A DNA stretch of 64,000 bases, from contig JADJLL010000005.1 of assembly GCA_016710095.1 (NCBI GenBank), positions 1,573-65,572 of the forward strand, given 5' to 3'. Origin of the DNA: Candidatus Eiseniibacteriota bacterium. Its GTDB lineage: Bacteria; Eisenbacteria; RBG-16-71-46. This document shows positions 1 through 64,000 of the stretch, piece by piece. Both the position numbers and the translations under genes were made by a program. The notes under the pieces were generated by a model. It did no database searches, was not told where the DNA came from, and was given only the letters and a program-made list of their open reading frames with translations. Position 1 is the stretch's first letter, and the number at the start of each line of letters is the position of its first letter.

Positions 1-58
1 CCGGCTGTCGGACTGTCCCGAGTACAAGGTCATCGCGGTCGAAATCGCGAAGGCGTAG
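1..58 (+). CDS. 3' end of an unidentified upstream gene (partial; ...RLSDCPEYKVIAVEIAKA, TAG 56-58)
   Basis: The frame is open from the window edge (codons start at nt 2). Third positions are G/C-rich like the real genes. Too short to assign a family. Confidence 0.3.
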   Translation, partial: RLSDCPEYKVIAVEIAKA

Positions 59-206
59 AAGAAGCAGACGATCGAACGGGCCCGGAAAGAGTGGGCCCGG
101 ACCCCGGGCGGCCCGTCCGTGAACGGGCCCGCCGCAATTCGGCAATGCGCGGGCCCCGGTCAGGAGCGTATGCTTCCTGTTTCAGGAAACTCCCCGGAGG
201 CTACCC

Positions 207-1310
207 ATGCTGAACGCCAAACCCGGCAGCACCGCGCGATTACTCCAACTGTGCGCCGGTTACTTCTTCTCATATGTCCTGACCGGCATTCTCGTGAAGT
301 GGTTCACGGGCGGGCTCCACGAGCCCCGGATGTCGGACATCGCCTACCTCGTGAACAACACCGCGGGCGGCAACATCCTGGCGCTGGGCGCGGTGTTCGC
401 CCTCGGCTGGATCCCGTGGCCGTCCAAGCAGGGCGGACGCTGGCCCCGGGAGACCGGCTACATCGTCGCGAGCGGCGTCTGCACCGCCGTGATCATCCCC
501 GGCACGACGCTGCTCTACACGCTGCCCATCTCGGTCATGGTCGCCATGGTGATCATGCGCGGCAGCATCATCGTGATCAGCCGCCTCATCGACGCCGTGC
601 AGATCAAGCAGGGCATCCTGAAGCGCAAGGTGTACGGCGAGGAGAACTGGGCGGTCGTGTTCGCGCTGCTCGCCGTGGGCGCCAACCTGCTGCCCGTGCC
701 GCTGGCTCCGTGGTTCGAACAGAACCCGGCCGTCGCCAAGATGCTCGGCATCGATCCCGCGAAGCTCAAGGGCGGGTTCGATTTCGTGCACAACCCGCTG
801 GCCATGTGGGTGCTCGGCGCGTACATCGTGTCGTACGCCGTGCGGCTCTACCTGATGAACTACTTCAAGAACACGCGCAAGGGCCCGGCCGACGTGGACA
901 ACCGCGGGTACTTCGCGCTCGAGCAGCTCGCGGCCAGCGCGGTGATCTTCGGCACGGCGATGGTCGTCTGGCTGGGCGTGAAGTCGTGGGGCTGGTCCGA
1001 CCCGCGCCTCGTGCTCACGCACGACGCGGTGCAGGCGCCCAACCTGGCCGCGGTCGTCAGCGGCTTCCCCTACGGACTCGTCGCGTTCTTCAGCGTCTTC
1101 CTGTTCATGTTCCAGGGACGCACGGCGACGTTCGCGGGACTCGTCAATCGCATCACGTCGCTGCTCGCGGGCACGACGTCCACGCTGCTGCTCGCGTGGT
1201 TCTTCCACCTCAAGCCGCCGGCCGTCACCGACTGGGTGTCGTTCCTGTTCATCGTCGGCGCGGTCGCGTTCCTGTCGCGCGCGGAACAGCGCCGGGTCGC
1301 GGAAGGCTAG
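207..1310 (+). CDS. polytopic integral membrane protein, function unknown (transporter-like topology)
   Basis: ATG 207 is preceded by GGAGG (194-198). The 367-aa product has many hydrophobic helices (e.g. LLQLCAGYFFSYVLTGILV, VFLFMFQG..., VSFLFIVGAVAFL). No family motif recognised with certainty. Confidence 0.75.
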   Translation: MLNAKPGSTARLLQLCAGYFFSYVLTGILVKWFTGGLHEPRMSDIAYLVNNTAGGNILALGAVFALGWIPWPSKQGGRWPRETGYIVASGVCTAVIIPGTTLLYTLPISVMVAMVIMRGSIIVISRLIDAVQIKQGILKRKVYGEENWAVVFALLAVGANLLPVPLAPWFEQNPAVAKMLGIDPAKLKGGFDFVHNPLAMWVLGAYIVSYAVRLYLMNYFKNTRKGPADVDNRGYFALEQLAASAVIFGTAMVVWLGVKSWGWSDPRLVLTHDAVQAPNLAAVVSGFPYGLVAFFSVFLFMFQGRTATFAGLVNRITSLLAGTTSTLLLAWFFHLKPPAVTDWVSFLFIVGAVAFLSRAEQRRVAEG

Positions 1311-1317
1311 AAGCCGC

Positions 1318-1728
1318 TCAACGCGCCTTCGGCGCCTTCGAAACGTGCTTGGCGGAAGCGGGTCGTCGCGTCGCGCGAGGGCCCGCTTTCGCTTGCGGCG
1401 CGGAAGGCTCGACCCAGTCGTGGCTCCAGTCGCCGATCGCGCCGAACACGCGCGAGAGCGCCTGCCCCTTGTCGCTGAGCGCGTACTCGATGCGCACCGG
1501 CGAGCCGTCCTGCACCGTGCGCGTGACCACGCCCTCGCTCTCGAGCTCGCGCAGGCGCGCCGAGAGCATGGGGTCGGTGATGCCGGGGATGCCTTCGCGC
1601 AGCTCGCAGAACCGGGTCGCGCCGTTCTGGAGCAGGAACAGGATCGCGCCGTTCCAACGACGGCCGATCAGCTCCACGGCGTACTGGAAACGCGGGCACA
1701 GCCCCGAATCGAGGGAGGGCTTCTTCAT
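1318..1728 (-). CDS. HxlR-family winged-helix transcriptional regulator
   Basis: CPRFQYAVELIGRRWNGAILFLL...TRFCELREGIPGITDPMLSARLRELESEGVV...YALSDKG is the classic HxlR/MarR-like wHTH signature. It is divergent from a nitroreductase gene, a common pairing. Confidence 0.9.
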   Translation of the reverse strand: MKKPSLDSGLCPRFQYAVELIGRRWNGAILFLLQNGATRFCELREGIPGITDPMLSARLRELESEGVVTRTVQDGSPVRIEYALSDKGQALSRVFGAIGDWSHDWVEPSAPQAKAGPRATRRPASAKHVSKAPKAR

Positions 1729-1761
1729 GTGCCCAGAGTATCGGCGCGGGCGGGCCCGGGG

Positions 1762-1776
1762 CTAGGGAAAACCTAG
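1762..1776. promoter_or_regulatory. CTAGG-N5-CCTAG inverted repeat next to an AT-rich stretch (1781-1800); candidate HxlR operator/divergent promoter region
   Basis: Read directly: ctagggaaaacctag followed by tatctttttttaagtttatt, which is unusual in this GC-rich DNA. It lies between the divergent genes 1318-1728(-) and 1899-2516(+). Confidence 0.3.
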
Positions 1777-1898
1777 CCACTATCTTTTTTTAAGTTTATT
1801 CGCACCCGCATGGCGAGAGGTCCATCTCACGGTGTGCGCGCGCCGTTCACTGCCAGCGAAGGGCCACATCCGACAAGCCACAAAGATCGAGGCATTTC

Positions 1899-2516
1899 AT
1901 GTCCGCCACGCTCCCCACGCTCAGCGTCACCGAAGCCGCGCAGCACCGCCGTTCCATTCGCGCCTATCAGGGCGGCCCGATTCCGCAGGCCGACCTCGAC
2001 GCCATTCTCGAGGCCACGTCCCTCGCGCCGTCCGCCTTCAACCTGCAGCCGTGGCGCTTCGTGGTCGTGAGCGACCCCGCGACGAAGGCGAAGCTCGCCG
2101 AGGCCGCGTACCGCCAGCCGCAGGTGACCGCGGCGCCGTCCGTGATCGTGCTCTACACCGACATGGCCGACACGCTCGCGACGCTCGACGAACTCGTGCG
2201 CCCGGGCACTCCGCCGGAGAAGGCCGAGAAGTTCACGAACATGATCCGCGGCATCTACGGACCGCAGACCGAAGAGCAGCGCGAGACGTGGGCCGCGGGC
2301 CAGGGCTTCATCGCGCTCGGCTTCCTGCTCCTCGCCGCCGAGGCGCACGGCTATGCGACCTCGCCGATGGGCGGGTTCGAGCCCGAGAAGGTGAAGGCGC
2401 TGCTCGGCCTGCCCGCAAACGCGCGCCTTCCCGCACTCGTCGCGATCGGCCGCGCCGCCGAAGAGGGCGCGCCGCATCACCGCCATCCGCTTCACCGCAT
2501 CGTGCGCCACGCCTGA
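1899..2516 (+). CDS. nitroreductase family protein
   Basis: RRSIRAYQ...ILEATSLAPSAFNLQPWRFVVV...GFIALGFLLLAAEAHGYATSPMGGF matches the NAD(P)H-flavin nitroreductase fold signature. Confidence 0.9.
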   Translation: MSATLPTLSVTEAAQHRRSIRAYQGGPIPQADLDAILEATSLAPSAFNLQPWRFVVVSDPATKAKLAEAAYRQPQVTAAPSVIVLYTDMADTLATLDELVRPGTPPEKAEKFTNMIRGIYGPQTEEQRETWAAGQGFIALGFLLLAAEAHGYATSPMGGFEPEKVKALLGLPANARLPALVAIGRAAEEGAPHHRHPLHRIVRHA

Positions 2517-2542
2517 CTTCCCCCGGGGCGAGGAACGCGAAA

Positions 2543-2567
2543 GGCCGGTGGCAGTACGCCACCGGCC
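2543..2567 (+). terminator. GC-rich hairpin after the nitroreductase gene (GGCCGGTGGC-agtac-GCCACCGGCC), weak T tail
   Basis: A 10-bp perfect stem read from the sequence. A second small hairpin, GCGGCC-tcc-GGCCGC, lies at 2585-2599 facing the convergent gene. Confidence 0.45.
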
Positions 2568-2616
2568 TCTTGCATGTGAAGCACGCGGCCTCCGGCCGCG
2601 GGTGCCGTGAGTGCCC

Positions 2617-4858
2617 CTAGGCCTTCGCCGCCGCGCGCACCAGCACGCGGGCGTCGAGCGCGATGCAGCCCTTGCCCGGCGCCTGCACCTTGAGCGGGTT
2701 CAGGTCCATCTCCGCGATCTCGGGGAACTCGCCGACCAGCTGCGAGAGCCGCAGGATCACTTCCTCGAGCTGCGCGACGTCGCCCGGAGGGGCGCCGCGA
2801 TAGCCGTCGAGCAGCTTCGCACCGCGAATGGCGCGCACCATCTCGGCCGCGTCCTTGTCCGTGAGCGGATGCACGCGCAGCGCGACGTCCTTGAGCAGCT
2901 CGACCTGCACGCCGCCGAGGCCGAACAGGATGAGCGGGCCGAACGACGGATCGCGCGTCATGCCCACGATCGTCTCGATGCCTTCGCGGATCATCGGCTG
3001 CACCGTCACGCCCTGCATCTGGTCGCGCTTGCCGATCGCGACGAGCTTCGCCTCGATCGCGACGAACGCGTCACGCACGTCCTTCGAGTTGCGCAGGTCG
3101 AGCCGCACGCCGCCGACGTCGCTCTTGTGCGTGATCGTGTCGCTCGCGAGCTTGACCGCGACCGGGAACCCGAGCCGCTCGGCCGACGTGACCGCTTCGT
3201 CGGCCGAACGCGCGAACGCGATCGCCGGCGTCGTGATGCGCCACGCGGCGAGCAGCCACGCGACTTCGTCCGGCGTGAGCCACGAGCTGCCGTCCCCGGC
3301 CGCGCCGCGCGCGAGCGCCTGGTCGATCAGCTGGCGCGTCGCGCCGCGATCGACGTCGGTGAACTCGGGCACCTTGCCGTCGGGCGACTTCAGCCACTCG
3401 CCGTACTTCACCGCGCGCGCGAGCGCGATGGCCGCGGCTTCCGGGGAACGTGTACGACGGAATGTGCCCGGCCTGGAGCGACTTCAAGCCCTCGGGCACG
3501 CCGTGCGAGCCGAGGAAGCACGACAGCACCGGCTTCGGGCCCTGACCGGCCGCCGCGCGGTCGGCCTTCGCCTCTTCGTTGCCGCGCACGATCGCCTGCG
3601 CGATCTCGAGCGGGTTCGTCACGATCGGCGGCACGTAGAGCACGATGAGCGAGTCCACGTTCGGATCGTTCGCGACGATGCGCACGGCCTTCTCGAACGA
3701 CTCGGCCGTCGCCGACGCGATCATGTCGACGGGATTGCGGACGCTCGCCTCGGCGGGCAGGAACGCCTGCAGCGCCTTGCGCGTCTCCTCGGTGAGCGCG
3801 ACGACCTCGATGCCGTTCGATTCGCACGCGTCGGTCGCCATGATGGCCGGCCCGCCCGCGTTCGTGATGATGCCGACGCGGTTGCCGGTCGGGACCGGCT
3901 GGTTCGCGAGCACCATGGCCACGTCGAACATCTCTTCCATCGTGTCGGTGCGGATGACGCCCGCCTGATGGCAGAGCGCGGTGACCGCCGAGTCCGTGCC
4001 CGCGAGCGAGCCCGTGTGCGACGACGCCGCGCGCATGCCGGCGGCGGTACGGCCGCTCTTCACCGCGACGATCGGCTTCGTGCGGCCGACGCGGCGCGCG
4101 ATCTCGAGGAAGCGGCGCGGATTGCCGAACGACTCCAGGTAGAGCAGCACCATGCTCGTGTTCGGGTCGCGCTCCCAGAACTCGAGCAGGTCGTTGCCCG
4201 AGACGTCGGCCTTGTTGCCGACGGACACGAAGTGCGAGATGCCGATGTTGAGCGCGGTCGCGTACTCGAGAATCGCGAGTCCGAGCGCGCCGCTCTGCGA
4301 CGAGAACGCGACCGTGCCCGCGGGCGGGTACGGCGGCGCGAACGTCGCGTCCATGGACGTGCCCGGCTCGGTGTTGAGCACGCCGAGGCAGTTCGGCCCG
4401 ATCACGCGCATGCCGTAGCGGCGCGCGATCTGCACCATGTCGCGCTCGCGCTGCACGCCTTCGCCGCCGACTTCCTTGAAGCCGGCGCTGATCACGACCG
4501 CGGCCTTCACGCCCTTCTTGCCGCAGTCCTCGAGCGTCTGGTTCACGAACTTCGCCGGCACGACCATGACCGCGAGATCCACCGCCTCGGGCACGTCCGC
4601 GATCGTCGGGTACGCGCGCACGCTCTGCACGACCGCCGACTTCGGGTTCACCGGATAGATCGGACCCTGGAAGTCGTGCTTGAGGAGGTTGTGGAACAGC
4701 GCGCCGCCGACCGTGCTGCGGTCGCGCGAGGCGCCGATCACGGCGATGGACTTCGGGCGGAAGACCGCTTCGAGTCCCGCGCCGCCGGGAGGCTTGGGAA
4801 GGATCGCGTCGGCCGCGGGAACCCGCGGCGCGCTCGTGACGACTTCGGACTTGCTCAT
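2617..4858 (-). CDS. ADP-forming acetyl-CoA synthetase / acetate--CoA ligase family protein (CoA-binding + ligase-CoA + ATP-grasp); frameshifted as sequenced near 3441-3446
   Basis: The N-terminal part is ORF 3071..4858 (SIAVIGASRD...GPIYPVNPK...VVISAGFKE...). The C-terminal ATP-grasp part is ORF 2617..3411 (GFPVAVKLASDTITHKSDVGGV...EMDLNPL). The junction reads YTFP|EAAAIALARAVKYGEW only if one C/G is removed from the run at 3441-3446. GAGG RBS before ATG 4858. Confidence 0.85.
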
Positions 4859-5103
4859 GGAAACCTCGGCCTGCGGAAAGGCGCCGCGATGGGCGCTCGG
4901 ATATCGGATCTCATCGCTCCGCGACGCCTGCTTCGGCCTGCGCCGCGTGACCGCGCCAGTCTAACCGCGCGTTCCGTGTTCGCGCACCGTCGTCACGCCG
5001 CGGGTCCTTCGGGACCATGCGCGGAATCCCCGCGAAAGACGCGGCCCCGCCGACGGTATCGGCGGGGCCGCGGACAACTCTTGGAAAAGTCTGGCGGTGC
5101 GCG

Positions 5104-7512
5104 CTACTCGACGACCATCACGCGCCGCGTCGCCGTGAAGCCCGGCGCTTCGAGCCGCGCCAGGTAGAGCCCCGGCGCGAGGCCGTCGCCGCGCAGTGCG
5201 ACCGAGTGCGCGCCGGCTTCACGCGCGCCGTCCACCAGCGCGCGCACCATGCGGCCCTGCGCGTCGTAGAGCGCGAGCTTCGTGTGGCCGCCGACCGCGA
5301 GCGAGAACCGCAGCGTGCTCGTCGCACCGCCGCGCAGCGGGTTCGGAGCGGGCGCGGCGAACTCCGCGCGCGCCGCCGGGCCATCACCGACGCCCAGCGT
5401 GCCCGACGGCATCAGCGTCGCGACCGGCGACTCGTTGCCGTGGATGTCCACCGCCGTGAGCTTGTAGAAGTACGGCGTGGAGCCGCCCGCCACGTAGCCC
5501 GTGTCGCTCACCGCCGCGACCAGCGTCGCCGGCGACGGCGTGAACGAGACGGAAGTGCCGCGATACACGCGATAACCCGCGAGGTCGGCTTCGGCGTTCG
5601 GGTTCCAGTGCAGCGCGGTACCGCTCGCCGAGTACTGGCCGGTCAGCGGCGCGGGCGCGGCCGGAGCGACGTTGTCGACCGAGTAGCCCGAGTCCGCGTT
5701 GCTCGTCCACCACGACGAGCCGTAGTTCGCGAGCGCCATGATCATGAACGCGGTCTTCTTGTTCGAGCCACCCATCGAGTCGCCCTCGGTCGCCGCCACG
5801 TAGCTGTACGTGGACAGGTGCCGCGGCGTGACGTGCGCGAGCTCTTCCCAGAAGTAGTCCTGCGCGGCGTAGGTCGTGCGCAGGTAGCGCTTGCCGTTCA
5901 GCGACACGCCGTCCTCGGCCGCCGCGCCGGCGGTCGCGGCCGCGCGTGCGAGCTGCGCGACGAGCGCCGTGGGCACCGAGCGATACACGACGTAGTCCGA
6001 GATGTTGCGGTAGGCCGGGTCCGTGTCGAGAGGGCTGCCGTACCACGACACCTTCACCTGCCCACCCTGGTCGTTCGGGATGTCCTTCACGCTCGCGAGG
6101 ATCGGCTCGGCGCCCGAGTAGCCCCACTCGTCGAGCTTCTGCAGGCGGCAGCCCCAGGGCGAGTTGTAGTAGTCGTCCCATGCCACGTACGCGCCGCCGT
6201 TGCCCGTGGGAACGAGCCACGCGTTGGCCTGCGAGCTCGGCCCCGAGCCCACGACGAGGCCGTTGGCCGCCCAGAGCGGCGAGCCCGAGCTCGAGAGGCG
6301 CTGCGCGTACACGTCGGAGATGTCGCTTCGCGAATCCTGCCAGACGATCAGGATGCCGCCCTGACCGTCGGGCACGGCGCGAACGTAGCTCACGGCGCCG
6401 TTCGCGACGCGGATCGGCATGCCACACCGAACTCCATTGCGCGACGCCCGCCTGATCGAGCTTCTGGACGTACAGATCGGAGATCCGCCGCCGCGGCGCT
6501 GGTCACCCCACAGGAGCACGAGATGCCCGGCCGGATCCACCAGCATCTCGCTCAAGAACTGGGTGCTCGTCGCATTGCAGACCACGCTGCCGTTCGGGGC
6601 CCAGAACGGCGAGGTCGAGAAGTTGGAGAAGCTCGCCGCATAGACGTCGAAGTCCGCGCCACGCAGGTCCGACCAGCTGACGAAGTAGCGGTTCGACTTC
6701 GGCAGCGTGATGCGTGGCTCGAGTTGCGACCCCGCCGCGTCACAGAGCACGGCGCCGTTTGCGGCGTAGATCAGGAACCCGCTGTAGCCCACCACCTGCG
6801 TGTAGATGTCCGAGCCTCCCGAGCGCGAGTCCTGCCAGACGATGTGCGCGTAGCCGTTGTCGTCCACCTCGAAATCGGGGGCGCGCTGGTCGCCCGCCGC
6901 GTTGCAGACCACCTGCCCGTCCGCGGCAAGACTGGGGGCGCCGCCGAAGACCGAGAGGGCCTGAGCGTAGATGTCGTTCCCCGTCGTGCCGGAGTTGCGC
7001 GGATCCGTCCAGACGAACCAGGCCAAGCCTGCATTCGACTCGACTCTCAGCCCCGTCTGATTGCCCGTCGCCGTGCAGATGGGGACGCCGTTCGCCGCCC
7101 ACTGGGTCGCGCCGCCCTCGACGCGCTGCGCGTAGAAATCCGCTTGGCCGCCGGTGCGGTAGTCCTCCCAGGCGACGATGCACCCTCCGTAGGTGTCCGA
7201 GAAGAGCGCTGCCGGAAACTGGGAATCCGGCGCGCCGCAGACGAGCACGCCGGGCGCGGCGTACATCGCCGCGCCGGAAGCGTCGAAGCGCTGCACGTAG
7301 AGGTCGTAGCTCGACGACGAGGCGGAAAACAGGTTGAACGCCACGTACGTGCCGCCGTAGCCGTCGGGGCAAGTCCGCACGGAACTGGAGTACGACTGGA
7401 CGACCACGCCGAGCTTGTCGTGCGGCCACGCGGCCACGGCGACGGACGGGAGCGCCGCGGACGCGAACAGCGCGCCGAGCACGAAGAGGGTCATGCGCTT
7501 GCGAAGGGACAT
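5104..7512 (-). CDS. exported multi-repeat (beta-propeller-like) protein with FN3-like module and C-terminal FlgD-Ig/T9SS-like sorting domain
   Basis: Signal peptide MSLRKRMTLFVLGALFASAALPSVAVA. There are 7-8 repeats of about 52 aa with the motif W-x-D-x-R-x-G-x-x-D-[IVL]-Y-[AVT]-Q...W..NG. An FN3-like stretch (APAAPAPLTG...LHWNPN...GYRVYRG) follows. The tail is NPLRGG..LRFSL...LALYDAQGRMVRAL...GLYLARLEA. Confidence 0.85.
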   Translation of the reverse strand: MSLRKRMTLFVLGALFASAALPSVAVAAWPHDKLGVVVQSYSSSVRTCPDGYGGTYVAFNLFSASSSSYDLYVQRFDASGAAMYAAPGVLVCGAPDSQFPAALFSDTYGGCIVAWEDYRTGGQADFYAQRVEGGATQWAANGVPICTATGNQTGLRVESNAGLAWFVWTDPRNSGTTGNDIYAQALSVFGGAPSLAADGQVVCNAAGDQRAPDFEVDDNGYAHIVWQDSRSGGSDIYTQVVGYSGFLIYAANGAVLCDAAGSQLEPRITLPKSNRYFVSWSDLRGADFDVYAASFSNFSTSPFWAPNGSVVCNATSTQFLSEMLVDPAGHLVLLWGDQRRGGGSPICTSRSSIRRASRNGVRCGMPIRVANGAVSYVRAVPDGQGGILIVWQDSRSDISDVYAQRLSSSGSPLWAANGLVVGSGPSSQANAWLVPTGNGGAYVAWDDYYNSPWGCRLQKLDEWGYSGAEPILASVKDIPNDQGGQVKVSWYGSPLDTDPAYRNISDYVVYRSVPTALVAQLARAAATAGAAAEDGVSLNGKRYLRTTYAAQDYFWEELAHVTPRHLSTYSYVAATEGDSMGGSNKKTAFMIMALANYGSSWWTSNADSGYSVDNVAPAAPAPLTGQYSASGTALHWNPNAEADLAGYRVYRGTSVSFTPSPATLVAAVSDTGYVAGGSTPYFYKLTAVDIHGNESPVATLMPSGTLGVGDGPAARAEFAAPAPNPLRGGATSTLRFSLAVGGHTKLALYDAQGRMVRALVDGAREAGAHSVALRGDGLAPGLYLARLEAPGFTATRRVMVVE

Positions 7513-7678
7513 GGAGGGGCCTCCGTGGAGTGGCGATTCCGGAACCGGAAGCGTGGCACGAGGTAGGACAATCGAAAAGAGCGTCCGTCACGGAACGAGC
7601 CGATTTTCCCGTGATAGAGTGCCGGCCGGCCGCCCTCGACACGCAGACCGCAAGCCCTCTTGCAGGAAGCCACGCGCC

Positions 7679-8668
7679 ATGACCACGAAACGCCCCGCCC
7701 TCTTCCTCGCCTCCGCGCTGCTCGCGCTCGCCGCGCTCAGCGGCTGCGGCGTCGTCGGCCAGCAGACCGGCAATCGCGTCGGCGACACCGCCGGCGACCA
7801 TCTCGTCGCCTACGTCGCCGAGCGCAGCGGCAACTCCGACATCGGGCTCTACGACCTCGACGCCGGCGGCTTCCGCGGTCTGCCGAACATGAACAGCACG
7901 ACGGCCGCCGATCTCGAGCCGACGATCTCCGAGGACGGCTACCTGCTCGCGTTCACGAGCCAGCGTTCGAGCGGCCTCGGCAGCGCGGGCGGCACCGACA
8001 TCTGCATCTACGGCCGCGGCAGCGAGTCGCTGCTCGAGGTGCCGAACCTCAACACCGCAGCGAACGAGACCGCGCCGCGCTTCGCCTACGACAACGTGAA
8101 GCTCGCGTTCGTGCGCGACTCGTCGAGCTGGAAGCGCGTGCGGCTGTACGACCCGCGCGGCGACTCGCTCGTGAACGCGCCCGGCATCACGAGCGTCGGC
8201 GCCTGGCACGACGACCGGCCCGCGCCCGACCTGCACGGCGACCGCATCGCGTTCGTCTCCGACCGCTCCGGCGCGGACCACGTGTACGTGTGGAACCGCT
8301 CGGGCGGGCTCGCCACGCCCGCGGGCCTCACGACCGACGGGCTCGACGCCGAACCGTCGCTCTCGAGCAACGGCCGCTGGCTCGCGTTCGCGAGCACGCG
8401 CACCGGCGGCGCGGGCGGCTGGGACGTGTACCTCTACGACCTCACGAACTCGACCTTCGTGCCGCTGCCCCGGCTCAACTCGGCGGGCGACGAACGCTTC
8501 CCGGCCGTGAACGCGGCCGGCACGCGGGTGATGTTCCAGGCGCGCGCCACCTCCGGCGACGACTGGGACCTGTGGAGCTACACGCTCTCCGACTCCACGT
8601 CGCGCCAGCCCACGAACCTCTCGAGCCGCACCGAGAACGACACGCAGCCCTACCTGCGCTGGCGCTGA
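7679..8668 (+). CDS. TolB-like WD40/PD40 beta-propeller lipoprotein
   Basis: Lipobox LAALSGC. Repeated PD40-type blocks: P.IS.DG..LAF.S.R; APRFAYDNVKLAFV; DLHGDRIAFVSDRSG; EPSLSSNGRWLAFASTRTGG..DVYLYDL. Confidence 0.8.
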   Translation: MTTKRPALFLASALLALAALSGCGVVGQQTGNRVGDTAGDHLVAYVAERSGNSDIGLYDLDAGGFRGLPNMNSTTAADLEPTISEDGYLLAFTSQRSSGLGSAGGTDICIYGRGSESLLEVPNLNTAANETAPRFAYDNVKLAFVRDSSSWKRVRLYDPRGDSLVNAPGITSVGAWHDDRPAPDLHGDRIAFVSDRSGADHVYVWNRSGGLATPAGLTTDGLDAEPSLSSNGRWLAFASTRTGGAGGWDVYLYDLTNSTFVPLPRLNSAGDERFPAVNAAGTRVMFQARATSGDDWDLWSYTLSDSTSRQPTNLSSRTENDTQPYLRWR

Positions 8669-8687
8669 TCGCCCTCGGCGACGACGA

Positions 8688-8729
8688 ACGAACGCGGCGC
8701 CGGGACTGTTCCCCCGGCGCCGCGTTCGT
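8688..8729. terminator. bidirectional hairpin between convergent genes (17-bp perfect stem ACGAACGCGGCGCCGGG / CCCGGCGCCGCGTTCGT)
   Basis: Stem arms at 8688-8704 and 8713-8729 with an 8-nt loop, followed by GTTTCG. Confidence 0.7.
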
Positions 8730-8747
8730 GTTTCGGGACGGCTTCGC

Positions 8748-11698
8748 TCAGCGCGGCATCGCGTTGAGGATCTCCTGCAGCTTGGGATCGCCCGGGATCG
8801 CCTCCAGCCCGCGCTCGATGGACGCGCGCGCCCCCGCGGGGTCGTTGCGGTCGACGAGGTAGAGCGCCGCGAACAGGTAGGCGTTCCGGTTGCGCGGGCG
8901 GAACTTCTGCGCGGCGAGCAGGTGCTCGATCGCGCGAGTCGTGTCCTTGCGCGAGACCGCGATCAGCCCGCGCATGACCTCGGCGTCCGCGTCCGCCTCG
9001 ACGCTCTGCCCGGGCAGCGCGTGCGTGAGCGCCTCCTCGGCGCCCGCGAGATCACCCGCCACGCGGCGGCGATCGCACAACAGCACCCACGCCGTCGAGA
9101 ACGTGGGGTCGATCTCGACCGCCCGCTCGACCGCGCGGCGGCCCTCGTCCTTGCGCCCCATCCCGAGCAACTGCGTCGCCTGGACGATCATCGCCTCCGC
9201 CTGGCGGCGGCGCAGGCCGGCGACGACCTCGCCGTCGAGCTGGTCCGCCAGCGGACCGAAGCCGTCGGCGCGGGCGCCGGCGATCGCCGTGCGCGCGCGC
9301 GTCGTGTCGCCGAGCGCGACGAGGTAGCGCGAACGCGCCGCGTACCAGCCGTCGCGCGCCCAGTCCCGGAAGCGCCCGCTCGCCGGGATGCGGCCGTCGA
9401 ACGGCACGAGCCGCGCCACCTCGGGCGCGCCGGTCAGCGACGCGCGCCCGAAACGTCTTCGGGACGCGCGATGTTCGCCGCGTCGAGCATGCGACGCACC
9501 TCGGGGCCGCGCAGGCGGTCGAGCGACAGCTTGCGCCCTCCCGGCGAAGCGACGAGCACGACGTCCACGGCGCGCCACACCGCGTACACATCGCCCTCGG
9601 GGAACACCTCGAGGAACGACGCCATCATCGAGCGGATGGTCTCGGGCGAGATCTCGTAGAGCTGCATCCACTGGCAGAACACGCCGTCCGGCTCGAGGCG
9701 CGAGCGGACGCGGCGGTAGAAGTCGACGGTGAAGAGGTTGTTCACGCCCGCGAGCCACGGATTCGACGGCTCGGAAATGATGAGCCCGTAGCGGTCCTGC
9801 GTGTGTTCGAGCAACGTGCGCGCGTCGCCGATCGTCAGCGTCACGCGCGGATCGCGCAGCGGATTGCGCGCGGGCTCGTGGAAGAACTCGGACGCCTCGG
9901 CCACGCCGCGCTCGAGCTCGACGACGTCCGTCTTGCCCGCGCCCGCGGCCAGCGCGGCCGCGGCGGTGTAGCCCGAGCCGAGCCCGATCACGAGCGTGCG
10001 CGCGCCCGAATCCGCGGTCGCCGCCGGAATGAGCCCGAGCAGCACCTGCGTTTCCATGTCCTTCGTGCTCGCGTCGACCTTGCCGCCGACCTTGAGCCAC
10101 CGCTGCTGTCCGGTCGCGTCGGCGCCGACGAGCACGGTCGCGTTCGCCCCTTCCTTGTAATAGAGGAGGTGCTCGTCGAACACCGCGCGCTCGATGGCCG
10201 AGCCGCCGCCGCCACTCACTCGCGACGCGGCCTGCAGTTCGCTCGCGCGCACGGGCCGGAACACGCCGGCCGACATCACCGTCGGGTTCCACGCGGGCGC
10301 GCCCCACGCGAGCGCGCCGGCGAGCGCCGCGGCGGCCACTCCGATCACGAGCTCGCCCATCGGGAGTTCGCGCCGGGCGAGGCCCAGCGCCAGCGCGGCG
10401 ACCGCGATCGCGGCGGAAAGGCCGAGCGCCGCGACGTGCGTGCCCTGCACGCCGAGGGCCGGAACGAGCACGAAGCCCGCCGCCAGCGAGCCCGCGAGCG
10501 TGCCGGCGGTGTTCACGGCGTAGGCGAAGCCGGCGGCCTCTCCTCCGCGCCCGCGCTGCAGCAAACGCGTCGCCACCGGGAACAGCGCGCCGAGCAGCGC
10601 GCACGGCACGAGCAGCAGCATCGCGACGAGCCCGATCTGCCCCGTGAAGAGCGCGCTCCAGCTGGCGCCGGAGCGGAGGGAAAGCTCGAGCATGCGGTCG
10701 GGCAGCTGGCCGAAGAAGTGCAGTCCCGCCGCGGCGCTCAGCGCGAGCGCCCACTGCAGGCGCGCGAAGAGCTGCAGGTTGGCGCCTCCGCGCAGCACGA
10801 ACGAAATGCACGTGCTGCCGAGTGCGAGGCCGAAGAGGTACACGCCGAGCACGCCGGCGAACGAGTACACCGACGAGCCGAACACCAGGCTGAAGAGGCG
10901 CACCCAGGCGATCTGGAACGCGAGCGCCGCGAAACCCGAGAGCGCGAACAGCACGGCGACGGGCACGACGCTGGGGGCGGGAGCGATCGGGGCGGCGGCC
11001 GCGGCGGCCTTCGCGGGCGCAGGCGCCGCCGCGGGCGCCGGAGCGACGGCGGCTTTTCGGGCGCCGCCCGCGTACCACGCGAGCGCGCCGGCGGCGAGGT
11101 TGAACGCCGCCGCGACATACGTGGTGCGCGCGAGGCCGAGCGTCGGCATGAGCACGAAGCCCGCGAGCGCCGAACCCGCGACCGCGCCGAACGTGTTCAC
11201 CGCGTACAGCCGCGCGAGCGCCGGACCGACGAGGTCCTTCTCGAAGTGTTCGACGAGCACGGGCAGGGTCGCGCCCATGAGCACCGTGGGCGGCAACAGC
11301 ACGACGAACGTGAGCACGAAGCGCACGACGGCAAACCCCGCGCTGTCCGCGCCCAGCGTGCGATAGAAGTGCCCGAAGACCGGCTCGACCCCGCGCAGCA
11401 ACGGCAGGAGCGCCACGCCGAGCACCGCGACGCCGAGCTCGAGCACCGCGTACAGCCGCGCGCCGTCCCCGCGCCGCGACAGCGGCCCGCCCAGCACGCG
11501 CGCGCCGATCGCGAGGCCGCACAGGAACGCCGCGGCCACGGTCGCGACCGCATGCAACGAACTGCCGAGCACGTACGCGAGCTGCTTCGACCAGACGATC
11601 TCGTACAGCAGGCCGGCGGCGCCGGAGACGAAGAAGCAGACCGCCGCCCAGAGCGGCAACGACGACGATCCTGAAGCGCGGGACTCGGACTTCGACAT
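8748..11698 (-). CDS. fused MFS-like membrane domain / spermidine synthase-like domain protein with C-terminal TPR repeats; frameshifted as sequenced at about 9451-9453
   Basis: ORF 9434..11698 covers the TM-rich N-terminus and the SpeE-like region (VIGLGSGYTAAAAL...IISEPSNPWLAGVNNLFT.DFY). The TPR tail lies in the frame of ORF 8748..12023. The junction reads ...ANIARPEDV|FGRASLTGAPEV if one T is restored in the GTTT run (plus-strand AAA 9451-9453). Confidence 0.8.
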
Positions 11699-12231
11699 GC
11701 GGGCTCGCTCCGAAGCGGTGGGGACGAGGAGAACGGTCGGAAGACGAATGAGAGTGAGGCATGAACACCGGAACGCGCCAGAGCGGAGAGCGTTTCGTCA
11801 AGAGGCGGCGGGCACTTTTTTTCTCGCCGGTGGTCCGGAAGAATTCGACGACGCCGGAAAATATTTTCGGGGGAAGTTTCCCCTGCAGTGACGCGACAAT
11901 TTCTTGCACGAAAGAAACACTCAACGCCCGCGCGTGCGCAACGTGTCCACAGGAAAAATTCGCGCGGTCCGAGCGGGAATTTCCGCTCTTGAATCGGTGA
12001 GCACCGGCGGTGCTATAAACCAACCCACCGCGGGCGCGGCGTCTCCCTCAGAAAGCCTCGCGGCCATCCATCCCCAGCAGGCAAAACCGATTCACGGAAA
12101 CACTGCTCCGAGTCACGTCCGACCCGAATGGCGTTACGCGCGGCCCCCCGCCCCGGGCGCCCTTCCGGTCGGACCAGTCGTCACAAGGATGCAGGTCCGC
12201 AACCGCAGTAAGGACCAGGAGGGTCCACCCC

Positions 12232-15200
12232 ATGCAGAACTCCACCGTCCAGGAGAACCTGAACCCCTCCGCAACCGCCGAGCGCGCCCAGGCCACGCAG
12301 GCCGGCATTCGCGTGCCCCGGCACTTCACCAAGGCGGGCGTGAATCCGCTCGACGAGGTGAAGTGGGACAAGCGACGCACCGTGATCGCGAACCCCGACG
12401 GCTCCGTCGTGTTCGAGATGAACGACGTCGAAGTGCCCGCGTCGTGGTCGCAGCTCGCCACCGACATCGTGGTGAGCAAGTATTTCCGCAAGGCCGGCCT
12501 GCCCACTGCGCCCGGTCACGAGACGAGCGTGCGCCAGGTGGTGCACCGGCTCGCGCGCGTGGCGCGCATCGCCGGTGAACAGCAGGGCGGCTACTTCGCG
12601 AGCCCCGACGACGCCGAGGCGTTCGAGGCCGAGCTCGCGTACATGCTCGTGCACCAGATCGGCGCCTTCAATTCGCCGGTGTGGTTCAACTTCGGGCTGT
12701 TCCACGAGTACGGCATCTCGACCGGCTCGGGCGGCAGCTACTACACGGATCTCGCGACCGACGAGATCAAGATGACCACGGACTCGTACACCTATCCGCA
12801 GGTGTCGGCGTGCTTCATCCAGTCGGTCAACGACGACCTCATGTCCATCTTCGACCTCGTGAAGAACGAGGCGCGCGTGTTCAAGTTCGGCTCGGGCACG
12901 GGCACGAACTTCAGCAAGCTGCGCGGCCGCATGGAGAAGCTTTCGGGCGGCGGCACGTCGTCCGGCCTCATGAGCTTCCTCGAAGTGCTCGACCGCGGCG
13001 CCGGCGCGACCAAGTCGGGCGGCACCACGCGACGCGCGGCCAAGATGGTCGTGCTCGACATGGACCACCCGGAAATCGTCGACTTCGTGCACTGGAAGAT
13101 GCGCGAAGAGAAGAAGGTCGCGGCGCTCATCGACGCCGGCTACTCGTCGGACTTCAACGGCGAGGCCTACGCGACCGTCTCGGGCCAGAACTCGAACAAC
13201 TCGATCCGCGTGCCGGACGCGTTCATGAACGCGTTCGAGTCCGACGGCAACTGGTCCACGAAGTTCCGCACGACCGGCGAGGTCTACCAGACCATGCCGG
13301 CGCGCAAGCTGTGGCGCCAGGTCGCGGAAGCCGCGTGGTCGTGCGCCGACCCCGGCATCCAGTACGACGACACGATCCAGAAGTGGCACACGTGCAAGGC
13401 GACGGACCGCATCAACGCGACGAACCCGTGCTCGGAGTTCGTGTTCCTCGACGACACGTCGTGCAACCTCGCGTCGATCAACCTCATGAAGTTCCGCGGT
13501 GACGACGGCGGCTTCGACATCGAAGGCTACCGCCACGCGAACCGCGTGTTCTTCCTCGCGCAGGAAATGCTCGTGAGCTTCGCGTCGTATCCGACCGAGA
13601 AGATCGCGCGCAACTCCGAGGACTACCGTCCGCTCGGACTGGGCTTCGCCAACCTCGGCACGCTGCTCATGGTCGAGGGCCTGCCCTACGACAGCGACGC
13701 GGCGCGCACCTACGCGGCGACCCTCACCGCCATGATGACGGGCGAGGCGTACGCGCTGTCGGCCGAGATGGCCGCCAGCAAGGGCGCGTTCAAGGGTTAC
13801 ACGGCGAACGCCGAGAGCATGATGGGCGTCATGCGCCTGCACCGTGAGGCCGCCCGCGCCATCGATCCGGCGCTCGCGCCGCGCGACATGCGCAAGGCCG
13901 CGATCGAGTGCTGGGACCGCGCGGTCGCGTACGGCAGCCTCCACGGCTATCGCAACGCGCAGGCGACGGTGCTCGCGCCGACCGGCACGATCGGCCTGCT
14001 CATGGACTGCGACACGACGGGCGTCGAGCCCGACTTCGCGCTCGTGAAGTTCAAGAAGCTCGCCGGCGGCGGCTACTTCAAGATCGTCAACCAGTCGGTG
14101 CCGCTCGCGCTGCGCCGTCTCGGCTACGACGAGGCCGCGACGGACCGCATCGTCGGCTACGCCGTCGGTTACGGCACGCTCGAAGGCGCGCCGCACATCA
14201 ACGACTCGAGCCTGCACAACAAGGGCTTCGGCGACCTCGATCTCCTGAGCATCGGGAAGGTGCTTCCGAACGTCCTCGACATCCGCCAGGCGTTCGGCCG
14301 CGGCATCCTCGGCGACGACCTCCTCACGCGTCTCGGCGTGGGCATGGTCGAGCGCGAGAAGCCGGGCTTCCACGCGCTCCACTTCCTCGGCTTCACGGAT
14401 TCGCAGATCGAGGAAGCGAACCTCTACGTGTGCGGCACCCAGACGGTCGAAGGCGCACCGGGCCTGCGCGCCGAGCACCTCGCGGTGTTCGACTGCGCGA
14501 ACCGCTGCGGCTCGGTGGGCACGCGCTACATCCAGCCGATGGGTCACGTCCGCATGATGGCGGCGGTGCAGCCGTTCCTCTCGGGCGCCATCAGCAAGAC
14601 CGTCAACCTGCCGAACGACGCGACGGTCGAGGAAGTCGAGAACATCTACACGCAGGGCTGGAAGCTCGGCCTGAAGGCCGTGGCGCTCTACCGCGACGGC
14701 TGCAAGATGAGCCAGCCGCTGACGAGCACGAAGAAGAAGGACGACGCGCCCGCGGCGGAAGCGCCCGCCGCCAGCGCGCCGGCGCCGCTGCTGCGCCGCC
14801 GCCTGCCGCGCCGTCGTCACGGCTTCACGCAGGAAGCGCGCATCGCCGGCCACAAGGTGTTCCTCCGCACGGGCGAGTACGAAGACGGCACGCTCGGCGA
14901 GATCTTCATCGACATGCACAAGGAAGGCGCGGCGTTCCGCAGCATGATGAACTGCTTCGCCATTTCCGTGTCCATGGGCCTGCAGTACGGCGTGCCGCTC
15001 GAGGACCTCGTGGACCAGTTCTGCTTCACGCGCTTCGAGCCGCACGGTCGCGTGGACGGACACGACAACATCAAGGTGTCGACGTCCGTGATCGACTACG
15101 TGTTCCGCGTGCTCGGCCTCGAGTACCTCGACCGCACCGATCTCGCGCACGTGATCGAAGAGGCGCCCACGGGCCAGCTCGCTCCGAAGCCGCACGCGAC

Positions 15201-15456
15201 GGACGTGCCGGTCGGCCGGGAACACCGGCTCCCGCGCGCCACGAGCAACGGCGGCGAGGTGAAGCTCCAGGCGACCCCGCGGATGCAGAAGGTGTTGGCC
15301 GAAAACAGCGACGAGCTGGGCGGCAACGCGGCGGTCCTGCAGGCCAAGCGCCTGCTCGGCGACGCGCCCGCGTGCACGAGCTGCGGGCACATCACCATCC
15401 GCAACGGCACCTGCTACAAGTGCGTGAACTGCGGCACGAGCATGGGCTGCAGCTGA
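12232..15456 (+). CDS. nrdJ: adenosylcobalamin-dependent (class II) ribonucleoside-diphosphate reductase
   Basis: 1074-aa product with class II RNR sequence throughout (e.g. VSACFIQSVNDDLMSIFD, NPCSEFVFLDDTSCNLASINL, LAPTGTIGLLMDCDTTGVEPDF). C-terminal Cys-rich tail CTSCGH...CYKCVNCG. GGAGGG RBS 9 nt upstream. Confidence 0.95.
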   Translation: MQNSTVQENLNPSATAERAQATQAGIRVPRHFTKAGVNPLDEVKWDKRRTVIANPDGSVVFEMNDVEVPASWSQLATDIVVSKYFRKAGLPTAPGHETSVRQVVHRLARVARIAGEQQGGYFASPDDAEAFEAELAYMLVHQIGAFNSPVWFNFGLFHEYGISTGSGGSYYTDLATDEIKMTTDSYTYPQVSACFIQSVNDDLMSIFDLVKNEARVFKFGSGTGTNFSKLRGRMEKLSGGGTSSGLMSFLEVLDRGAGATKSGGTTRRAAKMVVLDMDHPEIVDFVHWKMREEKKVAALIDAGYSSDFNGEAYATVSGQNSNNSIRVPDAFMNAFESDGNWSTKFRTTGEVYQTMPARKLWRQVAEAAWSCADPGIQYDDTIQKWHTCKATDRINATNPCSEFVFLDDTSCNLASINLMKFRGDDGGFDIEGYRHANRVFFLAQEMLVSFASYPTEKIARNSEDYRPLGLGFANLGTLLMVEGLPYDSDAARTYAATLTAMMTGEAYALSAEMAASKGAFKGYTANAESMMGVMRLHREAARAIDPALAPRDMRKAAIECWDRAVAYGSLHGYRNAQATVLAPTGTIGLLMDCDTTGVEPDFALVKFKKLAGGGYFKIVNQSVPLALRRLGYDEAATDRIVGYAVGYGTLEGAPHINDSSLHNKGFGDLDLLSIGKVLPNVLDIRQAFGRGILGDDLLTRLGVGMVEREKPGFHALHFLGFTDSQIEEANLYVCGTQTVEGAPGLRAEHLAVFDCANRCGSVGTRYIQPMGHVRMMAAVQPFLSGAISKTVNLPNDATVEEVENIYTQGWKLGLKAVALYRDGCKMSQPLTSTKKKDDAPAAEAPAASAPAPLLRRRLPRRRHGFTQEARIAGHKVFLRTGEYEDGTLGEIFIDMHKEGAAFRSMMNCFAISVSMGLQYGVPLEDLVDQFCFTRFEPHGRVDGHDNIKVSTSVIDYVFRVLGLEYLDRTDLAHVIEEAPTGQLAPKPHATDVPVGREHRLPRATSNGGEVKLQATPRMQKVLAENSDELGGNAAVLQAKRLLGDAPACTSCGHITIRNGTCYKCVNCGTSMGCS

Positions 15457-15480
15457 TCGCACGACGCACCGGTGAATGCG

Positions 15481-15518
15481 AAGCGGGCGGGGTCATGACG
15501 ACCCCGCCCGCTTTTCTG
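15481..15518. terminator. Rho-independent terminator after nrdJ (14-bp stem AAGCGGGCGGGGTC / GACCCCGCCCGCTT + TTTTCTG)
   Basis: Arms at 15481-15494 and 15500-15513 with a T tract immediately after. It also faces the convergent small ORF. Confidence 0.8.
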
Positions 15519-15540
15519 TCGCCCGTTCGCTCCTGTCGCG

Positions 15541-15752
15541 TCAGCCGCCGTAGGCCCGGCGGCGAGCGCCATAGGTGACGTTCGGCAGGGGCTGCTCCGC
15601 GGTCGCGGGCTCGTACGTGTCGGGCTGGAGCGTGATGTCGCCGGAGCGTGGAGTCCGGACAGGGGCGATCGGTCGCACTTCCCGCGCGCCGGAAAGACCG
15701 GCGAGCGAGAGCGCGCTCATCGCCTGGCTCAAGCCCGTGATCGCATCCATGC
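15541..15752 (-). CDS. small hypothetical protein (about 70 aa, MDAITGLSQAMSALSLAGLSG...)
   Basis: ATG 15752 has GAGGGG 7 nt upstream and mostly G/C third positions. No recognisable family; low-complexity C-terminus. Confidence 0.35.
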
Positions 15753-15811
15753 AAACACCCCTCGGCAGGGGCCTCGTGGGCTCCTGCCGCAAGTCTCGCC
15801 TGTGGCGCGCC

Positions 15812-16048
15812 TCAACTCTGGTGCGAACGCGCCTCGCTGCTGCCCGTTGGGCCGTACACGATCGACTTCGCGCTTTCCGGCGGCAGATGCTCGAACTCAT
15901 CCCGCTGCAGGATGACGTCGCCACGCGAATTGATCACGACCGGCTTGACGGGCGGTTCCTTCTGGAACGCGGCGATGATCAGGGCTTTCGCAATCCCCAA
16001 TACCTGGTCCACCGCACTCACTCCGAGGAGCCACATCACGGGCACCAC
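15812..16048 (-). CDS. small hypothetical ORF; faint Phd/YefM-antitoxin-like pattern (PVVINSRGDVILQRDEFEHL)
   Basis: Open frame of 78 codons, but the start is ambiguous (several GTG/ATG) and there is no good RBS. Several codons are rare for this genome (GTA, TTG, ATT, AAA, AAT). The family call is pattern resemblance only. Confidence 0.25.
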   Translation of the reverse strand: MVPVMWLLGVSAVDQVLGIAKALIIAAFQKEPPVKPVVINSRGDVILQRDEFEHLPPESAKSIVYGPTGSSEARSHQS

Positions 16049-16126
16049 GCTCGTGACACTCGTCCTCGACGTGGAGTGTCGGCACCCCGGGGGCGAACTG
16101 AAGGGGGGGCGGTGAAATTTTCCGGG

Positions 16127-17190
16127 TCAGGGCATGACGGCGAGCTTTCGTGTGCGTTTCGGGGCGCGGCTGGGGGATTTGCCCCCGATCCGGCCCGTTT
16201 CGACCACGAAGAGATGCTCGCGGTTGCGCGCGTGCCCCGGCTCCCCGACGCGCCGGCCGGTGAGGTCGTACACGCCGATCTTGTGCCCGATGTGGCGCGG
16301 GTGCTCGACCGACGCCTCGCGCACCTCGCCGTGGCGGGCGAGCAGCTCGCGCAGCTCGACGAGCGTGACGTAGCCCTCGTCGCTGAACGACACCACGAGC
16401 CAGCGCGCCCGGATGCGGTCGAGCACGGTGACCAGCGCCGGAAGGATGCGGCCGCGGCGATTGAAGTCGCTGCCGCGCTCGCGCACGTCGGTGCGCTTCA
16501 TCGCGACGCCGTACACCTCGGGCCGGTCCCAGCGCACGAGCGACTCCCACACGTGGTAGTTCCCGAGGTAGCTGTGCTGGTTGTAGGGCGGATCGAGGTA
16601 CACGAGGTCGGCTTCGACGCGCTCCGCCGCCTCGGCCGCGTCGAGACACGACGACGCGCCCGGGCCCTCGAGGATCTCCGGCACGCGCAGGCGCAGCGGC
16701 TGGTGCGAGCGTGCGGCCCACTGCTTGAGGTAGGCCATCTGCAGCCCGACCGTGGAGTCCACGCGGTCGGCGGCCTCCATGAGCGACGTGAGCGCGATCG
16801 CCTCGAGTTCGGGCTCGAGCGACAGCTCCGCGATGCGATTCCGGATCGCGTCCACGCGCGCGCCGTTGGCGGGCTGCAGGTAGCGCGAGCGCTCGCAGTA
16901 CGTCTCGGTGAACCAGCCCGGCTCACCGGGCAGCCCGTCGAGCTCGGCGATCAGGCGTTCAGCACGCTCGCGCCACACGCGCGCGTCGGCTCCCACGTAG
17001 CACGCGCCGAGCGTGTGCGCGTAGGCGTTGTGGTCGTTCGCGTGCACGCGGTGGCCCGCGGCCTTGAGCGCGCGGCCGACGCGGGCGGTCCCCGAGAACA
17101 GATCGAGCACCCGGTGCGCGCCTTCGCAGCGCCCCACCGTCTCCACGATCCACGGCACCAGCAGCCGCTTCGAACCCAGGTACTTGATCA
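16127..17190 (-). CDS. alpha-group (Dam/D12-class) N6-adenine DNA methyltransferase, orphan
   Basis: GTG 17190 is preceded by GGGAGGAG. Motifs IKYLGSKRLL, VLDLFSGTARVG (AdoMet site) and a late catalytic LDPPYN. No restriction endonuclease is recognisable nearby. The rest of ORF 16127..18355 is out-of-frame shadow over cax. Confidence 0.85.
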
Positions 17191-17380
17191 CCCGGCTCCT
17201 CCCGAACTCCGCCCAGTGCACGAAACGGCGCGACACGGCGCGACACGACGCGCCGCAGACTAACGCACGCACGCGCCCGGCCGCGCACGCATTCGCGCGG
17301 CCCCGGCGCCGCCGCCGTCGTCGCCGTCGCCGCATCGCGGCCTTGCGCGAACCGGGCGCGCTCTGGCAGCGTGCGCGCTC

Positions 17381-18502
17381 ATGAACGCGACCCCCACTCG
17401 CCGCAAAGGCTTCGACCCTTCGTTGATCCTCAAGGCGATGCTCGTCTTCGTCGCCATCACGCCGCTCGCGGAGCACTTCCACGCCGGAGCGCTCACGATC
17501 TTCGTGTGCAGCGCGCTCGCGATCATTCCGCTCGCCGGGCTCATGGGCGAAGCCACGGAACAGCTCGCCGCGCGGCTCGGCGCCGGCATCGGCGGCCTGC
17601 TCAACGCGACGTTCGGCAACGCCGCGGAGCTGATCATCGCGCTCGTCGCGCTGCAGAAGGGCTACCACGACGTCGTGAAGGCGTCGCTCACCGGCTCGAT
17701 CATCGGAAACACGCTGCTCGTGCTCGGCGTGTCCATGGTGGCGGGCGGGTTCAAGCGCGAGCGCCAGACGTTCGACAAGTCCGCGGCGGCCGCATCCTCG
17801 ACGCTGCTCTTCCTCGCGGCGATCGCGATGGTCGTGCCCGCGGCGTTCCACATGCTCGCGACGGGCTCGGTCGCGCAGGGCACGCTGCCGCTCGCGCGCG
17901 AGATCGAGATCGAGCACAACCTGTCGCTGCAGATCTCCGTCGTGCTCTTCGTGACCTACCTCTTGAGCCTGCTGTTCACGCTCAAGACGCACAAGCACCT
18001 GTACACGGGCGCCGCGGAGGAAGAGCACGGACACGAGCACGGCAGCCCCGTGCGCGCCGTGGCCACGCTGCTCGTCGCGACCGCGCTCATCGCCTGGATG
18101 AGCGAGATGCTGGTCGGCGCGGTGGCCGAGGCGTCGCACCAGCTCGGGCTCACCGAGGTGTTCGTCGGCGTGATCGTCGTGGCCGTGGTCGGCAACGCGG
18201 CCGAGCACTCGACCGCCGTGATCGTGGCGATGAAGAACAAGATGGACCTGTCGCTCAACATCGCCATCGGCTCGAGCATCCAGATCGCGCTGTTCGTCGC
18301 GCCGGTGCTCGTGTTCGCGTCGTACCTCATGCCCGGCTCGCCGATGGACCTGCACTTCTCGCCGCTCGAAGTGCTCGCCGTGATCGCGGCCACGCTGGTG
18401 ACGAACATGGTGTCGGCCGACGGGGAATCGAACTGGCTCGAGGGCGCGATGCTCATCGCGGTCTACCTCGTGATCGGCGTCGCGTTCTTCTTCCTGCCCT
18501 GA
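17381..18502 (+). CDS. cax: Ca2+/H+ (cation/proton) exchanger, CaCA family
   Basis: Two alpha-repeat signatures, [10 protein letters not shown] and [10 protein letters not shown], in an 11-TM-like 373-aa protein. Confidence 0.9.
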
Positions 18503-18523
18503 CCGGGCGGGAAGCCTCGCGTA

Positions 18524-19975
18524 CTACGCCGCGCGCGCCTCGTCGTCGCCGGGCTCTTCCACCGGCGGCACGTCGGCTTCGATCGCTCCGCGGAGCGCGT
18601 CGAGCGACTCCGGGCACAGGCCCGTGCCGCGATCCTGCTCCATGATCGTGATGGCGTCCTCGGGCGCGAGCGCCGGGCGGTAGGGCCGCCGCGTGCTGAG
18701 CGCGTCGTAGATGTCCGCCACCGCGAGCAGCCGCGAAAGCTCCGGGATCTGGTCGCCGCGCAGCCCGCGGCAATAGCCGCTGCCGTCGAGCCGCTCGTGA
18801 TGCGCGGCCGACGCGAAGGCGAGCCACTCGAAGCCGCTGATGTGCTCGAGGATGCGCTCGGTGAAGTACGAGTGCATGCGCATCACTTCCCATTCGGACG
18901 GCGTGAGCGGGCCGGGCTTGTCGAGGATCGAGTTCGGCACGGAGAGCTTGCCGAGATCGTGCAGCAGCGCCGCGCGGCGCAGCTCCGCGATGTCCGGTTC
19001 GCTCCAGCCGCGTTCGTGCGCGATCGAGACCGCGACTTCGGTCACGCGCTGCGAATGCGCGCCGGTGAACGGCGACTTCGCGTCCACGACTTCGGCGAAG
19101 ATGCGCGCGACGCGATCGGTCGCGCCGGGGCCGGCGAGCAGCGCCGCGCCGCCGGGCTCGCGCTCCACCACGAGCTTGAGCAGGTCGTGCGTGTCGAGCG
19201 TGCACCAGTGCGCGATGTCGCGTTCGACACCCGAGCAGGCGGACGCGACGAGCGGATCGAACCAGCGTCCTGCGCGCTGGCGCACGAGCGCCAGCGCATG
19301 CTCGACTCCGCCGCGCATCGCGAACACCTCGAGCGTCTGCGCGAGCGTGAGCACGCGCGCGAGGATCGAGATCTCCTCACCGCGCAGGCCGCGCGGATGC
19401 CCGCGGCCGTCCCAGTGTTCGTCGAGCTGGCGCACGGCGTCCGCGGCGGCGGGCCCGAGGTCGAGCTGCAGCACGATCTCCGCGCCGCGCTCGCAGCGCA
19501 CCTCGACGAGTTCCGACGCGACGCGCGGTCCGCGGCGTGCGAGCTCCGCGATGCGGCGCGTGCGCTCGAACAGCGACGCGCCCGGCGCGGCGTGCGCCAT
19601 CGCGTAGAACGCCGCGCGGAAGTAGTTCGACCAGTCCACCAGCATGCGTGCGCCCTTGGCCTGGCGATCGTCGCCGCCGAAGAGCCCGAACACGAGCGCC
19701 GCGTTGGAGGAACACCCGATGTCCTTGAGCAGCGCCGCGTAGTACAGGTCGCGCTGCTGGTGGAGCGACAGGCCGAGCCGCTGGCCGAGCTCCATGGCGA
19801 TCAGGTTCGTGCGCAGCGCGTGCCCCATCGGCTGCCCCTCGGTCAGGTCGAGCGAGAAGGACAGCGCGGAGAGCAGGTCGGAGAAGCGAACGGAGTTCGC
19901 CACGGGTGCGCGCGCGCGGAGTGTCACGCCGCCAGTATCGGAACGGACCGGCCCCGGGTTGAGGGCAGACCGCAT
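18524..19975 (-). CDS. HD-GYP-type phosphohydrolase with a degenerate N-terminal HD-like domain (start uncertain, 19927-20071 possible)
   Basis: The C-terminal domain carries HDLGKLSVP...HHERLDGSGYCRGL...ADIYDALS. The N-terminal copy carries LLKDIGCS...HWDGRGHPRGLRGEEI. Confidence 0.8.
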   Translation of the reverse strand: MRSALNPGPVRSDTGGVTLRARAPVANSVRFSDLLSALSFSLDLTEGQPMGHALRTNLIAMELGQRLGLSLHQQRDLYYAALLKDIGCSSNAALVFGLFGGDDRQAKGARMLVDWSNYFRAAFYAMAHAAPGASLFERTRRIAELARRGPRVASELVEVRCERGAEIVLQLDLGPAAADAVRQLDEHWDGRGHPRGLRGEEISILARVLTLAQTLEVFAMRGGVEHALALVRQRAGRWFDPLVASACSGVERDIAHWCTLDTHDLLKLVVEREPGGAALLAGPGATDRVARIFAEVVDAKSPFTGAHSQRVTEVAVSIAHERGWSEPDIAELRRAALLHDLGKLSVPNSILDKPGPLTPSEWEVMRMHSYFTERILEHISGFEWLAFASAAHHERLDGSGYCRGLRGDQIPELSRLLAVADIYDALSTRRPYRPALAPEDAITIMEQDRGTGLCPESLDALRGAIEADVPPVEEPGDDEARAA

Positions 19976-20207
19976 TTCCCGGCATTTACACGCGAGGGCC
20001 CCGCGGGCCCGGCCGTCGCGCTCCGATACCCCGAACGAAACGCCGCGATGCCGACCGGCCGTCGGCCGCATCCCAAGCGTGTCGAGGGTGGCTTTCGCGC
20101 GCGAGCGCGGGCTACCATTGCAGCGGAAAAGCCATCAGTGGAGTTCGCCGCCGGGCCCAGAGCGCACGCTTCCGCCCGGCTCGACCGCACCTCGCACAGG
20201 AGTCGGC

Positions 20208-22166
20208 ATGGCCCCCGGTTCGCCCCGTTCCTTCCCGGTCGCACTCGCGCTCGCCGCGCTGTTCCTCGCGCTCGCCGCGGCGCCGGCCTTCGCGCTCAAG
20301 GTCACGACCTGGAACCTGCTCGCGTACGACCAGACCACCTGCGTCGGCCGGCAGCCGCACTTCCGCACCGTGATGGCGGCCATGAATCCCGACGTCGTGA
20401 TCGCGCAGGAGCTCAACTCCGCCGCGGGCAAGGACTCGTTCCTCGTGAACGTGCTCAACGTCGTGCAGCCGGGCGAATGGACGGGCACGTGGCTCGCGCT
20501 CGGCACCGAGGGCGGCGCGATCTTCTGGAAGCCGGCCAAGGTGAACGTGCAGAACATCACGAGCGTGGCGACCGGCGGGCCGCGCCCTGCGCTCGTCGGA
20601 CTCGTGAAGCCGGTCGGCTACCTCAAGAACCCGGGCTGGTTCCGGCTCTACTCGATCCACTTCAAGGCGGGAACCGCGGACACGGCGACGCGCCACATGG
20701 AGTGCTCGAACCTGCGCACCACGCTCAACAACCAGGTCACGACCGTCGTCGGCACGAACTTCCTGCTCGGCGGCGACACGAACTTCTACGGCGACTGGGA
20801 GAGCGGCTACCAGCGGCTCACCGAATCACAGGCCGACAACGACGGGCGCTGCCTCGACCTCTACAGCATGCCCGGCACGTGGAACCAGTTCGCGTACCGC
20901 ACCGTGCACACGCAGTGCCCCTGCCTGAGCGGCTGCGGACCGAACTTCTCCGGCGGCGGCATGGACGATCGCTTCGACATGATCCTGCAGTCGACGTCGC
21001 TGCGTGACGGCGCGGGCCTCGACCTGATCCCCACCGGGTACAAGGCGTTCGGCAACGACGGGCAGCACTACAACGACAACATCGACGGAGGCGGCTTCAA
21101 CACCGCCGTGCCGCTGTCGGTGGCGACGGCGCTCCGCAACGCCGCCGACCACATTCCCGTCGTGCTCGAGCTCCAGCTGCCCGCCAAGACGAGCGCGCCG
21201 CACGCGTTCGCGCTCGGCGACGCGATCGTCGGCGCGACGCACGCGCTGCCGCTGACCGTCGCGAACTCCGGCCCCACGCCGGCCGACACGCTGCGCTACA
21301 CGCTGACCGCGCCCGCGGGATTCGGCGCGCCGGCCGGCAACTTCAAGGCGGCCTCCGGCGTCGCGGGCAACGCGCACTCGATCTCGCTCGTCACGAGCAC
21401 GACCGGCGTGAAGGCCGGCACGCTCACCGTGAACTCGAACGATCCCGACACGCTCGCGAAGAGCGTCGCGCTCTCCGGCCGCGTGCTCGCGCATGCGGCG
21501 CCCTCGCTCGACTCGGCGGCCGTGCTCACCGCGCAGTCGCTCGACCTCGGCCAGTACCCGGCGGTCGGCTTCCCCGACGGCGAGGTCCGCGTGCACAACA
21601 AGGGCTGGGGCGCGCTCCAGGCGAGGCTCTCCGTGGCATCGGCGAACATCACCGGCGGCGCGGGACGGTTCTCGATCCCCGGCGGCTTCACTCCCGCGCT
21701 GCTCTCGGGCACGGGACAAACCTGGCCGGTGCGGTTCGACGCCGTGGGCGCGACCGCCGAGTCCACCTACACGGCGACGCTCACGTTCGGCACCGCGGAC
21801 GAGGCGCTGCCCGGTGCGACGGCGCTCTCGAATCTCACGGTCAGCCTGCAGGCGCGGGTGAGCGCGGCAGGTGTCGAAGTGGGCGGCGGCGCGCTGCGCT
21901 TCATGCCGCCGCGCCCGAACCCGGCGCGCGGCGTGACCGAGATGGCGTTCGAGCTGCCGACCGAGCTGGCCGTCGACCTCGCGGTCTACGACCTCGGCGG
22001 ACGGCGGCTCGCGACGCTCGCCAGTGGCCGGATGAGCGCCGGGCAGCACTCCGTGCGCTGGGATGCCGGCCTCGCCGACGGCCGTAAGACGGCTGCGGGC
22101 CTGTACTTCGTCCGCTTCACCGCCGGCGGCCTGACCAAGGTGTCGAGATTGGTCCTGCTGCCGTAA
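20208..22166 (+). CDS. exported endonuclease/exonuclease/phosphatase (EEP) family protein with beta-sandwich modules and C-terminal FlgD-Ig/T9SS-like sorting domain
   Basis: AGGAG lies 5 nt before ATG 20208. Signal peptide ...LALAAAPAFA. EEP motifs: KVTTWNLL, IAQELN, SIHFKAG, GGDTNFY, DDRFDMIL, DHIPVVLEL. Tail PNPARGVTEMAFELP..VDLAVYDLGGRRLATL...GLYFVRFTAGG. Confidence 0.85.
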   Translation: MAPGSPRSFPVALALAALFLALAAAPAFALKVTTWNLLAYDQTTCVGRQPHFRTVMAAMNPDVVIAQELNSAAGKDSFLVNVLNVVQPGEWTGTWLALGTEGGAIFWKPAKVNVQNITSVATGGPRPALVGLVKPVGYLKNPGWFRLYSIHFKAGTADTATRHMECSNLRTTLNNQVTTVVGTNFLLGGDTNFYGDWESGYQRLTESQADNDGRCLDLYSMPGTWNQFAYRTVHTQCPCLSGCGPNFSGGGMDDRFDMILQSTSLRDGAGLDLIPTGYKAFGNDGQHYNDNIDGGGFNTAVPLSVATALRNAADHIPVVLELQLPAKTSAPHAFALGDAIVGATHALPLTVANSGPTPADTLRYTLTAPAGFGAPAGNFKAASGVAGNAHSISLVTSTTGVKAGTLTVNSNDPDTLAKSVALSGRVLAHAAPSLDSAAVLTAQSLDLGQYPAVGFPDGEVRVHNKGWGALQARLSVASANITGGAGRFSIPGGFTPALLSGTGQTWPVRFDAVGATAESTYTATLTFGTADEALPGATALSNLTVSLQARVSAAGVEVGGGALRFMPPRPNPARGVTEMAFELPTELAVDLAVYDLGGRRLATLASGRMSAGQHSVRWDAGLADGRKTAAGLYFVRFTAGGLTKVSRLVLLP

Positions 22167-22175
22167 GGAAATCCG

Positions 22176-22400
22176 TCACCCCTTCGAGCCCTGGTCGGGA
22201 TCCTCCCCGGCCGGGGCTTCTTCATTTCCGGCAGGCTCGAATCCCGGACACGAAAGCACGGGCAGGCGGGGATAGCGCGGATAGGCCGGATCGAGTTTCG
22301 ACCGCTCGCACAGCAGGAATTCGCTGCGCGGTGTGAGCACGTGCTTCACGTGCGCGCAGCGATCGCAGAGTCCGGACGATCGAGGCTTCAGCAGCGGCAT
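22176..22400 (-). CDS. small Cys-rich hypothetical protein (74 aa; C-x2-C ... C ... C)
   Basis: MPLLKPRSSGLCDRCAHVKHVLTPRSEFLLCERSKLDPAYPRYPRLPVLSCPGFEP... has a zinc-ribbon-like Cys spacing. The upstream part of ORF 22176..22619 looks non-coding. Confidence 0.5.
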   Translation of the reverse strand: MPLLKPRSSGLCDRCAHVKHVLTPRSEFLLCERSKLDPAYPRYPRLPVLSCPGFEPAGNEEAPAGEDPDQGSKG

Positions 22401-22444
22401 GCGTGCGGTCTCCCGACGGTCGGATGTTGGGTGAGGGGGCTGCG

Positions 22445-22463
22445 GTGTCGGGGCAAACGACAC
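22445..22463. promoter_or_regulatory. inverted repeat GTGTCG-N7-CGACAC, candidate enhancer (UAS) about 100 bp upstream of the sigma-54 promoter
   Basis: Perfect 6-bp arms read from the sequence. The position relative to the -24/-12 element is typical for bacterial enhancer-binding proteins. Confidence 0.3.
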
Positions 22464-22561
22464 TTCTTTCGGGCTCACGGGTGCCACACGACGGACGACA
22501 ACAAGGGCCAGAAACCGCTGGTGGCTTGGTAGAGAACAGGTTGAAGGCGCGGCGCGGCGAT

Positions 22562-22577
22562 TGGCCTCCGACTTGCA
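22562..22577 (+). promoter_or_regulatory. sigma-54 (-24/-12) promoter TGGCCTCCGACTTGCA
   Basis: Matches TGGCAC-N5-TTGCW at TGGC and TTGCA with exact GG-N10-GC spacing. It sits about 60 nt upstream of ATG 22637. Confidence 0.55.
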
Positions 22578-22636
22578 GAGCATACCTGTGAAACCACACC
22601 CCTTGCTCCTGCCCCCCACGAGGAGGAGAACAAAAA

Positions 22637-22898
22637 ATGAAGAAACTGCTTCTTGCTCTGACGATGATCGCCGCGTTCGCCACGGTCGCGATGGCCGAGA
22701 GTCACTACCCCGGTGGCCCGCAGGACCAGACGGAAGACCAGACCGCCACGCCGAGACCCAGGGCGTCGGTCAGGTGATCGAACCGACTCCGGCTCCCGAC
22801 ATGGTCGTTCGTCCGGTGCCCGAGCCGGGAACGATGGCGCTGGCCTCGATGGGCCTCATCGCCTCGGCGCCGCGGCCCGCAAGCGTCGCGAGAAGTAG
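22637..22898 (+). pseudogene. tiny exported PEP-CTERM-anchored protein; needs two frame changes as sequenced
   Basis: AGGAGGAG (22621-28) lies 8 nt before ATG 22637. Signal peptide MKKLLLALTMIAAFATVAMA, with a TGA at 22775 in this frame. The next frame gives ...VIEPTPAPDMVVRPVPEPGTMALASMGLIA. The third frame gives LGAAARKRREK-stop (22896-98). Joined together these form a PEP motif, a helix and a basic tail. Confidence 0.55.
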
Positions 22899-22973
22899 CC
22901 CGACCCCCACGGCGCGCTTGTCCCCACGGGCGCGCCGACTCGGACGTCATCTGCCCAGCTGACCCCAAAAGGG

Positions 22974-23016
22974 ACGGCGGCGAGGAACCACTTCCTCGCC
23001 GCCGTGTCCGTTTTCA
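22974..23016 (+). terminator. Rho-independent terminator (14-bp stem ACGGCGGCGAGGAA / TTCCTCGCCGCCGT, loop CCAC, then GTCCGTTTTC)
   Basis: Arms at 22974-22987 and 22992-23005; T tract at 23011-23014. Confidence 0.75.
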
Positions 23017-23031
23017 GTAGTATCGCGCGCC

Positions 23032-25152
23032 ATGTCCCGACCCTCGAACACTCCCGAGTCCCGCGCGAAGACCGCAGCGAAGCGCCCGTCGCCGCTGCTG
23101 GTCCACGCCTCGTCGACGCCCGACCCCGCGCAGGCGCGAGCGTTCACGCTCGCCGGCCTCGTCACGATCGCCGCGTACGCGGTCGCCGTCCTCGCGATCC
23201 AGATGCGCGCGCACCCCGTGGGCGACGTCTTCACCGAGACCGACTTCTACGGCGCGTACGCCGAAGGCGCGCGCCTGATCCAGCACGGCAAGCTCGACCC
23301 CTCGCGCTACGGCGTGATCGGCCCCGTCTACGAGATCGCGCTCGCGCTCGCCGGCGCGATCTTCCGCGACCTCTACGTGGCGGCTCAGGCGCTCTCGCTC
23401 GCGGGCATGATCGTCACGCTGTGGGCGTGGCAACGGCTGTGGACCGTGCGCGCCAACGCCGCGACCGCTTGCGCCGGGCTGCTGCTGCTCGTGGTGAACG
23501 GCCAGTTCCTGCGCTGGGGCTACTCGGTCACGACCGACGCGGTCGCGCTCGCGCTGCAGTCGCTCGCGTTGCTGCTGCTGCTCGGACGCACGCTCACGCC
23601 GCGTCGCGCCGTGACGGCGGGCGCGGTCGCCGCGCTCGCCTTCCTCACGCGCTACAGCGCCGTCGCGCTGCTGCCCGCGGGACTGCTCGCCGTGCTCGCG
23701 GGCGGCACCGACACGCCGCGCGAACGCCGGCGCGAGGTCGCGCTCGCGTTCGCCGCCGGCTTCGCCGGACTCGTGCTGCCGTGGATGGCGTACTCGTTCG
23801 CGAGCGGCGCGCGCACGACGTTCCAGCTGCACCACAACATCGCGTACGAAGTGTTCGCGCGCTCGCGCGGCATCGCGTGGGACACGTACCAGCGCGAGAT
23901 GCAGCCGCAGTTCCCGACGCCGTGGTCCGTGCTCGCGCGCGATCCCGGCGCCGTCTTCGCGCGCATGGCGCTCAACGTCGTCGAGCACTTCCGGCTCGAC
24001 GCCGAAAAGGTCGCGGGCTTGCCGCTCGCCGCGGCCGCGCTCGCGGGCGTCGCACTCGCCTGGCGCGACGGTGCGCTCAAGCGCTTCTGGCCCGTGCTCG
24101 CCGCGGCCGCGCTCACGTTCCTCGCGCTCGTGCCCGCGTTCCATTCCGAGCGCTACTCGCTCCCGCTGCTGCCCGTGTGGGCGACGTTCGCGGCGCTCGC
24201 GTTCTCCTCGCCGCTGCTGGCGCTCGCGCTCGACGCGGGTCGTGGCCGCCGTGTGTGGCTCAAGGCGCTGCTGATCGCGTTGCCGCTCGCGCTCGCCGTG
24301 CGTGAGTCCGCCGCGCTGCAGCGCCGCACGCTCGCGCTGCTGCCGGTCGAGGCGCGCACGCTGGCGCTCGAGACGCGCGGCGAGTTCCGCCCGGGCGACA
24401 AGGTCATCGCGCGCAAGCCGCACTTCGCGTTCTACGCCGGCCTGACGCCGGTGCCGTTCCCGTTCGCCGACTCGCTGTCGCAGATCGCGTCCGTGGCGCG
24501 CGAACAGGGCGTGCGCTGGCTGTACTTCTCGTGGCCCGAGGCCGAGATGCGCCCCGCCGTGTCGTTCCTGCTCGACACGACCTCGCGCGTGCCCGGACTG
24601 CGCGTCGTGCGCGCGGTGAAGGATCACCCGGCGGTGCTCTACGAAATCCTCCCCGGCTTCGGGCCGGAACCGGAGTGGTTCATCGATTCCGGCATCCGGG
24701 AACTCCATCGCGCCCGCGCGAAACTGCTCGTCGATCGAACCGATTGGCGTGCCCGGGTGTATGTCGCTCTGTACGAACGCCGGCTCGAGCACTGGGAAGC
24801 CGCCCAGCAGCTGCTCGACGAAGCGTTGCCATGGGCCGGCGAGGATCCCGAGTTGTACCTGCTGACGGCGGACAATCTCGCGCAGTCCGGAAGCCCCGGA
24901 GCCGCGCGCACGATGCTCGATCGCGCCGAGCCGCTCGTCGGCGGCGATCCGCGCGTCGCGCTGACCCGTGGCTGGATCGCGGCCGTGGACAACGATCCGG
25001 CCGGCGCCGCGCGGTGGTGGCGTCCGCTGATCGAGTACACCGACGACGCACGCACGCTGTACCGCATGCACGACGTGTTCGCCGCCACGAAGGACGGCGC
25101 CGCGCAGGCGGCCGTGGACGCGAAGCTGCGCGCGCGAGGGCTGAAGCCGTGA
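23032..25152 (+). CDS. GT-C-fold (ArnT/PMT, GT39-like) polytopic membrane protein with C-terminal TPR-like region
   Basis: 706-aa product. About 12 hydrophobic helices follow a short cytoplasmic N-terminus, and a soluble helical-repeat C-terminus follows them (EAAQQLLDEALPWAGEDPELYLLTADNLAQSGSPGAA...). The family call rests on topology and pattern, not a diagnostic motif. Confidence 0.6.
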   Translation: MSRPSNTPESRAKTAAKRPSPLLVHASSTPDPAQARAFTLAGLVTIAAYAVAVLAIQMRAHPVGDVFTETDFYGAYAEGARLIQHGKLDPSRYGVIGPVYEIALALAGAIFRDLYVAAQALSLAGMIVTLWAWQRLWTVRANAATACAGLLLLVVNGQFLRWGYSVTTDAVALALQSLALLLLLGRTLTPRRAVTAGAVAALAFLTRYSAVALLPAGLLAVLAGGTDTPRERRREVALAFAAGFAGLVLPWMAYSFASGARTTFQLHHNIAYEVFARSRGIAWDTYQREMQPQFPTPWSVLARDPGAVFARMALNVVEHFRLDAEKVAGLPLAAAALAGVALAWRDGALKRFWPVLAAAALTFLALVPAFHSERYSLPLLPVWATFAALAFSSPLLALALDAGRGRRVWLKALLIALPLALAVRESAALQRRTLALLPVEARTLALETRGEFRPGDKVIARKPHFAFYAGLTPVPFPFADSLSQIASVAREQGVRWLYFSWPEAEMRPAVSFLLDTTSRVPGLRVVRAVKDHPAVLYEILPGFGPEPEWFIDSGIRELHRARAKLLVDRTDWRARVYVALYERRLEHWEAAQQLLDEALPWAGEDPELYLLTADNLAQSGSPGAARTMLDRAEPLVGGDPRVALTRGWIAAVDNDPAGAARWWRPLIEYTDDARTLYRMHDVFAATKDGAAQAAVDAKLRARGLKP

Positions 25153-26039
25153 CGCGCCCGCCCGTGACGCATCGCCTCGCCACCGCCGCGCTCGCGCTGC
25201 TGCTGCTCGCCGCCGTCGCCGGGCCGGCGCTCGCGAAAGAGAAGAAGAAGCCGAAGCCGCCGCGCGTACCCGCCGTCGCGCCCGTCGCCGACTCGGTGAC
25301 CGTGGGGCTGTGGCGCTTCGACGAAACGCTCGGCCTGCAGGCCGCGGACTCCGGACCGTTCCGCCTCGCGGGCGTCGCGGGACCGGACACGCGCGCCGCG
25401 TTCGGGCGCTTCCGCAACGGCCGCGAGTTCCCGGCGGCCGCGCAGGCGTTCGTGGTGGTGCCGTACAACCCCGTGCTCGATCTCGAGCACCGCTTCACGA
25501 TCGAGGCGTGGGTGTACGTGAACGCCGTGAGCGACGGCACGCTGCAGACGATCGCCGCGCGCTGGTCGCCGCTCGTGAACGAGCAGCTCTGGGCGTTCGG
25601 CGTGAGTGGGCGCGCGCTCGACTCGGCCACGCTCGGCAACCCGTACGCCGACCTCCTGAGCGGCGCGTCGCCCCTGCACCTCGTGTTCGCCTACCGCTCC
25701 GGCCAGTCCACGCAGACGCAGACGATCGTGTCGGTGGGCGAACTGCCGCTCGAGCGCTGGTTGCACGTCGCGGCGACGATCGACGGCGAAGTCGCGACGC
25801 TGTACGTCGAAGGCCGTCTCGACTCGCAGGTCGCGATGCCGTACACGATGCGCACGGGCCCCGTGCCGCTGATGTTCGGCAACACGCTCGATTCACACCG
25901 GCTGACGGACTTCGGCGGCGACCTGCGCGTGGACACGATCGGCCAGCGCTTCAAGGGCGACCCGCTCGACGGGCTGCTCGACGAGGTCCGCCTCTCGAGC
26001 GCCGCGCGCACGACGTTCGAATCCGCGCCGCCGCGATGA
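25149..26039 (+). CDS. exported LamG/concanavalin-A-like lectin domain protein
   Basis: GTG 25149 overlaps the upstream stop (GTGA). Signal peptide LATAALALLLLAAVAGPALA. Pattern LWRFDE...FTIEAWVY...WLHVAATIDGEVATLYVEGRL...DEVRLS is typical of LamG-type domains. Confidence 0.7.
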   Translation: MTRPPVTHRLATAALALLLLAAVAGPALAKEKKKPKPPRVPAVAPVADSVTVGLWRFDETLGLQAADSGPFRLAGVAGPDTRAAFGRFRNGREFPAAAQAFVVVPYNPVLDLEHRFTIEAWVYVNAVSDGTLQTIAARWSPLVNEQLWAFGVSGRALDSATLGNPYADLLSGASPLHLVFAYRSGQSTQTQTIVSVGELPLERWLHVAATIDGEVATLYVEGRLDSQVAMPYTMRTGPVPLMFGNTLDSHRLTDFGGDLRVDTIGQRFKGDPLDGLLDEVRLSSAARTTFESAPPR

Positions 26040-26181
26040 CGCGGGCCGCTGCCGCCCCGGCCGTCACCGGCGTTCACGCTTCGCGCACGACGTGAGCATG
26101 GTGCGCGCCCCCGGCCGCGCGGTAGCCTCGCGCCCGTTCGCGACGCACCTCCACCCGCCGCGCCCCCGCACTCGGACTTCC

Positions 26182-28344
26182 ATGCGCACGCTGCTCTCGC
26201 TCACCCTGGCGCTCACGCTCTCGCTCGTCGCCGCACGCACCGCCGCGGCGGGCGACGCCGCGCGCTTCCTCGTCGCCCAGCTCGCGGAAGCCTCCGACAA
26301 GGCGCAGTTCGCGTGGAAGCCCGACGCCGCCCAGCAGGCGGCCGCGCTCGGCCTGCGCGTGCGCGCGCCGCTGCGCGACGGCCGCATGCGCGCGCGCACC
26401 ACGCGGCTCGACGAGGCCGTGCTCGCGCACCCGGCGCTGCGCGGCTTCGCGCCCGACCGCATCGTGCTGCTCGAAGCGCCGGACTCGGCGACGGCCGCGG
26501 CCGCACGGACCGCGCTCGCCGACGGCGGTGGCGTGGACTGGATCGAGCCACTCGCCTCACGCGCGCTGCAGATGACCGAGCTGCACGGGGCCGGCGCACG
26601 GCCCGGTGCGCTCGCCGCGCTCGACTCGCTGCCCAACGATCCGCTGCTGCGCGATTCGCGGCAGTGGGGACTGTGGAACGTCGGCGGCGTGGGCGGCGGC
26701 TTCTACGGCGGCGTGCCGCGCGCCGACATTCACGTGGTCGAAGCGTGGCGCGTCACGACGGGCGACAACGCGCTCAAGCTCGCGGTCGCCGACACGGGCA
26801 TCGATCCCGCGCAGCCCGAACTCGCCGGGCTCATGCCCGACGGCTCGCCGCGGCTCGTGGACATGGTCTCGGTCACCTTCGAAGGCGCCGATGCGTGGGC
26901 GGACTCCAACGGCCACGGCACGCCGGTCGCCGGCGCGATGGCGGCGCGGACGAACGACGGCGCGCGCTTCGCGAGCGGCGGCGTGGCCGGCGTGTGCGGC
27001 GGCGACGGCGCACTCGTCGCGGGCTGCCGGATCGTCCCGATCAAGATCGCCGAAGGACACTCGGGCGAGTCGAGCTCGTTCGAGGTCTCGCGCGCCATGC
27101 TGTGGGCCGCGGACGTGGGCGCGCGCGCGATGAACCTGTCGTTCGCGGGCTACGAAGGCAGCCGCCTCGAACGCCTGTGCATGACGTACGCGCTGCTGCG
27201 CGGTTGCGTCGTGGTCGTCGCCGCGGGAAACGAAGGCGCGCGCGACAACCCGCGCCGCCCGATGTACCCGGCCGCGTACGCCGCCGACGGACTCGGTATT
27301 CAAGTCGGCGCGAGCACGCAGTTCGACGACCGTGCGACGTTCTCGTCGTACGGCCCCGGGCTCGACTTCGTCGCGCCGGGCGTGAACATCTGGACGACGT
27401 TCATGACGTACCCGAGCGCCGCGGGCGCGGTGTACGACGGACTCGTCGCCGCTTCCGGCACGTCGTTCGCCGCGCCGATCGCGGCGGGCGCGGTCGGACT
27501 GCTCGCCGCCGCGCGCCCCGAACTGATCGAGAACGACTTCCAGCACGTGCTGCGCGAAAGCGCCGACGACGTGTACCTGCCCGGCTGGGACGAGCGCACG
27601 GCGTGGGGACGGCTCAACGTCGGCCGCGCGCTCGCGTCGGTCGGGCCGGAGTACGGCATCTGGCACGACGAAGTGCGCGCCGACTCCGTCGTGCTCGCGG
27701 GCTCGGGCACGCTGTCGATCGGCGAGAGCGGCCCCGGCACGCTCGACCGCTTCCGCGGGCTGCTCGCCGCGACGCGCTGGGCGACGTACGCGACCGTGAC
27801 GCTGCCGGACTCGTTCGCCGACACCGTGCGCGTGTGGCCGCGCGTGGGCGGCACGTTCGCCGCGCGCGGCGACTACCAGTTGCCGTACTTCACGCCCGGC
27901 GCCGAAGTCGTCGCGCGGAACGGCCGCACGTTCACGCTGCGCGGCTGGCTGTATCGCGCCGACTCCGACACCTGCGCGACGTGCGTGGACGCGTGGGTGC
28001 CGCTGCCGCCCGAGTACGCGCGCTTCGGCTTCACCGTGATCGGGCGCGTGAACCGCTCCCGCCCGCCCGCGCCGGTCGGGGATGCGACGGGCGGCGCGGG
28101 CGCCGCCCACGTGCGCGCCTGGCCGAGCCCGTTCCGCGGTGCGATCGCGCTCGCGCTACCGGGCGCGGGCAGCGTGCGCGTGCTCGACGTGAACGGCCGC
28201 GTCGTGCGCGAGTGGCGCGCGAGCGGCGCCGAAACGCGCTGGGACGGCCGCGATCGCGACGGCCGCGACGCGCCGCCCGCGCTGTACTTCGTGCGCTGGC
28301 GGGGCGCGGACGGCTCCGGCCCGCGATCACCACGCGCGTCGTGA
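26182..28344 (+). CDS. exported S8 (subtilisin-family) serine peptidase with C-terminal FlgD-Ig/T9SS-like domain (true stop probably 28358 after a frame change near 28313-28323)
   Basis: Signal peptide MRTLLSLTLALTLSLVAARTAAAG. Catalytic triad contexts VADTGID, SNGHGTPVAG and SGTSFAAPIAAG. Tail WPSPFRGAIALAL...VRVLDVNGRVVREW...ALYFVRW. Confidence 0.9.
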   Translation: MRTLLSLTLALTLSLVAARTAAAGDAARFLVAQLAEASDKAQFAWKPDAAQQAAALGLRVRAPLRDGRMRARTTRLDEAVLAHPALRGFAPDRIVLLEAPDSATAAAARTALADGGGVDWIEPLASRALQMTELHGAGARPGALAALDSLPNDPLLRDSRQWGLWNVGGVGGGFYGGVPRADIHVVEAWRVTTGDNALKLAVADTGIDPAQPELAGLMPDGSPRLVDMVSVTFEGADAWADSNGHGTPVAGAMAARTNDGARFASGGVAGVCGGDGALVAGCRIVPIKIAEGHSGESSSFEVSRAMLWAADVGARAMNLSFAGYEGSRLERLCMTYALLRGCVVVVAAGNEGARDNPRRPMYPAAYAADGLGIQVGASTQFDDRATFSSYGPGLDFVAPGVNIWTTFMTYPSAAGAVYDGLVAASGTSFAAPIAAGAVGLLAAARPELIENDFQHVLRESADDVYLPGWDERTAWGRLNVGRALASVGPEYGIWHDEVRADSVVLAGSGTLSIGESGPGTLDRFRGLLAATRWATYATVTLPDSFADTVRVWPRVGGTFAARGDYQLPYFTPGAEVVARNGRTFTLRGWLYRADSDTCATCVDAWVPLPPEYARFGFTVIGRVNRSRPPAPVGDATGGAGAAHVRAWPSPFRGAIALALPGAGSVRVLDVNGRVVREWRASGAETRWDGRDRDGRDAPPALYFVRWRGADGSGPRSPRAS

Positions 28345-28400
28345 AGCTCGGCCGCTGAATCGCGCTTGAACGCCCGCGCGCACGAGCGGAACATGCGCGC

Positions 28401-29663
28401 ATGAACGCTCTTCGTGCGTCTTCCGTCCTCCTGCTGCTCGTCCTGCTCTCGCTGCTCTCCTCCTGCGCCCCCGACCGCCACGCGCCCGAATGGGCGCTCG
28501 TCCACGAGATCACGCCCGACGCGCTCGTGAGCGTGGACGGTTCCGATCCCTCGATCGCCGCGGCGGCCGACGGCCGCGTCGCGATCACCTGGGTGACGCG
28601 CGACTCCGTGGGCGCCGACGTGTGGTTCGCGATCTCGACCGACAGCGGCCGGCACTTTTCGGCGGCGCAGAAGCTCGACACGCGCGCGGGCAAGGTGTCG
28701 TCGTACACCGAGAGCCGGCCGCTCGTCGTGCTCGGGCCCGCGGGCCACGTGACGGTCGCGTGGGCGTCCGCGCGCGACAGCGGCCAGTACGCCGACGACC
28801 TCGTCTCGCGCAGCAGCGACGACGGCGGGCGCACGTTCTCGCCCGAGGCGTTCCTCAACGACGACCACGCGAACCCGCGCTCGACCTACCACGGCTTCCT
28901 CGCGCTCGACGTGACGCCCGCGGGCTCGCTCGTCGGCGCATGGATCGACGGCCGCGCCTCCGCCGGCGAGGCCGAGCCCGCGCACGGCGAGATCTGGTCG
29001 TCGTCGAGCGACGACGGCGGTCGCACGTGGCGGCCGAACACGCGCGTCGCGACCGACGTGTGCTCGTGCTGCCGGCTCGCGCTGCGCGCCGACTCGCTCG
29101 GGCACGTCGCCGTGGCCTACCGCGGCGCGCGCGCGAACCTGCGCGACCCGCGCCTCGCGCTCTCGAGCGACGGCGGGGCGACGTTCCCGCTCGACACGCT
29201 CGTCTCGCCCGACGGCTGGCTGCTGCCCGCGTGCCCGTCCATGGGCCCGGCGATCACGCTCAACCGCGGCGGCGGCGGGCACGTCGCGTGGTTCACGGGC
29301 GCCGAGAACGCCGCCACGTCGCCCGGCGTGTACGTCGCGCCGTGGCGCGCGCCCGCGGGCGCGTCCGGTGCGCGGCGTTCGCTCGGCGACAGCCTGCGCG
29401 AGCCGCAACGCCCGATGCTCGCCGCGATGGGCGCGACGACGCTCGCGGGCGTGATCGCCCGCGCGCAATCCGACTCCACGCGGCGCCTGCTCGCGGTGCG
29501 CGCACTCGACATGGACGGCGCATGGACGCCGTGGCTGTTCCTCGGCGTGAACGTGCGCGCGGCGGCGATCGCCGGCGTGAAAGCGCGGACGGCCTACGCC
29601 GTGTGGCAGGAAAAGACCGACGAGCGCTCGCGCCTGCGCGTCGTGCACCTGGTCCGGCGGTAG
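28401..29663 (+). CDS. BNR/Asp-box repeat (sialidase-like beta-propeller) lipoprotein
   Basis: Lipobox LLSSC. Four S-x-D-x-G-x-T-[FW] boxes: [34 protein letters not shown]. Confidence 0.8.
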
Positions 29664-29863
29664 CCGGAACCGCGAAGGCGGCCGGCCCGCCGCCGTGCGG
29701 CCGGGCGAAAAGGCCCGCCAAACCGGCGCGGCCGCGTCCGTCGGACTTCCCGGCGCGGCCACCCTTCCGGCTTTGCCGCTCGCAAAACGAGGGTGCTACC
29801 TTCGCGCCCCGTTCGCATCGGCAACCGGCGCCGCAATCGACTCCCGCACCGCACGAGGTTCGC

Positions 29864-30860
29864 TTGAGCAGCAACGAATCCGATCTGCAGGCCATCCGCC
29901 AGCTGGCCTCCGCGCGCGAGCGCATCCTCGCCGAGCTGAGCAAAGCCATCGTCGGCCAGGACGAAGTGATCGAGCAGCTGCTCACCGCGCTGTTCGCCGG
30001 TGGCCACGTGCTGCTGGTCGGCGTCCCGGGCCTCGCGAAGACGCTGCTCATCTCGAGCCTCGCGCGCGTGCTCGACCTCGAGTTCAAGCGCATCCAGTTC
30101 ACGCCCGACCTCATGCCGTCCGACATCACCGGCACGGACATCCTCGAGGAAGACGCCACGACCGGACGGCGCGCCATGCGCTTCATTCGCGGACCGGTGT
30201 TCGCGAACGTCGTGCTCGCCGACGAAATCAACCGCACGCCGCCCAAGACGCAGGCCGCGCTGCTGCAGGCGATGCAGGAGAAGGAAGTCACCGCCGGCGG
30301 CCAGACGTTCTCGCTGCCGCTTCCGTTCTTCGTGCTCGCGACGCAGAACCCGATCGAACTCGAGGGCACGTACCCGCTGCCCGAGGCGCAGCTCGACCGC
30401 TTCATGTTCAACGTGCAGGTCGGCTATCCGTCGCAGACCGAGGAAGAGCAGATCGTGATGAGCACGACGAGCGCGCAGGTGCCGAAGCTCGAGCGCGTGC
30501 TCGGCGGCGACGACATCCTCGCGCTGCAGCAGCTCGTGCGCCGCGTGCCGGTGACCGACCACGTCGTGCGCTACGCCGTGCGCCTCGTGCGCGCGACGCG
30601 CGGCGGCGAAGGCGCGCCGGACTTCGTGCGCCAGTGGGTCAGCTGGGGCGCCGGACCGCGCGCCTCGCAGTTCCTCGTGCTCGGCGCCAAGACGCGCGCC
30701 GTCATGCGTGGCCGCTTCGCGCCCGGCATCGAAGGACGTGCAGGCCGTCGCCGCGGCGGTGCTGCGCCACCGCGTCGTCACGAACTTCACCGCCGAAGCC
30801 GAAGGCGTGAAGCCCGACCGCATCATCGCGGACCTGCTGAAGAACGTCCCGACCGACTGA
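29864..30860 (+). CDS. MoxR-family AAA+ ATPase; frameshifted as sequenced at 30734-30735
   Basis: TTG 29864 has GAGG 5 nt upstream. Motifs [38 protein letters not shown] and [22 protein letters not shown]. The conserved end [43 protein letters not shown]-stop (30858-60) is read only if one G of gaaGGacg is dropped. Confidence 0.9.
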
Positions 30861-30897
30861 CGCACCGCCCCTCACGTCCGACCTCGAGGAGAACCGC

Positions 30898-32322
30898 ATG
30901 GCGGATTCGCAGCCGGCGCACTTGAAGCGGCAGATCGGCCTGTACGCCGCGACGGCGATCACGGTCGGCAACATCATCGGCTCGGGCATCTTCCGCTCGC
31001 CGCACTCGGTCGCGTCCGAACTGACGACGTTCCCGCTCGTGCTGACCGCGTGGATCGTCGGCGGCCTGCTGTCCATCTGCGGCTCGCTCGTGCTCGCGGA
31101 ACTCGCGGTCACTCATCCGAAGACCGGCGGGCTCTACGTGTTCCTGCGCGAGAGCTTCGGCGACGCGTTCGCGTTCGTGTTCGGCTGGGCGAACCTCTGG
31201 GTGATCAAGCCGACGGTCGTCGCGTCCATCACGAGCGTGTTCGCGCTCTACTTCTGCCAGGTCATGGGCTGGAAGGACGACACGCAGTTCGCCGTCGGCG
31301 CCGCGGCCATTCTCTTCCTCACGTTCGTGAACTGGCTCGGCGTGAAGGAGGGCACGCGCACGCAGAGCCTGCTCACGACGCTCAAGGTGATCGGCATCCT
31401 CGGACTGTGCGTGGCGGCGTTCACGATTCCAGCGACGCATCCGGCCTCGGCGCTCGCCGAAGGCGCCGTCGCCGAAGCGACCACCAAGCCGCTCATGACC
31501 GCGTTCTTCGTCGCCATGGTGAGCATCCTCTTCGCGTACGACGGCTGGACGGACAGCACGTACGTCGCGGGCGAGGTCGTGAACCCGCAGCGCACGATGC
31601 CGATCGCGATCGTGTGGGGCACGTGGGCCGTGATCGGCGTGTACGTGCTCACGAACTTCGCGTACTTCCACGTGCTCGGCGCCGAGGGCGTGCGCTCGTA
31701 CGAGGCCGTGGGCTCCGAGACCATCCACCGCCTGCTCGGCGACTGGGGCGCGCGCGCGCTCGCCGTGCTCGTCGCCGTGTCCACGTTCGGCACCACGAAC
31801 GGCTCGATCCTCACCGGCCCGCGCGTCACGCAGGCGATGGCGGCCGACGGACTGCTCTGGAAGCCGATGGCCGCGCTCGACCCGAAGCGCGAGACGCCGT
31901 CGCTCGCGCTCTGGGTGCAGGCGCTTCTTTCGATCGTGTGGCTCAAGGTGGCCGGCGGCTTCGACGACGTGTCGGGCTGGTTCGTGACGACGTCGTGGAT
32001 GTTCTACGGGCTCACGACCGCGGCGATCTTCGTGCAGCGCGCCCGCGAGAAGCGCGGCGAGCTCGCGGCGCCGTCGTACCGCACGCCGGGCTTCCCGGTG
32101 ACGCCGATCCTGTTCATCGTGACGACGGTCGCGATCATCTACGCCGACTTCACCTCCAGCACGCCGCTGGAGTTCGACGGCGTCACGGGCCCGCTCGCCT
32201 CCGCGCTCGCGCTCGTGCCGCGCGCGGGACTCGGCGTGCTCATCGCGCTGCTCGGCTTCCCGGTGTACGCGCTGTGGAAGGGCCGCTCCGGCGGCTCCGC
32301 CGGCTCGCGGAAGAACGCGTGA
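30898..32322 (+). CDS. APC-superfamily amino acid permease
   Basis: [21 protein letters not shown]...[16 protein letters not shown]...[10 protein letters not shown] is the APC signature. 12-TM-like, 474 aa. Confidence 0.9.
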
Positions 32323-33302
32323 GCGCCTTCGGAACCTCCGGGCCCGCCGGGCCCGCCGCGAGAAGCGGCGCGCAGCCCGATCGCGGCGTGGCTCGCGGCG
32401 GCGGCGCCGAGAACCGGCACTACCTCGACCCGGAAGTCGTCGCGCGTCTCGGCCATCTCGACGTGCGCGCGCGGCTCGTGGTCGAAGGCTTCATCTCGGG
32501 CATGCACCGCTCGCCGTTCCACGGCTTCAGCGTCGAGTTCGCCGAGCACCGGCCGTACATGCCGGGCGACCCGCTCAAGAACCTCGACTGGAAGGTGCTC
32601 GCGAAGAGCGACCGCTACCTGGTCAAGCAGTACACCGAAGAAACCAACCTGCGCTGCCACCTGCTGCTCGACCTGTCGGGCAGCATGGGCTTCCGCTCGA
32701 CGCGCGCGTCCATGAGCAAGCTCGAGTACGCGAAGTCCCTCGCCGCGGCGCTGTCGTACCTCATGCTGCGCCAGCAGGACGCGGTCGGCACGCTGCTCTT
32801 CGCCGAGGGGCCCGTGCAGTTCGTGCCCGCGCGTTCGGTGCGCTCGCACCTCGACGTGCTGCTCGCGACGCTCGCGAGCGGCCAGCCGCAGGGCCGCACG
32901 AAGCTCGGGCCCGTGCTGCACGAACTCGCCGAACGCGTGAAGCGCCGCGGGCTGATCGTGCTGCTCTCCGATCTCATGGACTCGCCCGACGAAGTGCTGT
33001 CGGGGCTGCAGCACTTCCGGCACCGGCACCACGAAGTGATCGTGTTCCACCTGCTCGATCCGGACGAAGTCGAGTTCCCGTACCACGACACGTCCACGTT
33101 CGTGGACATGGAGTCGGGCGAGCGCATCACGACCGAGCCGTGGGAGATCGGCGCGCGCTATCGCGAGCGGCTCGCGGCGTGGCAGGAGAAGTACCGCCGC
33201 TCGTGCCGCGAGCAGCGCGTGGACTACGTGCCGCTCGACACGCGCACGCCGTTCGACCGCGCGCTGCTGGCCTACCTCGAGAAGCGCGCGAGCCTGCTGT
33301 GA
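32319..33302 (+). CDS. DUF58 family protein (MoxR-associated, vWA-like)
   Basis: GTG 32319 overlaps the permease stop (GTGA). Motifs HRSPFHGFSVEFAEHRPYMPGDPLKNLDWKV.AKSDRYLVKQYTEE and LLLDLSGSMGF. Confidence 0.85.
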   Translation: MSAFGTSGPAGPAARSGAQPDRGVARGGGAENRHYLDPEVVARLGHLDVRARLVVEGFISGMHRSPFHGFSVEFAEHRPYMPGDPLKNLDWKVLAKSDRYLVKQYTEETNLRCHLLLDLSGSMGFRSTRASMSKLEYAKSLAAALSYLMLRQQDAVGTLLFAEGPVQFVPARSVRSHLDVLLATLASGQPQGRTKLGPVLHELAERVKRRGLIVLLSDLMDSPDEVLSGLQHFRHRHHEVIVFHLLDPDEVEFPYHDTSTFVDMESGERITTEPWEIGARYRERLAAWQEKYRRSCREQRVDYVPLDTRTPFDRALLAYLEKRASLL

Positions 33303-33304
33303 AG

Positions 33305-33937
33305 ATGCGCGTGCTGTCCGTGCTCACGTTCCTCGCCGGCGCGCTCGTGCTCTGGGTGGCGCTCGGCATCCTCGGCGAAGCGCCGGGCAGCGCGCCCGAG
33401 TCGCGCCACCTGCGCCGGATGAAGAAGCGCCTCGCCGTGCCCGCCTCGTACACGCCCTACACGCTCGCCGACTTCCAGGCGCTGCCGCACGGCATCGCGC
33501 TCGAGCACCGCGGCGTTCGCGAACGCACCGCCGTGAGCTTCGAGGGCTGGAACCAGCGCATGATGATGGCCGGCGACGGCGACGCGCATCTCGAACTCGT
33601 CGCCTCGCCGCGCGCGTCCGGAGGGCGCGACACCGTCTACGTCACGGCCGAGGTCACGCCGCCGTTTCGCCGTGGCGGCGCCGCGTCGAACTGGAACTAC
33701 GACCGCCTGCTCGCGCTCTTCCGCCCCAATCGCGGCGGCCAGACGCCTTGGGAGCAGGGCCCCGCGCGCGTGCGCGTGAGCGGCTGGCTGCTCTACGACT
33801 ACCAGTACGACCACGCGCCGACGAGCTGGTCGCTCGAGAACGCCGCGCCGCGCGCGACGGGCTGGGAGATCCACCCCGTGACGCGCATCGAGCGCTGGGA
33901 TGAGGCGCACGCGGCGTGGATCGAGGTGCCGCGATGA
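33305..33937 (+). CDS. membrane-anchored hypothetical protein in the MoxR/DUF58 operon
   Basis: ATG 33305 lies 3 nt after the DUF58 stop. N-terminal TM MRVLSVLTFLAGALVLWVALGIL. G/C third positions. No family recognised. Confidence 0.6.
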   Translation: MRVLSVLTFLAGALVLWVALGILGEAPGSAPESRHLRRMKKRLAVPASYTPYTLADFQALPHGIALEHRGVRERTAVSFEGWNQRMMMAGDGDAHLELVASPRASGGRDTVYVTAEVTPPFRRGGAASNWNYDRLLALFRPNRGGQTPWEQGPARVRVSGWLLYDYQYDHAPTSWSLENAAPRATGWEIHPVTRIERWDEAHAAWIEVPR

Positions 33938-36003
33938 ACTTCCTCAATCCGCTCGTGCTGTTCGGGCTGGGCGCCGCCGCGATCCCCATCCTCATTCACC
34001 TGTTCACCAAGCGCCGCCCGCGTGAGGTGCAGTTCTCCTCGCTCGAGTTCCTCACCGAAGTCCACCAGAGCGAGATCCGCCGGCTGAAGCTCAAGCAGTG
34101 GCTGCTGCTGGCCCTGCGCACGCTCGCGATCGCGGCGCTCGCGATCGCCATGGCGCGGCCCGCGGTGAAGGGCGGCACCGGTGGCAGCGCGTCGAGCAGC
34201 CTCGTCGCGCTCGTCGACGTGAGTGGCAGCATGAGCGCGCCCGGCCCCGACGGCCGCACGCTCGCCGCCTCCGCGCGACGCGCCGTGGAGGACCTGCTCG
34301 CGACGCTCGGCCCCGGCGACGAGCTGCTGCTCGTGCCGTACGACCGCGCGCCGCGCCCCGTGTCCGAGAAGCCGCTCGGCGACGCGGGACGGCTGCGCGC
34401 CGCGGCCACGGCCATCGCGCCCACCGCGCACGTCACCGATCACCGCGCCGCGCTCGAACTGGCCGCGCGCGCGTTGAGCGAAGCCCGCGCGCTCAACCGC
34501 GAACTGTTCTGGATCTCCGACTTCCAGCGGACGGGCTTCGCGCGGGGCGGGGGCGCCGGAGGCGCACCGGAGGTGCGCGTCGCCGAAGGCCCGTGGAGCA
34601 ACGTGCGCACGTACCTCGTGCCGCTCAGCCCGCGCAGCCGCGCGAACGCCGCGCTCACCGACGCCCGCCTGACGCCGGCCGAAGGCGGCGCGGCGCTCGA
34701 CGTGCGCGCGCGCGCGTTCGGCGTGACGCCCGCGGACTTCGCGGTCGAGGCGCGCGAGGTCACGTCCGACGGCGCGCCGGCCGAGCGCCTCGGCTCGGGC
34801 TTCGTCTCGCTCGGAGCGAGCGGCGAGTCCGGCACACTGCTGCCGCTCTCGCGCACACCCGATGCCGGCGGAGAAGCGCTGCTGCCCGACGACGCGCTCG
34901 CGCTCGACAACCGCCGCGTGTTCGCGTCGGGCCGCGCCGGCGCGCTGCACGTGCTGCTGCGCGAGGACGGCGATCCGTCCGCGCTGCGCTTCGCGCTCGA
35001 GGCGGGCGGCGAACTGTCCGGGCTCGACGTCCGCGTCGTGGACGGCGCGACGCTCGCGGCGCAGGCCGACGGCGCGGACGCGATCGTGATCGGCGACGTC
35101 GAACGCCTCGGGCCCGCGGAACTGCAGGCCGTGCTCGACGCCTGGCGCGGCGGCGGCGCGCTGCTGCTCGTGCCCGGCACGCGCGCGGACGCCGCGTGGT
35201 GGAACGAAACGCTGCTGAAGGAAGTGCAGGCCGGCACGCTCGGAGCGCTCGAAGCCGCGCCCGCGGGCGCGGAGTGGCGCCTGCGCCTCGACGCCGCGGG
35301 CCATCCCGCGCTCGAAGGCTTCCCCGCGCGTCCCGGCGAAGCGCTGTCGGCCGCGCGCTTCGTGCGCGCGCGCACGCTGCGCCCCGCCGCCGGTGCGCGC
35401 GTGATCGCCAGCTTCGACGGCGCGCACGCAGCGCTCGTCGAATCGCCACGTGCGCTCGTGTTCGCGACACCGCTCGATCCCGCAAGCTCGGACTTCGCGA
35501 CGAGCGGCGCGTTCCTGCCGCTCGTGCACCAGTGCGCGCGCGTGCTCGCGCGCGGCACCGCCGCCGCGTCGCTCGCACCGGGCGACGTGTGGCGCGCGCC
35601 CGCGAGCACCGGCGACTGGCGCGTCGTGGGCGAGGACGGCCGCGAAGTGTCCTCCACGCTCACCGGCGCCGCGGGCGGCTCGCGCCTCACGACCGCGCCG
35701 CTCGAAGCGCCCGGGCTCTACCGCGTGTGGCAGGGCCGCCAGCTGCGCGGCAGCTTCGCCGTGAATCCCGATCCCGCGGAATCCGACCTCGCCTCCGCGG
35801 ACGAGCGCACGCTGCTCGCGGCGTTCCCCGCGGGGCGCGCCACGGTGCTGCGCGCGGGCGAGTCGCTCGCGAACCGCGTGCGCGAGGCGCGCTACGGCCG
35901 CGAGCTCTGGCCGCTGTTCGTCGGCATCGCGCTGCTCCTGCTGGCGCTCGAGAGCCTGCTCGGGCGGCCGGCGACCGGCGAAACCGGAAAGGGGAAGTCA
36001 TGA
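33934..36003 (+). CDS. BatA-like N-terminal double-TM domain protein with vWA-type metal-site motif
   Basis: The ATGA overlaps the upstream stop. MNFLNPLVLFGLGAAAIPILIHLF.KRR matches the aerotolerance BatA N-terminal domain. LVALVDVSGSMSA is a MIDAS-like DxSxS. There is a C-terminal TM. Confidence 0.8.
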   Translation: MNFLNPLVLFGLGAAAIPILIHLFTKRRPREVQFSSLEFLTEVHQSEIRRLKLKQWLLLALRTLAIAALAIAMARPAVKGGTGGSASSSLVALVDVSGSMSAPGPDGRTLAASARRAVEDLLATLGPGDELLLVPYDRAPRPVSEKPLGDAGRLRAAATAIAPTAHVTDHRAALELAARALSEARALNRELFWISDFQRTGFARGGGAGGAPEVRVAEGPWSNVRTYLVPLSPRSRANAALTDARLTPAEGGAALDVRARAFGVTPADFAVEAREVTSDGAPAERLGSGFVSLGASGESGTLLPLSRTPDAGGEALLPDDALALDNRRVFASGRAGALHVLLREDGDPSALRFALEAGGELSGLDVRVVDGATLAAQADGADAIVIGDVERLGPAELQAVLDAWRGGGALLLVPGTRADAAWWNETLLKEVQAGTLGALEAAPAGAEWRLRLDAAGHPALEGFPARPGEALSAARFVRARTLRPAAGARVIASFDGAHAALVESPRALVFATPLDPASSDFATSGAFLPLVHQCARVLARGTAAASLAPGDVWRAPASTGDWRVVGEDGREVSSTLTGAAGGSRLTTAPLEAPGLYRVWQGRQLRGSFAVNPDPAESDLASADERTLLAAFPAGRATVLRAGESLANRVREARYGRELWPLFVGIALLLLALESLLGRPATGETGKGKS

Positions 36004-36578
36004 ACGCGCTGCAAGCACTCGCGTGCGCCGCGGTTCTCGCGATGGCAGCCTCCGGCGCCGCAGGCGCCGCCGGCACGTCGCGCCCGTACACGCTCGCCGA
36101 TCTCGACTGGATCGAGGGCACGTGGCGCGCGCAACAAGTGGACGCCAGCGGCGTCCGCGCCGAGTCCGAAGAACACTGGGGCGCGGCGATCGGTGAGAGC
36201 CGGCTCGGCTGGTTCCGCTCGGTGCGGGACGGGCGGGTGCGCTTCTACGAGTTCGAGGTCATGCGCCAGGACTCGGCCGGCGTGCGCGTGTACGTCAAGC
36301 ACTTCGACCGCGACGTGAAGGGCTGGGAAACGCCGGACTCGTCGTCCGTCTTCCGGCTCGTGCGGCTCGGCGAGCGCGAAGCGCACTTCGAGGACTCGCG
36401 CGACGAGCAGTTCCCGTTCATGCACTGGGCCGTGCGCGGCGACTCGCTGCACGTGACGCTCACGAGCGCGAAGGCCGGCCGGCGTCCGCTCAAGTTCGGC
36501 TTCGCGCGCATGCCGGCGACGGCGGCAGCACCGCAGCCGTCGCAGCCGCCGCAGTCCCGCCCCGAGCACCCGGAGTGA
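36000..36578 (+). CDS. exported hypothetical protein (possibly DUF6265/lipocalin-like), last gene of the Bat-like operon
   Basis: ATG 36000 overlaps the upstream stop (ATGA). Signal peptide MNALQALACAAVLAMAASGAAGAAG. The family guess is from pattern only (WIEGTW...EHW...F.E...). Confidence 0.6.
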   Translation: MNALQALACAAVLAMAASGAAGAAGTSRPYTLADLDWIEGTWRAQQVDASGVRAESEEHWGAAIGESRLGWFRSVRDGRVRFYEFEVMRQDSAGVRVYVKHFDRDVKGWETPDSSSVFRLVRLGEREAHFEDSRDEQFPFMHWAVRGDSLHVTLTSAKAGRRPLKFGFARMPATAAAPQPSQPPQSRPEHPE

Positions 36579-36588
36579 CGCGCGAAGA

Positions 36589-37071
36589 CTAGTGCGGCGC
36601 CTCGAGCGTCGAGAGCACCACGAACGTGTGCGAGTTCTCGAGCGACCAGTGCGCGCAGTTGCTGCCGACCATGTGCAGGATCTGGCGGCCGACGAGCGAA
36701 TCGCTCGCGGTGATCGTGAGCGCGAGCACGTTGCCCGAGAGCCCCGCGCCCATCGTCGAGTCGCTGACGGCGAAGTTCTCCCAGTCGAGCGAGTACTGCT
36801 CCTTCGTGAAGGAGTAGTTGCGCGGCAGGAACGGCGCCATGCCCCCGGGCACCACGCCGGTGGGCCCGTCCACCGCGTACGCGCCGGTCGCTTCGTACTG
36901 CGCCACGGCAGCGGCACGCACGGTGTTGAAGTCGCCGAGCGCCTGCGTGGCGACGGCGTCGCGCTGGATGCCCTTGTAGGCGGGCAGGCTCACGCGCACG
37001 AGGATCGACAGGATCGAGATCACGATCAGCAGCTCGATCATCGTGAAGCCCTTCTGCGAGCGGCGGCTCAT
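36589..37071 (-). CDS. prepilin-type N-terminal cleavage/methylation domain protein (type IV pilin / pseudopilin-like)
   Basis: MSRRSQKGFTMIELLIVISILSILV carries the G-F-T-x-I-E-L class III signal. The ATG overlaps the upstream stop (ATGA). Confidence 0.85.
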   Translation of the reverse strand: MSRRSQKGFTMIELLIVISILSILVRVSLPAYKGIQRDAVATQALGDFNTVRAAAVAQYEATGAYAVDGPTGVVPGGMAPFLPRNYSFTKEQYSLDWENFAVSDSTMGAGLSGNVLALTITASDSLVGRQILHMVGSNCAHWSLENSHTFVVLSTLEAPH

Positions 37072-37751
37072 CGCGCACCTCCCGCGATCAGGCCCATCTG
37101 GATGAACGTGCGGCCCAGGAAGACGGCGATCGAGTCCGTGGACACGTAGCGCACGTGCTTCACGATGGTGCCCGCGCGCAGCTCGTACACGTCCTTCGTG
37201 AGCGGCGTGTACTTCACGCCCTTCACCGGCGCGCCGGCCTGCTTCGCGACCTGCGGCAGCCGCCCGCGTTCGCGGCGGAACTCCTCGACGCGCTGGCGCT
37301 GCATGTAGACGGCGATCTTGTAGCTCGACTCGTAGTACGAAACGGGCGGCGTCGCGGGCGTGCGGTACTCGAGCCACTGCGGGCTGCCCATCCACAGATA
37401 GACGTTGAACAGCACGAGCGCGGCCGCCATGAGCGTGCGCACGGGCGAAGCGCGGTGCTTGCGCGTCTCCTGCTTCGCGCGCGTGACCGCCTTCTCCTCC
37501 TCGCGCTGCATGACCGCGGCGACGGCGTTCTCGGCTTCGGCGGCTTCGAGGGCGCGCTGGCGCAACTCTTCGACCGAGATGTCGTCGATGATGGTGGGCT
37601 CGATCGCGCCGGCGATTTCGGCGAGGAGCTCGTCCTCGGTCGGAAATGCCCGCGGCCCCGAAGACTCGTGCGACGCCGGAGGCGTCGAAGCCATCGAGGA
37701 TTCCGCCGGCTCCGCGTCCTGCGGATCCTGCGCCCGAAGCGGTTCGCTCAT
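37068..37751 (-). CDS. single-pass membrane hypothetical protein, co-transcribed with the pilin-like gene
   Basis: ATG 37751. Acidic/helical N-terminal region, TM PVRTLMAAALVLFNVYLWM, then a periplasmic domain. The rest of ORF 37068..39770 is antisense shadow of mfd. Confidence 0.55.
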   Translation of the reverse strand: MSEPLRAQDPQDAEPAESSMASTPPASHESSGPRAFPTEDELLAEIAGAIEPTIIDDISVEELRQRALEAAEAENAVAAVMQREEEKAVTRAKQETRKHRASPVRTLMAAALVLFNVYLWMGSPQWLEYRTPATPPVSYYESSYKIAVYMQRQRVEEFRRERGRLPQVAKQAGAPVKGVKYTPLTKDVYELRAGTIVKHVRYVSTDSIAVFLGRTFIQMGLIAGGAR

Positions 37752-38000
37752 GAGAGGTGACTGCTCCACCGAGGGGTCGGTGAGTGCCGTGCGCTGCTTG
37801 GGGGGCGGCGCGTCACGATGCGTTCCCGGTATCGGGCCGCTCGCCGCGGTGCTTGAGCGCGCATTGCGGCCGTGAGTTGTGCCGCCCGAGCGCGCGCTGA
37901 TAGCTTGCGGTCCCGCCCGCACCTCGCGGGCATTCATCGGCCGCGCACCGCCCGGAGCATCCGTGGCGGCTTTTCGTGTTTGAAGGAGCCGTAAATCACG

Positions 38001-41000
38001 GTGAGTACGACCGAGGTCTTCCTCGAGAACGAGCTGGCCGTCCGCCTGGCGGAGCTGGCCGATCGCGCGCCGGAGCTGCAGGACCTGCTCGGGACGCTCC
38101 GCGACGGCTGGGACCGCGCCGACGCGGCGGGCCTGCGCCCGCGCGTGGCCGTCCGCGGCCTGACCGGCGCCTCGCGCGCGTTCCTCGCGTCGTGGCTGCA
38201 GCGCCGCACCGGCCGCACCGTGCTCTACGTGGTGCCGCACGGCGAGGCGTTCGAGGCGGCACGCGACGATCTCGAGTGGTTCCGCGGGCGCGGCGCCACG
38301 ATGGCGTTCCCCGAGCCCGACAACCTTCCGTACGACTCGTCGTCGCCGCACCCCGTGATCGTGGCGGAACGCCTCGGCACGCTCGCGCGCCTCGCGGCGG
38401 GCGAGACCGGCGTCGTGGTCGCGACCGTGCGCGGCGTGCTGCAGAAGCTGCCACGGCCCGAACGGCTCGGACGCGCGGTGCTCCACCTGCACGTCGGCTC
38501 CGAAGTCGACACCCACGCGCTGCTCGAGCGCCTCGTGTTCCTCGGCTACGAGCGCCTGCCCGAGGTCGAGTCCGTCGGCACGTTCGCGCGGCGCGGCGGC
38601 ATCCTCGACATCTATCCGGTCGGCGAAACCGACCCGCTGCGCGTCGAGTTCGACGGCGACACGGTGTCGAGCCTGCGCCGCTTCGACGCCGGCACGCAGC
38701 GCTCGCTCGAAAAGCTGCAGGACGCGCGCGTGCTCCCGCGCTACGAGATCGTCGTCGAGCCCGAAGAGGGCGCGGCGATCGCGCAGCGCCTGCGCGACGC
38801 GGGCGACGAAGCCGCCAAGGGCGGCGCGAACCTCTTCCACGAAGGCATGGAGCGCTTCGCGGGCCTCTACGACGCGAACCTCGGCTCGCTGCTCGACTAC
38901 CTGCCCGCCGACGCGCTCGTCGTGACGGACGATCCGGGCGCGCTCGCCGGACGCGCGGAGGATCTCGCCGAAGGGATCGCGCGCGGCTTCGAGGACGCGC
39001 GCACGCACTACCCGCTGCTCTCGACGCCCGAGCAGCTCTACCTGAGCGCGAGCGCGTGGACCGCGCTGCTCGACGAACGCCCCGGCGCCGACTGGATGGC
39101 GACGATCGTCGAGGCCGGCGGCACCGCGCGCTGGGCGAAGACGCTGTTCGTGCCGTGCTCGCCCGCCGAGCCGCTGCAGCGTTCGATGGACAAGCTCAAG
39201 GACCACCTCACCGAGCTGGGGGCGAAGGGCATCACGTCCGTGCTGCTGTGCGACAACCAGGGCCAGCGCGACCGGCTCTGGGAGATGCTCGGCAACGAGC
39301 ACGGCACACTCGGCGTGGGTCTCGTATCGGCGGGCTTCACGATGCCGAGCGCCGGGCTCGCCGTGCTCACCGACCACGAGATTTTCGCGCGCTATCGGCG
39401 CCGCAGGCGCCGGCTCAGGCGAACGGGCGGGATGTCCGTCGCGGAGCTGTCGCAGCTCAAGCCCGGCGACTACGTCGTGCACGAGGATCACGGCGTCGGC
39501 GTCTACAAGGGCATGAAGCGCCTGACGCTCGGCGGGCAGGAGACCGACTGCCTCGAGCTGTCGTACGCGGACAAGGACACGCTCTACGTGCCCGTGCACC
39601 AGCTGTCGCTCGTGTCGCGCTACGCGGCGGGCGACGGCGCGAAGCCCGGCCTGCACCGGCTCGGCTCGGCGCAGTGGCAGAAGACCAAGTCGCGCGCGAA
39701 GAAGGCGATCCAGGAGATGGCGGAGGAGCTGCTGCGCGCGTACGCCGCGCGCCACGCGCTCCCCGGTCACGCGTTCAAGCCCGACACCGTGTGGCAGCGC
39801 GAACTCGAGGCGTCGTTCCCGTACGACGAGACGCCGGACCAGCTCAAGGCGATCGAGGACGTGCGCGCCGACATGGAGACGGCCTCACCCATGGACCGCC
39901 TGATCTGCGGCGACGTGGGCTACGGCAAGACGGAAGTCGCGATCCGCGCCGCGTTCAAGGCGGTGCAGGACGGCAAGCAGGTCGCGGTGCTCGTGCCCAC
40001 GACCATTCTCGCGACGCAGCACGGGCTCACGTTCCGCGAGCGCTTCGCCGACTTCCCGGTGAAGGTCGAGGTGCTGTCGCGCTTCCGCACCGCGAAGGAA
40101 GTGAAAGACGTGCTCGCGCGCCTCGAGCGCCGCGACGTGGACGTGCTGATCGGCACGCACCGCCTGTTGAGCAAGGACGTGAAGTTCCCCGACCTCGGGC
40201 TCGTCGTGATCGACGAGGAGCACCGCTTCGGCGTGGCGCAGAAGGAGAAGATCCGCCAGCTCACGCGCACCGTGGACGTGCTCGCGATGACCGCGACGCC
40301 GATTCCGCGCACGCTCAACCTGTCGCTCGCCGGCGCGCGCGACATGAGCGTGATCGAGACGCCGCCGCAGAACCGACTGCCGGTGCACACCGAAGTGCTC
40401 GAGTTCGACCCCGAGGTGGTCACCGACGCGATCCTGCGCGAGATCGACCGCGGCGGGCAGGTGTTCTTCGTGCACAACCGCGTCGAGACGATCTACAACA
40501 CGGCGACCATGCTGCAGCAGCTGGTGCCGCAGGTATCGGTGGGCGTCGGCCACGGCCAGATGAGCGACCACGAGCTCGAGCGCGTGATGCTCGACTTCAC
40601 CGAGGGCCGCCTCGACGTGATGGTCGCGACCATGATCATCGAGTCGGGGCTCGACATCCCGACCGTGAACACGCTCATCGTGGACCGCGCCGACACGCTC
40701 GGCCTCGCGCAGCTCTACCAGCTGCGCGGCCGCGTCGGCCGTTCGAGCCACCGCGCGTACGCGTACCTCATGGTGCCGAGCCGCCGCGTGCTCACCGAGG
40801 ACGCCGAGAAGCGCCTGCGCGTGATCGAGGAGTTCGACGAGCTCGGCGTGGGCTTCAAGGTGGCGCTCAAGGACATGGAGATCCGCGGCGCGGGCAACCT
40901 GCTCGGGCCCGAGCAGCACGGTCACATCATGGGCCTCGGCTTCGATCTGTACGTGAAGCTGCTCGAGCAGGCCGTCGGCGAACTGAAGGGCGAGGTCGAA

Positions 41001-41480
41001 GCGCTGAACCCCGAGCCGCGCCTGCTCACGGACTGGAGCGCGTACCTGCCGGACGACTACGTGCCGGACGAGCACGAGAAGCTCGCGCTCTACCGCCGTC
41101 TCGCCGAAACGCGCGACGAGGGCGCGGTGGACGACTTCACGCTCGAACTCATGGACCGCTTCGGGCAGCTGCCCGCGCCCGCGATCGCGCTCGTCGAGCT
41201 GCGCCGGCTGCGCGTGCTCGGCCGCGGCGGCAAACAGGGCGGGCTCGTGGACAGCCTCAAGGTGTTCCACAACGTCTCCGAGGTCACGCTGCGCCGCCCG
41301 CTCAAGCCGGTCGAGATCACGACCGTCGTGGGCGCGCTGAACTTCCAGGCCGAGTTCTTCAGCGGCCGCGAGTTCGGCCTGCGCATCCGCGGCGAGGACC
41401 TCGTGCTGCTGCACCGCACGCGCGAGATGCTGTCGGCGCTGAACCTCGCGGCGGAGGCCGCGGTGAAGGCCGGCAAGTGA
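38001..41480 (+). CDS. mfd: transcription-repair coupling factor
   Basis: 1159-aa product. Motifs include PDQLKAIEDV..DM, DRLICGDVGYGKTEVAIRAAFKAV, the DEEH box (VIDEEHRFGV), HGQM and LYQLRGRVGRS. GAAGGAG upstream of GTG 38001. Confidence 0.95.
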   Translation: MSTTEVFLENELAVRLAELADRAPELQDLLGTLRDGWDRADAAGLRPRVAVRGLTGASRAFLASWLQRRTGRTVLYVVPHGEAFEAARDDLEWFRGRGATMAFPEPDNLPYDSSSPHPVIVAERLGTLARLAAGETGVVVATVRGVLQKLPRPERLGRAVLHLHVGSEVDTHALLERLVFLGYERLPEVESVGTFARRGGILDIYPVGETDPLRVEFDGDTVSSLRRFDAGTQRSLEKLQDARVLPRYEIVVEPEEGAAIAQRLRDAGDEAAKGGANLFHEGMERFAGLYDANLGSLLDYLPADALVVTDDPGALAGRAEDLAEGIARGFEDARTHYPLLSTPEQLYLSASAWTALLDERPGADWMATIVEAGGTARWAKTLFVPCSPAEPLQRSMDKLKDHLTELGAKGITSVLLCDNQGQRDRLWEMLGNEHGTLGVGLVSAGFTMPSAGLAVLTDHEIFARYRRRRRRLRRTGGMSVAELSQLKPGDYVVHEDHGVGVYKGMKRLTLGGQETDCLELSYADKDTLYVPVHQLSLVSRYAAGDGAKPGLHRLGSAQWQKTKSRAKKAIQEMAEELLRAYAARHALPGHAFKPDTVWQRELEASFPYDETPDQLKAIEDVRADMETASPMDRLICGDVGYGKTEVAIRAAFKAVQDGKQVAVLVPTTILATQHGLTFRERFADFPVKVEVLSRFRTAKEVKDVLARLERRDVDVLIGTHRLLSKDVKFPDLGLVVIDEEHRFGVAQKEKIRQLTRTVDVLAMTATPIPRTLNLSLAGARDMSVIETPPQNRLPVHTEVLEFDPEVVTDAILREIDRGGQVFFVHNRVETIYNTATMLQQLVPQVSVGVGHGQMSDHELERVMLDFTEGRLDVMVATMIIESGLDIPTVNTLIVDRADTLGLAQLYQLRGRVGRSSHRAYAYLMVPSRRVLTEDAEKRLRVIEEFDELGVGFKVALKDMEIRGAGNLLGPEQHGHIMGLGFDLYVKLLEQAVGELKGEVEALNPEPRLLTDWSAYLPDDYVPDEHEKLALYRRLAETRDEGAVDDFTLELMDRFGQLPAPAIALVELRRLRVLGRGGKQGGLVDSLKVFHNVSEVTLRRPLKPVEITTVVGALNFQAEFFSGREFGLRIRGEDLVLLHRTREMLSALNLAAEAAVKAGK

Positions 41481-42041
41481 AGCGCGCCCGGGCCGCCGTG
41501 CTCGCGCTGGCGCTGCTCGGCGCGGCGCTGGGCGGTTGCTCGGACGACCGCACGGCCCGTCGCACGCCCTCCCGCGCCGTGTCGCCCGCGGCGGAGAGCA
41601 CGGACACGGCGCAGGAGCGCGCGCCGGAAGGACTGCGCACCTGCACGCGCGTCGTCGACGGCGACACCGTCGAGCTCGACGGCGGCGAGAAGGTGCGGCT
41701 GATCGGCGTGGACACGCCCGAGACGAAGGACCCGCGCCGCCCCGTGCAGTACTTCGGGCGGCAAGCGTCGGCGTTCACGAAGCAGATGGTCGAGGGCAAG
41801 CTCGTGCGGCTCGAGTACGACCGCACGCGCCGCGACCGCTACGGCCGCACGCTCGCGTACCTGCGCCTCGAAGACGGCACGTTCGTGAACCTCGAGATCG
41901 TGCGCGAGGGCTACGGCTTCGCGTACACGAAGTACCCGTTCCGCTACATGGACGAGTTCCGCAACGCCGAAGCGGCACGCGCGCGCCGAACGCGCGGGAC
42001 TGTGGGCGGACCCGGACTCGATCGCAAGGAGAGCCTCGTGA
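41477..42041 (+). CDS. thermonuclease (SNase-like) lipoprotein; a frame change at about 41977-41986 fuses it in-frame to the next gene as sequenced
   Basis: GTG 41477 overlaps the mfd stop (GTGA). Lipobox LGGC. Motif VVDGDTVEL...VRLIGVDTPE...GRQASAFTKQMV...DRYGRTLAYL. The canonical end ARAERAGLWADPDSIARRAS-stop (42039-41) is in the +1 frame. Confidence 0.8.
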
Positions 42042-42841
42042 GCACGCGCTTCGACGCCGGCCGCGACGATCACGTCGCGCTTTACGACGAAGCGCCGCTC
42101 TGGTCGGCGCTCGCAGGGCAGCTGCTGCTCGAACACGTGCCGCTGACCGCGGTGCGCGCGCTCGACCTGGGATGCGGCGCGGGCTTCCCGCTGTTCGAAC
42201 TGGCCGAGCGCCTCGGGCCGAGCGCCTTCGCGGTCGGCGCGGACCCGTGGGACGCCGGCCTGCGGCGCGCGAACGCCAAGCGCGTCACCTGGCCCGTGCC
42301 GAACGCGGCGCTCGTGCGCGGTGACGGCGCGGGCCTGCCGTTCCGCGACGGCGCGTTCGAGCTCGTGGTGTCGAACCTCGGCGTGAACAACTTCTCCGAT
42401 CCCGGCGCCGCATTCGACGAGTGCCGGCGCGTGCTCGCGCCGGGCGGCGCGCTCGCGCTCTCGACCAACCTCGTCGGGCACTTTTCCGAACTCTACGCGG
42501 CGTTCGAGCGCGTGCTCGCGCGCGCGGGCGACGGCGCGGCGCTCGATCGGCTGCGCGCACACGTCGCACACCGCGCCACGGTCGCGGGCCTGCGCGCCAC
42601 GCTCGCGCACCACGGCTTCGCGCCGACCGCCGTGCACGAGCGCGCCACACCGTGGCGGTTCGCGAACGGCGCGGCGGTGCTCGCGCACCATTTCATGGCG
42701 CTCGGCTTCGTGGACGGCTGGCGTGACGTGGCGGGCGAGCGCGCGGACGAAACGCTCGCCGCGCTCGCTTCGGAGCTCGACGCGACACCCGGCGGCGTCA
42801 CGCTGTCCGTGCCGCTCGCCGTGGTGATCGCGACGCGCTGA
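42038..42841 (+). CDS. class I SAM-dependent methyltransferase
   Basis: GTG 42038 is preceded by AAGGAGAG and overlaps the corrected nuclease stop (GTGA). Motif I ALDLGCGAGFP; post-I/II region FELVVSNLGVNNF...RVLAPGGAL. Confidence 0.8.
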   Translation: MSTRFDAGRDDHVALYDEAPLWSALAGQLLLEHVPLTAVRALDLGCGAGFPLFELAERLGPSAFAVGADPWDAGLRRANAKRVTWPVPNAALVRGDGAGLPFRDGAFELVVSNLGVNNFSDPGAAFDECRRVLAPGGALALSTNLVGHFSELYAAFERVLARAGDGAALDRLRAHVAHRATVAGLRATLAHHGFAPTAVHERATPWRFANGAAVLAHHFMALGFVDGWRDVAGERADETLAALASELDATPGGVTLSVPLAVVIATR

Positions 42842-42850
42842 ACCCCGCCG

Positions 42851-44038
42851 TCAGTCCTCCGGACGCTCTCCCGCCGGCGCCATCTTCACGAGCTTCGGCT
42901 GGAACGTCGCGAGCGGCTCGACGAGATCGGACTGCGCGCGCATGACCTCGTCGATGTCCTTGTAGACCATCGGGACTTCGTCGAGGCCCGCCGAGATCAG
43001 CTCGACCCCGCGCTCCTTCAGCACGGGATTCACGAACTTCCAGTCGTACTTCCTGATCGCGGCCTTGCGGCTCATGCGCCGGCCCGCGCCGTGCGCCGCG
43101 GAGTTCAGTGACGACGCGTCACCGAGCCCGCGCACGACGTACGTCGGCGTGGCCATCGAGCCGGGGATGATGCCGAGCACGCCAGCGCCCGCGGGGGTCG
43201 CGCCCTTGCGATGCACGATCAGCTCTTCGCCGTCGTGCACTTCCTTCCACGCGAAGTTGTGGTGGTTCTCGAGATCGAGCAGCACCTCGGCCCCGAGATG
43301 CTCCGCGATGTGACGATGGATGCACGCGTGGTTCGCCGCCGCGTACTCGCCCATCAGCTCCATCGCGCGCCAGTACTCCTGGCCCTCGCCGGACTTCAGC
43401 GACAGCCACGCGAGATGCTTCACCTCCGACGGCAGCTCCGGATGCTTCTCGAGCGCGACGCGGCTGTAGTGGTCGCAGATTTCCGAGCCCGTGCGGCGGC
43501 TGCCCGAATGCGACAGCAGCGCGAGGTGCTTCCCGCGCGGCACGCCGAGATCGTCGCGATCGACCGTGAAGACGCCGAACTCGACGAAGTGGTTCCCGCT
43601 GCCGCTCGTGCCGAGCTGCGACCACGCCTTGTCCTTCATGCGATCGGTGACGTGCGTCACGCTCCAGTCGCGGTCCATGACCGGGTGCTCGCGGCGCTCG
43701 GTGAAGTGCGCGCCGATACCGAAGCGCGTCTCGGTCTCGATCGCTCGGCGCAGCTTGTCGGCGCCGCGCTCGAGCTTCTTCAGCGGCAGGTCGAGCACGG
43801 TCATCTTCACGCGACAGGCGATGTCCACGCCGACCGCGTACGGGATCACCGCGTCGCGCGTGGCGAGCACGCCGCCGATCGGCAGGCCGTAGCCGACGTG
43901 CGCGTCGGGCATGAGCGCGCCGCGCACCGCGACCGGCAACCGGCACGCGTGCACCATCTGGTCGATCGCGTTCGTGTCGTGATCGTGTCCCCACTGCTTC
44001 CACGGGGCGCCCATGCCGGGCGCCGAAAGACCGTCCAT
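42851..44038 (-). CDS. rtcB: RNA-splicing ligase RtcB (3'-phosphate/5'-hydroxyl RNA ligase)
   Basis: Motifs MPDAHVGYGLPIGGV, VGVDIACR, GTSGSGNHFVEFG, LLSHSGSRRTG, NHHNFAW, HRKGAT and NSAAHGAGR. The start overlaps the rtcA stop by 1 nt. Confidence 0.95.
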   Translation of the reverse strand: MDGLSAPGMGAPWKQWGHDHDTNAIDQMVHACRLPVAVRGALMPDAHVGYGLPIGGVLATRDAVIPYAVGVDIACRVKMTVLDLPLKKLERGADKLRRAIETETRFGIGAHFTERREHPVMDRDWSVTHVTDRMKDKAWSQLGTSGSGNHFVEFGVFTVDRDDLGVPRGKHLALLSHSGSRRTGSEICDHYSRVALEKHPELPSEVKHLAWLSLKSGEGQEYWRAMELMGEYAAANHACIHRHIAEHLGAEVLLDLENHHNFAWKEVHDGEELIVHRKGATPAGAGVLGIIPGSMATPTYVVRGLGDASSLNSAAHGAGRRMSRKAAIRKYDWKFVNPVLKERGVELISAGLDEVPMVYKDIDEVMRAQSDLVEPLATFQPKLVKMAPAGERPED

Positions 44039-45084
44039 CACTCCTCCGGCGAACCGCTCGAGCGGTCCGCGATCTCGACGAGCGTGCGCCCGCCTTCTTC
44101 CTGCGTGAACGTGATGCGCGTCTTGAGGAACCGCTTCACGACGTCCGCTGCCGTGCGCGCGTGCAGCGTGACGGCGCCCGTGCGGAAGCGGCCGCCGCCG
44201 GCCAGCGCGAGCGGCACGAGCAGCTGGTCGGCGAGGTGCGGCCCGACCGGCACGTCCGCGTCGAGGAACGCGCGCACGTCGTTCGCGAGATCCTCCGCGA
44301 GCCGCGCCGCCGGCAGGCCGACCTGGCCGAATCCCGTGAACACTTCCGTCCCCGAGTCGCTTTCGACGAACACCATCGCCGCGTTGCCCGGGCCGTGCGC
44401 GTCGCACGTCTCGATGCGCGCGTCACCCGCGGCCAGCCCGAGGCGCTCGATCAGCACGTCGCGCTCGGTGACCGCGATGTGCGGCGGCAGGTTCGCGATC
44501 CGGACGAGCGCGTGCACGCGCCGCACCGCGCCCCGTTCGAGCAGCGCGAACGGCTCGGTCGCACGGCCCGGACGCACCTCGATCGCGAGCTTGCCGCCAC
44601 CCGCGGGATAGAACCCGCAACGCTGCAGCGCCGGCACGAACGACGGCCCCGTGCTCAGGAGGCGCGGCGCGAGTGCGTGCGCGAAGAACTCCCACGACGG
44701 GGCCGCGTGATTGTGCGTACCGCCTTCGAGCTCCACGCGCGACGGACCGTCCGCGATCATGAGCGCGGGAAGCACCGCCTGCAGCACGAGCAGCGTGCTG
44801 CCCGCCGTGCCGACGGAGAAGCGATAGTCGCCGGGCGTGAGCCGCGCCGGCGTGAACGAGATCTCGGTGCCGCCGAGCTCGTCGCCACGCGTGCGCGCGC
44901 CGCCGATCGACTTCGCCGCGCGCACGCACGTGAGGTGCTGGCGCATGAGGCCCGGCTTCGCACGGCCCGCACGGATGCGCTCCATGCGGAACGGTTTGCC
45001 GGTCGCGAGCGACAGCGCGAGCGCGGTGCGCAGCACCTGTCCGCCGCCTTCTCCCTGCGAGCCGTCGATTTCGATGAGCGCCAT
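44038..45084 (-). CDS. rtcA: RNA 3'-terminal phosphate cyclase
   Basis: MALIEIDGSQGEGGGQVLRTALALSLATGKPFRMERIRAGRAKPGLMRQHL...GTAGSTLLVLQAVLPAL...H.ADQLL matches RtcA throughout. Confidence 0.95.
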   Translation of the reverse strand: MALIEIDGSQGEGGGQVLRTALALSLATGKPFRMERIRAGRAKPGLMRQHLTCVRAAKSIGGARTRGDELGGTEISFTPARLTPGDYRFSVGTAGSTLLVLQAVLPALMIADGPSRVELEGGTHNHAAPSWEFFAHALAPRLLSTGPSFVPALQRCGFYPAGGGKLAIEVRPGRATEPFALLERGAVRRVHALVRIANLPPHIAVTERDVLIERLGLAAGDARIETCDAHGPGNAAMVFVESDSGTEVFTGFGQVGLPAARLAEDLANDVRAFLDADVPVGPHLADQLLVPLALAGGGRFRTGAVTLHARTAADVVKRFLKTRITFTQEEGGRTLVEIADRSSGSPEE

Positions 45085-45170
45085 GGGTTCCTGACCGGAT
45101 GAAGGAAAGGCGGAGCGCAGAGGCGCGTTCGGGCCACCGGACATGATCCGCCCCTCGGAGAGCCCGAACG

Positions 45171-45186
45171 CGCATGTGCCCCGCCA
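45171..45186 (-). promoter_or_regulatory. candidate sigma-54 promoter for rtcA-rtcB (minus strand TGGCGGGGCACATGCG)
   Basis: Exact GG-N10-GC spacing with TGGC and TGC conserved, about 85 nt upstream of the rtcA ATG. It is weaker than consensus (TGGCAC-N5-TTGCW). The adjacent regulator is a sigma-54 activator. Confidence 0.35.
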
Positions 45187-45344
45187 CACTACAACGCCTC
45201 GCCGACGGTTCCCCCGAAGCCGCCGGCTTGATCACCCGTCACATCACAATGCGTACCGCGCGAGCCGAACCGGAATGGGCACGGGACAGCACGCCTGTTC
45301 GCAACGCCTTGGGCCCCGCGAGGGGGCGCGAGTGAAGTTCGGGC

Positions 45345-46982
45345 TTGGCCGGAGTTCTTATCCGGACTTATCGTGTCCAATCCCAATGGATACGCCCTCG
45401 AAGCCTCGTCGTCCTCGGCCTGCTCGGCCAGACCCTCGATTCGGCCCCCGCGGAAGCGCGCTGGGACCGGTGGCGCCCGAGCGTGGACCTGTTCCGCCAC
45501 GAGGACCTTCTCGTCTCGCGCTTCGAGCTGGTCTTCGACCCGAAGATCGCCCGCCTCGCGAAGACGGTGGCCGAGGACATCCGGAGCGTGTCGCCCGAGA
45601 CCGAGGTGCGGCTGCACGAACTCGCGTTTCCCTCGGCGTGGGACTTCGAGTCCGTCTTCGAGGGGCTGAGCGACTTCGCCGACCGTTACCCGTTCGACAC
45701 CGAAGCCGAGGACTACCTCGTCCACATCACGACCGGCTCGCACGTCATGCAGATCTGCCTGTTCCTGCTGACGGAGTCCCGCCGGATGCCGGCGCGGCTG
45801 CTGCAGGCGAACCCGCCGCACGGCCATCGCGGTGATCCCGGTTCCTGGCAGGTCATCGATCTCGACCTGTCGAAGTACGACCGCCTCGCGAAGCGGCACG
45901 CGCGCGAATCCGAGGACGCGCTGTCGTTCCTCAAGTCGGGCATCGAGACGCGCAACGCGGAGTTCAACGCGCTCATCGCGCGCATCGAGCGCGTCGCGCT
46001 TTCGAGCGCCGCGCCGATCCTGCTCACGGGCGCGACCGGCACCGGCAAGTCGCGGCTCGCGCGGCGCATTCACGAGCTGAAGGCGGCGCGGCGCCTGGTG
46101 AAGGGCGCGTTCGTCGAGCTGAACTGCGCCACGTTGCGCGGCGACGCCGCGATGTCCGCGCTGTTCGGCCATCGGCGCGGCGCGTTCACGGGCGCGACCC
46201 ACGACCGCCCGGGACTGCTCAAGAGCGCGGACGGCGGCATGCTGTTCCTCGACGAGATCGGCGAACTGGGGCTCGACGAGCAGGCGATGCTTCTCCACGC
46301 GCTCGAGGAGAAGCGCTTCCTGCCCGTGGGCGCGGACCGCGAGGAGTCGAGCGACTTCCAGCTCGTCGCCGGAACGAACCGCGACCTCGCCGCGGCGGTC
46401 CGCGACGGCCGCTTCCGCGAGGACCTGCTCTCACGGATCGACCTTTGGACGTTCCGCCTGCCCCCGCTCGCGCAGCGGCGCGAGGACCTCGAGCCGAACC
46501 TGCGCTACGAACTCGACCGCTTCGCGAGCGCGCAGGGCCGGCGCGTGTCGTTCAACCGCGAGGCCGCGGAGCGCTTCGTGCGGTTCGCGTCGTCGCACGA
46601 GGCGCACTGGCCCGCGAACTTCCGCGAACTGAACGCCGCGGTCACGCGCATGGCGACCCTCGCCGAGGGCGGACGCATCGACGAGCGTGGCGTGGACGAG
46701 GAAATCGAACGGCTGCGCGCGGCGTGGAGCGCGGGCGGCGCTGCGCCCGAAGGCCGCGTGACGGCGCTGCTCGGCGCGGGCGCCGACGACCTCGACCGTT
46801 TCGACCGTGTGCAGCTCGAGGACGTGCTCGACGTCTGCCGCACGAGCCCGAGCCTTTCCGAGGCCGGGCGCACGCTCTTCTCGCAGTCGCGGCGGCGGCG
46901 CGCGAGCACGAACGACGCGGACCGCCTCCGCAAGTACCTCGCGCGCTTCGGGCTCACCTGGGAACGCGTGCGGGCGGACTGA
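45345..46982 (+). CDS. rtcR: sigma-54-dependent transcriptional activator RtcR (CARF-like N-domain + AAA+ + HTH); start uncertain
   Basis: Motifs LVVLGLLGQTLD...WDRWRPSVDLFRHEDLLVSRFELV...SPETEVRLHE...WDFESVF...YLVHITTGSHVMQICLFLL, the Walker A LLTGATGTGKS, and GAFTGA. The track start is TTG 45345. ATG 45386 would need a 1-nt correction. Confidence 0.9.
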   Translation: MAGVLIRTYRVQSQWIRPRSLVVLGLLGQTLDSAPAEARWDRWRPSVDLFRHEDLLVSRFELVFDPKIARLAKTVAEDIRSVSPETEVRLHELAFPSAWDFESVFEGLSDFADRYPFDTEAEDYLVHITTGSHVMQICLFLLTESRRMPARLLQANPPHGHRGDPGSWQVIDLDLSKYDRLAKRHARESEDALSFLKSGIETRNAEFNALIARIERVALSSAAPILLTGATGTGKSRLARRIHELKAARRLVKGAFVELNCATLRGDAAMSALFGHRRGAFTGATHDRPGLLKSADGGMLFLDEIGELGLDEQAMLLHALEEKRFLPVGADREESSDFQLVAGTNRDLAAAVRDGRFREDLLSRIDLWTFRLPPLAQRREDLEPNLRYELDRFASAQGRRVSFNREAAERFVRFASSHEAHWPANFRELNAAVTRMATLAEGGRIDERGVDEEIERLRAAWSAGGAAPEGRVTALLGAGADDLDRFDRVQLEDVLDVCRTSPSLSEAGRTLFSQSRRRRASTNDADRLRKYLARFGLTWERVRAD

Positions 46983-46984
46983 CC

Positions 46985-48271
46985 ATGGCCCGCATCGTCT
47001 TCGCCACACTCGGGTCGCTCGGCGACCTGCATCCCTACATGGCAGTCGCGCGTGAACTCGCGGCGCACGGGCACTCGCCCGTGCTCGCGACGCATCCGTA
47101 CTACCGCGCGCGCGTCGAGGGCGCGGGGCTCGGCTTCGCGCCCGTGCGGCCCGACATGGCCGAGTACGGCGATCCGGCCGAGGTCATGCGCAAGGCGATG
47201 GACCTGCACCACGGCAGCCGCTGGATCCTCGAAAACGTCGTGCTCGCGAAGCTGGCCGAGAGCCGCGACGACCTGATGGCCGCGTGCGCCGGCGCCGATC
47301 TCGTCGTGAGCCACGTGCTCACGCTCACCGCGCCGCTCGTCGCCGAAAAGCTCGGCGTGCCGCGCGTGCACTCGGTGCTGCAGCCGATGACGATGTACTC
47401 GTGCGCCGATCCGCCCGTCATGCCGGGCATGCCGCTGCACGAACAGGCGCTGCGCTGGGGTCCCGGCACGTGGCGCGCGCTGTACGCGATCATGCGCGCG
47501 GCGAGCGCGCCGTGGTTCGCGCCGATCGCACGCATGCGGCGCGACATGGGCCTGCCGAGCGCGGCCGCGCACCCGATGCTCGGGCTGTCGCACGGCGTGC
47601 CGACGATCGCGATGTTCTCGCGCGTGCTCGCCGAGCCGCAGCCGGACTGGCCGCGGCCCACGACCGTGACGGGCTTCTGCGTGTGGGACCGCGACGGCGC
47701 GGGCGCCGGCATGAGCGACACGCTGCGCGCGTTCCTCGACGCGGGCGAGCCGCCGGTCGTGTTCACGCTCGGCTCGACGGGCGTGTTCGACGCGCGCGAG
47801 TTCTGGGACGTCGCGGCGCGCGTGTCGCGCTCGCTCGGCGTGCGCGCGGTGCTGCTCACGGGCGGCGACGGCCCGGCCGAACGCCCGGACCTGAACGACG
47901 GCACGCGCCTGATCGCGGTGACGTACGCGCCGCACTCGGAGCTGTTCCCGCGCGCGTCGGCCATCGTGCACTGCGGCGGCGTGGGCACGACGGGGCAGGC
48001 GCTCGCCTCGGGCCGCCCCATGCTCATGATGCCGTTCAGCCACGACCAGCCGGACAACGCCCGGCGCTGCGCGCGCCTGGGCGTGGCGCGCGTGGTCCGG
48101 CGCGACGACTGGCGCGAGCCGGTCGTGACGCGCGAACTGGGCGCGCTGCTCGCCGACGCGGCCGCCTCGGCCCGGGCGAAAGAGGTCGCGGCCGTCGTGC
48201 GGGCCGAGCACGGGGCGGCGACCGCGGCCGACGCGCTCGAGGCCGCGCTGGCGGGCGCCCCGCGCCGCTGA
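46985..48271 (+). CDS. GT1-family (MGT/UDP-glycosyltransferase-like) glycosyltransferase
   Basis: MARIVFATLGSLGDLHPYMAVAREL..GH is the GT-B N-terminal signature. The C-terminal donor motif is HCGGVGTTGQALASGRPMLMMPFSHDQPDNA. Confidence 0.85.
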   Translation: MARIVFATLGSLGDLHPYMAVARELAAHGHSPVLATHPYYRARVEGAGLGFAPVRPDMAEYGDPAEVMRKAMDLHHGSRWILENVVLAKLAESRDDLMAACAGADLVVSHVLTLTAPLVAEKLGVPRVHSVLQPMTMYSCADPPVMPGMPLHEQALRWGPGTWRALYAIMRAASAPWFAPIARMRRDMGLPSAAAHPMLGLSHGVPTIAMFSRVLAEPQPDWPRPTTVTGFCVWDRDGAGAGMSDTLRAFLDAGEPPVVFTLGSTGVFDAREFWDVAARVSRSLGVRAVLLTGGDGPAERPDLNDGTRLIAVTYAPHSELFPRASAIVHCGGVGTTGQALASGRPMLMMPFSHDQPDNARRCARLGVARVVRRDDWREPVVTRELGALLADAAASARAKEVAAVVRAEHGAATAADALEAALAGAPRR

Positions 48272-48385
48272 ACTCCGGGCGGGCGTGAGCGCCGGCCGGG
48301 CGGCTTGTCTCCGCTCGGGCCGCGCCCTTAACTTGGACCCGTTCGCACTCCACGCCGCACCGCAATCGCCGAAAAGGATGGCTCC

Positions 48386-50059
48386 GTGAATCGCAACATC
48401 CCGCGCGCCGCGTCCGTGGCGCTTCTCTTCGCCCTCGCGCTCACCAGCTGCACGGCCGGCGACCGTCCCGTCGCCAAGATCGGCAACCGCCTCATCACGA
48501 CCGCCGAGTTCGAGCGCCGGGTCCAGGGCAACGAAATGCAGTACCCGGCCGCCCCCGAGCAGGCGCGCGCCGCCGCGCTCGAAGACCTCATGAAGGGCGA
48601 GCTGCTCGTGCAGGCCGCGAAGGCGCGCGGCGTCGACACGACCGCCGTCTACCGCGGCATGGAGCGCCAGATCACCGAGCGCACGCTCGCGCAGGCGATC
48701 TCCGAGAAGCTCTCGCCGCCCACGGTCGCGGTCAGCGTCGCCGAAGCGCAGGAGCTGTGGCGCTGGATGGGACAGAAGGCCGACGCACAGCTGATCTACA
48801 CGGTGGATGCCGCCAGCGCGAACGCCACGAAGGCCGCGCTCGACGCAGGCATGCCGTTCGCCGACGCCTCCGCGCGCTTCACCGTGCCGGGCGCCCTTCC
48901 GAACAACGGCAACCTCGGACTCGTCACGCCGGGCTCGCTCGTCTCGCCGATCGATCAGGCGCTGCTCTCGCTTCCGCTGAACACGCCGGGCGGTCCGTAC
49001 GAAACGCCGCAGGGCTTCTTCTTCGTGCTCGTGAAGTCGCGCCAGAAGTCCGAGGTCGCGCCGTTCGAGTCGCTGCAGCCCGCGCTCATGGAGCGCCTGC
49101 GCCAGCGCAAGCGGATGATGGCGATGAGCGCGGCGCTCGTCTCGATCGAGAAGGCGTATCGCGGCGAACTCACGATGGGCGCGCCGCAGCTGGTGTTCCG
49201 TTACCTCACCCAGTTCCGCGTCGCCGGTGAGACGGAGTGGACGCCGAACGCGGCCGAGCGCGCGCAGGTCGTCGCGAAGTGGACCGGCGGGACGCTCACG
49301 TTCGGCGACGTGCTCGACGAGCTGCAGAACCCCGAATCGAACAAGCCGGCCGCGAGCGTGCTGCCCGCGATCGAAGCGTGGATGCGCGGCCAGATGCGCA
49401 CGCGCATCGTGCTGCAGGAGGCGCGCCGCCGGCACCTGAACGAAGAGCCGTACGTCGCGCTCCGGATCAAGGCGCAGCTCGAGGAGTACCTCGCGCAGGG
49501 CGAGTACACGCTCGCGATGCAGAACGTCGCGAAGCCGTCGTTCGAGCAGGTGCGCGAAGCCTGGGACGTGATGAAGGCGAACTACGAACAGATCGATCGC
49601 GCGCACATCCAGTTCGTCGTGGTGCCGGACTCCGGAATGGCCGCGCAGATCGCGATGCACGGCGGGCACAGCGGCACGCTCGCGCAGGCGGTGACGATGG
49701 CCGATCCGTCGCTGCAGGCGCAGGACGTCACGGTGACGTTCCCGTCGAACGATCCCGAACTGATGACGCTGCAGGGCCGGCTCCTGCGCATGGCGCCCGG
49801 CGACTGGGCGGGCCCCGAGCCCGTGAGCGGCGGCTGGCGGCTGCTGCAGCTGCAGGACAAGGTCCAGGGTCCGCGCGAGTTCGAGCAGCTCGCGCCGGAC
49901 GTGATCCAGAGCGTCGCGGCGAACGCGTGGGAGATGACGCGCAACCGCCACTTCGAGCTGTATCTCGATTCGCTCAAGACCGTCTTCAAGCCGACGCCCG
50001 TTCCCGAGAACCTCGCGAGGATCGCGTGGCCGCTCGCGCGTCCCGCGGGCGTGCGCTGA
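48386..50059 (+). CDS. PrsA/SurA-like peptidyl-prolyl isomerase (parvulin-type) lipoprotein
   Basis: Lipobox LALTSC. SurA-N-like helical region. Parvulin-like core (GNLGLVTPGSLVSPIDQALLSLPLNTPGGPYETPQGFFFVLV). Confidence 0.7.
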   Translation: MNRNIPRAASVALLFALALTSCTAGDRPVAKIGNRLITTAEFERRVQGNEMQYPAAPEQARAAALEDLMKGELLVQAAKARGVDTTAVYRGMERQITERTLAQAISEKLSPPTVAVSVAEAQELWRWMGQKADAQLIYTVDAASANATKAALDAGMPFADASARFTVPGALPNNGNLGLVTPGSLVSPIDQALLSLPLNTPGGPYETPQGFFFVLVKSRQKSEVAPFESLQPALMERLRQRKRMMAMSAALVSIEKAYRGELTMGAPQLVFRYLTQFRVAGETEWTPNAAERAQVVAKWTGGTLTFGDVLDELQNPESNKPAASVLPAIEAWMRGQMRTRIVLQEARRRHLNEEPYVALRIKAQLEEYLAQGEYTLAMQNVAKPSFEQVREAWDVMKANYEQIDRAHIQFVVVPDSGMAAQIAMHGGHSGTLAQAVTMADPSLQAQDVTVTFPSNDPELMTLQGRLLRMAPGDWAGPEPVSGGWRLLQLQDKVQGPREFEQLAPDVIQSVAANAWEMTRNRHFELYLDSLKTVFKPTPVPENLARIAWPLARPAGVR

Positions 50060-50064
50060 AACGC

Positions 50065-52193
50065 ATGCGCGTGCTTCTTCGTTCGCTGCAGGCGGCGCTG
50101 GCACTCTTCGGCGCCACCGCGGCACACGCCGACCCCTTGGCCGAATCACTCGGCGAAGGGGTCGTGCGTTGGTGGGCCGACGCGCCCTCGCGGGATTCGG
50201 CGCCGGTGAGCGTGATGCTCGCCGAGCCGCGCGCGGGCAAGCCGATCACGCAGGGCGGCCCGATCGCTCCGCGATTCCTGCTGCAGGGCGGCGGGCTCGT
50301 CGTGCGGCTCGACGTGCCGCGCGGCACCACGCTGCACGGCACCGGCGAGGTCGGCGGCCCGCTCGTGCGCAACGGCCGGCAGGTGACCTGCTGGAACACC
50401 GACGCGTACGCGTACAGCTCGACGAGCCCGTCGCTCTACCAGTCGCACCCGTGGGTGCTCGGCGTGCGCGCCGACGGCACAGCTTCGGCGTGCTGGCCGA
50501 CACGCCCGAGCGCATCACGATCGACCTCACGCGCGGCATCGAGTTCCGCGCGCAGGGCACGCCCTTCCCGGTGATCGTGATCGAGAGGACGTCGCCGCTC
50601 GAAGTGCTCGCCGCGCTCGCCGACCTGACGGGCCACATGCCGTTGCCGCCGCGCTGGGCGCTCGGCTTCCAGCAGTGCCGCTACTCGTACGCGCCCGCGG
50701 CGGAGGTCGAGCGCATCGCGCGCGAGTTCCGCGCCCGCGCGCTGCCGTGCGACGTGCTGTGGATGGACATCGACTACATGGACCGGCGCAAGCCGTTCAC
50801 GTTCGACCCGCGCGGCTTCGCGAACCCGAAGGCGCTCGCGGACACGCTGCACTCGCGCGGCTTCCGCTCCGTGTGGATCCTCGACCCGGGCATCAAGCAG
50901 GAGCCCGGCGACATGGTCTACGAGCAGGGCACGTCGGGTGGGCATTGGGTGAAGATGGCCGACGGCTCGCCGTTCACCGGCCGCGTGTGGCCGGGCCTGT
51001 GCGTGTTCCCCGACTTCACGCGCCGCGCGACGCGCGAGTGGTGGGGGCAGCTCACCGCGCGCTTCGCCGAGCGCGCCGGCGCCGACGGCATCTGGAACGA
51101 CATGAACGAGCCGGCCGTGTTCGACGTCGAGGGCAAGACGGCGCCGATCACCGCGAAGCACGAGGCCGACGCCGAACTCGGCGGGCCGGGCTTCCACGCG
51201 CGCTACCACAACCTGTACGGCCAGCAGATGGCGCGCGCGACTTTCGAAGGACTGCGCGCCGCGCGGCCGGAGAAGCGCCCGTTCGTGCTGTCGCGCGCGA
51301 ACGCGCTCGGCGGCCAGCGCTTCGCGGCGGCGTGGACCGGCGACAACCGCGCGAACGACGAACACCTGCACATGACGCTCGCGATGGCGCTCAACCTGGG
51401 ACTCAGCGGCCAGCCGTTCTCGGGCCCGGACATCGGCGGCTACGCCGGCCCGTGCACGGGCGACGACTACCTGCGCTGGCTCGGGCTCGGCGCGCTGCTG
51501 CCGTTCGCCCGCGCGCACACCGAGACGGGCAACGTGCGCAAGGAGCCGTGGAGCTTCGGCCCGCAGGTCGAGGCGCTCGCGCGCCGCGCGCTCGAGACGC
51601 GCTACCGGCTGCTGCCGTACCTGTACACGTGCTTCGAGGAAGCCTCCCGCACGGGCGCGCCGATCGTGCGCCCGGCGTTCTTCGCCGATCTCACGCGCAC
51701 CGAACTGCGCGGCGTCGAGCACGAGTTCCTGATCGGCGCCGACCTGGCGGCACGCATGGCGTGGGCGGAGCCGATGCCCGACACGCCGAGCCTCGTGAAC
51801 GGCGGGGGCCGCGGCCGCTGGCCGCGCGCAGTCGTCGTGCCCGGCGGCGAGAGCGAGTTGTTGCCGACGCTGCACGTGCGCGCGGGCGCGATCGTGCCGC
51901 TGGGGCCGGTCATGCAGTACTCCGACGAGCGTCCGCTCGACGAGATCGAGCTGCTCGTCGCGCCCGATGCCGCCGGTCACGCCGCGGGCGTGTTGTACGA
52001 AGACGCGGGCGACGGCTACGGCTACACGAAGGGCGAGTTCAAGCGCTGGACGTTCACGGCCACGACCGGCGCGGACAAGAAGGTGCGCGTGAGCGTGAAG
52101 TCCGAGGGCTCGTGGGCGCCGCCCGCGAACCGCACGTGGCGCGTGACGCTCGTCGGCGCCCCGAAGGGCGCGACGGGGGAAGTGAACAAGTAG
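50065..52193 (+). CDS. GH31 alpha-glucosidase, exported; frameshifted as sequenced at about 50478-50485
   Basis: The N-terminal part lies in the frame of ORF 49237..50574 (signal peptide MRVLLRSLQAALALFGATAAHA ... YQSHPWVLGVRADGT). The remainder is in ORF 50169..52193 (FGVLADT..., WMDIDYM, GIWNDMNEP, WTGDN). The junction DGTA|FGVLADT needs 1 nt. Confidence 0.9.
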
Positions 52194-52210
52194 CGCAGGG
52201 CCCGGCCTCG

Positions 52211-52238
52211 CACGGAACTGGTCGCGCGACCAGTTCCG
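52211..52238. terminator. 28-nt perfect palindrome ACGGAACTGGTCGC|GCGACCAGTTCCGT between convergent genes (bidirectional hairpin)
   Basis: Read directly from the sequence. There is no T tract, so assigning terminator function is inference. Confidence 0.5.
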
Positions 52239-52250
52239 TCGAGGGCCCCG

Positions 52251-53027
52251 CTACCGCAGCTTCCGCCGCACTTCCGCCGCTCGCCGTTCGCTCGCTTCGA
52301 CGCGCGTGCCGTCCTTGAGGCGCAGCACGAGCACGCCGTCCTCGGCGCCGTAGCTCTCGATCGCGGCGAGGTTCACGAGCGCGCCGCGATGCACGCGCAC
52401 GAACATGCCCTCGGGCAGGCGGGACTCGAGCTCCTGCAGCGTGTAGTCCACGAGGAACTCCTTGCCTTCGCTGCGCGCGAGCACGAGGCGGTCACGCGAG
52501 AACACGAGCGGCACCTCGGCGAGGTCGAGCAGCTTCACCTCGCGGCGGTGACGCACCGGCAGGCGGTGCAGCGGCTGCGCGTTCTGCTGCAGCGTCTCGT
52601 TGGCGAGCGCCTCGCGCACCGCGCCGGCGTTGCCCGAGCGCTTCGCGCCCGCGGCCGCTTCGGCGCGCACGCGCTTCACGGTCTCGCCGAGCCGCTCGCG
52701 GCGGATCGGCTTGAGCACGTAGTCGAGCGCCGCCAGCTCGAACGCCTCGACGGCGTGCTGGTCGTACGCCGTCACGAACACCACGATCGGCGCGTCGTCG
52801 CCCTTCAGGTGGCGCGCGACCTCGAGGCCCGACAGGTCCGGCATGTGGATGTCGAGGAACACGGCGTCGGGCTTGTGCCGCGCGATCAGCGCGAGCGCCT
52901 CACCGCCGCCCTTGGCCACGCCCGCGACTTCGACGTCCTCGTGCTCGTTCAGCAGCTTCTCCATGAACTGACGCGCGCGCGGCTCGTCGTCCGCGATCAC
53001 GACGCGAAGTCGGTCCTCTTTGCTCAC
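52251..53027 (-). CDS. LytR/AlgR-family (LytTR DNA-binding) response regulator
   Basis: GTG 53027 has AGGAGG 6-7 nt upstream and overlaps the kinase stop (GTGA). Receiver motifs VVIADDEP...DAVFLDIHMPDLSG...VFVTAYDQHA. LytTR end region LV...FVRVHRGALVNL. Confidence 0.9.
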   Translation of the reverse strand: MSKEDRLRVVIADDEPRARQFMEKLLNEHEDVEVAGVAKGGGEALALIARHKPDAVFLDIHMPDLSGLEVARHLKGDDAPIVVFVTAYDQHAVEAFELAALDYVLKPIRRERLGETVKRVRAEAAAGAKRSGNAGAVREALANETLQQNAQPLHRLPVRHRREVKLLDLAEVPLVFSRDRLVLARSEGKEFLVDYTLQELESRLPEGMFVRVHRGALVNLAAIESYGAEDGVLVLRLKDGTRVEASERRAAEVRRKLR

Positions 53028-55186
53028 CGGATGCCTCCTGAGTGAACGGGCCAGCGCATGCGCACCTCGAAGCCTGCGCCGCCCGTGTCGCTTCCCTCGC
53101 GCGCGGCGGGACCGGACTCGAGTACGGCCTCGGGTCCCGCGAATCTCCGCACGCGCTGCTCCAGATTGTCCAACCCCACGCTCAGCCCCGGCGCGTTCGT
53201 GCCGTTGGGGCAACCGTCGTCCGCGAACTCCAGCTCGAGCCAGCCTTCGTGCATCCGCGCGCGCAACGTCATGCGCATCGCGTCCGCGTCCGGCTTGAGC
53301 CCGTGCTTGAGCGAGTTCTCCACGAGCGGCTGCAGCAGCAGCGGCGGCACCGTGGACGAGAGCAGCGACGGTTCGCCCTCGTAGGAAAAGTGCAGCTTCT
53401 GCTCGTAGCGCTCGCGCGCCACCCCGAGGTAATCCTCGACGAACGCGATCTCGTCCGACAGCAGCGCGGCGGGACGCTTCCCGGCCTCGACCGTGTAGCG
53501 CAGCATGTCCGCGAGGCGCTCGGTGAAGCGCTGCGCCGCGCCGGCGTCGGTCTCGATCAGGTACGCGAGCGCGTTGAGCGCGTTGAAGAGGAAGTGCGGC
53601 TGCACCTGCGCCTGCAGCGCGCGCAGCTCGGCGCGCGTCGCGGCCTCGCGCAGCTCGACGGCGCTGCGCTCGGCGGCCGCGCGCCCTTCGGCGAGCCGCA
53701 GGTTCTCCATGCGAATGCCGGCCTGGCGCAACAGGCCGCCGATCGCCGCGCGATCGCCGTCGGCGAGCGTTTCGTCCGCCGCGATCTCGGGCGACGCGTC
53801 CGCCGTCCAGTTCACCGCGAGCGGCCGGCGCAGTCCGAGCTGGAGCCCGCGCTGCACGGCCGCGCGCACTTCCTTCTCGTCGAACGCACCGAGCAGGTCG
53901 CGACCGGCCTGGTCGAGCGCGCGCTGCAGCGCCACGGGGTCGCGCCCGTACACGCGGTCGATCGCGAGCTGCACGCGTTCTCGCAACGGCGCGAACGCGA
54001 ACGCGAGCACGAGCGCCGCGACCACGTTGAACACGAGCGCCTGCTCGCCGGTGATGCTCGCGAACGTGCGCTGGCCGCCGAGCACGACGGCGAGGTAGAT
54101 CGCCGCGAGCACGCCCGACAGAAGCGCGTACGGCAGGCCGTTCACGATCAGCCGCCGCGGATCGAACAGCGGATCGCCGGCGATCAGGTACGCGAACACG
54201 AACGGCGCGCTCAGCATGGCGATCGCGATGCTCGTGATCACGAAGCGCGCGGTGGAGTCCGGCAGCAGCGGCATGAAGCGCGGGCTCGACGCGAGCAGCG
54301 TGAGCGCGGCGCTCGTGAGCAGCGAGAACGACGCGAACACGGCGAGCGCGCGCTGGTGCGCGGGCGGATTCCAGTCGGGGCCGCTGCGGCTGTAGCGCTC
54401 GAGCAGCGAGAAGATGCCGACCGTGAGCGCGACGGCCTGATAGGCGTTGTAGAACGGGATCGGCGGGCGGACGGCCGCCGCGGCCGAAGACCGCCCACAG
54501 GATCGCGGGCGCGGCGTACGCGGCGAGCGTGAGCCAGAACCAGACGCTCTCGCGGCGGCGGCCGCTGCTCCAGCGCGCGCGGGAACACCGACATGAAGTG
54601 CACGAAACTCGCGGGATAGAGCCACGCGAGCCACTCGTGCACGTGCAGCGCCCAGCGCAGCGTCGGGCCCGGCACGTCCTGCGGGAACTGGTAGAGCCCC
54701 CAGACGACCGAAAGCCCCTGCAGCGCCGCGAACCACAGGAACACCCATGCGGTCGCGAGGTCGGGCCGGCGCCACACGAGCAGGAACGCGACGATCGGCG
54801 CGGCGACGACGGCGGCGATCGGGTACGCGTAGATGCGCAGGCGCTCCCACGCGGTCAGCCGCACCGGCGGAATGTCGAGCGTGCGCTCCTCGCCGCGGCG
54901 TGCGACCGTGAGCTGCAGCGCCTCGCGCGGCCAGCCGCGCGCCTTGAGCGAGTCGCGCAGCGCCGGATCGGTGAACGACTGGCCGTCGAGCGCGACGAGT
55001 TCGTCCCCGACCTCGAGCCGGCCCATCGCGGGCGGGCCAATCACGCGCCTCGACCACACCCGACGACAGCGACGCGCCGAGCCGCTGGTAGGGCGTGTGG
55101 GTCAGGAAGCGCGGCAGCGCGATGGCGACGGCGAGAAGAACGGCCGCCACCGCGAGCAGGCGCCTGCGAGGCACGACGGGATTCAC
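53024..55186 (-). pseudogene. LytS-type sensor histidine kinase with N-terminal PDZ domain; three frame changes as sequenced (about 55045-55052, 54555-54575, 54480-54495)
   Basis: The C-terminal two-thirds is intact in ORF 53024..55474 (TM bundle, QVQPHFLFNALNAL, LLLQPLVENSLKHG). The PDZ and first TMs are in ORF 54238..55059 (VIGPPAMGRLEVGDELVALDG...). One TM (ESVWFWLTLAAYAAPAILWAVFG) exists only in the third frame. The N-terminal TM anchor from GTG 55186 is back in the first frame. Confidence 0.75.
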
Positions 55187-55577
55187 GTGTGGGACTTTCG
55201 CACAAAGGCAGATGGGCCGGAGGGTCGGCGCCAACGGCGCCGCGGGCGCCGCAGGCGCCAGAGGCGCCGACGGCGCCTCCTGCCAACACGCCCAGCATGC
55301 GGCCCGCACCCGCGTCGCGTCAGGGCCACCGCGACGAACGCGGGCCGCGCTCGGCCCAGCGTTGTCCACGAAGCGAAAAGGCATGCGCCGCAACAGGAAT
55401 ACCCCCGCCGGAAGGGGCATATTCGCGTGCAGGCCGTGCGACTCCGTGGCTATACTGCGCGCCGCTCCGCTCATTCGCGACGCCGGTGGTCACGCGCCCT
55501 GGGGCGCGCGCACGAACGTCGCTTCATCACGCGGTCCGGAGTGCCTCCCGGCGCCGCGCTTTCTCGGAGGTTCCGTC

Positions 55578-57011
55578 TTGAAGTTCGTCCGTCGCGTCAC
55601 CGCGCTCGCGGTGCTGCTCGCAGCCGTCGCCCTCGCCGCACACGCCGCCGCCCCCGCGAAGCCGGCCGGCCGTCCCGCCGCCAATCCTCCGGCGCGCCCG
55701 GCGGCTCCGGCGCAGACCTCCGCGCCCGCCGCGGCGGAAGGCGACGCGCTCGACGCGATCGCCGCGATGGTCAACGACGAAGCCATCCTCGCTTCCGACG
55801 TCGAGGAGCAGGTCTACATGTTCGTGCAGCGCGCGGGCGTCCAGCCGTCGCGCCAGGAAGTCGACTCGCTCCGCCGCCGCGTGCTCGACGCGATGATCGA
55901 CGACCGTCTCGTGCAGGCCGAGGCCAAGCGCCAGGGCGTCACGGCGACGGAAGCCGAGATCAACCGCCAGCTCGACGTGGCGATCGCCGACCAGAAGGAG
56001 CGGCTCGGCGGTGACGCTCCGTTCAACGAAGCGCTCAAGCGCGAGGGCCTCACCGAGGCGCAGCTGCGCGAGCGTTTCCGCGTCGACCTCACGAAGCAGA
56101 TCGCGATGGAGAAGTTCCGCCAGAAGATGTTCCCGCGGAAGCCCGTCACGCCGGCCGAGGCCGAGGCGTACTTCAACGCGCACAAGGACAAGTTCCCGCG
56201 CGTGCCCGCCGAAGTGCGCCTGTCGGTGATCCAGATCCCGCCGCAGCCCGAGTCCACCGCGGTCGCCGCCGGCTTCGCCAAGGCGCAGGCCGTGCGCAAG
56301 CGCCTCGTCGGCGGTGAGCGGTTCGCCAAGGTCGCGGCCGAGGAGTCCGAGGATCCGGGCTCGAAGGACGCGGGTGGCGATCTCGGCTTCTTCGGCCGAG
56401 GCCGTCTCGAGCCGTCCGTCGAGAACGCGGCGTTCTCGCTCAAGAACAACGAGATCAGCCAGCCGATCCGCTCGCCCTACGGCTGGCACATCCTGCAGAC
56501 GCTCGAGCGCGACACGCTCAAGACCGTCGCGCGCCGCGACTCGCTCGGCGAAGACGGCAAGCCGGTCGTCGAGGTGCACGCTCGCCACATCCTGATCCGC
56601 GTCACGCCGAGCAAGGCCGACGCCGACCGCGCGCACGACCTCGCGGTCCGCGTGCGCGCCGAAGCGGCGAAGGGCACGAACTTCGGCATCCTCGTGCGCC
56701 GCTACAGCAAGTACGAAGGCCCGACGGGCGAGGACGGCGACGTGAACTTCATGCCGCTGCCGAGCCTGCCGCCGAACATCCGCGCGGGCGTGGACTCGCT
56801 CGAGATCGGCCAGGTCTCGGAAGTGCTGCCGAACCAGGCCGGCTTCAACATCTTCAAGGTCACCGACCGCAAGCCGGAACGCGACTACACGGTCGACGAG
56901 ATCCGCGACGACCTGCCCGAAGCCGTGGCGCAGGCGCAGTCGTCCGAGAAGTACGAAGCGTTCGTGAAGACGCTCCGCGCGAAGGCGCAGATCGAGTATC
57001 GCGCTTACTAG
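55578..57011 (+). CDS. SurA-like periplasmic chaperone / peptidyl-prolyl isomerase (two parvulin-like domains)
   Basis: TTG 55578 has GGAGG 7 nt upstream. Signal peptide VTALAVLLAAVALAAHAAA. SurA-N-like IAAMVNDEAILASDVE. Parvulin cores ...GGDLGFFGRGRLEPSVENAAFSL...SPYGWHILQ and ...GFNIFKV. Confidence 0.85.
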   Translation: MKFVRRVTALAVLLAAVALAAHAAAPAKPAGRPAANPPARPAAPAQTSAPAAAEGDALDAIAAMVNDEAILASDVEEQVYMFVQRAGVQPSRQEVDSLRRRVLDAMIDDRLVQAEAKRQGVTATEAEINRQLDVAIADQKERLGGDAPFNEALKREGLTEAQLRERFRVDLTKQIAMEKFRQKMFPRKPVTPAEAEAYFNAHKDKFPRVPAEVRLSVIQIPPQPESTAVAAGFAKAQAVRKRLVGGERFAKVAAEESEDPGSKDAGGDLGFFGRGRLEPSVENAAFSLKNNEISQPIRSPYGWHILQTLERDTLKTVARRDSLGEDGKPVVEVHARHILIRVTPSKADADRAHDLAVRVRAEAAKGTNFGILVRRYSKYEGPTGEDGDVNFMPLPSLPPNIRAGVDSLEIGQVSEVLPNQAGFNIFKVTDRKPERDYTVDEIRDDLPEAVAQAQSSEKYEAFVKTLRAKAQIEYRAY

Positions 57012-57030
57012 GCCGGGCTTCGCCCGGCCA

Positions 57031-57062
57031 GACGCGGGGCCTCACGGCCCCGCGTGATTTTC
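57031..57062 (+). terminator. Rho-independent terminator (ACGCGGGGCC-tcac-GGCCCCGCGT + GATTTTC), preceded by a second hairpin at 57011-57027
   Basis: A 10-bp stem plus a T tract read from the sequence, downstream of the SurA-like stop at 57011. Confidence 0.7.
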
Positions 57063-57094
57063 AGCCCCACGGACGGGGCCGACAGGGAGGCTCG

Positions 57095-57850
57095 ATGATC
57101 CAGTTCGAGCACGTCAGCAAGCGTTACGGAGAACGCCTCGCGCTCGACGACGTGTCGTGGCGCATGAACGAGGGCGAGCGTGTGTGCGTGCTCGGCCACA
57201 GCGCCGCGGGCAAGACGACGCTGCTGCGGCTGATCACGCACGAAACGCAGCCCACGTCGGGCACGATCGCCATCGGCACGCTGCGCGGCGGACGACTGTC
57301 GCGCGCCCACCGCGCGTTGCTGCGCCGCACGATCGGCGTGATCTACGAGGACTTCCGCCTGCTCGGCGACCGCAGCGTGTTCGAGAACGTCGCGCTCGCG
57401 GTGCGCATCGCGGGGCACTTCTCGGACAGCGACGTGATCCCGCGCACGCTGCGCGCGCTCGAGGAAGTCGGGCTGCACGGCAAGCAGGCCGCGCTGCCGG
57501 GCGAGCTGTCGTTCGGCGAGCGCCAGCGCTGCGCGATCGCGCGCGCGATCGTGAACCGCCCGGCGATCCTGCTCGCGGACGAACCCACCGGCGCGCTCGA
57601 ACCGCGCAGCGCGTCCGAAGTGCTCGCGCTGCTCGGCCGCATCCATCAGGAAGGCGCAGCGGTGCTGCTCGGCACGACGCGCCCCGAGGTCGCCGAAGCG
57701 TTCGGCGGCCGCCGCATCGTGCTCGAAGACGGCCGGCTGCGCGAAGGCGGGACGCCGGAGCATGCGTTCATGCCGGTGCCCGCGCCGCAATCCTTTGAGG
57801 CGCCGCACGCGGCGCAGGCGCCTCCGGCGCCGTACACGGGAGGCGCCTGA
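57095..57850 (+). CDS. ftsE: cell-division ABC transporter ATP-binding protein FtsE (with a Pro/Ala-rich C-terminal extension)
   Basis: GGGAGG RBS. Walker A GHSAAGKTTL, signature LSFGERQR, Walker B ILLADEPTG. Followed directly by ftsX. Confidence 0.9.
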   Translation: MIQFEHVSKRYGERLALDDVSWRMNEGERVCVLGHSAAGKTTLLRLITHETQPTSGTIAIGTLRGGRLSRAHRALLRRTIGVIYEDFRLLGDRSVFENVALAVRIAGHFSDSDVIPRTLRALEEVGLHGKQAALPGELSFGERQRCAIARAIVNRPAILLADEPTGALEPRSASEVLALLGRIHQEGAAVLLGTTRPEVAEAFGGRRIVLEDGRLREGGTPEHAFMPVPAPQSFEAPHAAQAPPAPYTGGA

Positions 57851-57852
57851 CC

Positions 57853-58710
57853 ATGCACCTCTTCTTCTGGCGTGAAGCATGGCGCTCGTTCCAGGCGCAC
57901 CGCGGGCTCGCACTGACGACCGTGTTCTCGCTCGCCGCGGCGCTCGCGCTGGCCGCCGTGTTCCTGCTCGTGAGCTGGAACGCGAGCCAGGCGCTGCACT
58001 GGATCGGCGACCGCCGCGAAATGATCGTCTACCTCAACGACGAAGCCGGCGAGACGCAGGTGCAGTCGCTGCAGGCCAAGATCGGCGAGCTGTACGGCAC
58101 GAGCACCTACGTGAGCCGCGCGCAGGCGTGGGAGGAGTTCAACACGCAGGTCGGCGACCCCGAGATCCTCAAGGCCGTCGGCACGAACCCGCTGCCGGCG
58201 TCGCTGCGCGTGCGCCTCAAGCCCGCGCTGCAGAACTTCGCGGCCATGTCCGAGTGCGCGAAGCAGCTCGAACAGTTCCCCGAGGTCGAAGCCGTGCGCT
58301 TCGGCGGCGAATGGGTGCAGCGCCTCGACGCGCTGAACGCCGGCGCCCGCCGCACCGCGATCGCCGTGGGCCTGCTCGTCGCGCTCGCGATGGTGTTCGT
58401 CCTGCACAACACGCTGCGCCTCGCGGTGCTCGCGCGGCGCCAGCAGGTCGAGGTCATGATCAAGCTCGGCGCGAGCGACGGCTTCGTCGCGACGCCGTTC
58501 GTGTTCGAAGCCCTGCTCGAAACGCTCGCCGCCGTGCTGGTCGCGCTGGCGCTCGTGTTCGGGCTGCAGCAGGCGCTCGCACAGCGGCTCGACGGCGTCA
58601 CGTTCCTGCCGATCGAATGGACGCTGTCGTTCGTCGGCGGCGCGCTCGTGCTCGCGTGGCTCGCTTCGGTCGCGGCGCTCGGCCGCATCCTCCGCACGGT
58701 CGGCGCATGA
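57853..58710 (+). CDS. ftsX: cell-division permease FtsX
   Basis: Starts 3 nt after the ftsE stop. FtsX topology: TM1, a periplasmic loop (IVYLNDEAG..VQSLQAKI...NPLPASLRV) and 3 C-terminal TMs. Confidence 0.9.
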   Translation: MHLFFWREAWRSFQAHRGLALTTVFSLAAALALAAVFLLVSWNASQALHWIGDRREMIVYLNDEAGETQVQSLQAKIGELYGTSTYVSRAQAWEEFNTQVGDPEILKAVGTNPLPASLRVRLKPALQNFAAMSECAKQLEQFPEVEAVRFGGEWVQRLDALNAGARRTAIAVGLLVALAMVFVLHNTLRLAVLARRQQVEVMIKLGASDGFVATPFVFEALLETLAAVLVALALVFGLQQALAQRLDGVTFLPIEWTLSFVGGALVLAWLASVAALGRILRTVGA

Positions 58711-59915
58711 ACCGGCGGTTCGCGCATCTCTTCACGGCGGCGCTCGCCGCCGCCCTCTCGCTCGCGCCGCTCGCGGCCGTGGCTCCCGTGCGCGCGCAGG
58801 ACAGTCTCGAGGCCGCGAAGAAGCGCGAGCTCGACGACATCCGGCGCCAGGCGAACGAGAAGCGCAAGGCCGCCGCCGCGCTCAAGCCGCGCGAGACGCG
58901 CGCGCTCGGCGACCTGCGCCGCACCGAGAAGCAGCTCACGGCCTCGCGCCGCCGGCTGCTCGCGCTGCAGCAGCGCCAGAAGTCGCTCGGCGCGCAGCTC
59001 GAAGTCACGCGCGCGAATCTCGACCGCAGCATCCGCGAGCTCGAGAACCAGCGCGACCTGCTCCGGCGCCGCCTGCGCATGATGTACGTGTTCGGGCCCG
59101 CCCGCGAGATGGAGTACCTGCTGTCGACCAAGTCGTTCGCGCAGCTCATGACGCGCTGGGACTTCCTCAACATGGTCGCGGAGCAGGACCGCGTGCTGCT
59201 CGACGGCGTGCGCATGCGGAAGGAAGAGGTCGAGGCGAACAAGGCCCAGCTCGAAGACAACATCGGGCAGGTCGTGACGACCGCGCAGAAGACGACCAAG
59301 GAGTCCACGCAGCTCGCCTCGCTGCGCACGCAGAAGGCGAAGACCGTCGCGAGCATCCAGACGCAGCGCCAGCAGTACGAGGCCGCCGCCGCCGAGCTCG
59401 AACGCACCGCGCGCCGCATCCAGTCGCTGCTCGCGAGCCTCGAACGCAAGCGCCGCGAGGAAGCCGACCGCCTGCGCGGCGAAGGACGCAATCCGCAGCC
59501 GTACAGCGGCGACTTCGCGAAGGGGCAGGGCCAGCTCGACTGGCCCGTGCGCGGCGAGATCGTCGGACGCTTCGGGATCGAGACGCATCCGCGGTTCGGC
59601 ACGCAGATCCACAACGACGGCATCGACATCGCCGCGCCCATCGGCACGTCGGTGCGTTCGGTCGGCAAGGGCCGCGTGGACTTCTCGAACGACGACTACG
59701 AGGGCATGGGCGGCATGATCGTGCTCAACCACGGCGACGGCTACTTCACGCTGTACGGCCATCTCGACGCCGTGCTCGTGGGCAACGGCCAGGAAGTGCA
59801 GCCCGGCGCGGTGATCGGACGCGTGGGCGACGGCGGCTCGCTCAAGGGCCCCATCCTGCACTTCGAAGTGCGGAAGGGCTCGGCGCCGCTGAACCCGGAG
59901 AACTGGCTGCGCTGA
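58707..59915 (+). CDS. EnvC-like coiled-coil murein hydrolase activator / M23 (LytM) peptidase domain protein
   Basis: The ATGA overlaps the ftsX stop. Signal peptide, long coiled coil, then M23 motifs HNDGIDIAAP...GGMIVLNHGDGYFTLYGHL...LHFEVR. Confidence 0.9.
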   Translation: MNRRFAHLFTAALAAALSLAPLAAVAPVRAQDSLEAAKKRELDDIRRQANEKRKAAAALKPRETRALGDLRRTEKQLTASRRRLLALQQRQKSLGAQLEVTRANLDRSIRELENQRDLLRRRLRMMYVFGPAREMEYLLSTKSFAQLMTRWDFLNMVAEQDRVLLDGVRMRKEEVEANKAQLEDNIGQVVTTAQKTTKESTQLASLRTQKAKTVASIQTQRQQYEAAAAELERTARRIQSLLASLERKRREEADRLRGEGRNPQPYSGDFAKGQGQLDWPVRGEIVGRFGIETHPRFGTQIHNDGIDIAAPIGTSVRSVGKGRVDFSNDDYEGMGGMIVLNHGDGYFTLYGHLDAVLVGNGQEVQPGAVIGRVGDGGSLKGPILHFEVRKGSAPLNPENWLR

Positions 59916-59935
59916 AGCGCGGCCGGGAGGAACGC

Positions 59936-60334
59936 ATGAAGGCGATCGACGGATACGCGTTCGAGACCACGACGAAGCGCTCGTACGAGGACACGCTCGC
60001 GCGCGTCACCGAGCTGCTCGCCGAGCAGGGCTTCGGCATCGTCACCGAGATCGACATGCAGGCGACGCTCGAGAAGAAGCTCGGCGTGCAGATCCGCCCG
60101 TACAAGATCCTCGGCGCGTGCCAGCCGAAGTTCGCGCACCGCGCGCTCGCGGCGAACCCGCACGTCGGCGTGTTCCTGCCGTGCAACGTCGTCGTCTGGG
60201 ACGAAGGCGATCACCGTGTCGTCGCGGCCATGGAGCCGAAGATCATGGCGCAGGTGATCGCGCACCCGGAGCTGCAGGCCGTCGCGGACGAAGTGAGCGC
60301 GATGCTGCACGTGGCGCTGGCGAAACTGGACTAG
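59936..60334 (+). CDS. DUF302 domain protein
   Basis: FGIVTEIDMQATLEKKLG...YKILGACQPKFAHRAL...VGVFLPCNVVV is the characteristic DUF302 pattern. Confidence 0.8.
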   Translation: MKAIDGYAFETTTKRSYEDTLARVTELLAEQGFGIVTEIDMQATLEKKLGVQIRPYKILGACQPKFAHRALAANPHVGVFLPCNVVVWDEGDHRVVAAMEPKIMAQVIAHPELQAVADEVSAMLHVALAKLD

Positions 60335-60391
60335 GCGCCGAAGGCGCAGAAGGCGCCTGCGGCGGCGCAGCCGTCGCCTGCAACCAAATCA

Positions 60392-60419
60392 AAGCCCCGG
60401 ACCTCTCGGCCCGGGGCTT
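60392..60419. terminator. hairpin AAGCCCCGG-N10-CCGGGGCTT between convergent genes
   Basis: 9-bp stem with arms at 60392-60400 and 60411-60419, A-rich before and T-containing after. It could act on both strands. Confidence 0.6.
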
Positions 60420-60440
60420 CGTGTTGCGCGCGAACGGTGA

Positions 60441-60896
60441 TCAGGCGGGCTGGCGCGGACGCCAGTTGTTCCACACCGGACGGCCCATGTCGTCGCGCAG
60501 GTGCATCGTGAGACCGTCCTTCTCCACGTGCGAAGCGATCAGCAGGCGTTCGCCGTTCACCGACACGTGCGCGCCGGTGATGACGACCTGGTCGCCGACG
60601 GCGACCTTCATGTCCTGGGCCTCGAGGAAAAGAACGGGTCCGAGATGCACCCACAGCGACTCCGGACCGGTGACCACATACGCGCGCACTCCGGGCGCCA
60701 TGCCCTCGCGCGGGGTGAACGTCTCGACCTTCAGCACGGTCGAGGGGGCGACGACTTCGTAATTCACGTCGTAGGAACGATCGTAGGCCGAACCGCGTTC
60801 CCAGCCGGTGAGGCCGGGAAGCATCGGCGCCGCGATCGCGACCGCCCACGAGAGGGCGACGGCCAGAGCGGCCAGGGCGACGCGGAAGGATTTCAT
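60441..60896 (-). CDS. exported hypothetical protein (151 aa)
   Basis: Signal peptide MKSFRVALAALAVALSWAVAIAAP. G/C third positions. GGAGAA-type RBS (aaggagaaccccATG on the minus strand). No confident family. Confidence 0.65.
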   Translation of the reverse strand: MKSFRVALAALAVALSWAVAIAAPMLPGLTGWERGSAYDRSYDVNYEVVAPSTVLKVETFTPREGMAPGVRAYVVTGPESLWVHLGPVLFLEAQDMKVAVGDQVVITGAHVSVNGERLLIASHVEKDGLTMHLRDDMGRPVWNNWRPRQPA

Positions 60897-61259
60897 GGGG
60901 TTCTCCTTGAAGGGGCGCTGCGCGCGAAACGTTCGCGCTCACCCGTTCGAGAGCAGCATGGCGCGGGCCACCACCCGACACGGCCGCGAGCGCGCTTCTC
61001 CCGGCGGGCATCGCGAAATCACACGAGTTGCGACCGCTTCCCGGGACGACTCGCTGACGCGTGTCCAGCCCTTCGCAAGCGAGCCGCGGGGCGTCATGCC
61101 CGGGCTGACATCGTGGCAGCGAGGTCGGCGCCGCAGCCGCGAACGCACTCGCGCACCGCGCACGGCGAACCTCGTCGCGAACCATCGCGCCACCGCCCGT
61201 CCCTCTGGTAGTTTCCGGCGCGCCGCCCCCCCCACCCTTCGTGACCCTGGAGTGCCCCG

Positions 61260-62510
61260 TTGCCCATCGTCTCCCTCGCCGGGTTGCTCGGTCAGCCGGA
61301 CGTCACCGCGTTCCTGCGCGGCATCGTCTCGCGGGCCCGCTACGGCAACGCGTACCTGTTCACCGGTCCGGCGGGAGTCGGCAAAGGCACCGCGGCGCTC
61401 GCCTTCGCACGCGCGGCGCTGTGCGATCGCGTGCCGGGAGCGGCCCCGCCCGCGGCGACGAACGCGGACGACGGCGGACTGGGACTGTTCGGGATGGACG
61501 CTCCGGCGGCGCCGGAAGCGCCGGCGGCGGAAAACCTGCCGATGCTCGACGACGCCTGCGGTGAATGCCCGGCATGCCGCAAGTCGGGATCGCTGCAGCA
61601 CCCCGACCTCAAGTTCCTGTTCCCGGTCTCGGGCGTCGAAGCGAAGCTCGAAGAGACGATCTCCGAAACGCTGCAGGGCATGCGCGACGATCCGCTCTTC
61701 GTCTTCCAGTACGACCAGGCCGCATCGGTGCGGCTCTCGCTCACGCGCGAACTCCAGCGCGAGCTGGCGTTCCGCCCGTACGAGGCGTCGCGCCGCGTCG
61801 TGATCATCCGCGACTGCGACCGCATGCGGGAAGACCAGTACTCCGCGCTGCTCAAGTCGATCGAGGAGCCGGGCGCCAGCACCCTGTGGGTGCTCACGTC
61901 GTCGCGCATCTCGCGCGTGCCCGCCACGATCCGCTCGCGCTGCCAGACCGTGAAGTTCGCGCCGCTGCCCGAGCGCGCCGTCGAACAGGTGCTCGAGCAG
62001 TACGGCAAGGCGTCGGGTCCGCTCGCGCGCACGCTCGCCGCGCTGGCGAGCGGTTCGCTCGCGCGCGCGGTGGCGCTCTCGCGCGAGGACGCCGCGGGAC
62101 AGGCGCGCACGGCGCTCGCGATGCTCGAGCCGGTGCGCGCACGCAATCAGGCCGGCCTCTGGAAGGCCGCGCAGGACGCGACCAAGTTCGGGCGCGCGGG
62201 CCGCGAGGCGCTGCGCCGGACGCTCGAGTTCCACGAGCTGTGGCTGCGCGACCTGCTCGCCGCGCGCTACGGCGACGGCAGCCGTCCGCTCGTGTTCGCG
62301 GAGCGCGAAGCCGAGATCCGCGCCGAAGCCGCGAAGACGGACGCCGCGGAAATCCGCCGCCGCCTCATGGTGCTCGAGGAAGCGCTGCGCTCGATCGACG
62401 GCAACATCACCGCCGACCTCACGCTCTTCTCCGCGCTCGCGCGCGTGGGCGGCGCGAGGCTGGGCGAGGGCGCCTGGCCGGCGCACCAGACCGCGCGCTG
62501 GGACTACTGA
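61260..62510 (+). CDS. holB: DNA polymerase III delta' subunit (clamp-loader AAA+), with a low-complexity insertion
   Basis: Motifs AYLFTGPAGVGKGTAALAFARAALC, the Zn module CGECPACR, HPDL, VVIIRDCDRM and the SRC motif ATIRSRCQ. The track start is TTG 61260. Confidence 0.85.
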   Translation: MPIVSLAGLLGQPDVTAFLRGIVSRARYGNAYLFTGPAGVGKGTAALAFARAALCDRVPGAAPPAATNADDGGLGLFGMDAPAAPEAPAAENLPMLDDACGECPACRKSGSLQHPDLKFLFPVSGVEAKLEETISETLQGMRDDPLFVFQYDQAASVRLSLTRELQRELAFRPYEASRRVVIIRDCDRMREDQYSALLKSIEEPGASTLWVLTSSRISRVPATIRSRCQTVKFAPLPERAVEQVLEQYGKASGPLARTLAALASGSLARAVALSREDAAGQARTALAMLEPVRARNQAGLWKAAQDATKFGRAGREALRRTLEFHELWLRDLLAARYGDGSRPLVFAEREAEIRAEAAKTDAAEIRRRLMVLEEALRSIDGNITADLTLFSALARVGGARLGEGAWPAHQTARWDY

Positions 62511-62512
62511 CC

Positions 62513-64000
62513 GTGGGCTGGACGGACGTCCGCGCGATTCGCGTCCGCATTCCCGTGATTCTCCTCGCAGGCGGCGTGCTGCTCACCGCCGTCTCCTTCT
62601 TCATCGCGTCCGCGCGGCACACGCACGGGACGATCGCGGCGGCGCAGGATCGCGCCGAACGCCTCGTGACGCGCACGGCGATGATCCTCCGCCGGCCCGC
62701 CGAGGACCCCGCCGGCGTGCTTCGCTACTCGGGCGATCGCGTGCACGAAGGCCTGTTCCGCCTCGACTGCCTCGCGCTCGTGGACGAGCACGGCGTCGTC
62801 ACCACCGCCGTGGACGGCATGCGGCCCGGCGAATCCCTCGACGCGCACCTGCCACCGGAGTTCGTGCGCGCCGTGCTCGCGGTGGACGACACCACGCCGG
62901 TGAGTCCCTCCCTGCCGCGGCCGAGGGTCGCGGCGGTCACGCGGATCGCGAGCGGGCCGCGCGCGGGACAGCGCCTCGTGCTCGTGCTCGACGCCACGGA
63001 CCGGCTCGCCGAGGCGCAGTGGGAAGCCGCCGAAGAGGCGCTGCCTCCCCTCGCGGTGGGACTGCTGTTCGTCGCCGCGATGGCGCTGCTGCTCGACCGC
63101 TGGCTGCGCGCGCCGGCCGAGCGGCTCGAGCGCACGGCGAACGCGATCGCCGCGGGCGACGCGAGCGCACGATCGGGATTGCGGGGCGAGAGCGAACTCG
63201 ATCGCGTGGGCGCGGCGCTGGACCGCATGGCCGACGAGATCCAGCGGGCGCACCGCGAACTCGAAGCCTCGCGCTCGCGGCTCGAGACCGCGCTGCAGGC
63301 GCTGCCCGCGGCCGTGTTCATCACGGACCGCGCGACCGGCAACGTGCTGTTCGTGAGCGCGCGCTGGGGCGAGACGTCGCTGAACCGCATGTACGTGGGC
63401 GAACCCATCCGCGACCATCTCGCGGGCGAGCAGTTCTTCCGCATGGACGGTTCGCCGCTTCCGCTCGAGGAGCTGGCGACCTCGGTGGCGTTGCGCACGG
63501 GCCGGCCGGCTTCGCTGCCCGAGTTCATCGCCGTGCATCGCAACGGCGTGACCGCGACGCACTCGGCGTACGCAACGCCGATCTTCCTGCAGGGCGGCGA
63601 GGAGTTCGACGCCGTGCTCACGATCGTGCAGGGGCGCGACGAGATCATGGCGCTCACGGGAGAGATTCGCGCCTGGGAATCGCGCTTCCAGAAGGTCGTC
63701 GAAGCCACCGGACAGGTCGTGTACGAGTGGGATTTCATGACCGGAATCGTGAGGCGGACCGGCAACCAGCAACTCGTGCTCGGCTTCAGCGCCGAGGACG
63801 AGCGCACGCTCGACGCGCTCGACCACTGGAAGGCGCGCGTGCACCCCGACGATCGCGACCGCGTCATCGCCGAGTTCGAGCGCTGCGGCGCGGAATCGGC
63901 CCCGCTCGACGTCGAGTACCGCTACCGCCGCAACGAGCGCGAGTGGATCTGGATCCACGACCGCGGCTTCTTCGAGCGCGACGCCGAAGGCCGGACCGTG
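62513..64000 (+). CDS. membrane sensor protein, TM-sensor-TM-HAMP followed by PAS domains (3'-partial, runs off the window)
   Basis: Not in the supplied track (no stop before the window end). My own translation from GTG 62513 gives VGWTDVRAIRVRIPVILLAGGVLLTAVSFFIA..., a second TM LPPLAVGLLFVAAMALLL, a HAMP-like region (LERTANAIAAGDASAR...ELDRVGAALDRMADEI) and PAS-like blocks (...VVEATGQVVYEWDF...WKARVHPDDRDRV...YRYRRNEREWIWIHDRG). Confidence 0.75.
   Translation, partial: MGWTDVRAIRVRIPVILLAGGVLLTAVSFFIASARHTHGTIAAAQDRAERLVTRTAMILRRPAEDPAGVLRYSGDRVHEGLFRLDCLALVDEHGVVTTAVDGMRPGESLDAHLPPEFVRAVLAVDDTTPVSPSLPRPRVAAVTRIASGPRAGQRLVLVLDATDRLAEAQWEAAEEALPPLAVGLLFVAAMALLLDRWLRAPAERLERTANAIAAGDASARSGLRGESELDRVGAALDRMADEIQRAHRELEASRSRLETALQALPAAVFITDRATGNVLFVSARWGETSLNRMYVGEPIRDHLAGEQFFRMDGSPLPLEELATSVALRTGRPASLPEFIAVHRNGVTATHSAYATPIFLQGGEEFDAVLTIVQGRDEIMALTGEIRAWESRFQKVVEATGQVVYEWDFMTGIVRRTGNQQLVLGFSAEDERTLDALDHWKARVHPDDRDRVIAEFERCGAESAPLDVEYRYRRNEREWIWIHDRGFFERDAEGRTV

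Follow-up and report, generated by a model that had tools for sequence, protein, structure and literature searches.

In the PEP-CTERM/exosortase (EpsH, Xrt) system of Haft 2006 (TIGR02595, PF07589) the exported protein carries a signal peptide, a low-complexity body rich in Ser, Thr, Pro and Asp and, at its very C-terminal end, a VPEP motif, a hydrophobic helix and an Arg/Lys tail. More than 65% of PEP-CTERM genes form isolated single-gene operons (Haft 2006, PMC1569441), and there is precedent for such operons with long upstream regions and with sigma-54 and enhancer sites (PMC1569441; PMC9850573). A shared pair of enhancer and promoter motifs was reported by Haft (2006) in Proteobacteria only, with a spacer of ~63 nt between the two and the start codon ~71 nt downstream of the promoter, and the criterion applied there was more than two PEP-CTERM proteins per genome (PMC1569441). 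The pepA gene of Aquincola tertiaricarbonis and Zoogloea resiniphila has a mapped -24/-12 promoter, depends on RpoN and is linked to flocculation (PMC9850573).

Here we describe a locus within a 64-kb window, that is, the whole stretch of DNA that was analysed. We consider it quite probable that it holds the Candidatus Eisenbacteria orthologue of a monocistronic gene that depends on sigma-54 and encodes a secreted protein of ~86 aa, with a Sec signal peptide and the near-invariant PEP-CTERM tail PVPEPGTMALASMGLIALGAAARKRR. The tiny protein has the signal peptide, the type of body and the terminal VPEP, helix and basic residues of the known system, and its gene likewise stands as a single-gene operon behind a long non-coding upstream region, away from exosortase genes (PMC1569441). 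The succession of presumed enhancer, spacer, GG-N10-GC promoter, ~60-nt leader and PEP-CTERM gene is that of the proteobacterial PEP-CTERM box regulon; as in pepA, a PEP-CTERM gene follows a -24/-12 promoter, here predicted from sequence. The differences lie elsewhere. The mature part is very small (~40 residues), the tail is near-invariant across the phylum and not species-variable, the gene is a strictly syntenic orthologue and not a scattered paralogue, and the Eisenbacteria (FCB group) otherwise show T9SS sorting domains. Against the pepA model NF033554, which spans 261 positions, the tiny protein matches in the tail only (24 bits, cut-off 80).

An initial annotation had described a self-contained sigma-54 unit encoding a tiny protein with a signal peptide and a PEP-CTERM tail. 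This description holds: the domain models are passed, the orthologues are intact, and the control elements are conserved. When the sequence was read directly, the inverted repeat, promoter, Shine-Dalgarno sequence, signal peptide, tail and terminator were all found where that annotation had placed them.

The tiny gene, its tail and its orthologues

The tiny ORF runs on the forward strand from the ATG at 22637 to the end of the stop codon at 22898 and uses three frames, the third-position GC shifting through all three in succession. Frame 1 is open from 22637 to 22777 and then meets a stop codon, frame 2 encodes VIEPTPAPDMVVRPVPEPGTMALASMGLIA, and frame 3 encodes LGAAARKRREK and the stop. The coding sequence can accordingly be divided into three segments. 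In the first (frame 1, 22637-22752) the signal peptide MKKLLLALTMIAAFATVAMA is followed by the opening part of the variable mature region; the second (frame 2, 22755-22862) encodes TQGVGQVIEPTPAPDMVVRPVPEPGTMALASMGLIA, which takes in the PEP motif and half of the membrane helix; the third (frame 3, 22863-22898) completes the helix and supplies the basic tail, as LGAAARKRREK, before TAG. By inspection, the signal peptide has a basic N-terminus, a hydrophobic core and an A-x-A site (MKKLLLALTMIAAFATVAMA followed by E), and it is kept in 32 orthologues. The mature part of ~40 residues is acidic, rich in Pro, Thr and Gly, and variable.

The frame-corrected product passed both curated models, with 29.1 bits against Pfam PF07589 (cut-off 20.7) and 16.8 bits against TIGR02595 (cut-off 16), so the assignment to PEP-CTERM made from the letters is borne out. 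The 30-aa tail by itself scored 33.2 and 19.9 bits, respectively. Without correction the whole domain lies in no single frame, and the frame-2 fragment scored 21.9 bits against PF07589. A PEP motif of this type occurs only once in the 64-kb window.

At least 24 distinct Candidatus Eisenbacteria loci have an intact orthologue of 76-105 aa at the corresponding position. Among these orthologues are intact proteins of 85-88 aa at 55-94% identity, several of which are named PEP-CTERM sorting domain-containing protein. A related small PEP-CTERM gene is also present in L035, a locus on the complete Eisenbacteria chromosome OY970178.1. Across the phylum (32 proteins) the tail of 23 residues, with its membrane helix, is near-invariant and the mature part hypervariable. 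Pairwise differences in the tail amount to 0.40 at third codon positions versus 0.005 at positions 1 and 2, which points to protein-level selection on the tail, these figures being partly circular because the relatives were fetched by means of the tail. Indels aside, the tail codons of the window copy carry zero replacements relative to the invariant sequence.

The cause of the frame breaks

The initial annotation saw the ORF spread over three frames and considered this unusual. The three frames are indeed there, and both breaks fall within the ranges it gave; however, they reduce to two small indels in a window with further frameshifts in conserved genes. Their positions were judged on a DNA alignment (A2) with six intact loci (L001-6) at 95% nucleotide identity. 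The first break, within 22753-22756, is an insertion of 2 nt (22753-54 or 22755-56), GAGA standing where the six near-identical loci have GA; it sits in the length-variable part of the protein, beside a strain-variable site (ACC/ACG). The second, between 22862 and 22863, is the loss of 1 nt, the third position of an Ala codon (alignment column 469), at a site where close strains differ, with GCG in L001-3 and GCC in L004-6.

In our judgement the indels are probably consensus errors of the assembly and not the marks of a recent pseudogene. This cause is the likelier one because further conserved genes in the window are frame-broken. The MoxR gene has one additional A relative to L007, the GH31 gene has its N-terminal and catalytic domains in different frames, and the acetyl-CoA synthetase and histidine kinase genes are probably broken too.

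The alternative, to which we give some credence though well short of an even chance, is that this copy was genuinely and recently inactivated by slippage on two independent occasions, once from GA to GAGA and once with a base dropped from GCSCTC, its promoter, leader and terminator not having decayed yet. The indels are, after all, present in the sequence and disrupt the frame relative to all intact orthologues. Two of them within 110 nt of a 261-nt gene exceed a uniform error rate of ~1 per 9 kb, and two hits in so short a gene fit relaxed selection following the first better than they fit uniform error. Moreover, the 13.5 kb aligned with L001 around the gene contains zero other frame breaks, and six neighbouring genes over this distance are equal in length to their L001 counterparts. 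The closeness of the two indels and the clean flank therefore leave room for a real pseudogene. Against it stand the single-base frame breaks in at least two other conserved genes (MoxR, GH31), with two more probable, so that the same reading extended to them would imply ~10% pseudogenes in a free-living bacterium. The absence of replacements in the tail codons also speaks against it, as does the fact that the frameshifted product (P0087) is known from one contig only and the intact proteins P0001 and P0002 from many. The deleted base, finally, falls on the G/C strain polymorphism, as is typical when errors enter the consensus of a mixed population. Programmed frameshifting can be rejected, as every orthologue is read in one frame throughout and simple indels account for how the window departs from them. 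Before an ORF in a MAG that spreads over three frames is taken for biology, it should be compared with its relatives and with other frame breaks on its contig.

Promoter, upstream repeat and RNA structures

The candidate sigma-54 promoter, TGGCCTCCGACTTGCA, lies at 22562-22577 on the forward strand, with GG at 22563-64 and GC at 22575-76 (GG-N10-GC), and would start transcription near 22587-22589. Conservation of the promoter, repeat, Shine-Dalgarno sequence and terminator was judged across orthologues of 47-94% identity. Across 24 distinct orthologues TGGC and TTGC never change and stay the same distance apart, with variable bases between them; GG-N10-GC is retained in all orthologues, and distant ones have CGGTAYG-N4-CTTGC. 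The pattern TGGC-N7-TTGCW occurs twice in the window versus 0.44 expected, and the inverted repeat taken alone is unremarkable against chance. The significance of these elements therefore rests on their conservation between loci and not on the motif matches. This conservation supports the prediction of a sigma-54 promoter at the -24/-12 element.

The presumed activator site, (G)TGTCG-N7-CGACA(C) followed by TTCTTTC, occupies 22445-22470 on the forward strand, the repeat proper being 22445-22463. TGTCGG and CGACACTT are kept across the orthologous loci, with variable spacer bases, and the 64-kb window contains no further exact copies of the repeat. In the proteobacterial PEP-CTERM box, motif 2 is the sigma-54 promoter and motif 1 (containing TTTACA) the PrsR enhancer of the PrsK/PrsR/PrsT system. 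TTTACA is absent from both strands of 22300-22700, and without it upstream of the sigma-54 site we rejected the presence of a proteobacterial box. The presumed Eisenbacteria enhancer reads TGTCGG-N7-CGACACTTCTT instead, and its distance from the promoter is longer and fixed at 112-116 nt.

The repeat might instead be the operator of the divergent gene at 22176-22400 on the reverse strand, which encodes a Cys-rich protein of 74 aa (MPLLKPRSSGLCDRCAHV...), shares the intergenic region and adjoins the tiny gene in 39 sequences, counting the window along with 38 fetched loci. In the window only 45 nt separate the repeat from the start codon of this gene at 22400, and in all 39 sequences the two genes are divergent neighbours. 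Still, we regard this as unlikely. The start-to-start distance of ~237 nt grows to 409-426 nt in L029, L086 and L093, and the repeat lies anywhere between 45 and more than 200 nt away from the 74-aa gene, but it is still found 112-116 nt upstream of the -24 element, as in the other orthologues. Since this distance holds when the intergenic gap grows, the repeat tracks the sigma-54 promoter. The 74-aa protein itself has zero Pfam or NCBIfam matches.

The 5' leader (22578-22636, forward strand) contains a conserved block CCCCTTGCTCC at 22599-22609, which includes the anti-Shine-Dalgarno CUCC and reads CCCCTTGC(C/T)TC across orthologues. The Shine-Dalgarno sequence AGGAGGAG (22621-22628), 8 nt upstream of the ATG, is conserved as well. 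In single-sequence folds its pairing probability was 0.6-0.99 in 21 of 22 orthologues and 0.34 in L007. Because RNAalifold gave no consensus structure for the leader on the MAFFT alignment, these folds do no more than suggest that the Shine-Dalgarno sequence is sequestered.

Downstream of the gene, on the same strand, a hairpin at 22910-22937 is formed by CGGCGCGC, loop TTGTCCCCACGG and GCGCGCCG. The loop core UCCCCACG is invariant across 17 aligned 3' UTRs, and the loop motif occurs once in the window, on the gene strand, and in nearly all orthologous loci. This first helix of the 3' UTR is 92.9% paired, with compensatory change in four pairs. It is followed by a branched intrinsic terminator at 22941-23014 (forward strand), as judged from the terminator scan, the RNAalifold consensus and pair counts. 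A base helix, CGGAC (22941-45) with GUCCG (23007-11), encloses a helix of CCC (22954-56) with GGG (22971-73) and the main stem-loop (22974-23005), which the scan detected together with the T run GTCCGTTTT; TTTT follows the branched structure. In the branched terminator 94.3% of cells are paired, and 14 pairs have changed on both sides versus 6.0 +/- 1.5 in shuffled and no more than 6 in slid controls; within helix 4 the paired share is 94.5%, and six pairs have altered at both bases. The element thus has what defines a Rho-independent terminator: a G+C-rich stem-loop, a T run, and a stem kept by compensatory change. Rfam families searched over 22100-23200, covering the leader and 3' UTR, gave nothing near gathering score.

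Exosortase, neighbouring genes and possible function

As the initial annotation had stated, the 64-kb window, part of a 179-kb contig, contains no exosortase: none was found among the called genes by Pfam, and neither tblastn nor an HMM made ad hoc from five exosortases found one in any of the six frames. Nor was any found within 10 kb of the gene when ~35 Eisenbacteria loci (~0.6 Mb) were covered. The same HMM and a scan for the CSG active-site motif over the fetched loci detected exosortases in non-Eisenbacteria loci only, within 10 kb in 5 of the ~45 non-Eisenbacteria PEP-CTERM loci. Membrane-rich ORFs of the fetched loci were rejected as exosortases, since Pfam identified them as Na/Ca exchangers, permeases, an MFS transporter and Cons_hypoth698, and another as a TMEM260-like protein O-mannosyltransferase. 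That none was found in the window and these loci is a difference from the described system and counts against the sorting step; the lack of one nearby is not very unusual, because most PEP-CTERM genes are isolated single-gene operons (PMC1569441).

It was also correct that no cognate activator lies in the window. The sole sigma-54 activator there is RtcR (45483-46982, beside rtcBA), which implies a sigma-54 system in the organism. PrsK, PrsR and PrsT are missing from the window, and neither a cognate activator nor an rpoN gene was seen in the sequence of the window or of the fetched loci. In L039 an NtrC-type regulator beside another PEP-CTERM gene scored 348.5 bits against TIGR02915 (PrsR), below the cut-off of 502.6, and its AtoC and NtrC scores were about equal to this. 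We found no paper that joins Eisenbacteria with exosortase or PEP-CTERM, and general papers on Eisenbacteria contained no usable annotation.

The gene order common to these loci is FlgD_ig protein, 74-aa gene, tiny gene, PMT_2-TPR, LamG and S8 protease. In each orthologous locus examined the tiny gene is followed by one for a GT-C type glycosyltransferase (in the window 23032-25152, forward strand, 706 aa), in which Pfam identified a PMT_2 domain and C-terminal TPR. Like PMT_2 protein O-mannosyltransferases, it has a PMT_2 membrane domain, here paired with the TPR; presumably this resembles the eukaryotic TMTC-type architecture. The PMT_2 match is weak, at 29.5 bits versus a cut-off of 26.1, NCBIfam has no matching model, and synteny is what links the neighbour to the tiny protein. 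A hexamer, TAGTAT (23018-23023), lies 8 nt before the ATG of this gene, and a TAnnnT hexamer is present 8-10 nt upstream of the ATG in most listed orthologues, so that the glycosyltransferase gene appears to have a promoter-like hexamer of its own.

This neighbourhood allows a different reading of the tail: not, or not only, an exosortase signal, it may anchor a micro-protein that is the substrate or the membrane partner of the PMT_2-TPR enzyme. Such a partnership would account for both the invariant helix and the phylum-wide synteny. It agrees with a 23-residue tail kept in 32 proteins beside a hypervariable mature part, with the glycosyltransferase gene following in every orthologous locus, with exosortases near 0 of ~35 Eisenbacteria loci versus 5 of ~45 others, and with the abundance of Thr, Ser and Pro in the mature region of the tiny protein and its orthologues, as in a target of O-glycosylation. 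Nevertheless, we think it improbable. The tail passes the curated PEP-CTERM models, the glycosyltransferase gene seems to be separately promoted, and synteny by itself does not demonstrate an interaction. Furthermore, Eisenbacteria MAGs encode additional PEP-CTERM proteins with different bodies (L044, L066 and L039, of which L039 comes from the same MAG as L021 and L044 from the same MAG as L025), and a general sorting system is therefore favoured. Slightly less probable is the wider proposal of a phylum-wide module of the 74-aa Cys-rich gene, the sigma-54-gated micro-protein and the GT-C/TPR glycosyltransferase. In it the anchor would serve a dedicated partnership, as substrate or subunit, and not generic exosortase sorting, and the mRNA would carry a new regulatory RNA element made up of the invariant UCCCCACG loop of the 3' UTR and the leader with its sequestered Shine-Dalgarno sequence.

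Under the favoured reading of a sigma-54-controlled PEP-CTERM gene, a putative enhancer-binding protein would bind TGTCGG-N7-CGACA ~115 bp, or ~11 helical turns, upstream and activate sigma-54 RNA polymerase at TGGC-N7-TTGC, the predicted promoter being supported by its conservation. The short mRNA would end in the structured 3' UTR and the branched terminator, a structure supported by covariation. Judging from the protein family and from synteny, the pre-protein may then be exported and anchored through its C-terminal helix, and an exosortase encoded elsewhere could process the PEP motif, releasing or attaching a peptide of ~40 aa to which the neighbouring PMT_2-TPR enzyme possibly adds O-glycans.

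On the whole there is little out of the ordinary here: a small gene under a switch of its own, coding for a secreted surface-sorting peptide, occurs throughout the uncultured phylum Eisenbacteria, and the window holds one copy of it. What is new is the near-invariant 23-residue tail, the fixed synteny with PMT_2-TPR, the non-proteobacterial enhancer motif and the structured 3' UTR. Control of PEP-CTERM genes by sigma-54 and an enhancer would thereby be extended beyond Proteobacteria to an uncultured phylum of the FCB group, in which the enhancer motif differs and lies a constant ~11 helical turns away. The locus provides a small and easily recognised marker for Eisenbacteria, and its near-invariant tail and glycosyltransferase neighbour offer a concrete substrate for probing exosortase-type sorting of a peptide of ~40 residues.

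Protein identity and reading frame

By the HMM criterion, the small sigma-54-type gene between ATG 22637 and the stop at 22898 codes for a protein that falls in the PEP-CTERM domain family; its membership in an exosortase system is putative. The initial annotation had described a signal-peptide-like N-terminus, which is read directly after ATG 22637, and a PEP motif, helix and basic tail laid out over three frames, which translation bears out. The HMM check that it proposed was done on the frame-corrected translation, which passes the curated thresholds of both PF07589 (29.1 bits, cut-off 20.7) and TIGR02595 (16.8, cut-off 16). None of the full-length NCBIfam PEP-CTERM subfamilies matched outside the tail of this product. 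Intact relatives found by database search have 85-88 aa and 55-94% identity, and several of them, from Candidatus Eisenbacteria MAGs, are named PEP-CTERM sorting domain-containing protein. Among 32 aligned proteins, the 23-residue tail PVPEPGTMALASMGLIALGAAAR is invariant save for rare I/M changes, and the mature part of about 40 residues is hypervariable in both length and sequence. Pairwise differences between 24 distinct nucleotide versions of the tail are 0.40 at third positions and 0.005 at first and second positions, which indicates constraint on the protein and not on the RNA. A caveat to this conservation is that the tail itself served to retrieve the relatives.

In the window, whose G+C content is 71%, the coding signal truly switches frame, as third-position G+C tracks each of the three frames in turn. 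The reference for the breaks was six near-identical orthologous loci (L001-L006) from independent samples, which share the gene order of the window and are 89% identical to it across 13.5 kb and 95% across the locus of the tiny gene. An intact 86-aa protein is encoded in all six. At the first break (22753-22756) the window has GAGA where these loci have GA, a gain of 2 nt; at the second, one base is absent after 22862. The absent base belongs at the third position of an Ala codon, for which three of the six relatives have GCG and three GCC. Removal of GA and restoration of one base give the product MKKLLLALTMIAAFATVAMAESHYPGGPQDQTEDQTATPTQGVGQVIEPTPAPDMVVRPVPEPGTMALASMGLIALGAAARKRREK, whose tail shows no replacements relative to the orthologues.

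How did the breaks arise? Consensus error in a mixed population is the likelier cause, and we consider it fairly probable from the sequence comparison, because other breaks occur in the window, the called frameshifted product (P0087, 62 aa) is known only from one contig of 179,346 bp, and the deletion falls on a site polymorphic between strains. In the MoxR (AAA_3) gene (29864-30925) an extra A near 30732, CGAAGG versus CGAGG in the related locus L007, removes the final ~40 residues from the frame; this C-terminal portion can be read in the next frame. In the GH31 glycosidase gene (50131-52193), which apparently lacks one base near 50481 in GGCAC-AGC, the signal peptide and N-terminal PF13802 domain are read in a different frame from the catalytic domain. 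Probable breaks are also present in the ADP-forming acetyl-CoA synthetase (2617-4858, minus strand), split between Ligase_CoA_2, truncated at 139/162, and ATP-grasp_5, and in a LytS-type histidine kinase (53024-55200, minus strand), whose N-terminal half, the membrane part, lies in two or three frames. In the window, breaks fall about once every 9 kb, and the genes they hit are conserved ones in a free-living bacterium. Such breaks, like the single contig and the polymorphic site, speak against a real and recent pseudogene. Two breaks inside 110 nt are more than a uniform error model predicts, so a recent pseudogene is possible, and the genes adjoining the tiny gene have the same lengths as in relatives; even so, we regard it as the less likely reading. 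Programmed frameshifting is excluded, since every orthologue uses a single frame.

The MoxR gene belongs to an aerotolerance-type operon (29864-36003) in which an amino-acid permease gene stands between the MoxR and DUF58/BatA genes, in the same order as in L007.

Promoter, enhancer-like site and activators

The regulatory elements announced by the initial annotation were all read directly: the inverted repeat GTGTCG-N7-CGACAC at 22445-22463, the promoter TGGCCTCCGACTTGCA at 22562-22577 with GG-N10-GC spacing, and the Shine-Dalgarno sequence AGGAGGAG located 8 nt ahead of the ATG. Neither the promoter nor the repeat carries much weight as a motif match alone: the window has two occurrences of the promoter pattern (0.44 expected), and the repeat as a bare match is unremarkable there. 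We compared 24 distinct upstream regions from orthologous loci down to ~40% protein identity. The GG-N10-GC element lies 54-84 nt ahead of the start codon in all 24. Most loci have the consensus TGGCC-N6-(T/A)TTGC and the most distant have CGGTAYG-N4-CTTGC; the bases that separate the two blocks vary freely. The enhancer-like motif is TGTCGG-N7-CGACA(C)TTCTT in most loci, with a recognisable variant in more distant loci, and in every measured case it starts 112-116 nt upstream of the promoter start. The distance from the repeat to the divergent 74-aa gene ranges from 45 to >200 nt. Being fixed relative to the promoter and variable relative to that gene, the repeat most likely belongs to the sigma-54 promoter. 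Its constant phase, ~11 helical turns, would fit DNA looping by an enhancer-binding protein.

The claim that the window holds no cognate activator stands, as the sole activator found there is RtcR. Its gene is divergent from rtcB and rtcA (minus strand) in an RNA-repair module at 42851-46982, and the adjacency of this sigma-54 activator to rtcBA means that a sigma-54 system exists in the organism. With a TGGC-N7-ATGC site in the rtcR-rtcA intergenic region (45172-45186, minus strand), the module offers an example of a sigma-54 regulon inside the window itself. In a related MAG (locus L039, 7059-13184) a second small PEP-CTERM gene begins at ATG 9843, and has a TGGCAC-N5-CTGGC site ~146 nt upstream. 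The genes flanking it encode a hybrid histidine kinase and a sigma-54 response regulator of the NtrC type, whose score is under the PrsR cut-off. These two proteins are a candidate regulatory system for the PEP-CTERM genes of the lineage.

Transcript structure and neighbouring genes

The leader contains a conserved block, CCCCTTGC(C/T)TC, whose CUCC is able to pair with the Shine-Dalgarno sequence. In single-sequence folds the pairing probability is 0.6-0.99 in 21 of 22 orthologues and 0.34 in L007. No consensus leader structure was recovered among the orthologues, so this predicted pairing is only a hint.

The structure at the 3′ end is better supported. The strong terminator claimed earlier appears in our scan as a strong stem-loop with a T run (22974-23014). 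Across 17 aligned 3′ UTRs, a hairpin combines a covarying stem with a loop core, UCCCCACG, invariant in all 17, and the terminator is branched (three-way), its base helix CGGAC/GUCCG closing the structure immediately ahead of the U run. In this structure 94.3% of cells are paired, and 14 pairs are changed on both sides; shuffles gave 6.0 ± 1.5 such pairs and slid controls no more than 6. The window, like almost every orthologous locus, has a single occurrence of the loop motif, on the strand of the tiny gene. No Rfam family matches the transcript. Covariation thus supports 22910-23014 as a conserved structured RNA, whose role may be that of a stabiliser, of a site for protein binding or of a 3′-UTR-derived small RNA.

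In the loci examined, the tiny gene is always flanked on the opposite strand by a gene for a 74-aa Cys-rich protein (CxxC...C...C; 22176-22400, minus strand, in the window), present in 39 sequences (38 fetched loci plus the window) and without matches in Pfam and NCBIfam. Downstream always follow the PMT_2-TPR glycosyltransferase gene and then a LamG-domain gene. Ahead of the PMT_2-TPR ATG lies a TAnnnT hexamer, TAGTAT within 23018-23034 in the window, at 8-10 nt in most orthologues listed and elsewhere as TACAAT, TAGAAT or TACACT. This gene probably has its own promoter, in agreement with the claim that the tiny gene is monocistronic, and the hexamer position suggests a leaderless or nearly leaderless mRNA.

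A complete locus of the Eisenbacteria type (Na/Ca exchanger, 74-aa gene, tiny gene, PMT_2-like ORF and 3′-UTR motifs) is carried by L024 (DATJXF010000130.1), labelled Candidatus Acidiferrales, which suggests a binning or classification error.

Sorting system and comparison with Proteobacteria

Our screens agree with the initial annotation that the window has no exosortase, and in about 35 loci from Eisenbacteria they detected none at up to 10 kb from the tiny gene. The same screens picked up exosortases in five non-Eisenbacteria loci, so they work. According to Haft et al. 2006 (PMC1569441), over 65% of PEP-CTERM genes stand alone as single-gene operons with a long region upstream, and therefore the absence of a nearby exosortase is not unusual. 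Thus both features singled out as unusual are present, but not their oddness: the missing exosortase is ordinary and the three-frame layout probably artefactual. The initial observation is confirmed and its interpretation supported. Other, different PEP-CTERM proteins are present in Eisenbacteria MAGs, a point in favour of a sorting system in this phylum.

Type A sorting domains of T9SS (Por_Secre_tail/FlgD_ig) were found at the C-termini of the products of 5104-7512 (minus strand), 20208-22166 and 26182-28344 (both plus strand). With several such secreted proteins, the organism has T9SS-type signals beside the PEP-CTERM signal.

The unit would function in the manner of the PEP-CTERM genes under sigma-54 control that are known from Proteobacteria (Haft 2006, PMC1569441; Aquincola pepA, PMC9850573). 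In contrast to these, it has no TTTACA enhancer motif, the distance to its enhancer-like site is greater and does not vary, it lies in a phylum without a report of Haft's motif pair, and the tiny gene, an orthologue kept in strict synteny, has a phylum-wide invariant tail. The remaining interest is therefore comparative. It lies in a new pair of putative enhancer and promoter for PEP-CTERM genes beyond Proteobacteria, together with the invariant tail, the conserved glycosyltransferase neighbour (23032-25152, plus strand) and the structured 3′ UTR.
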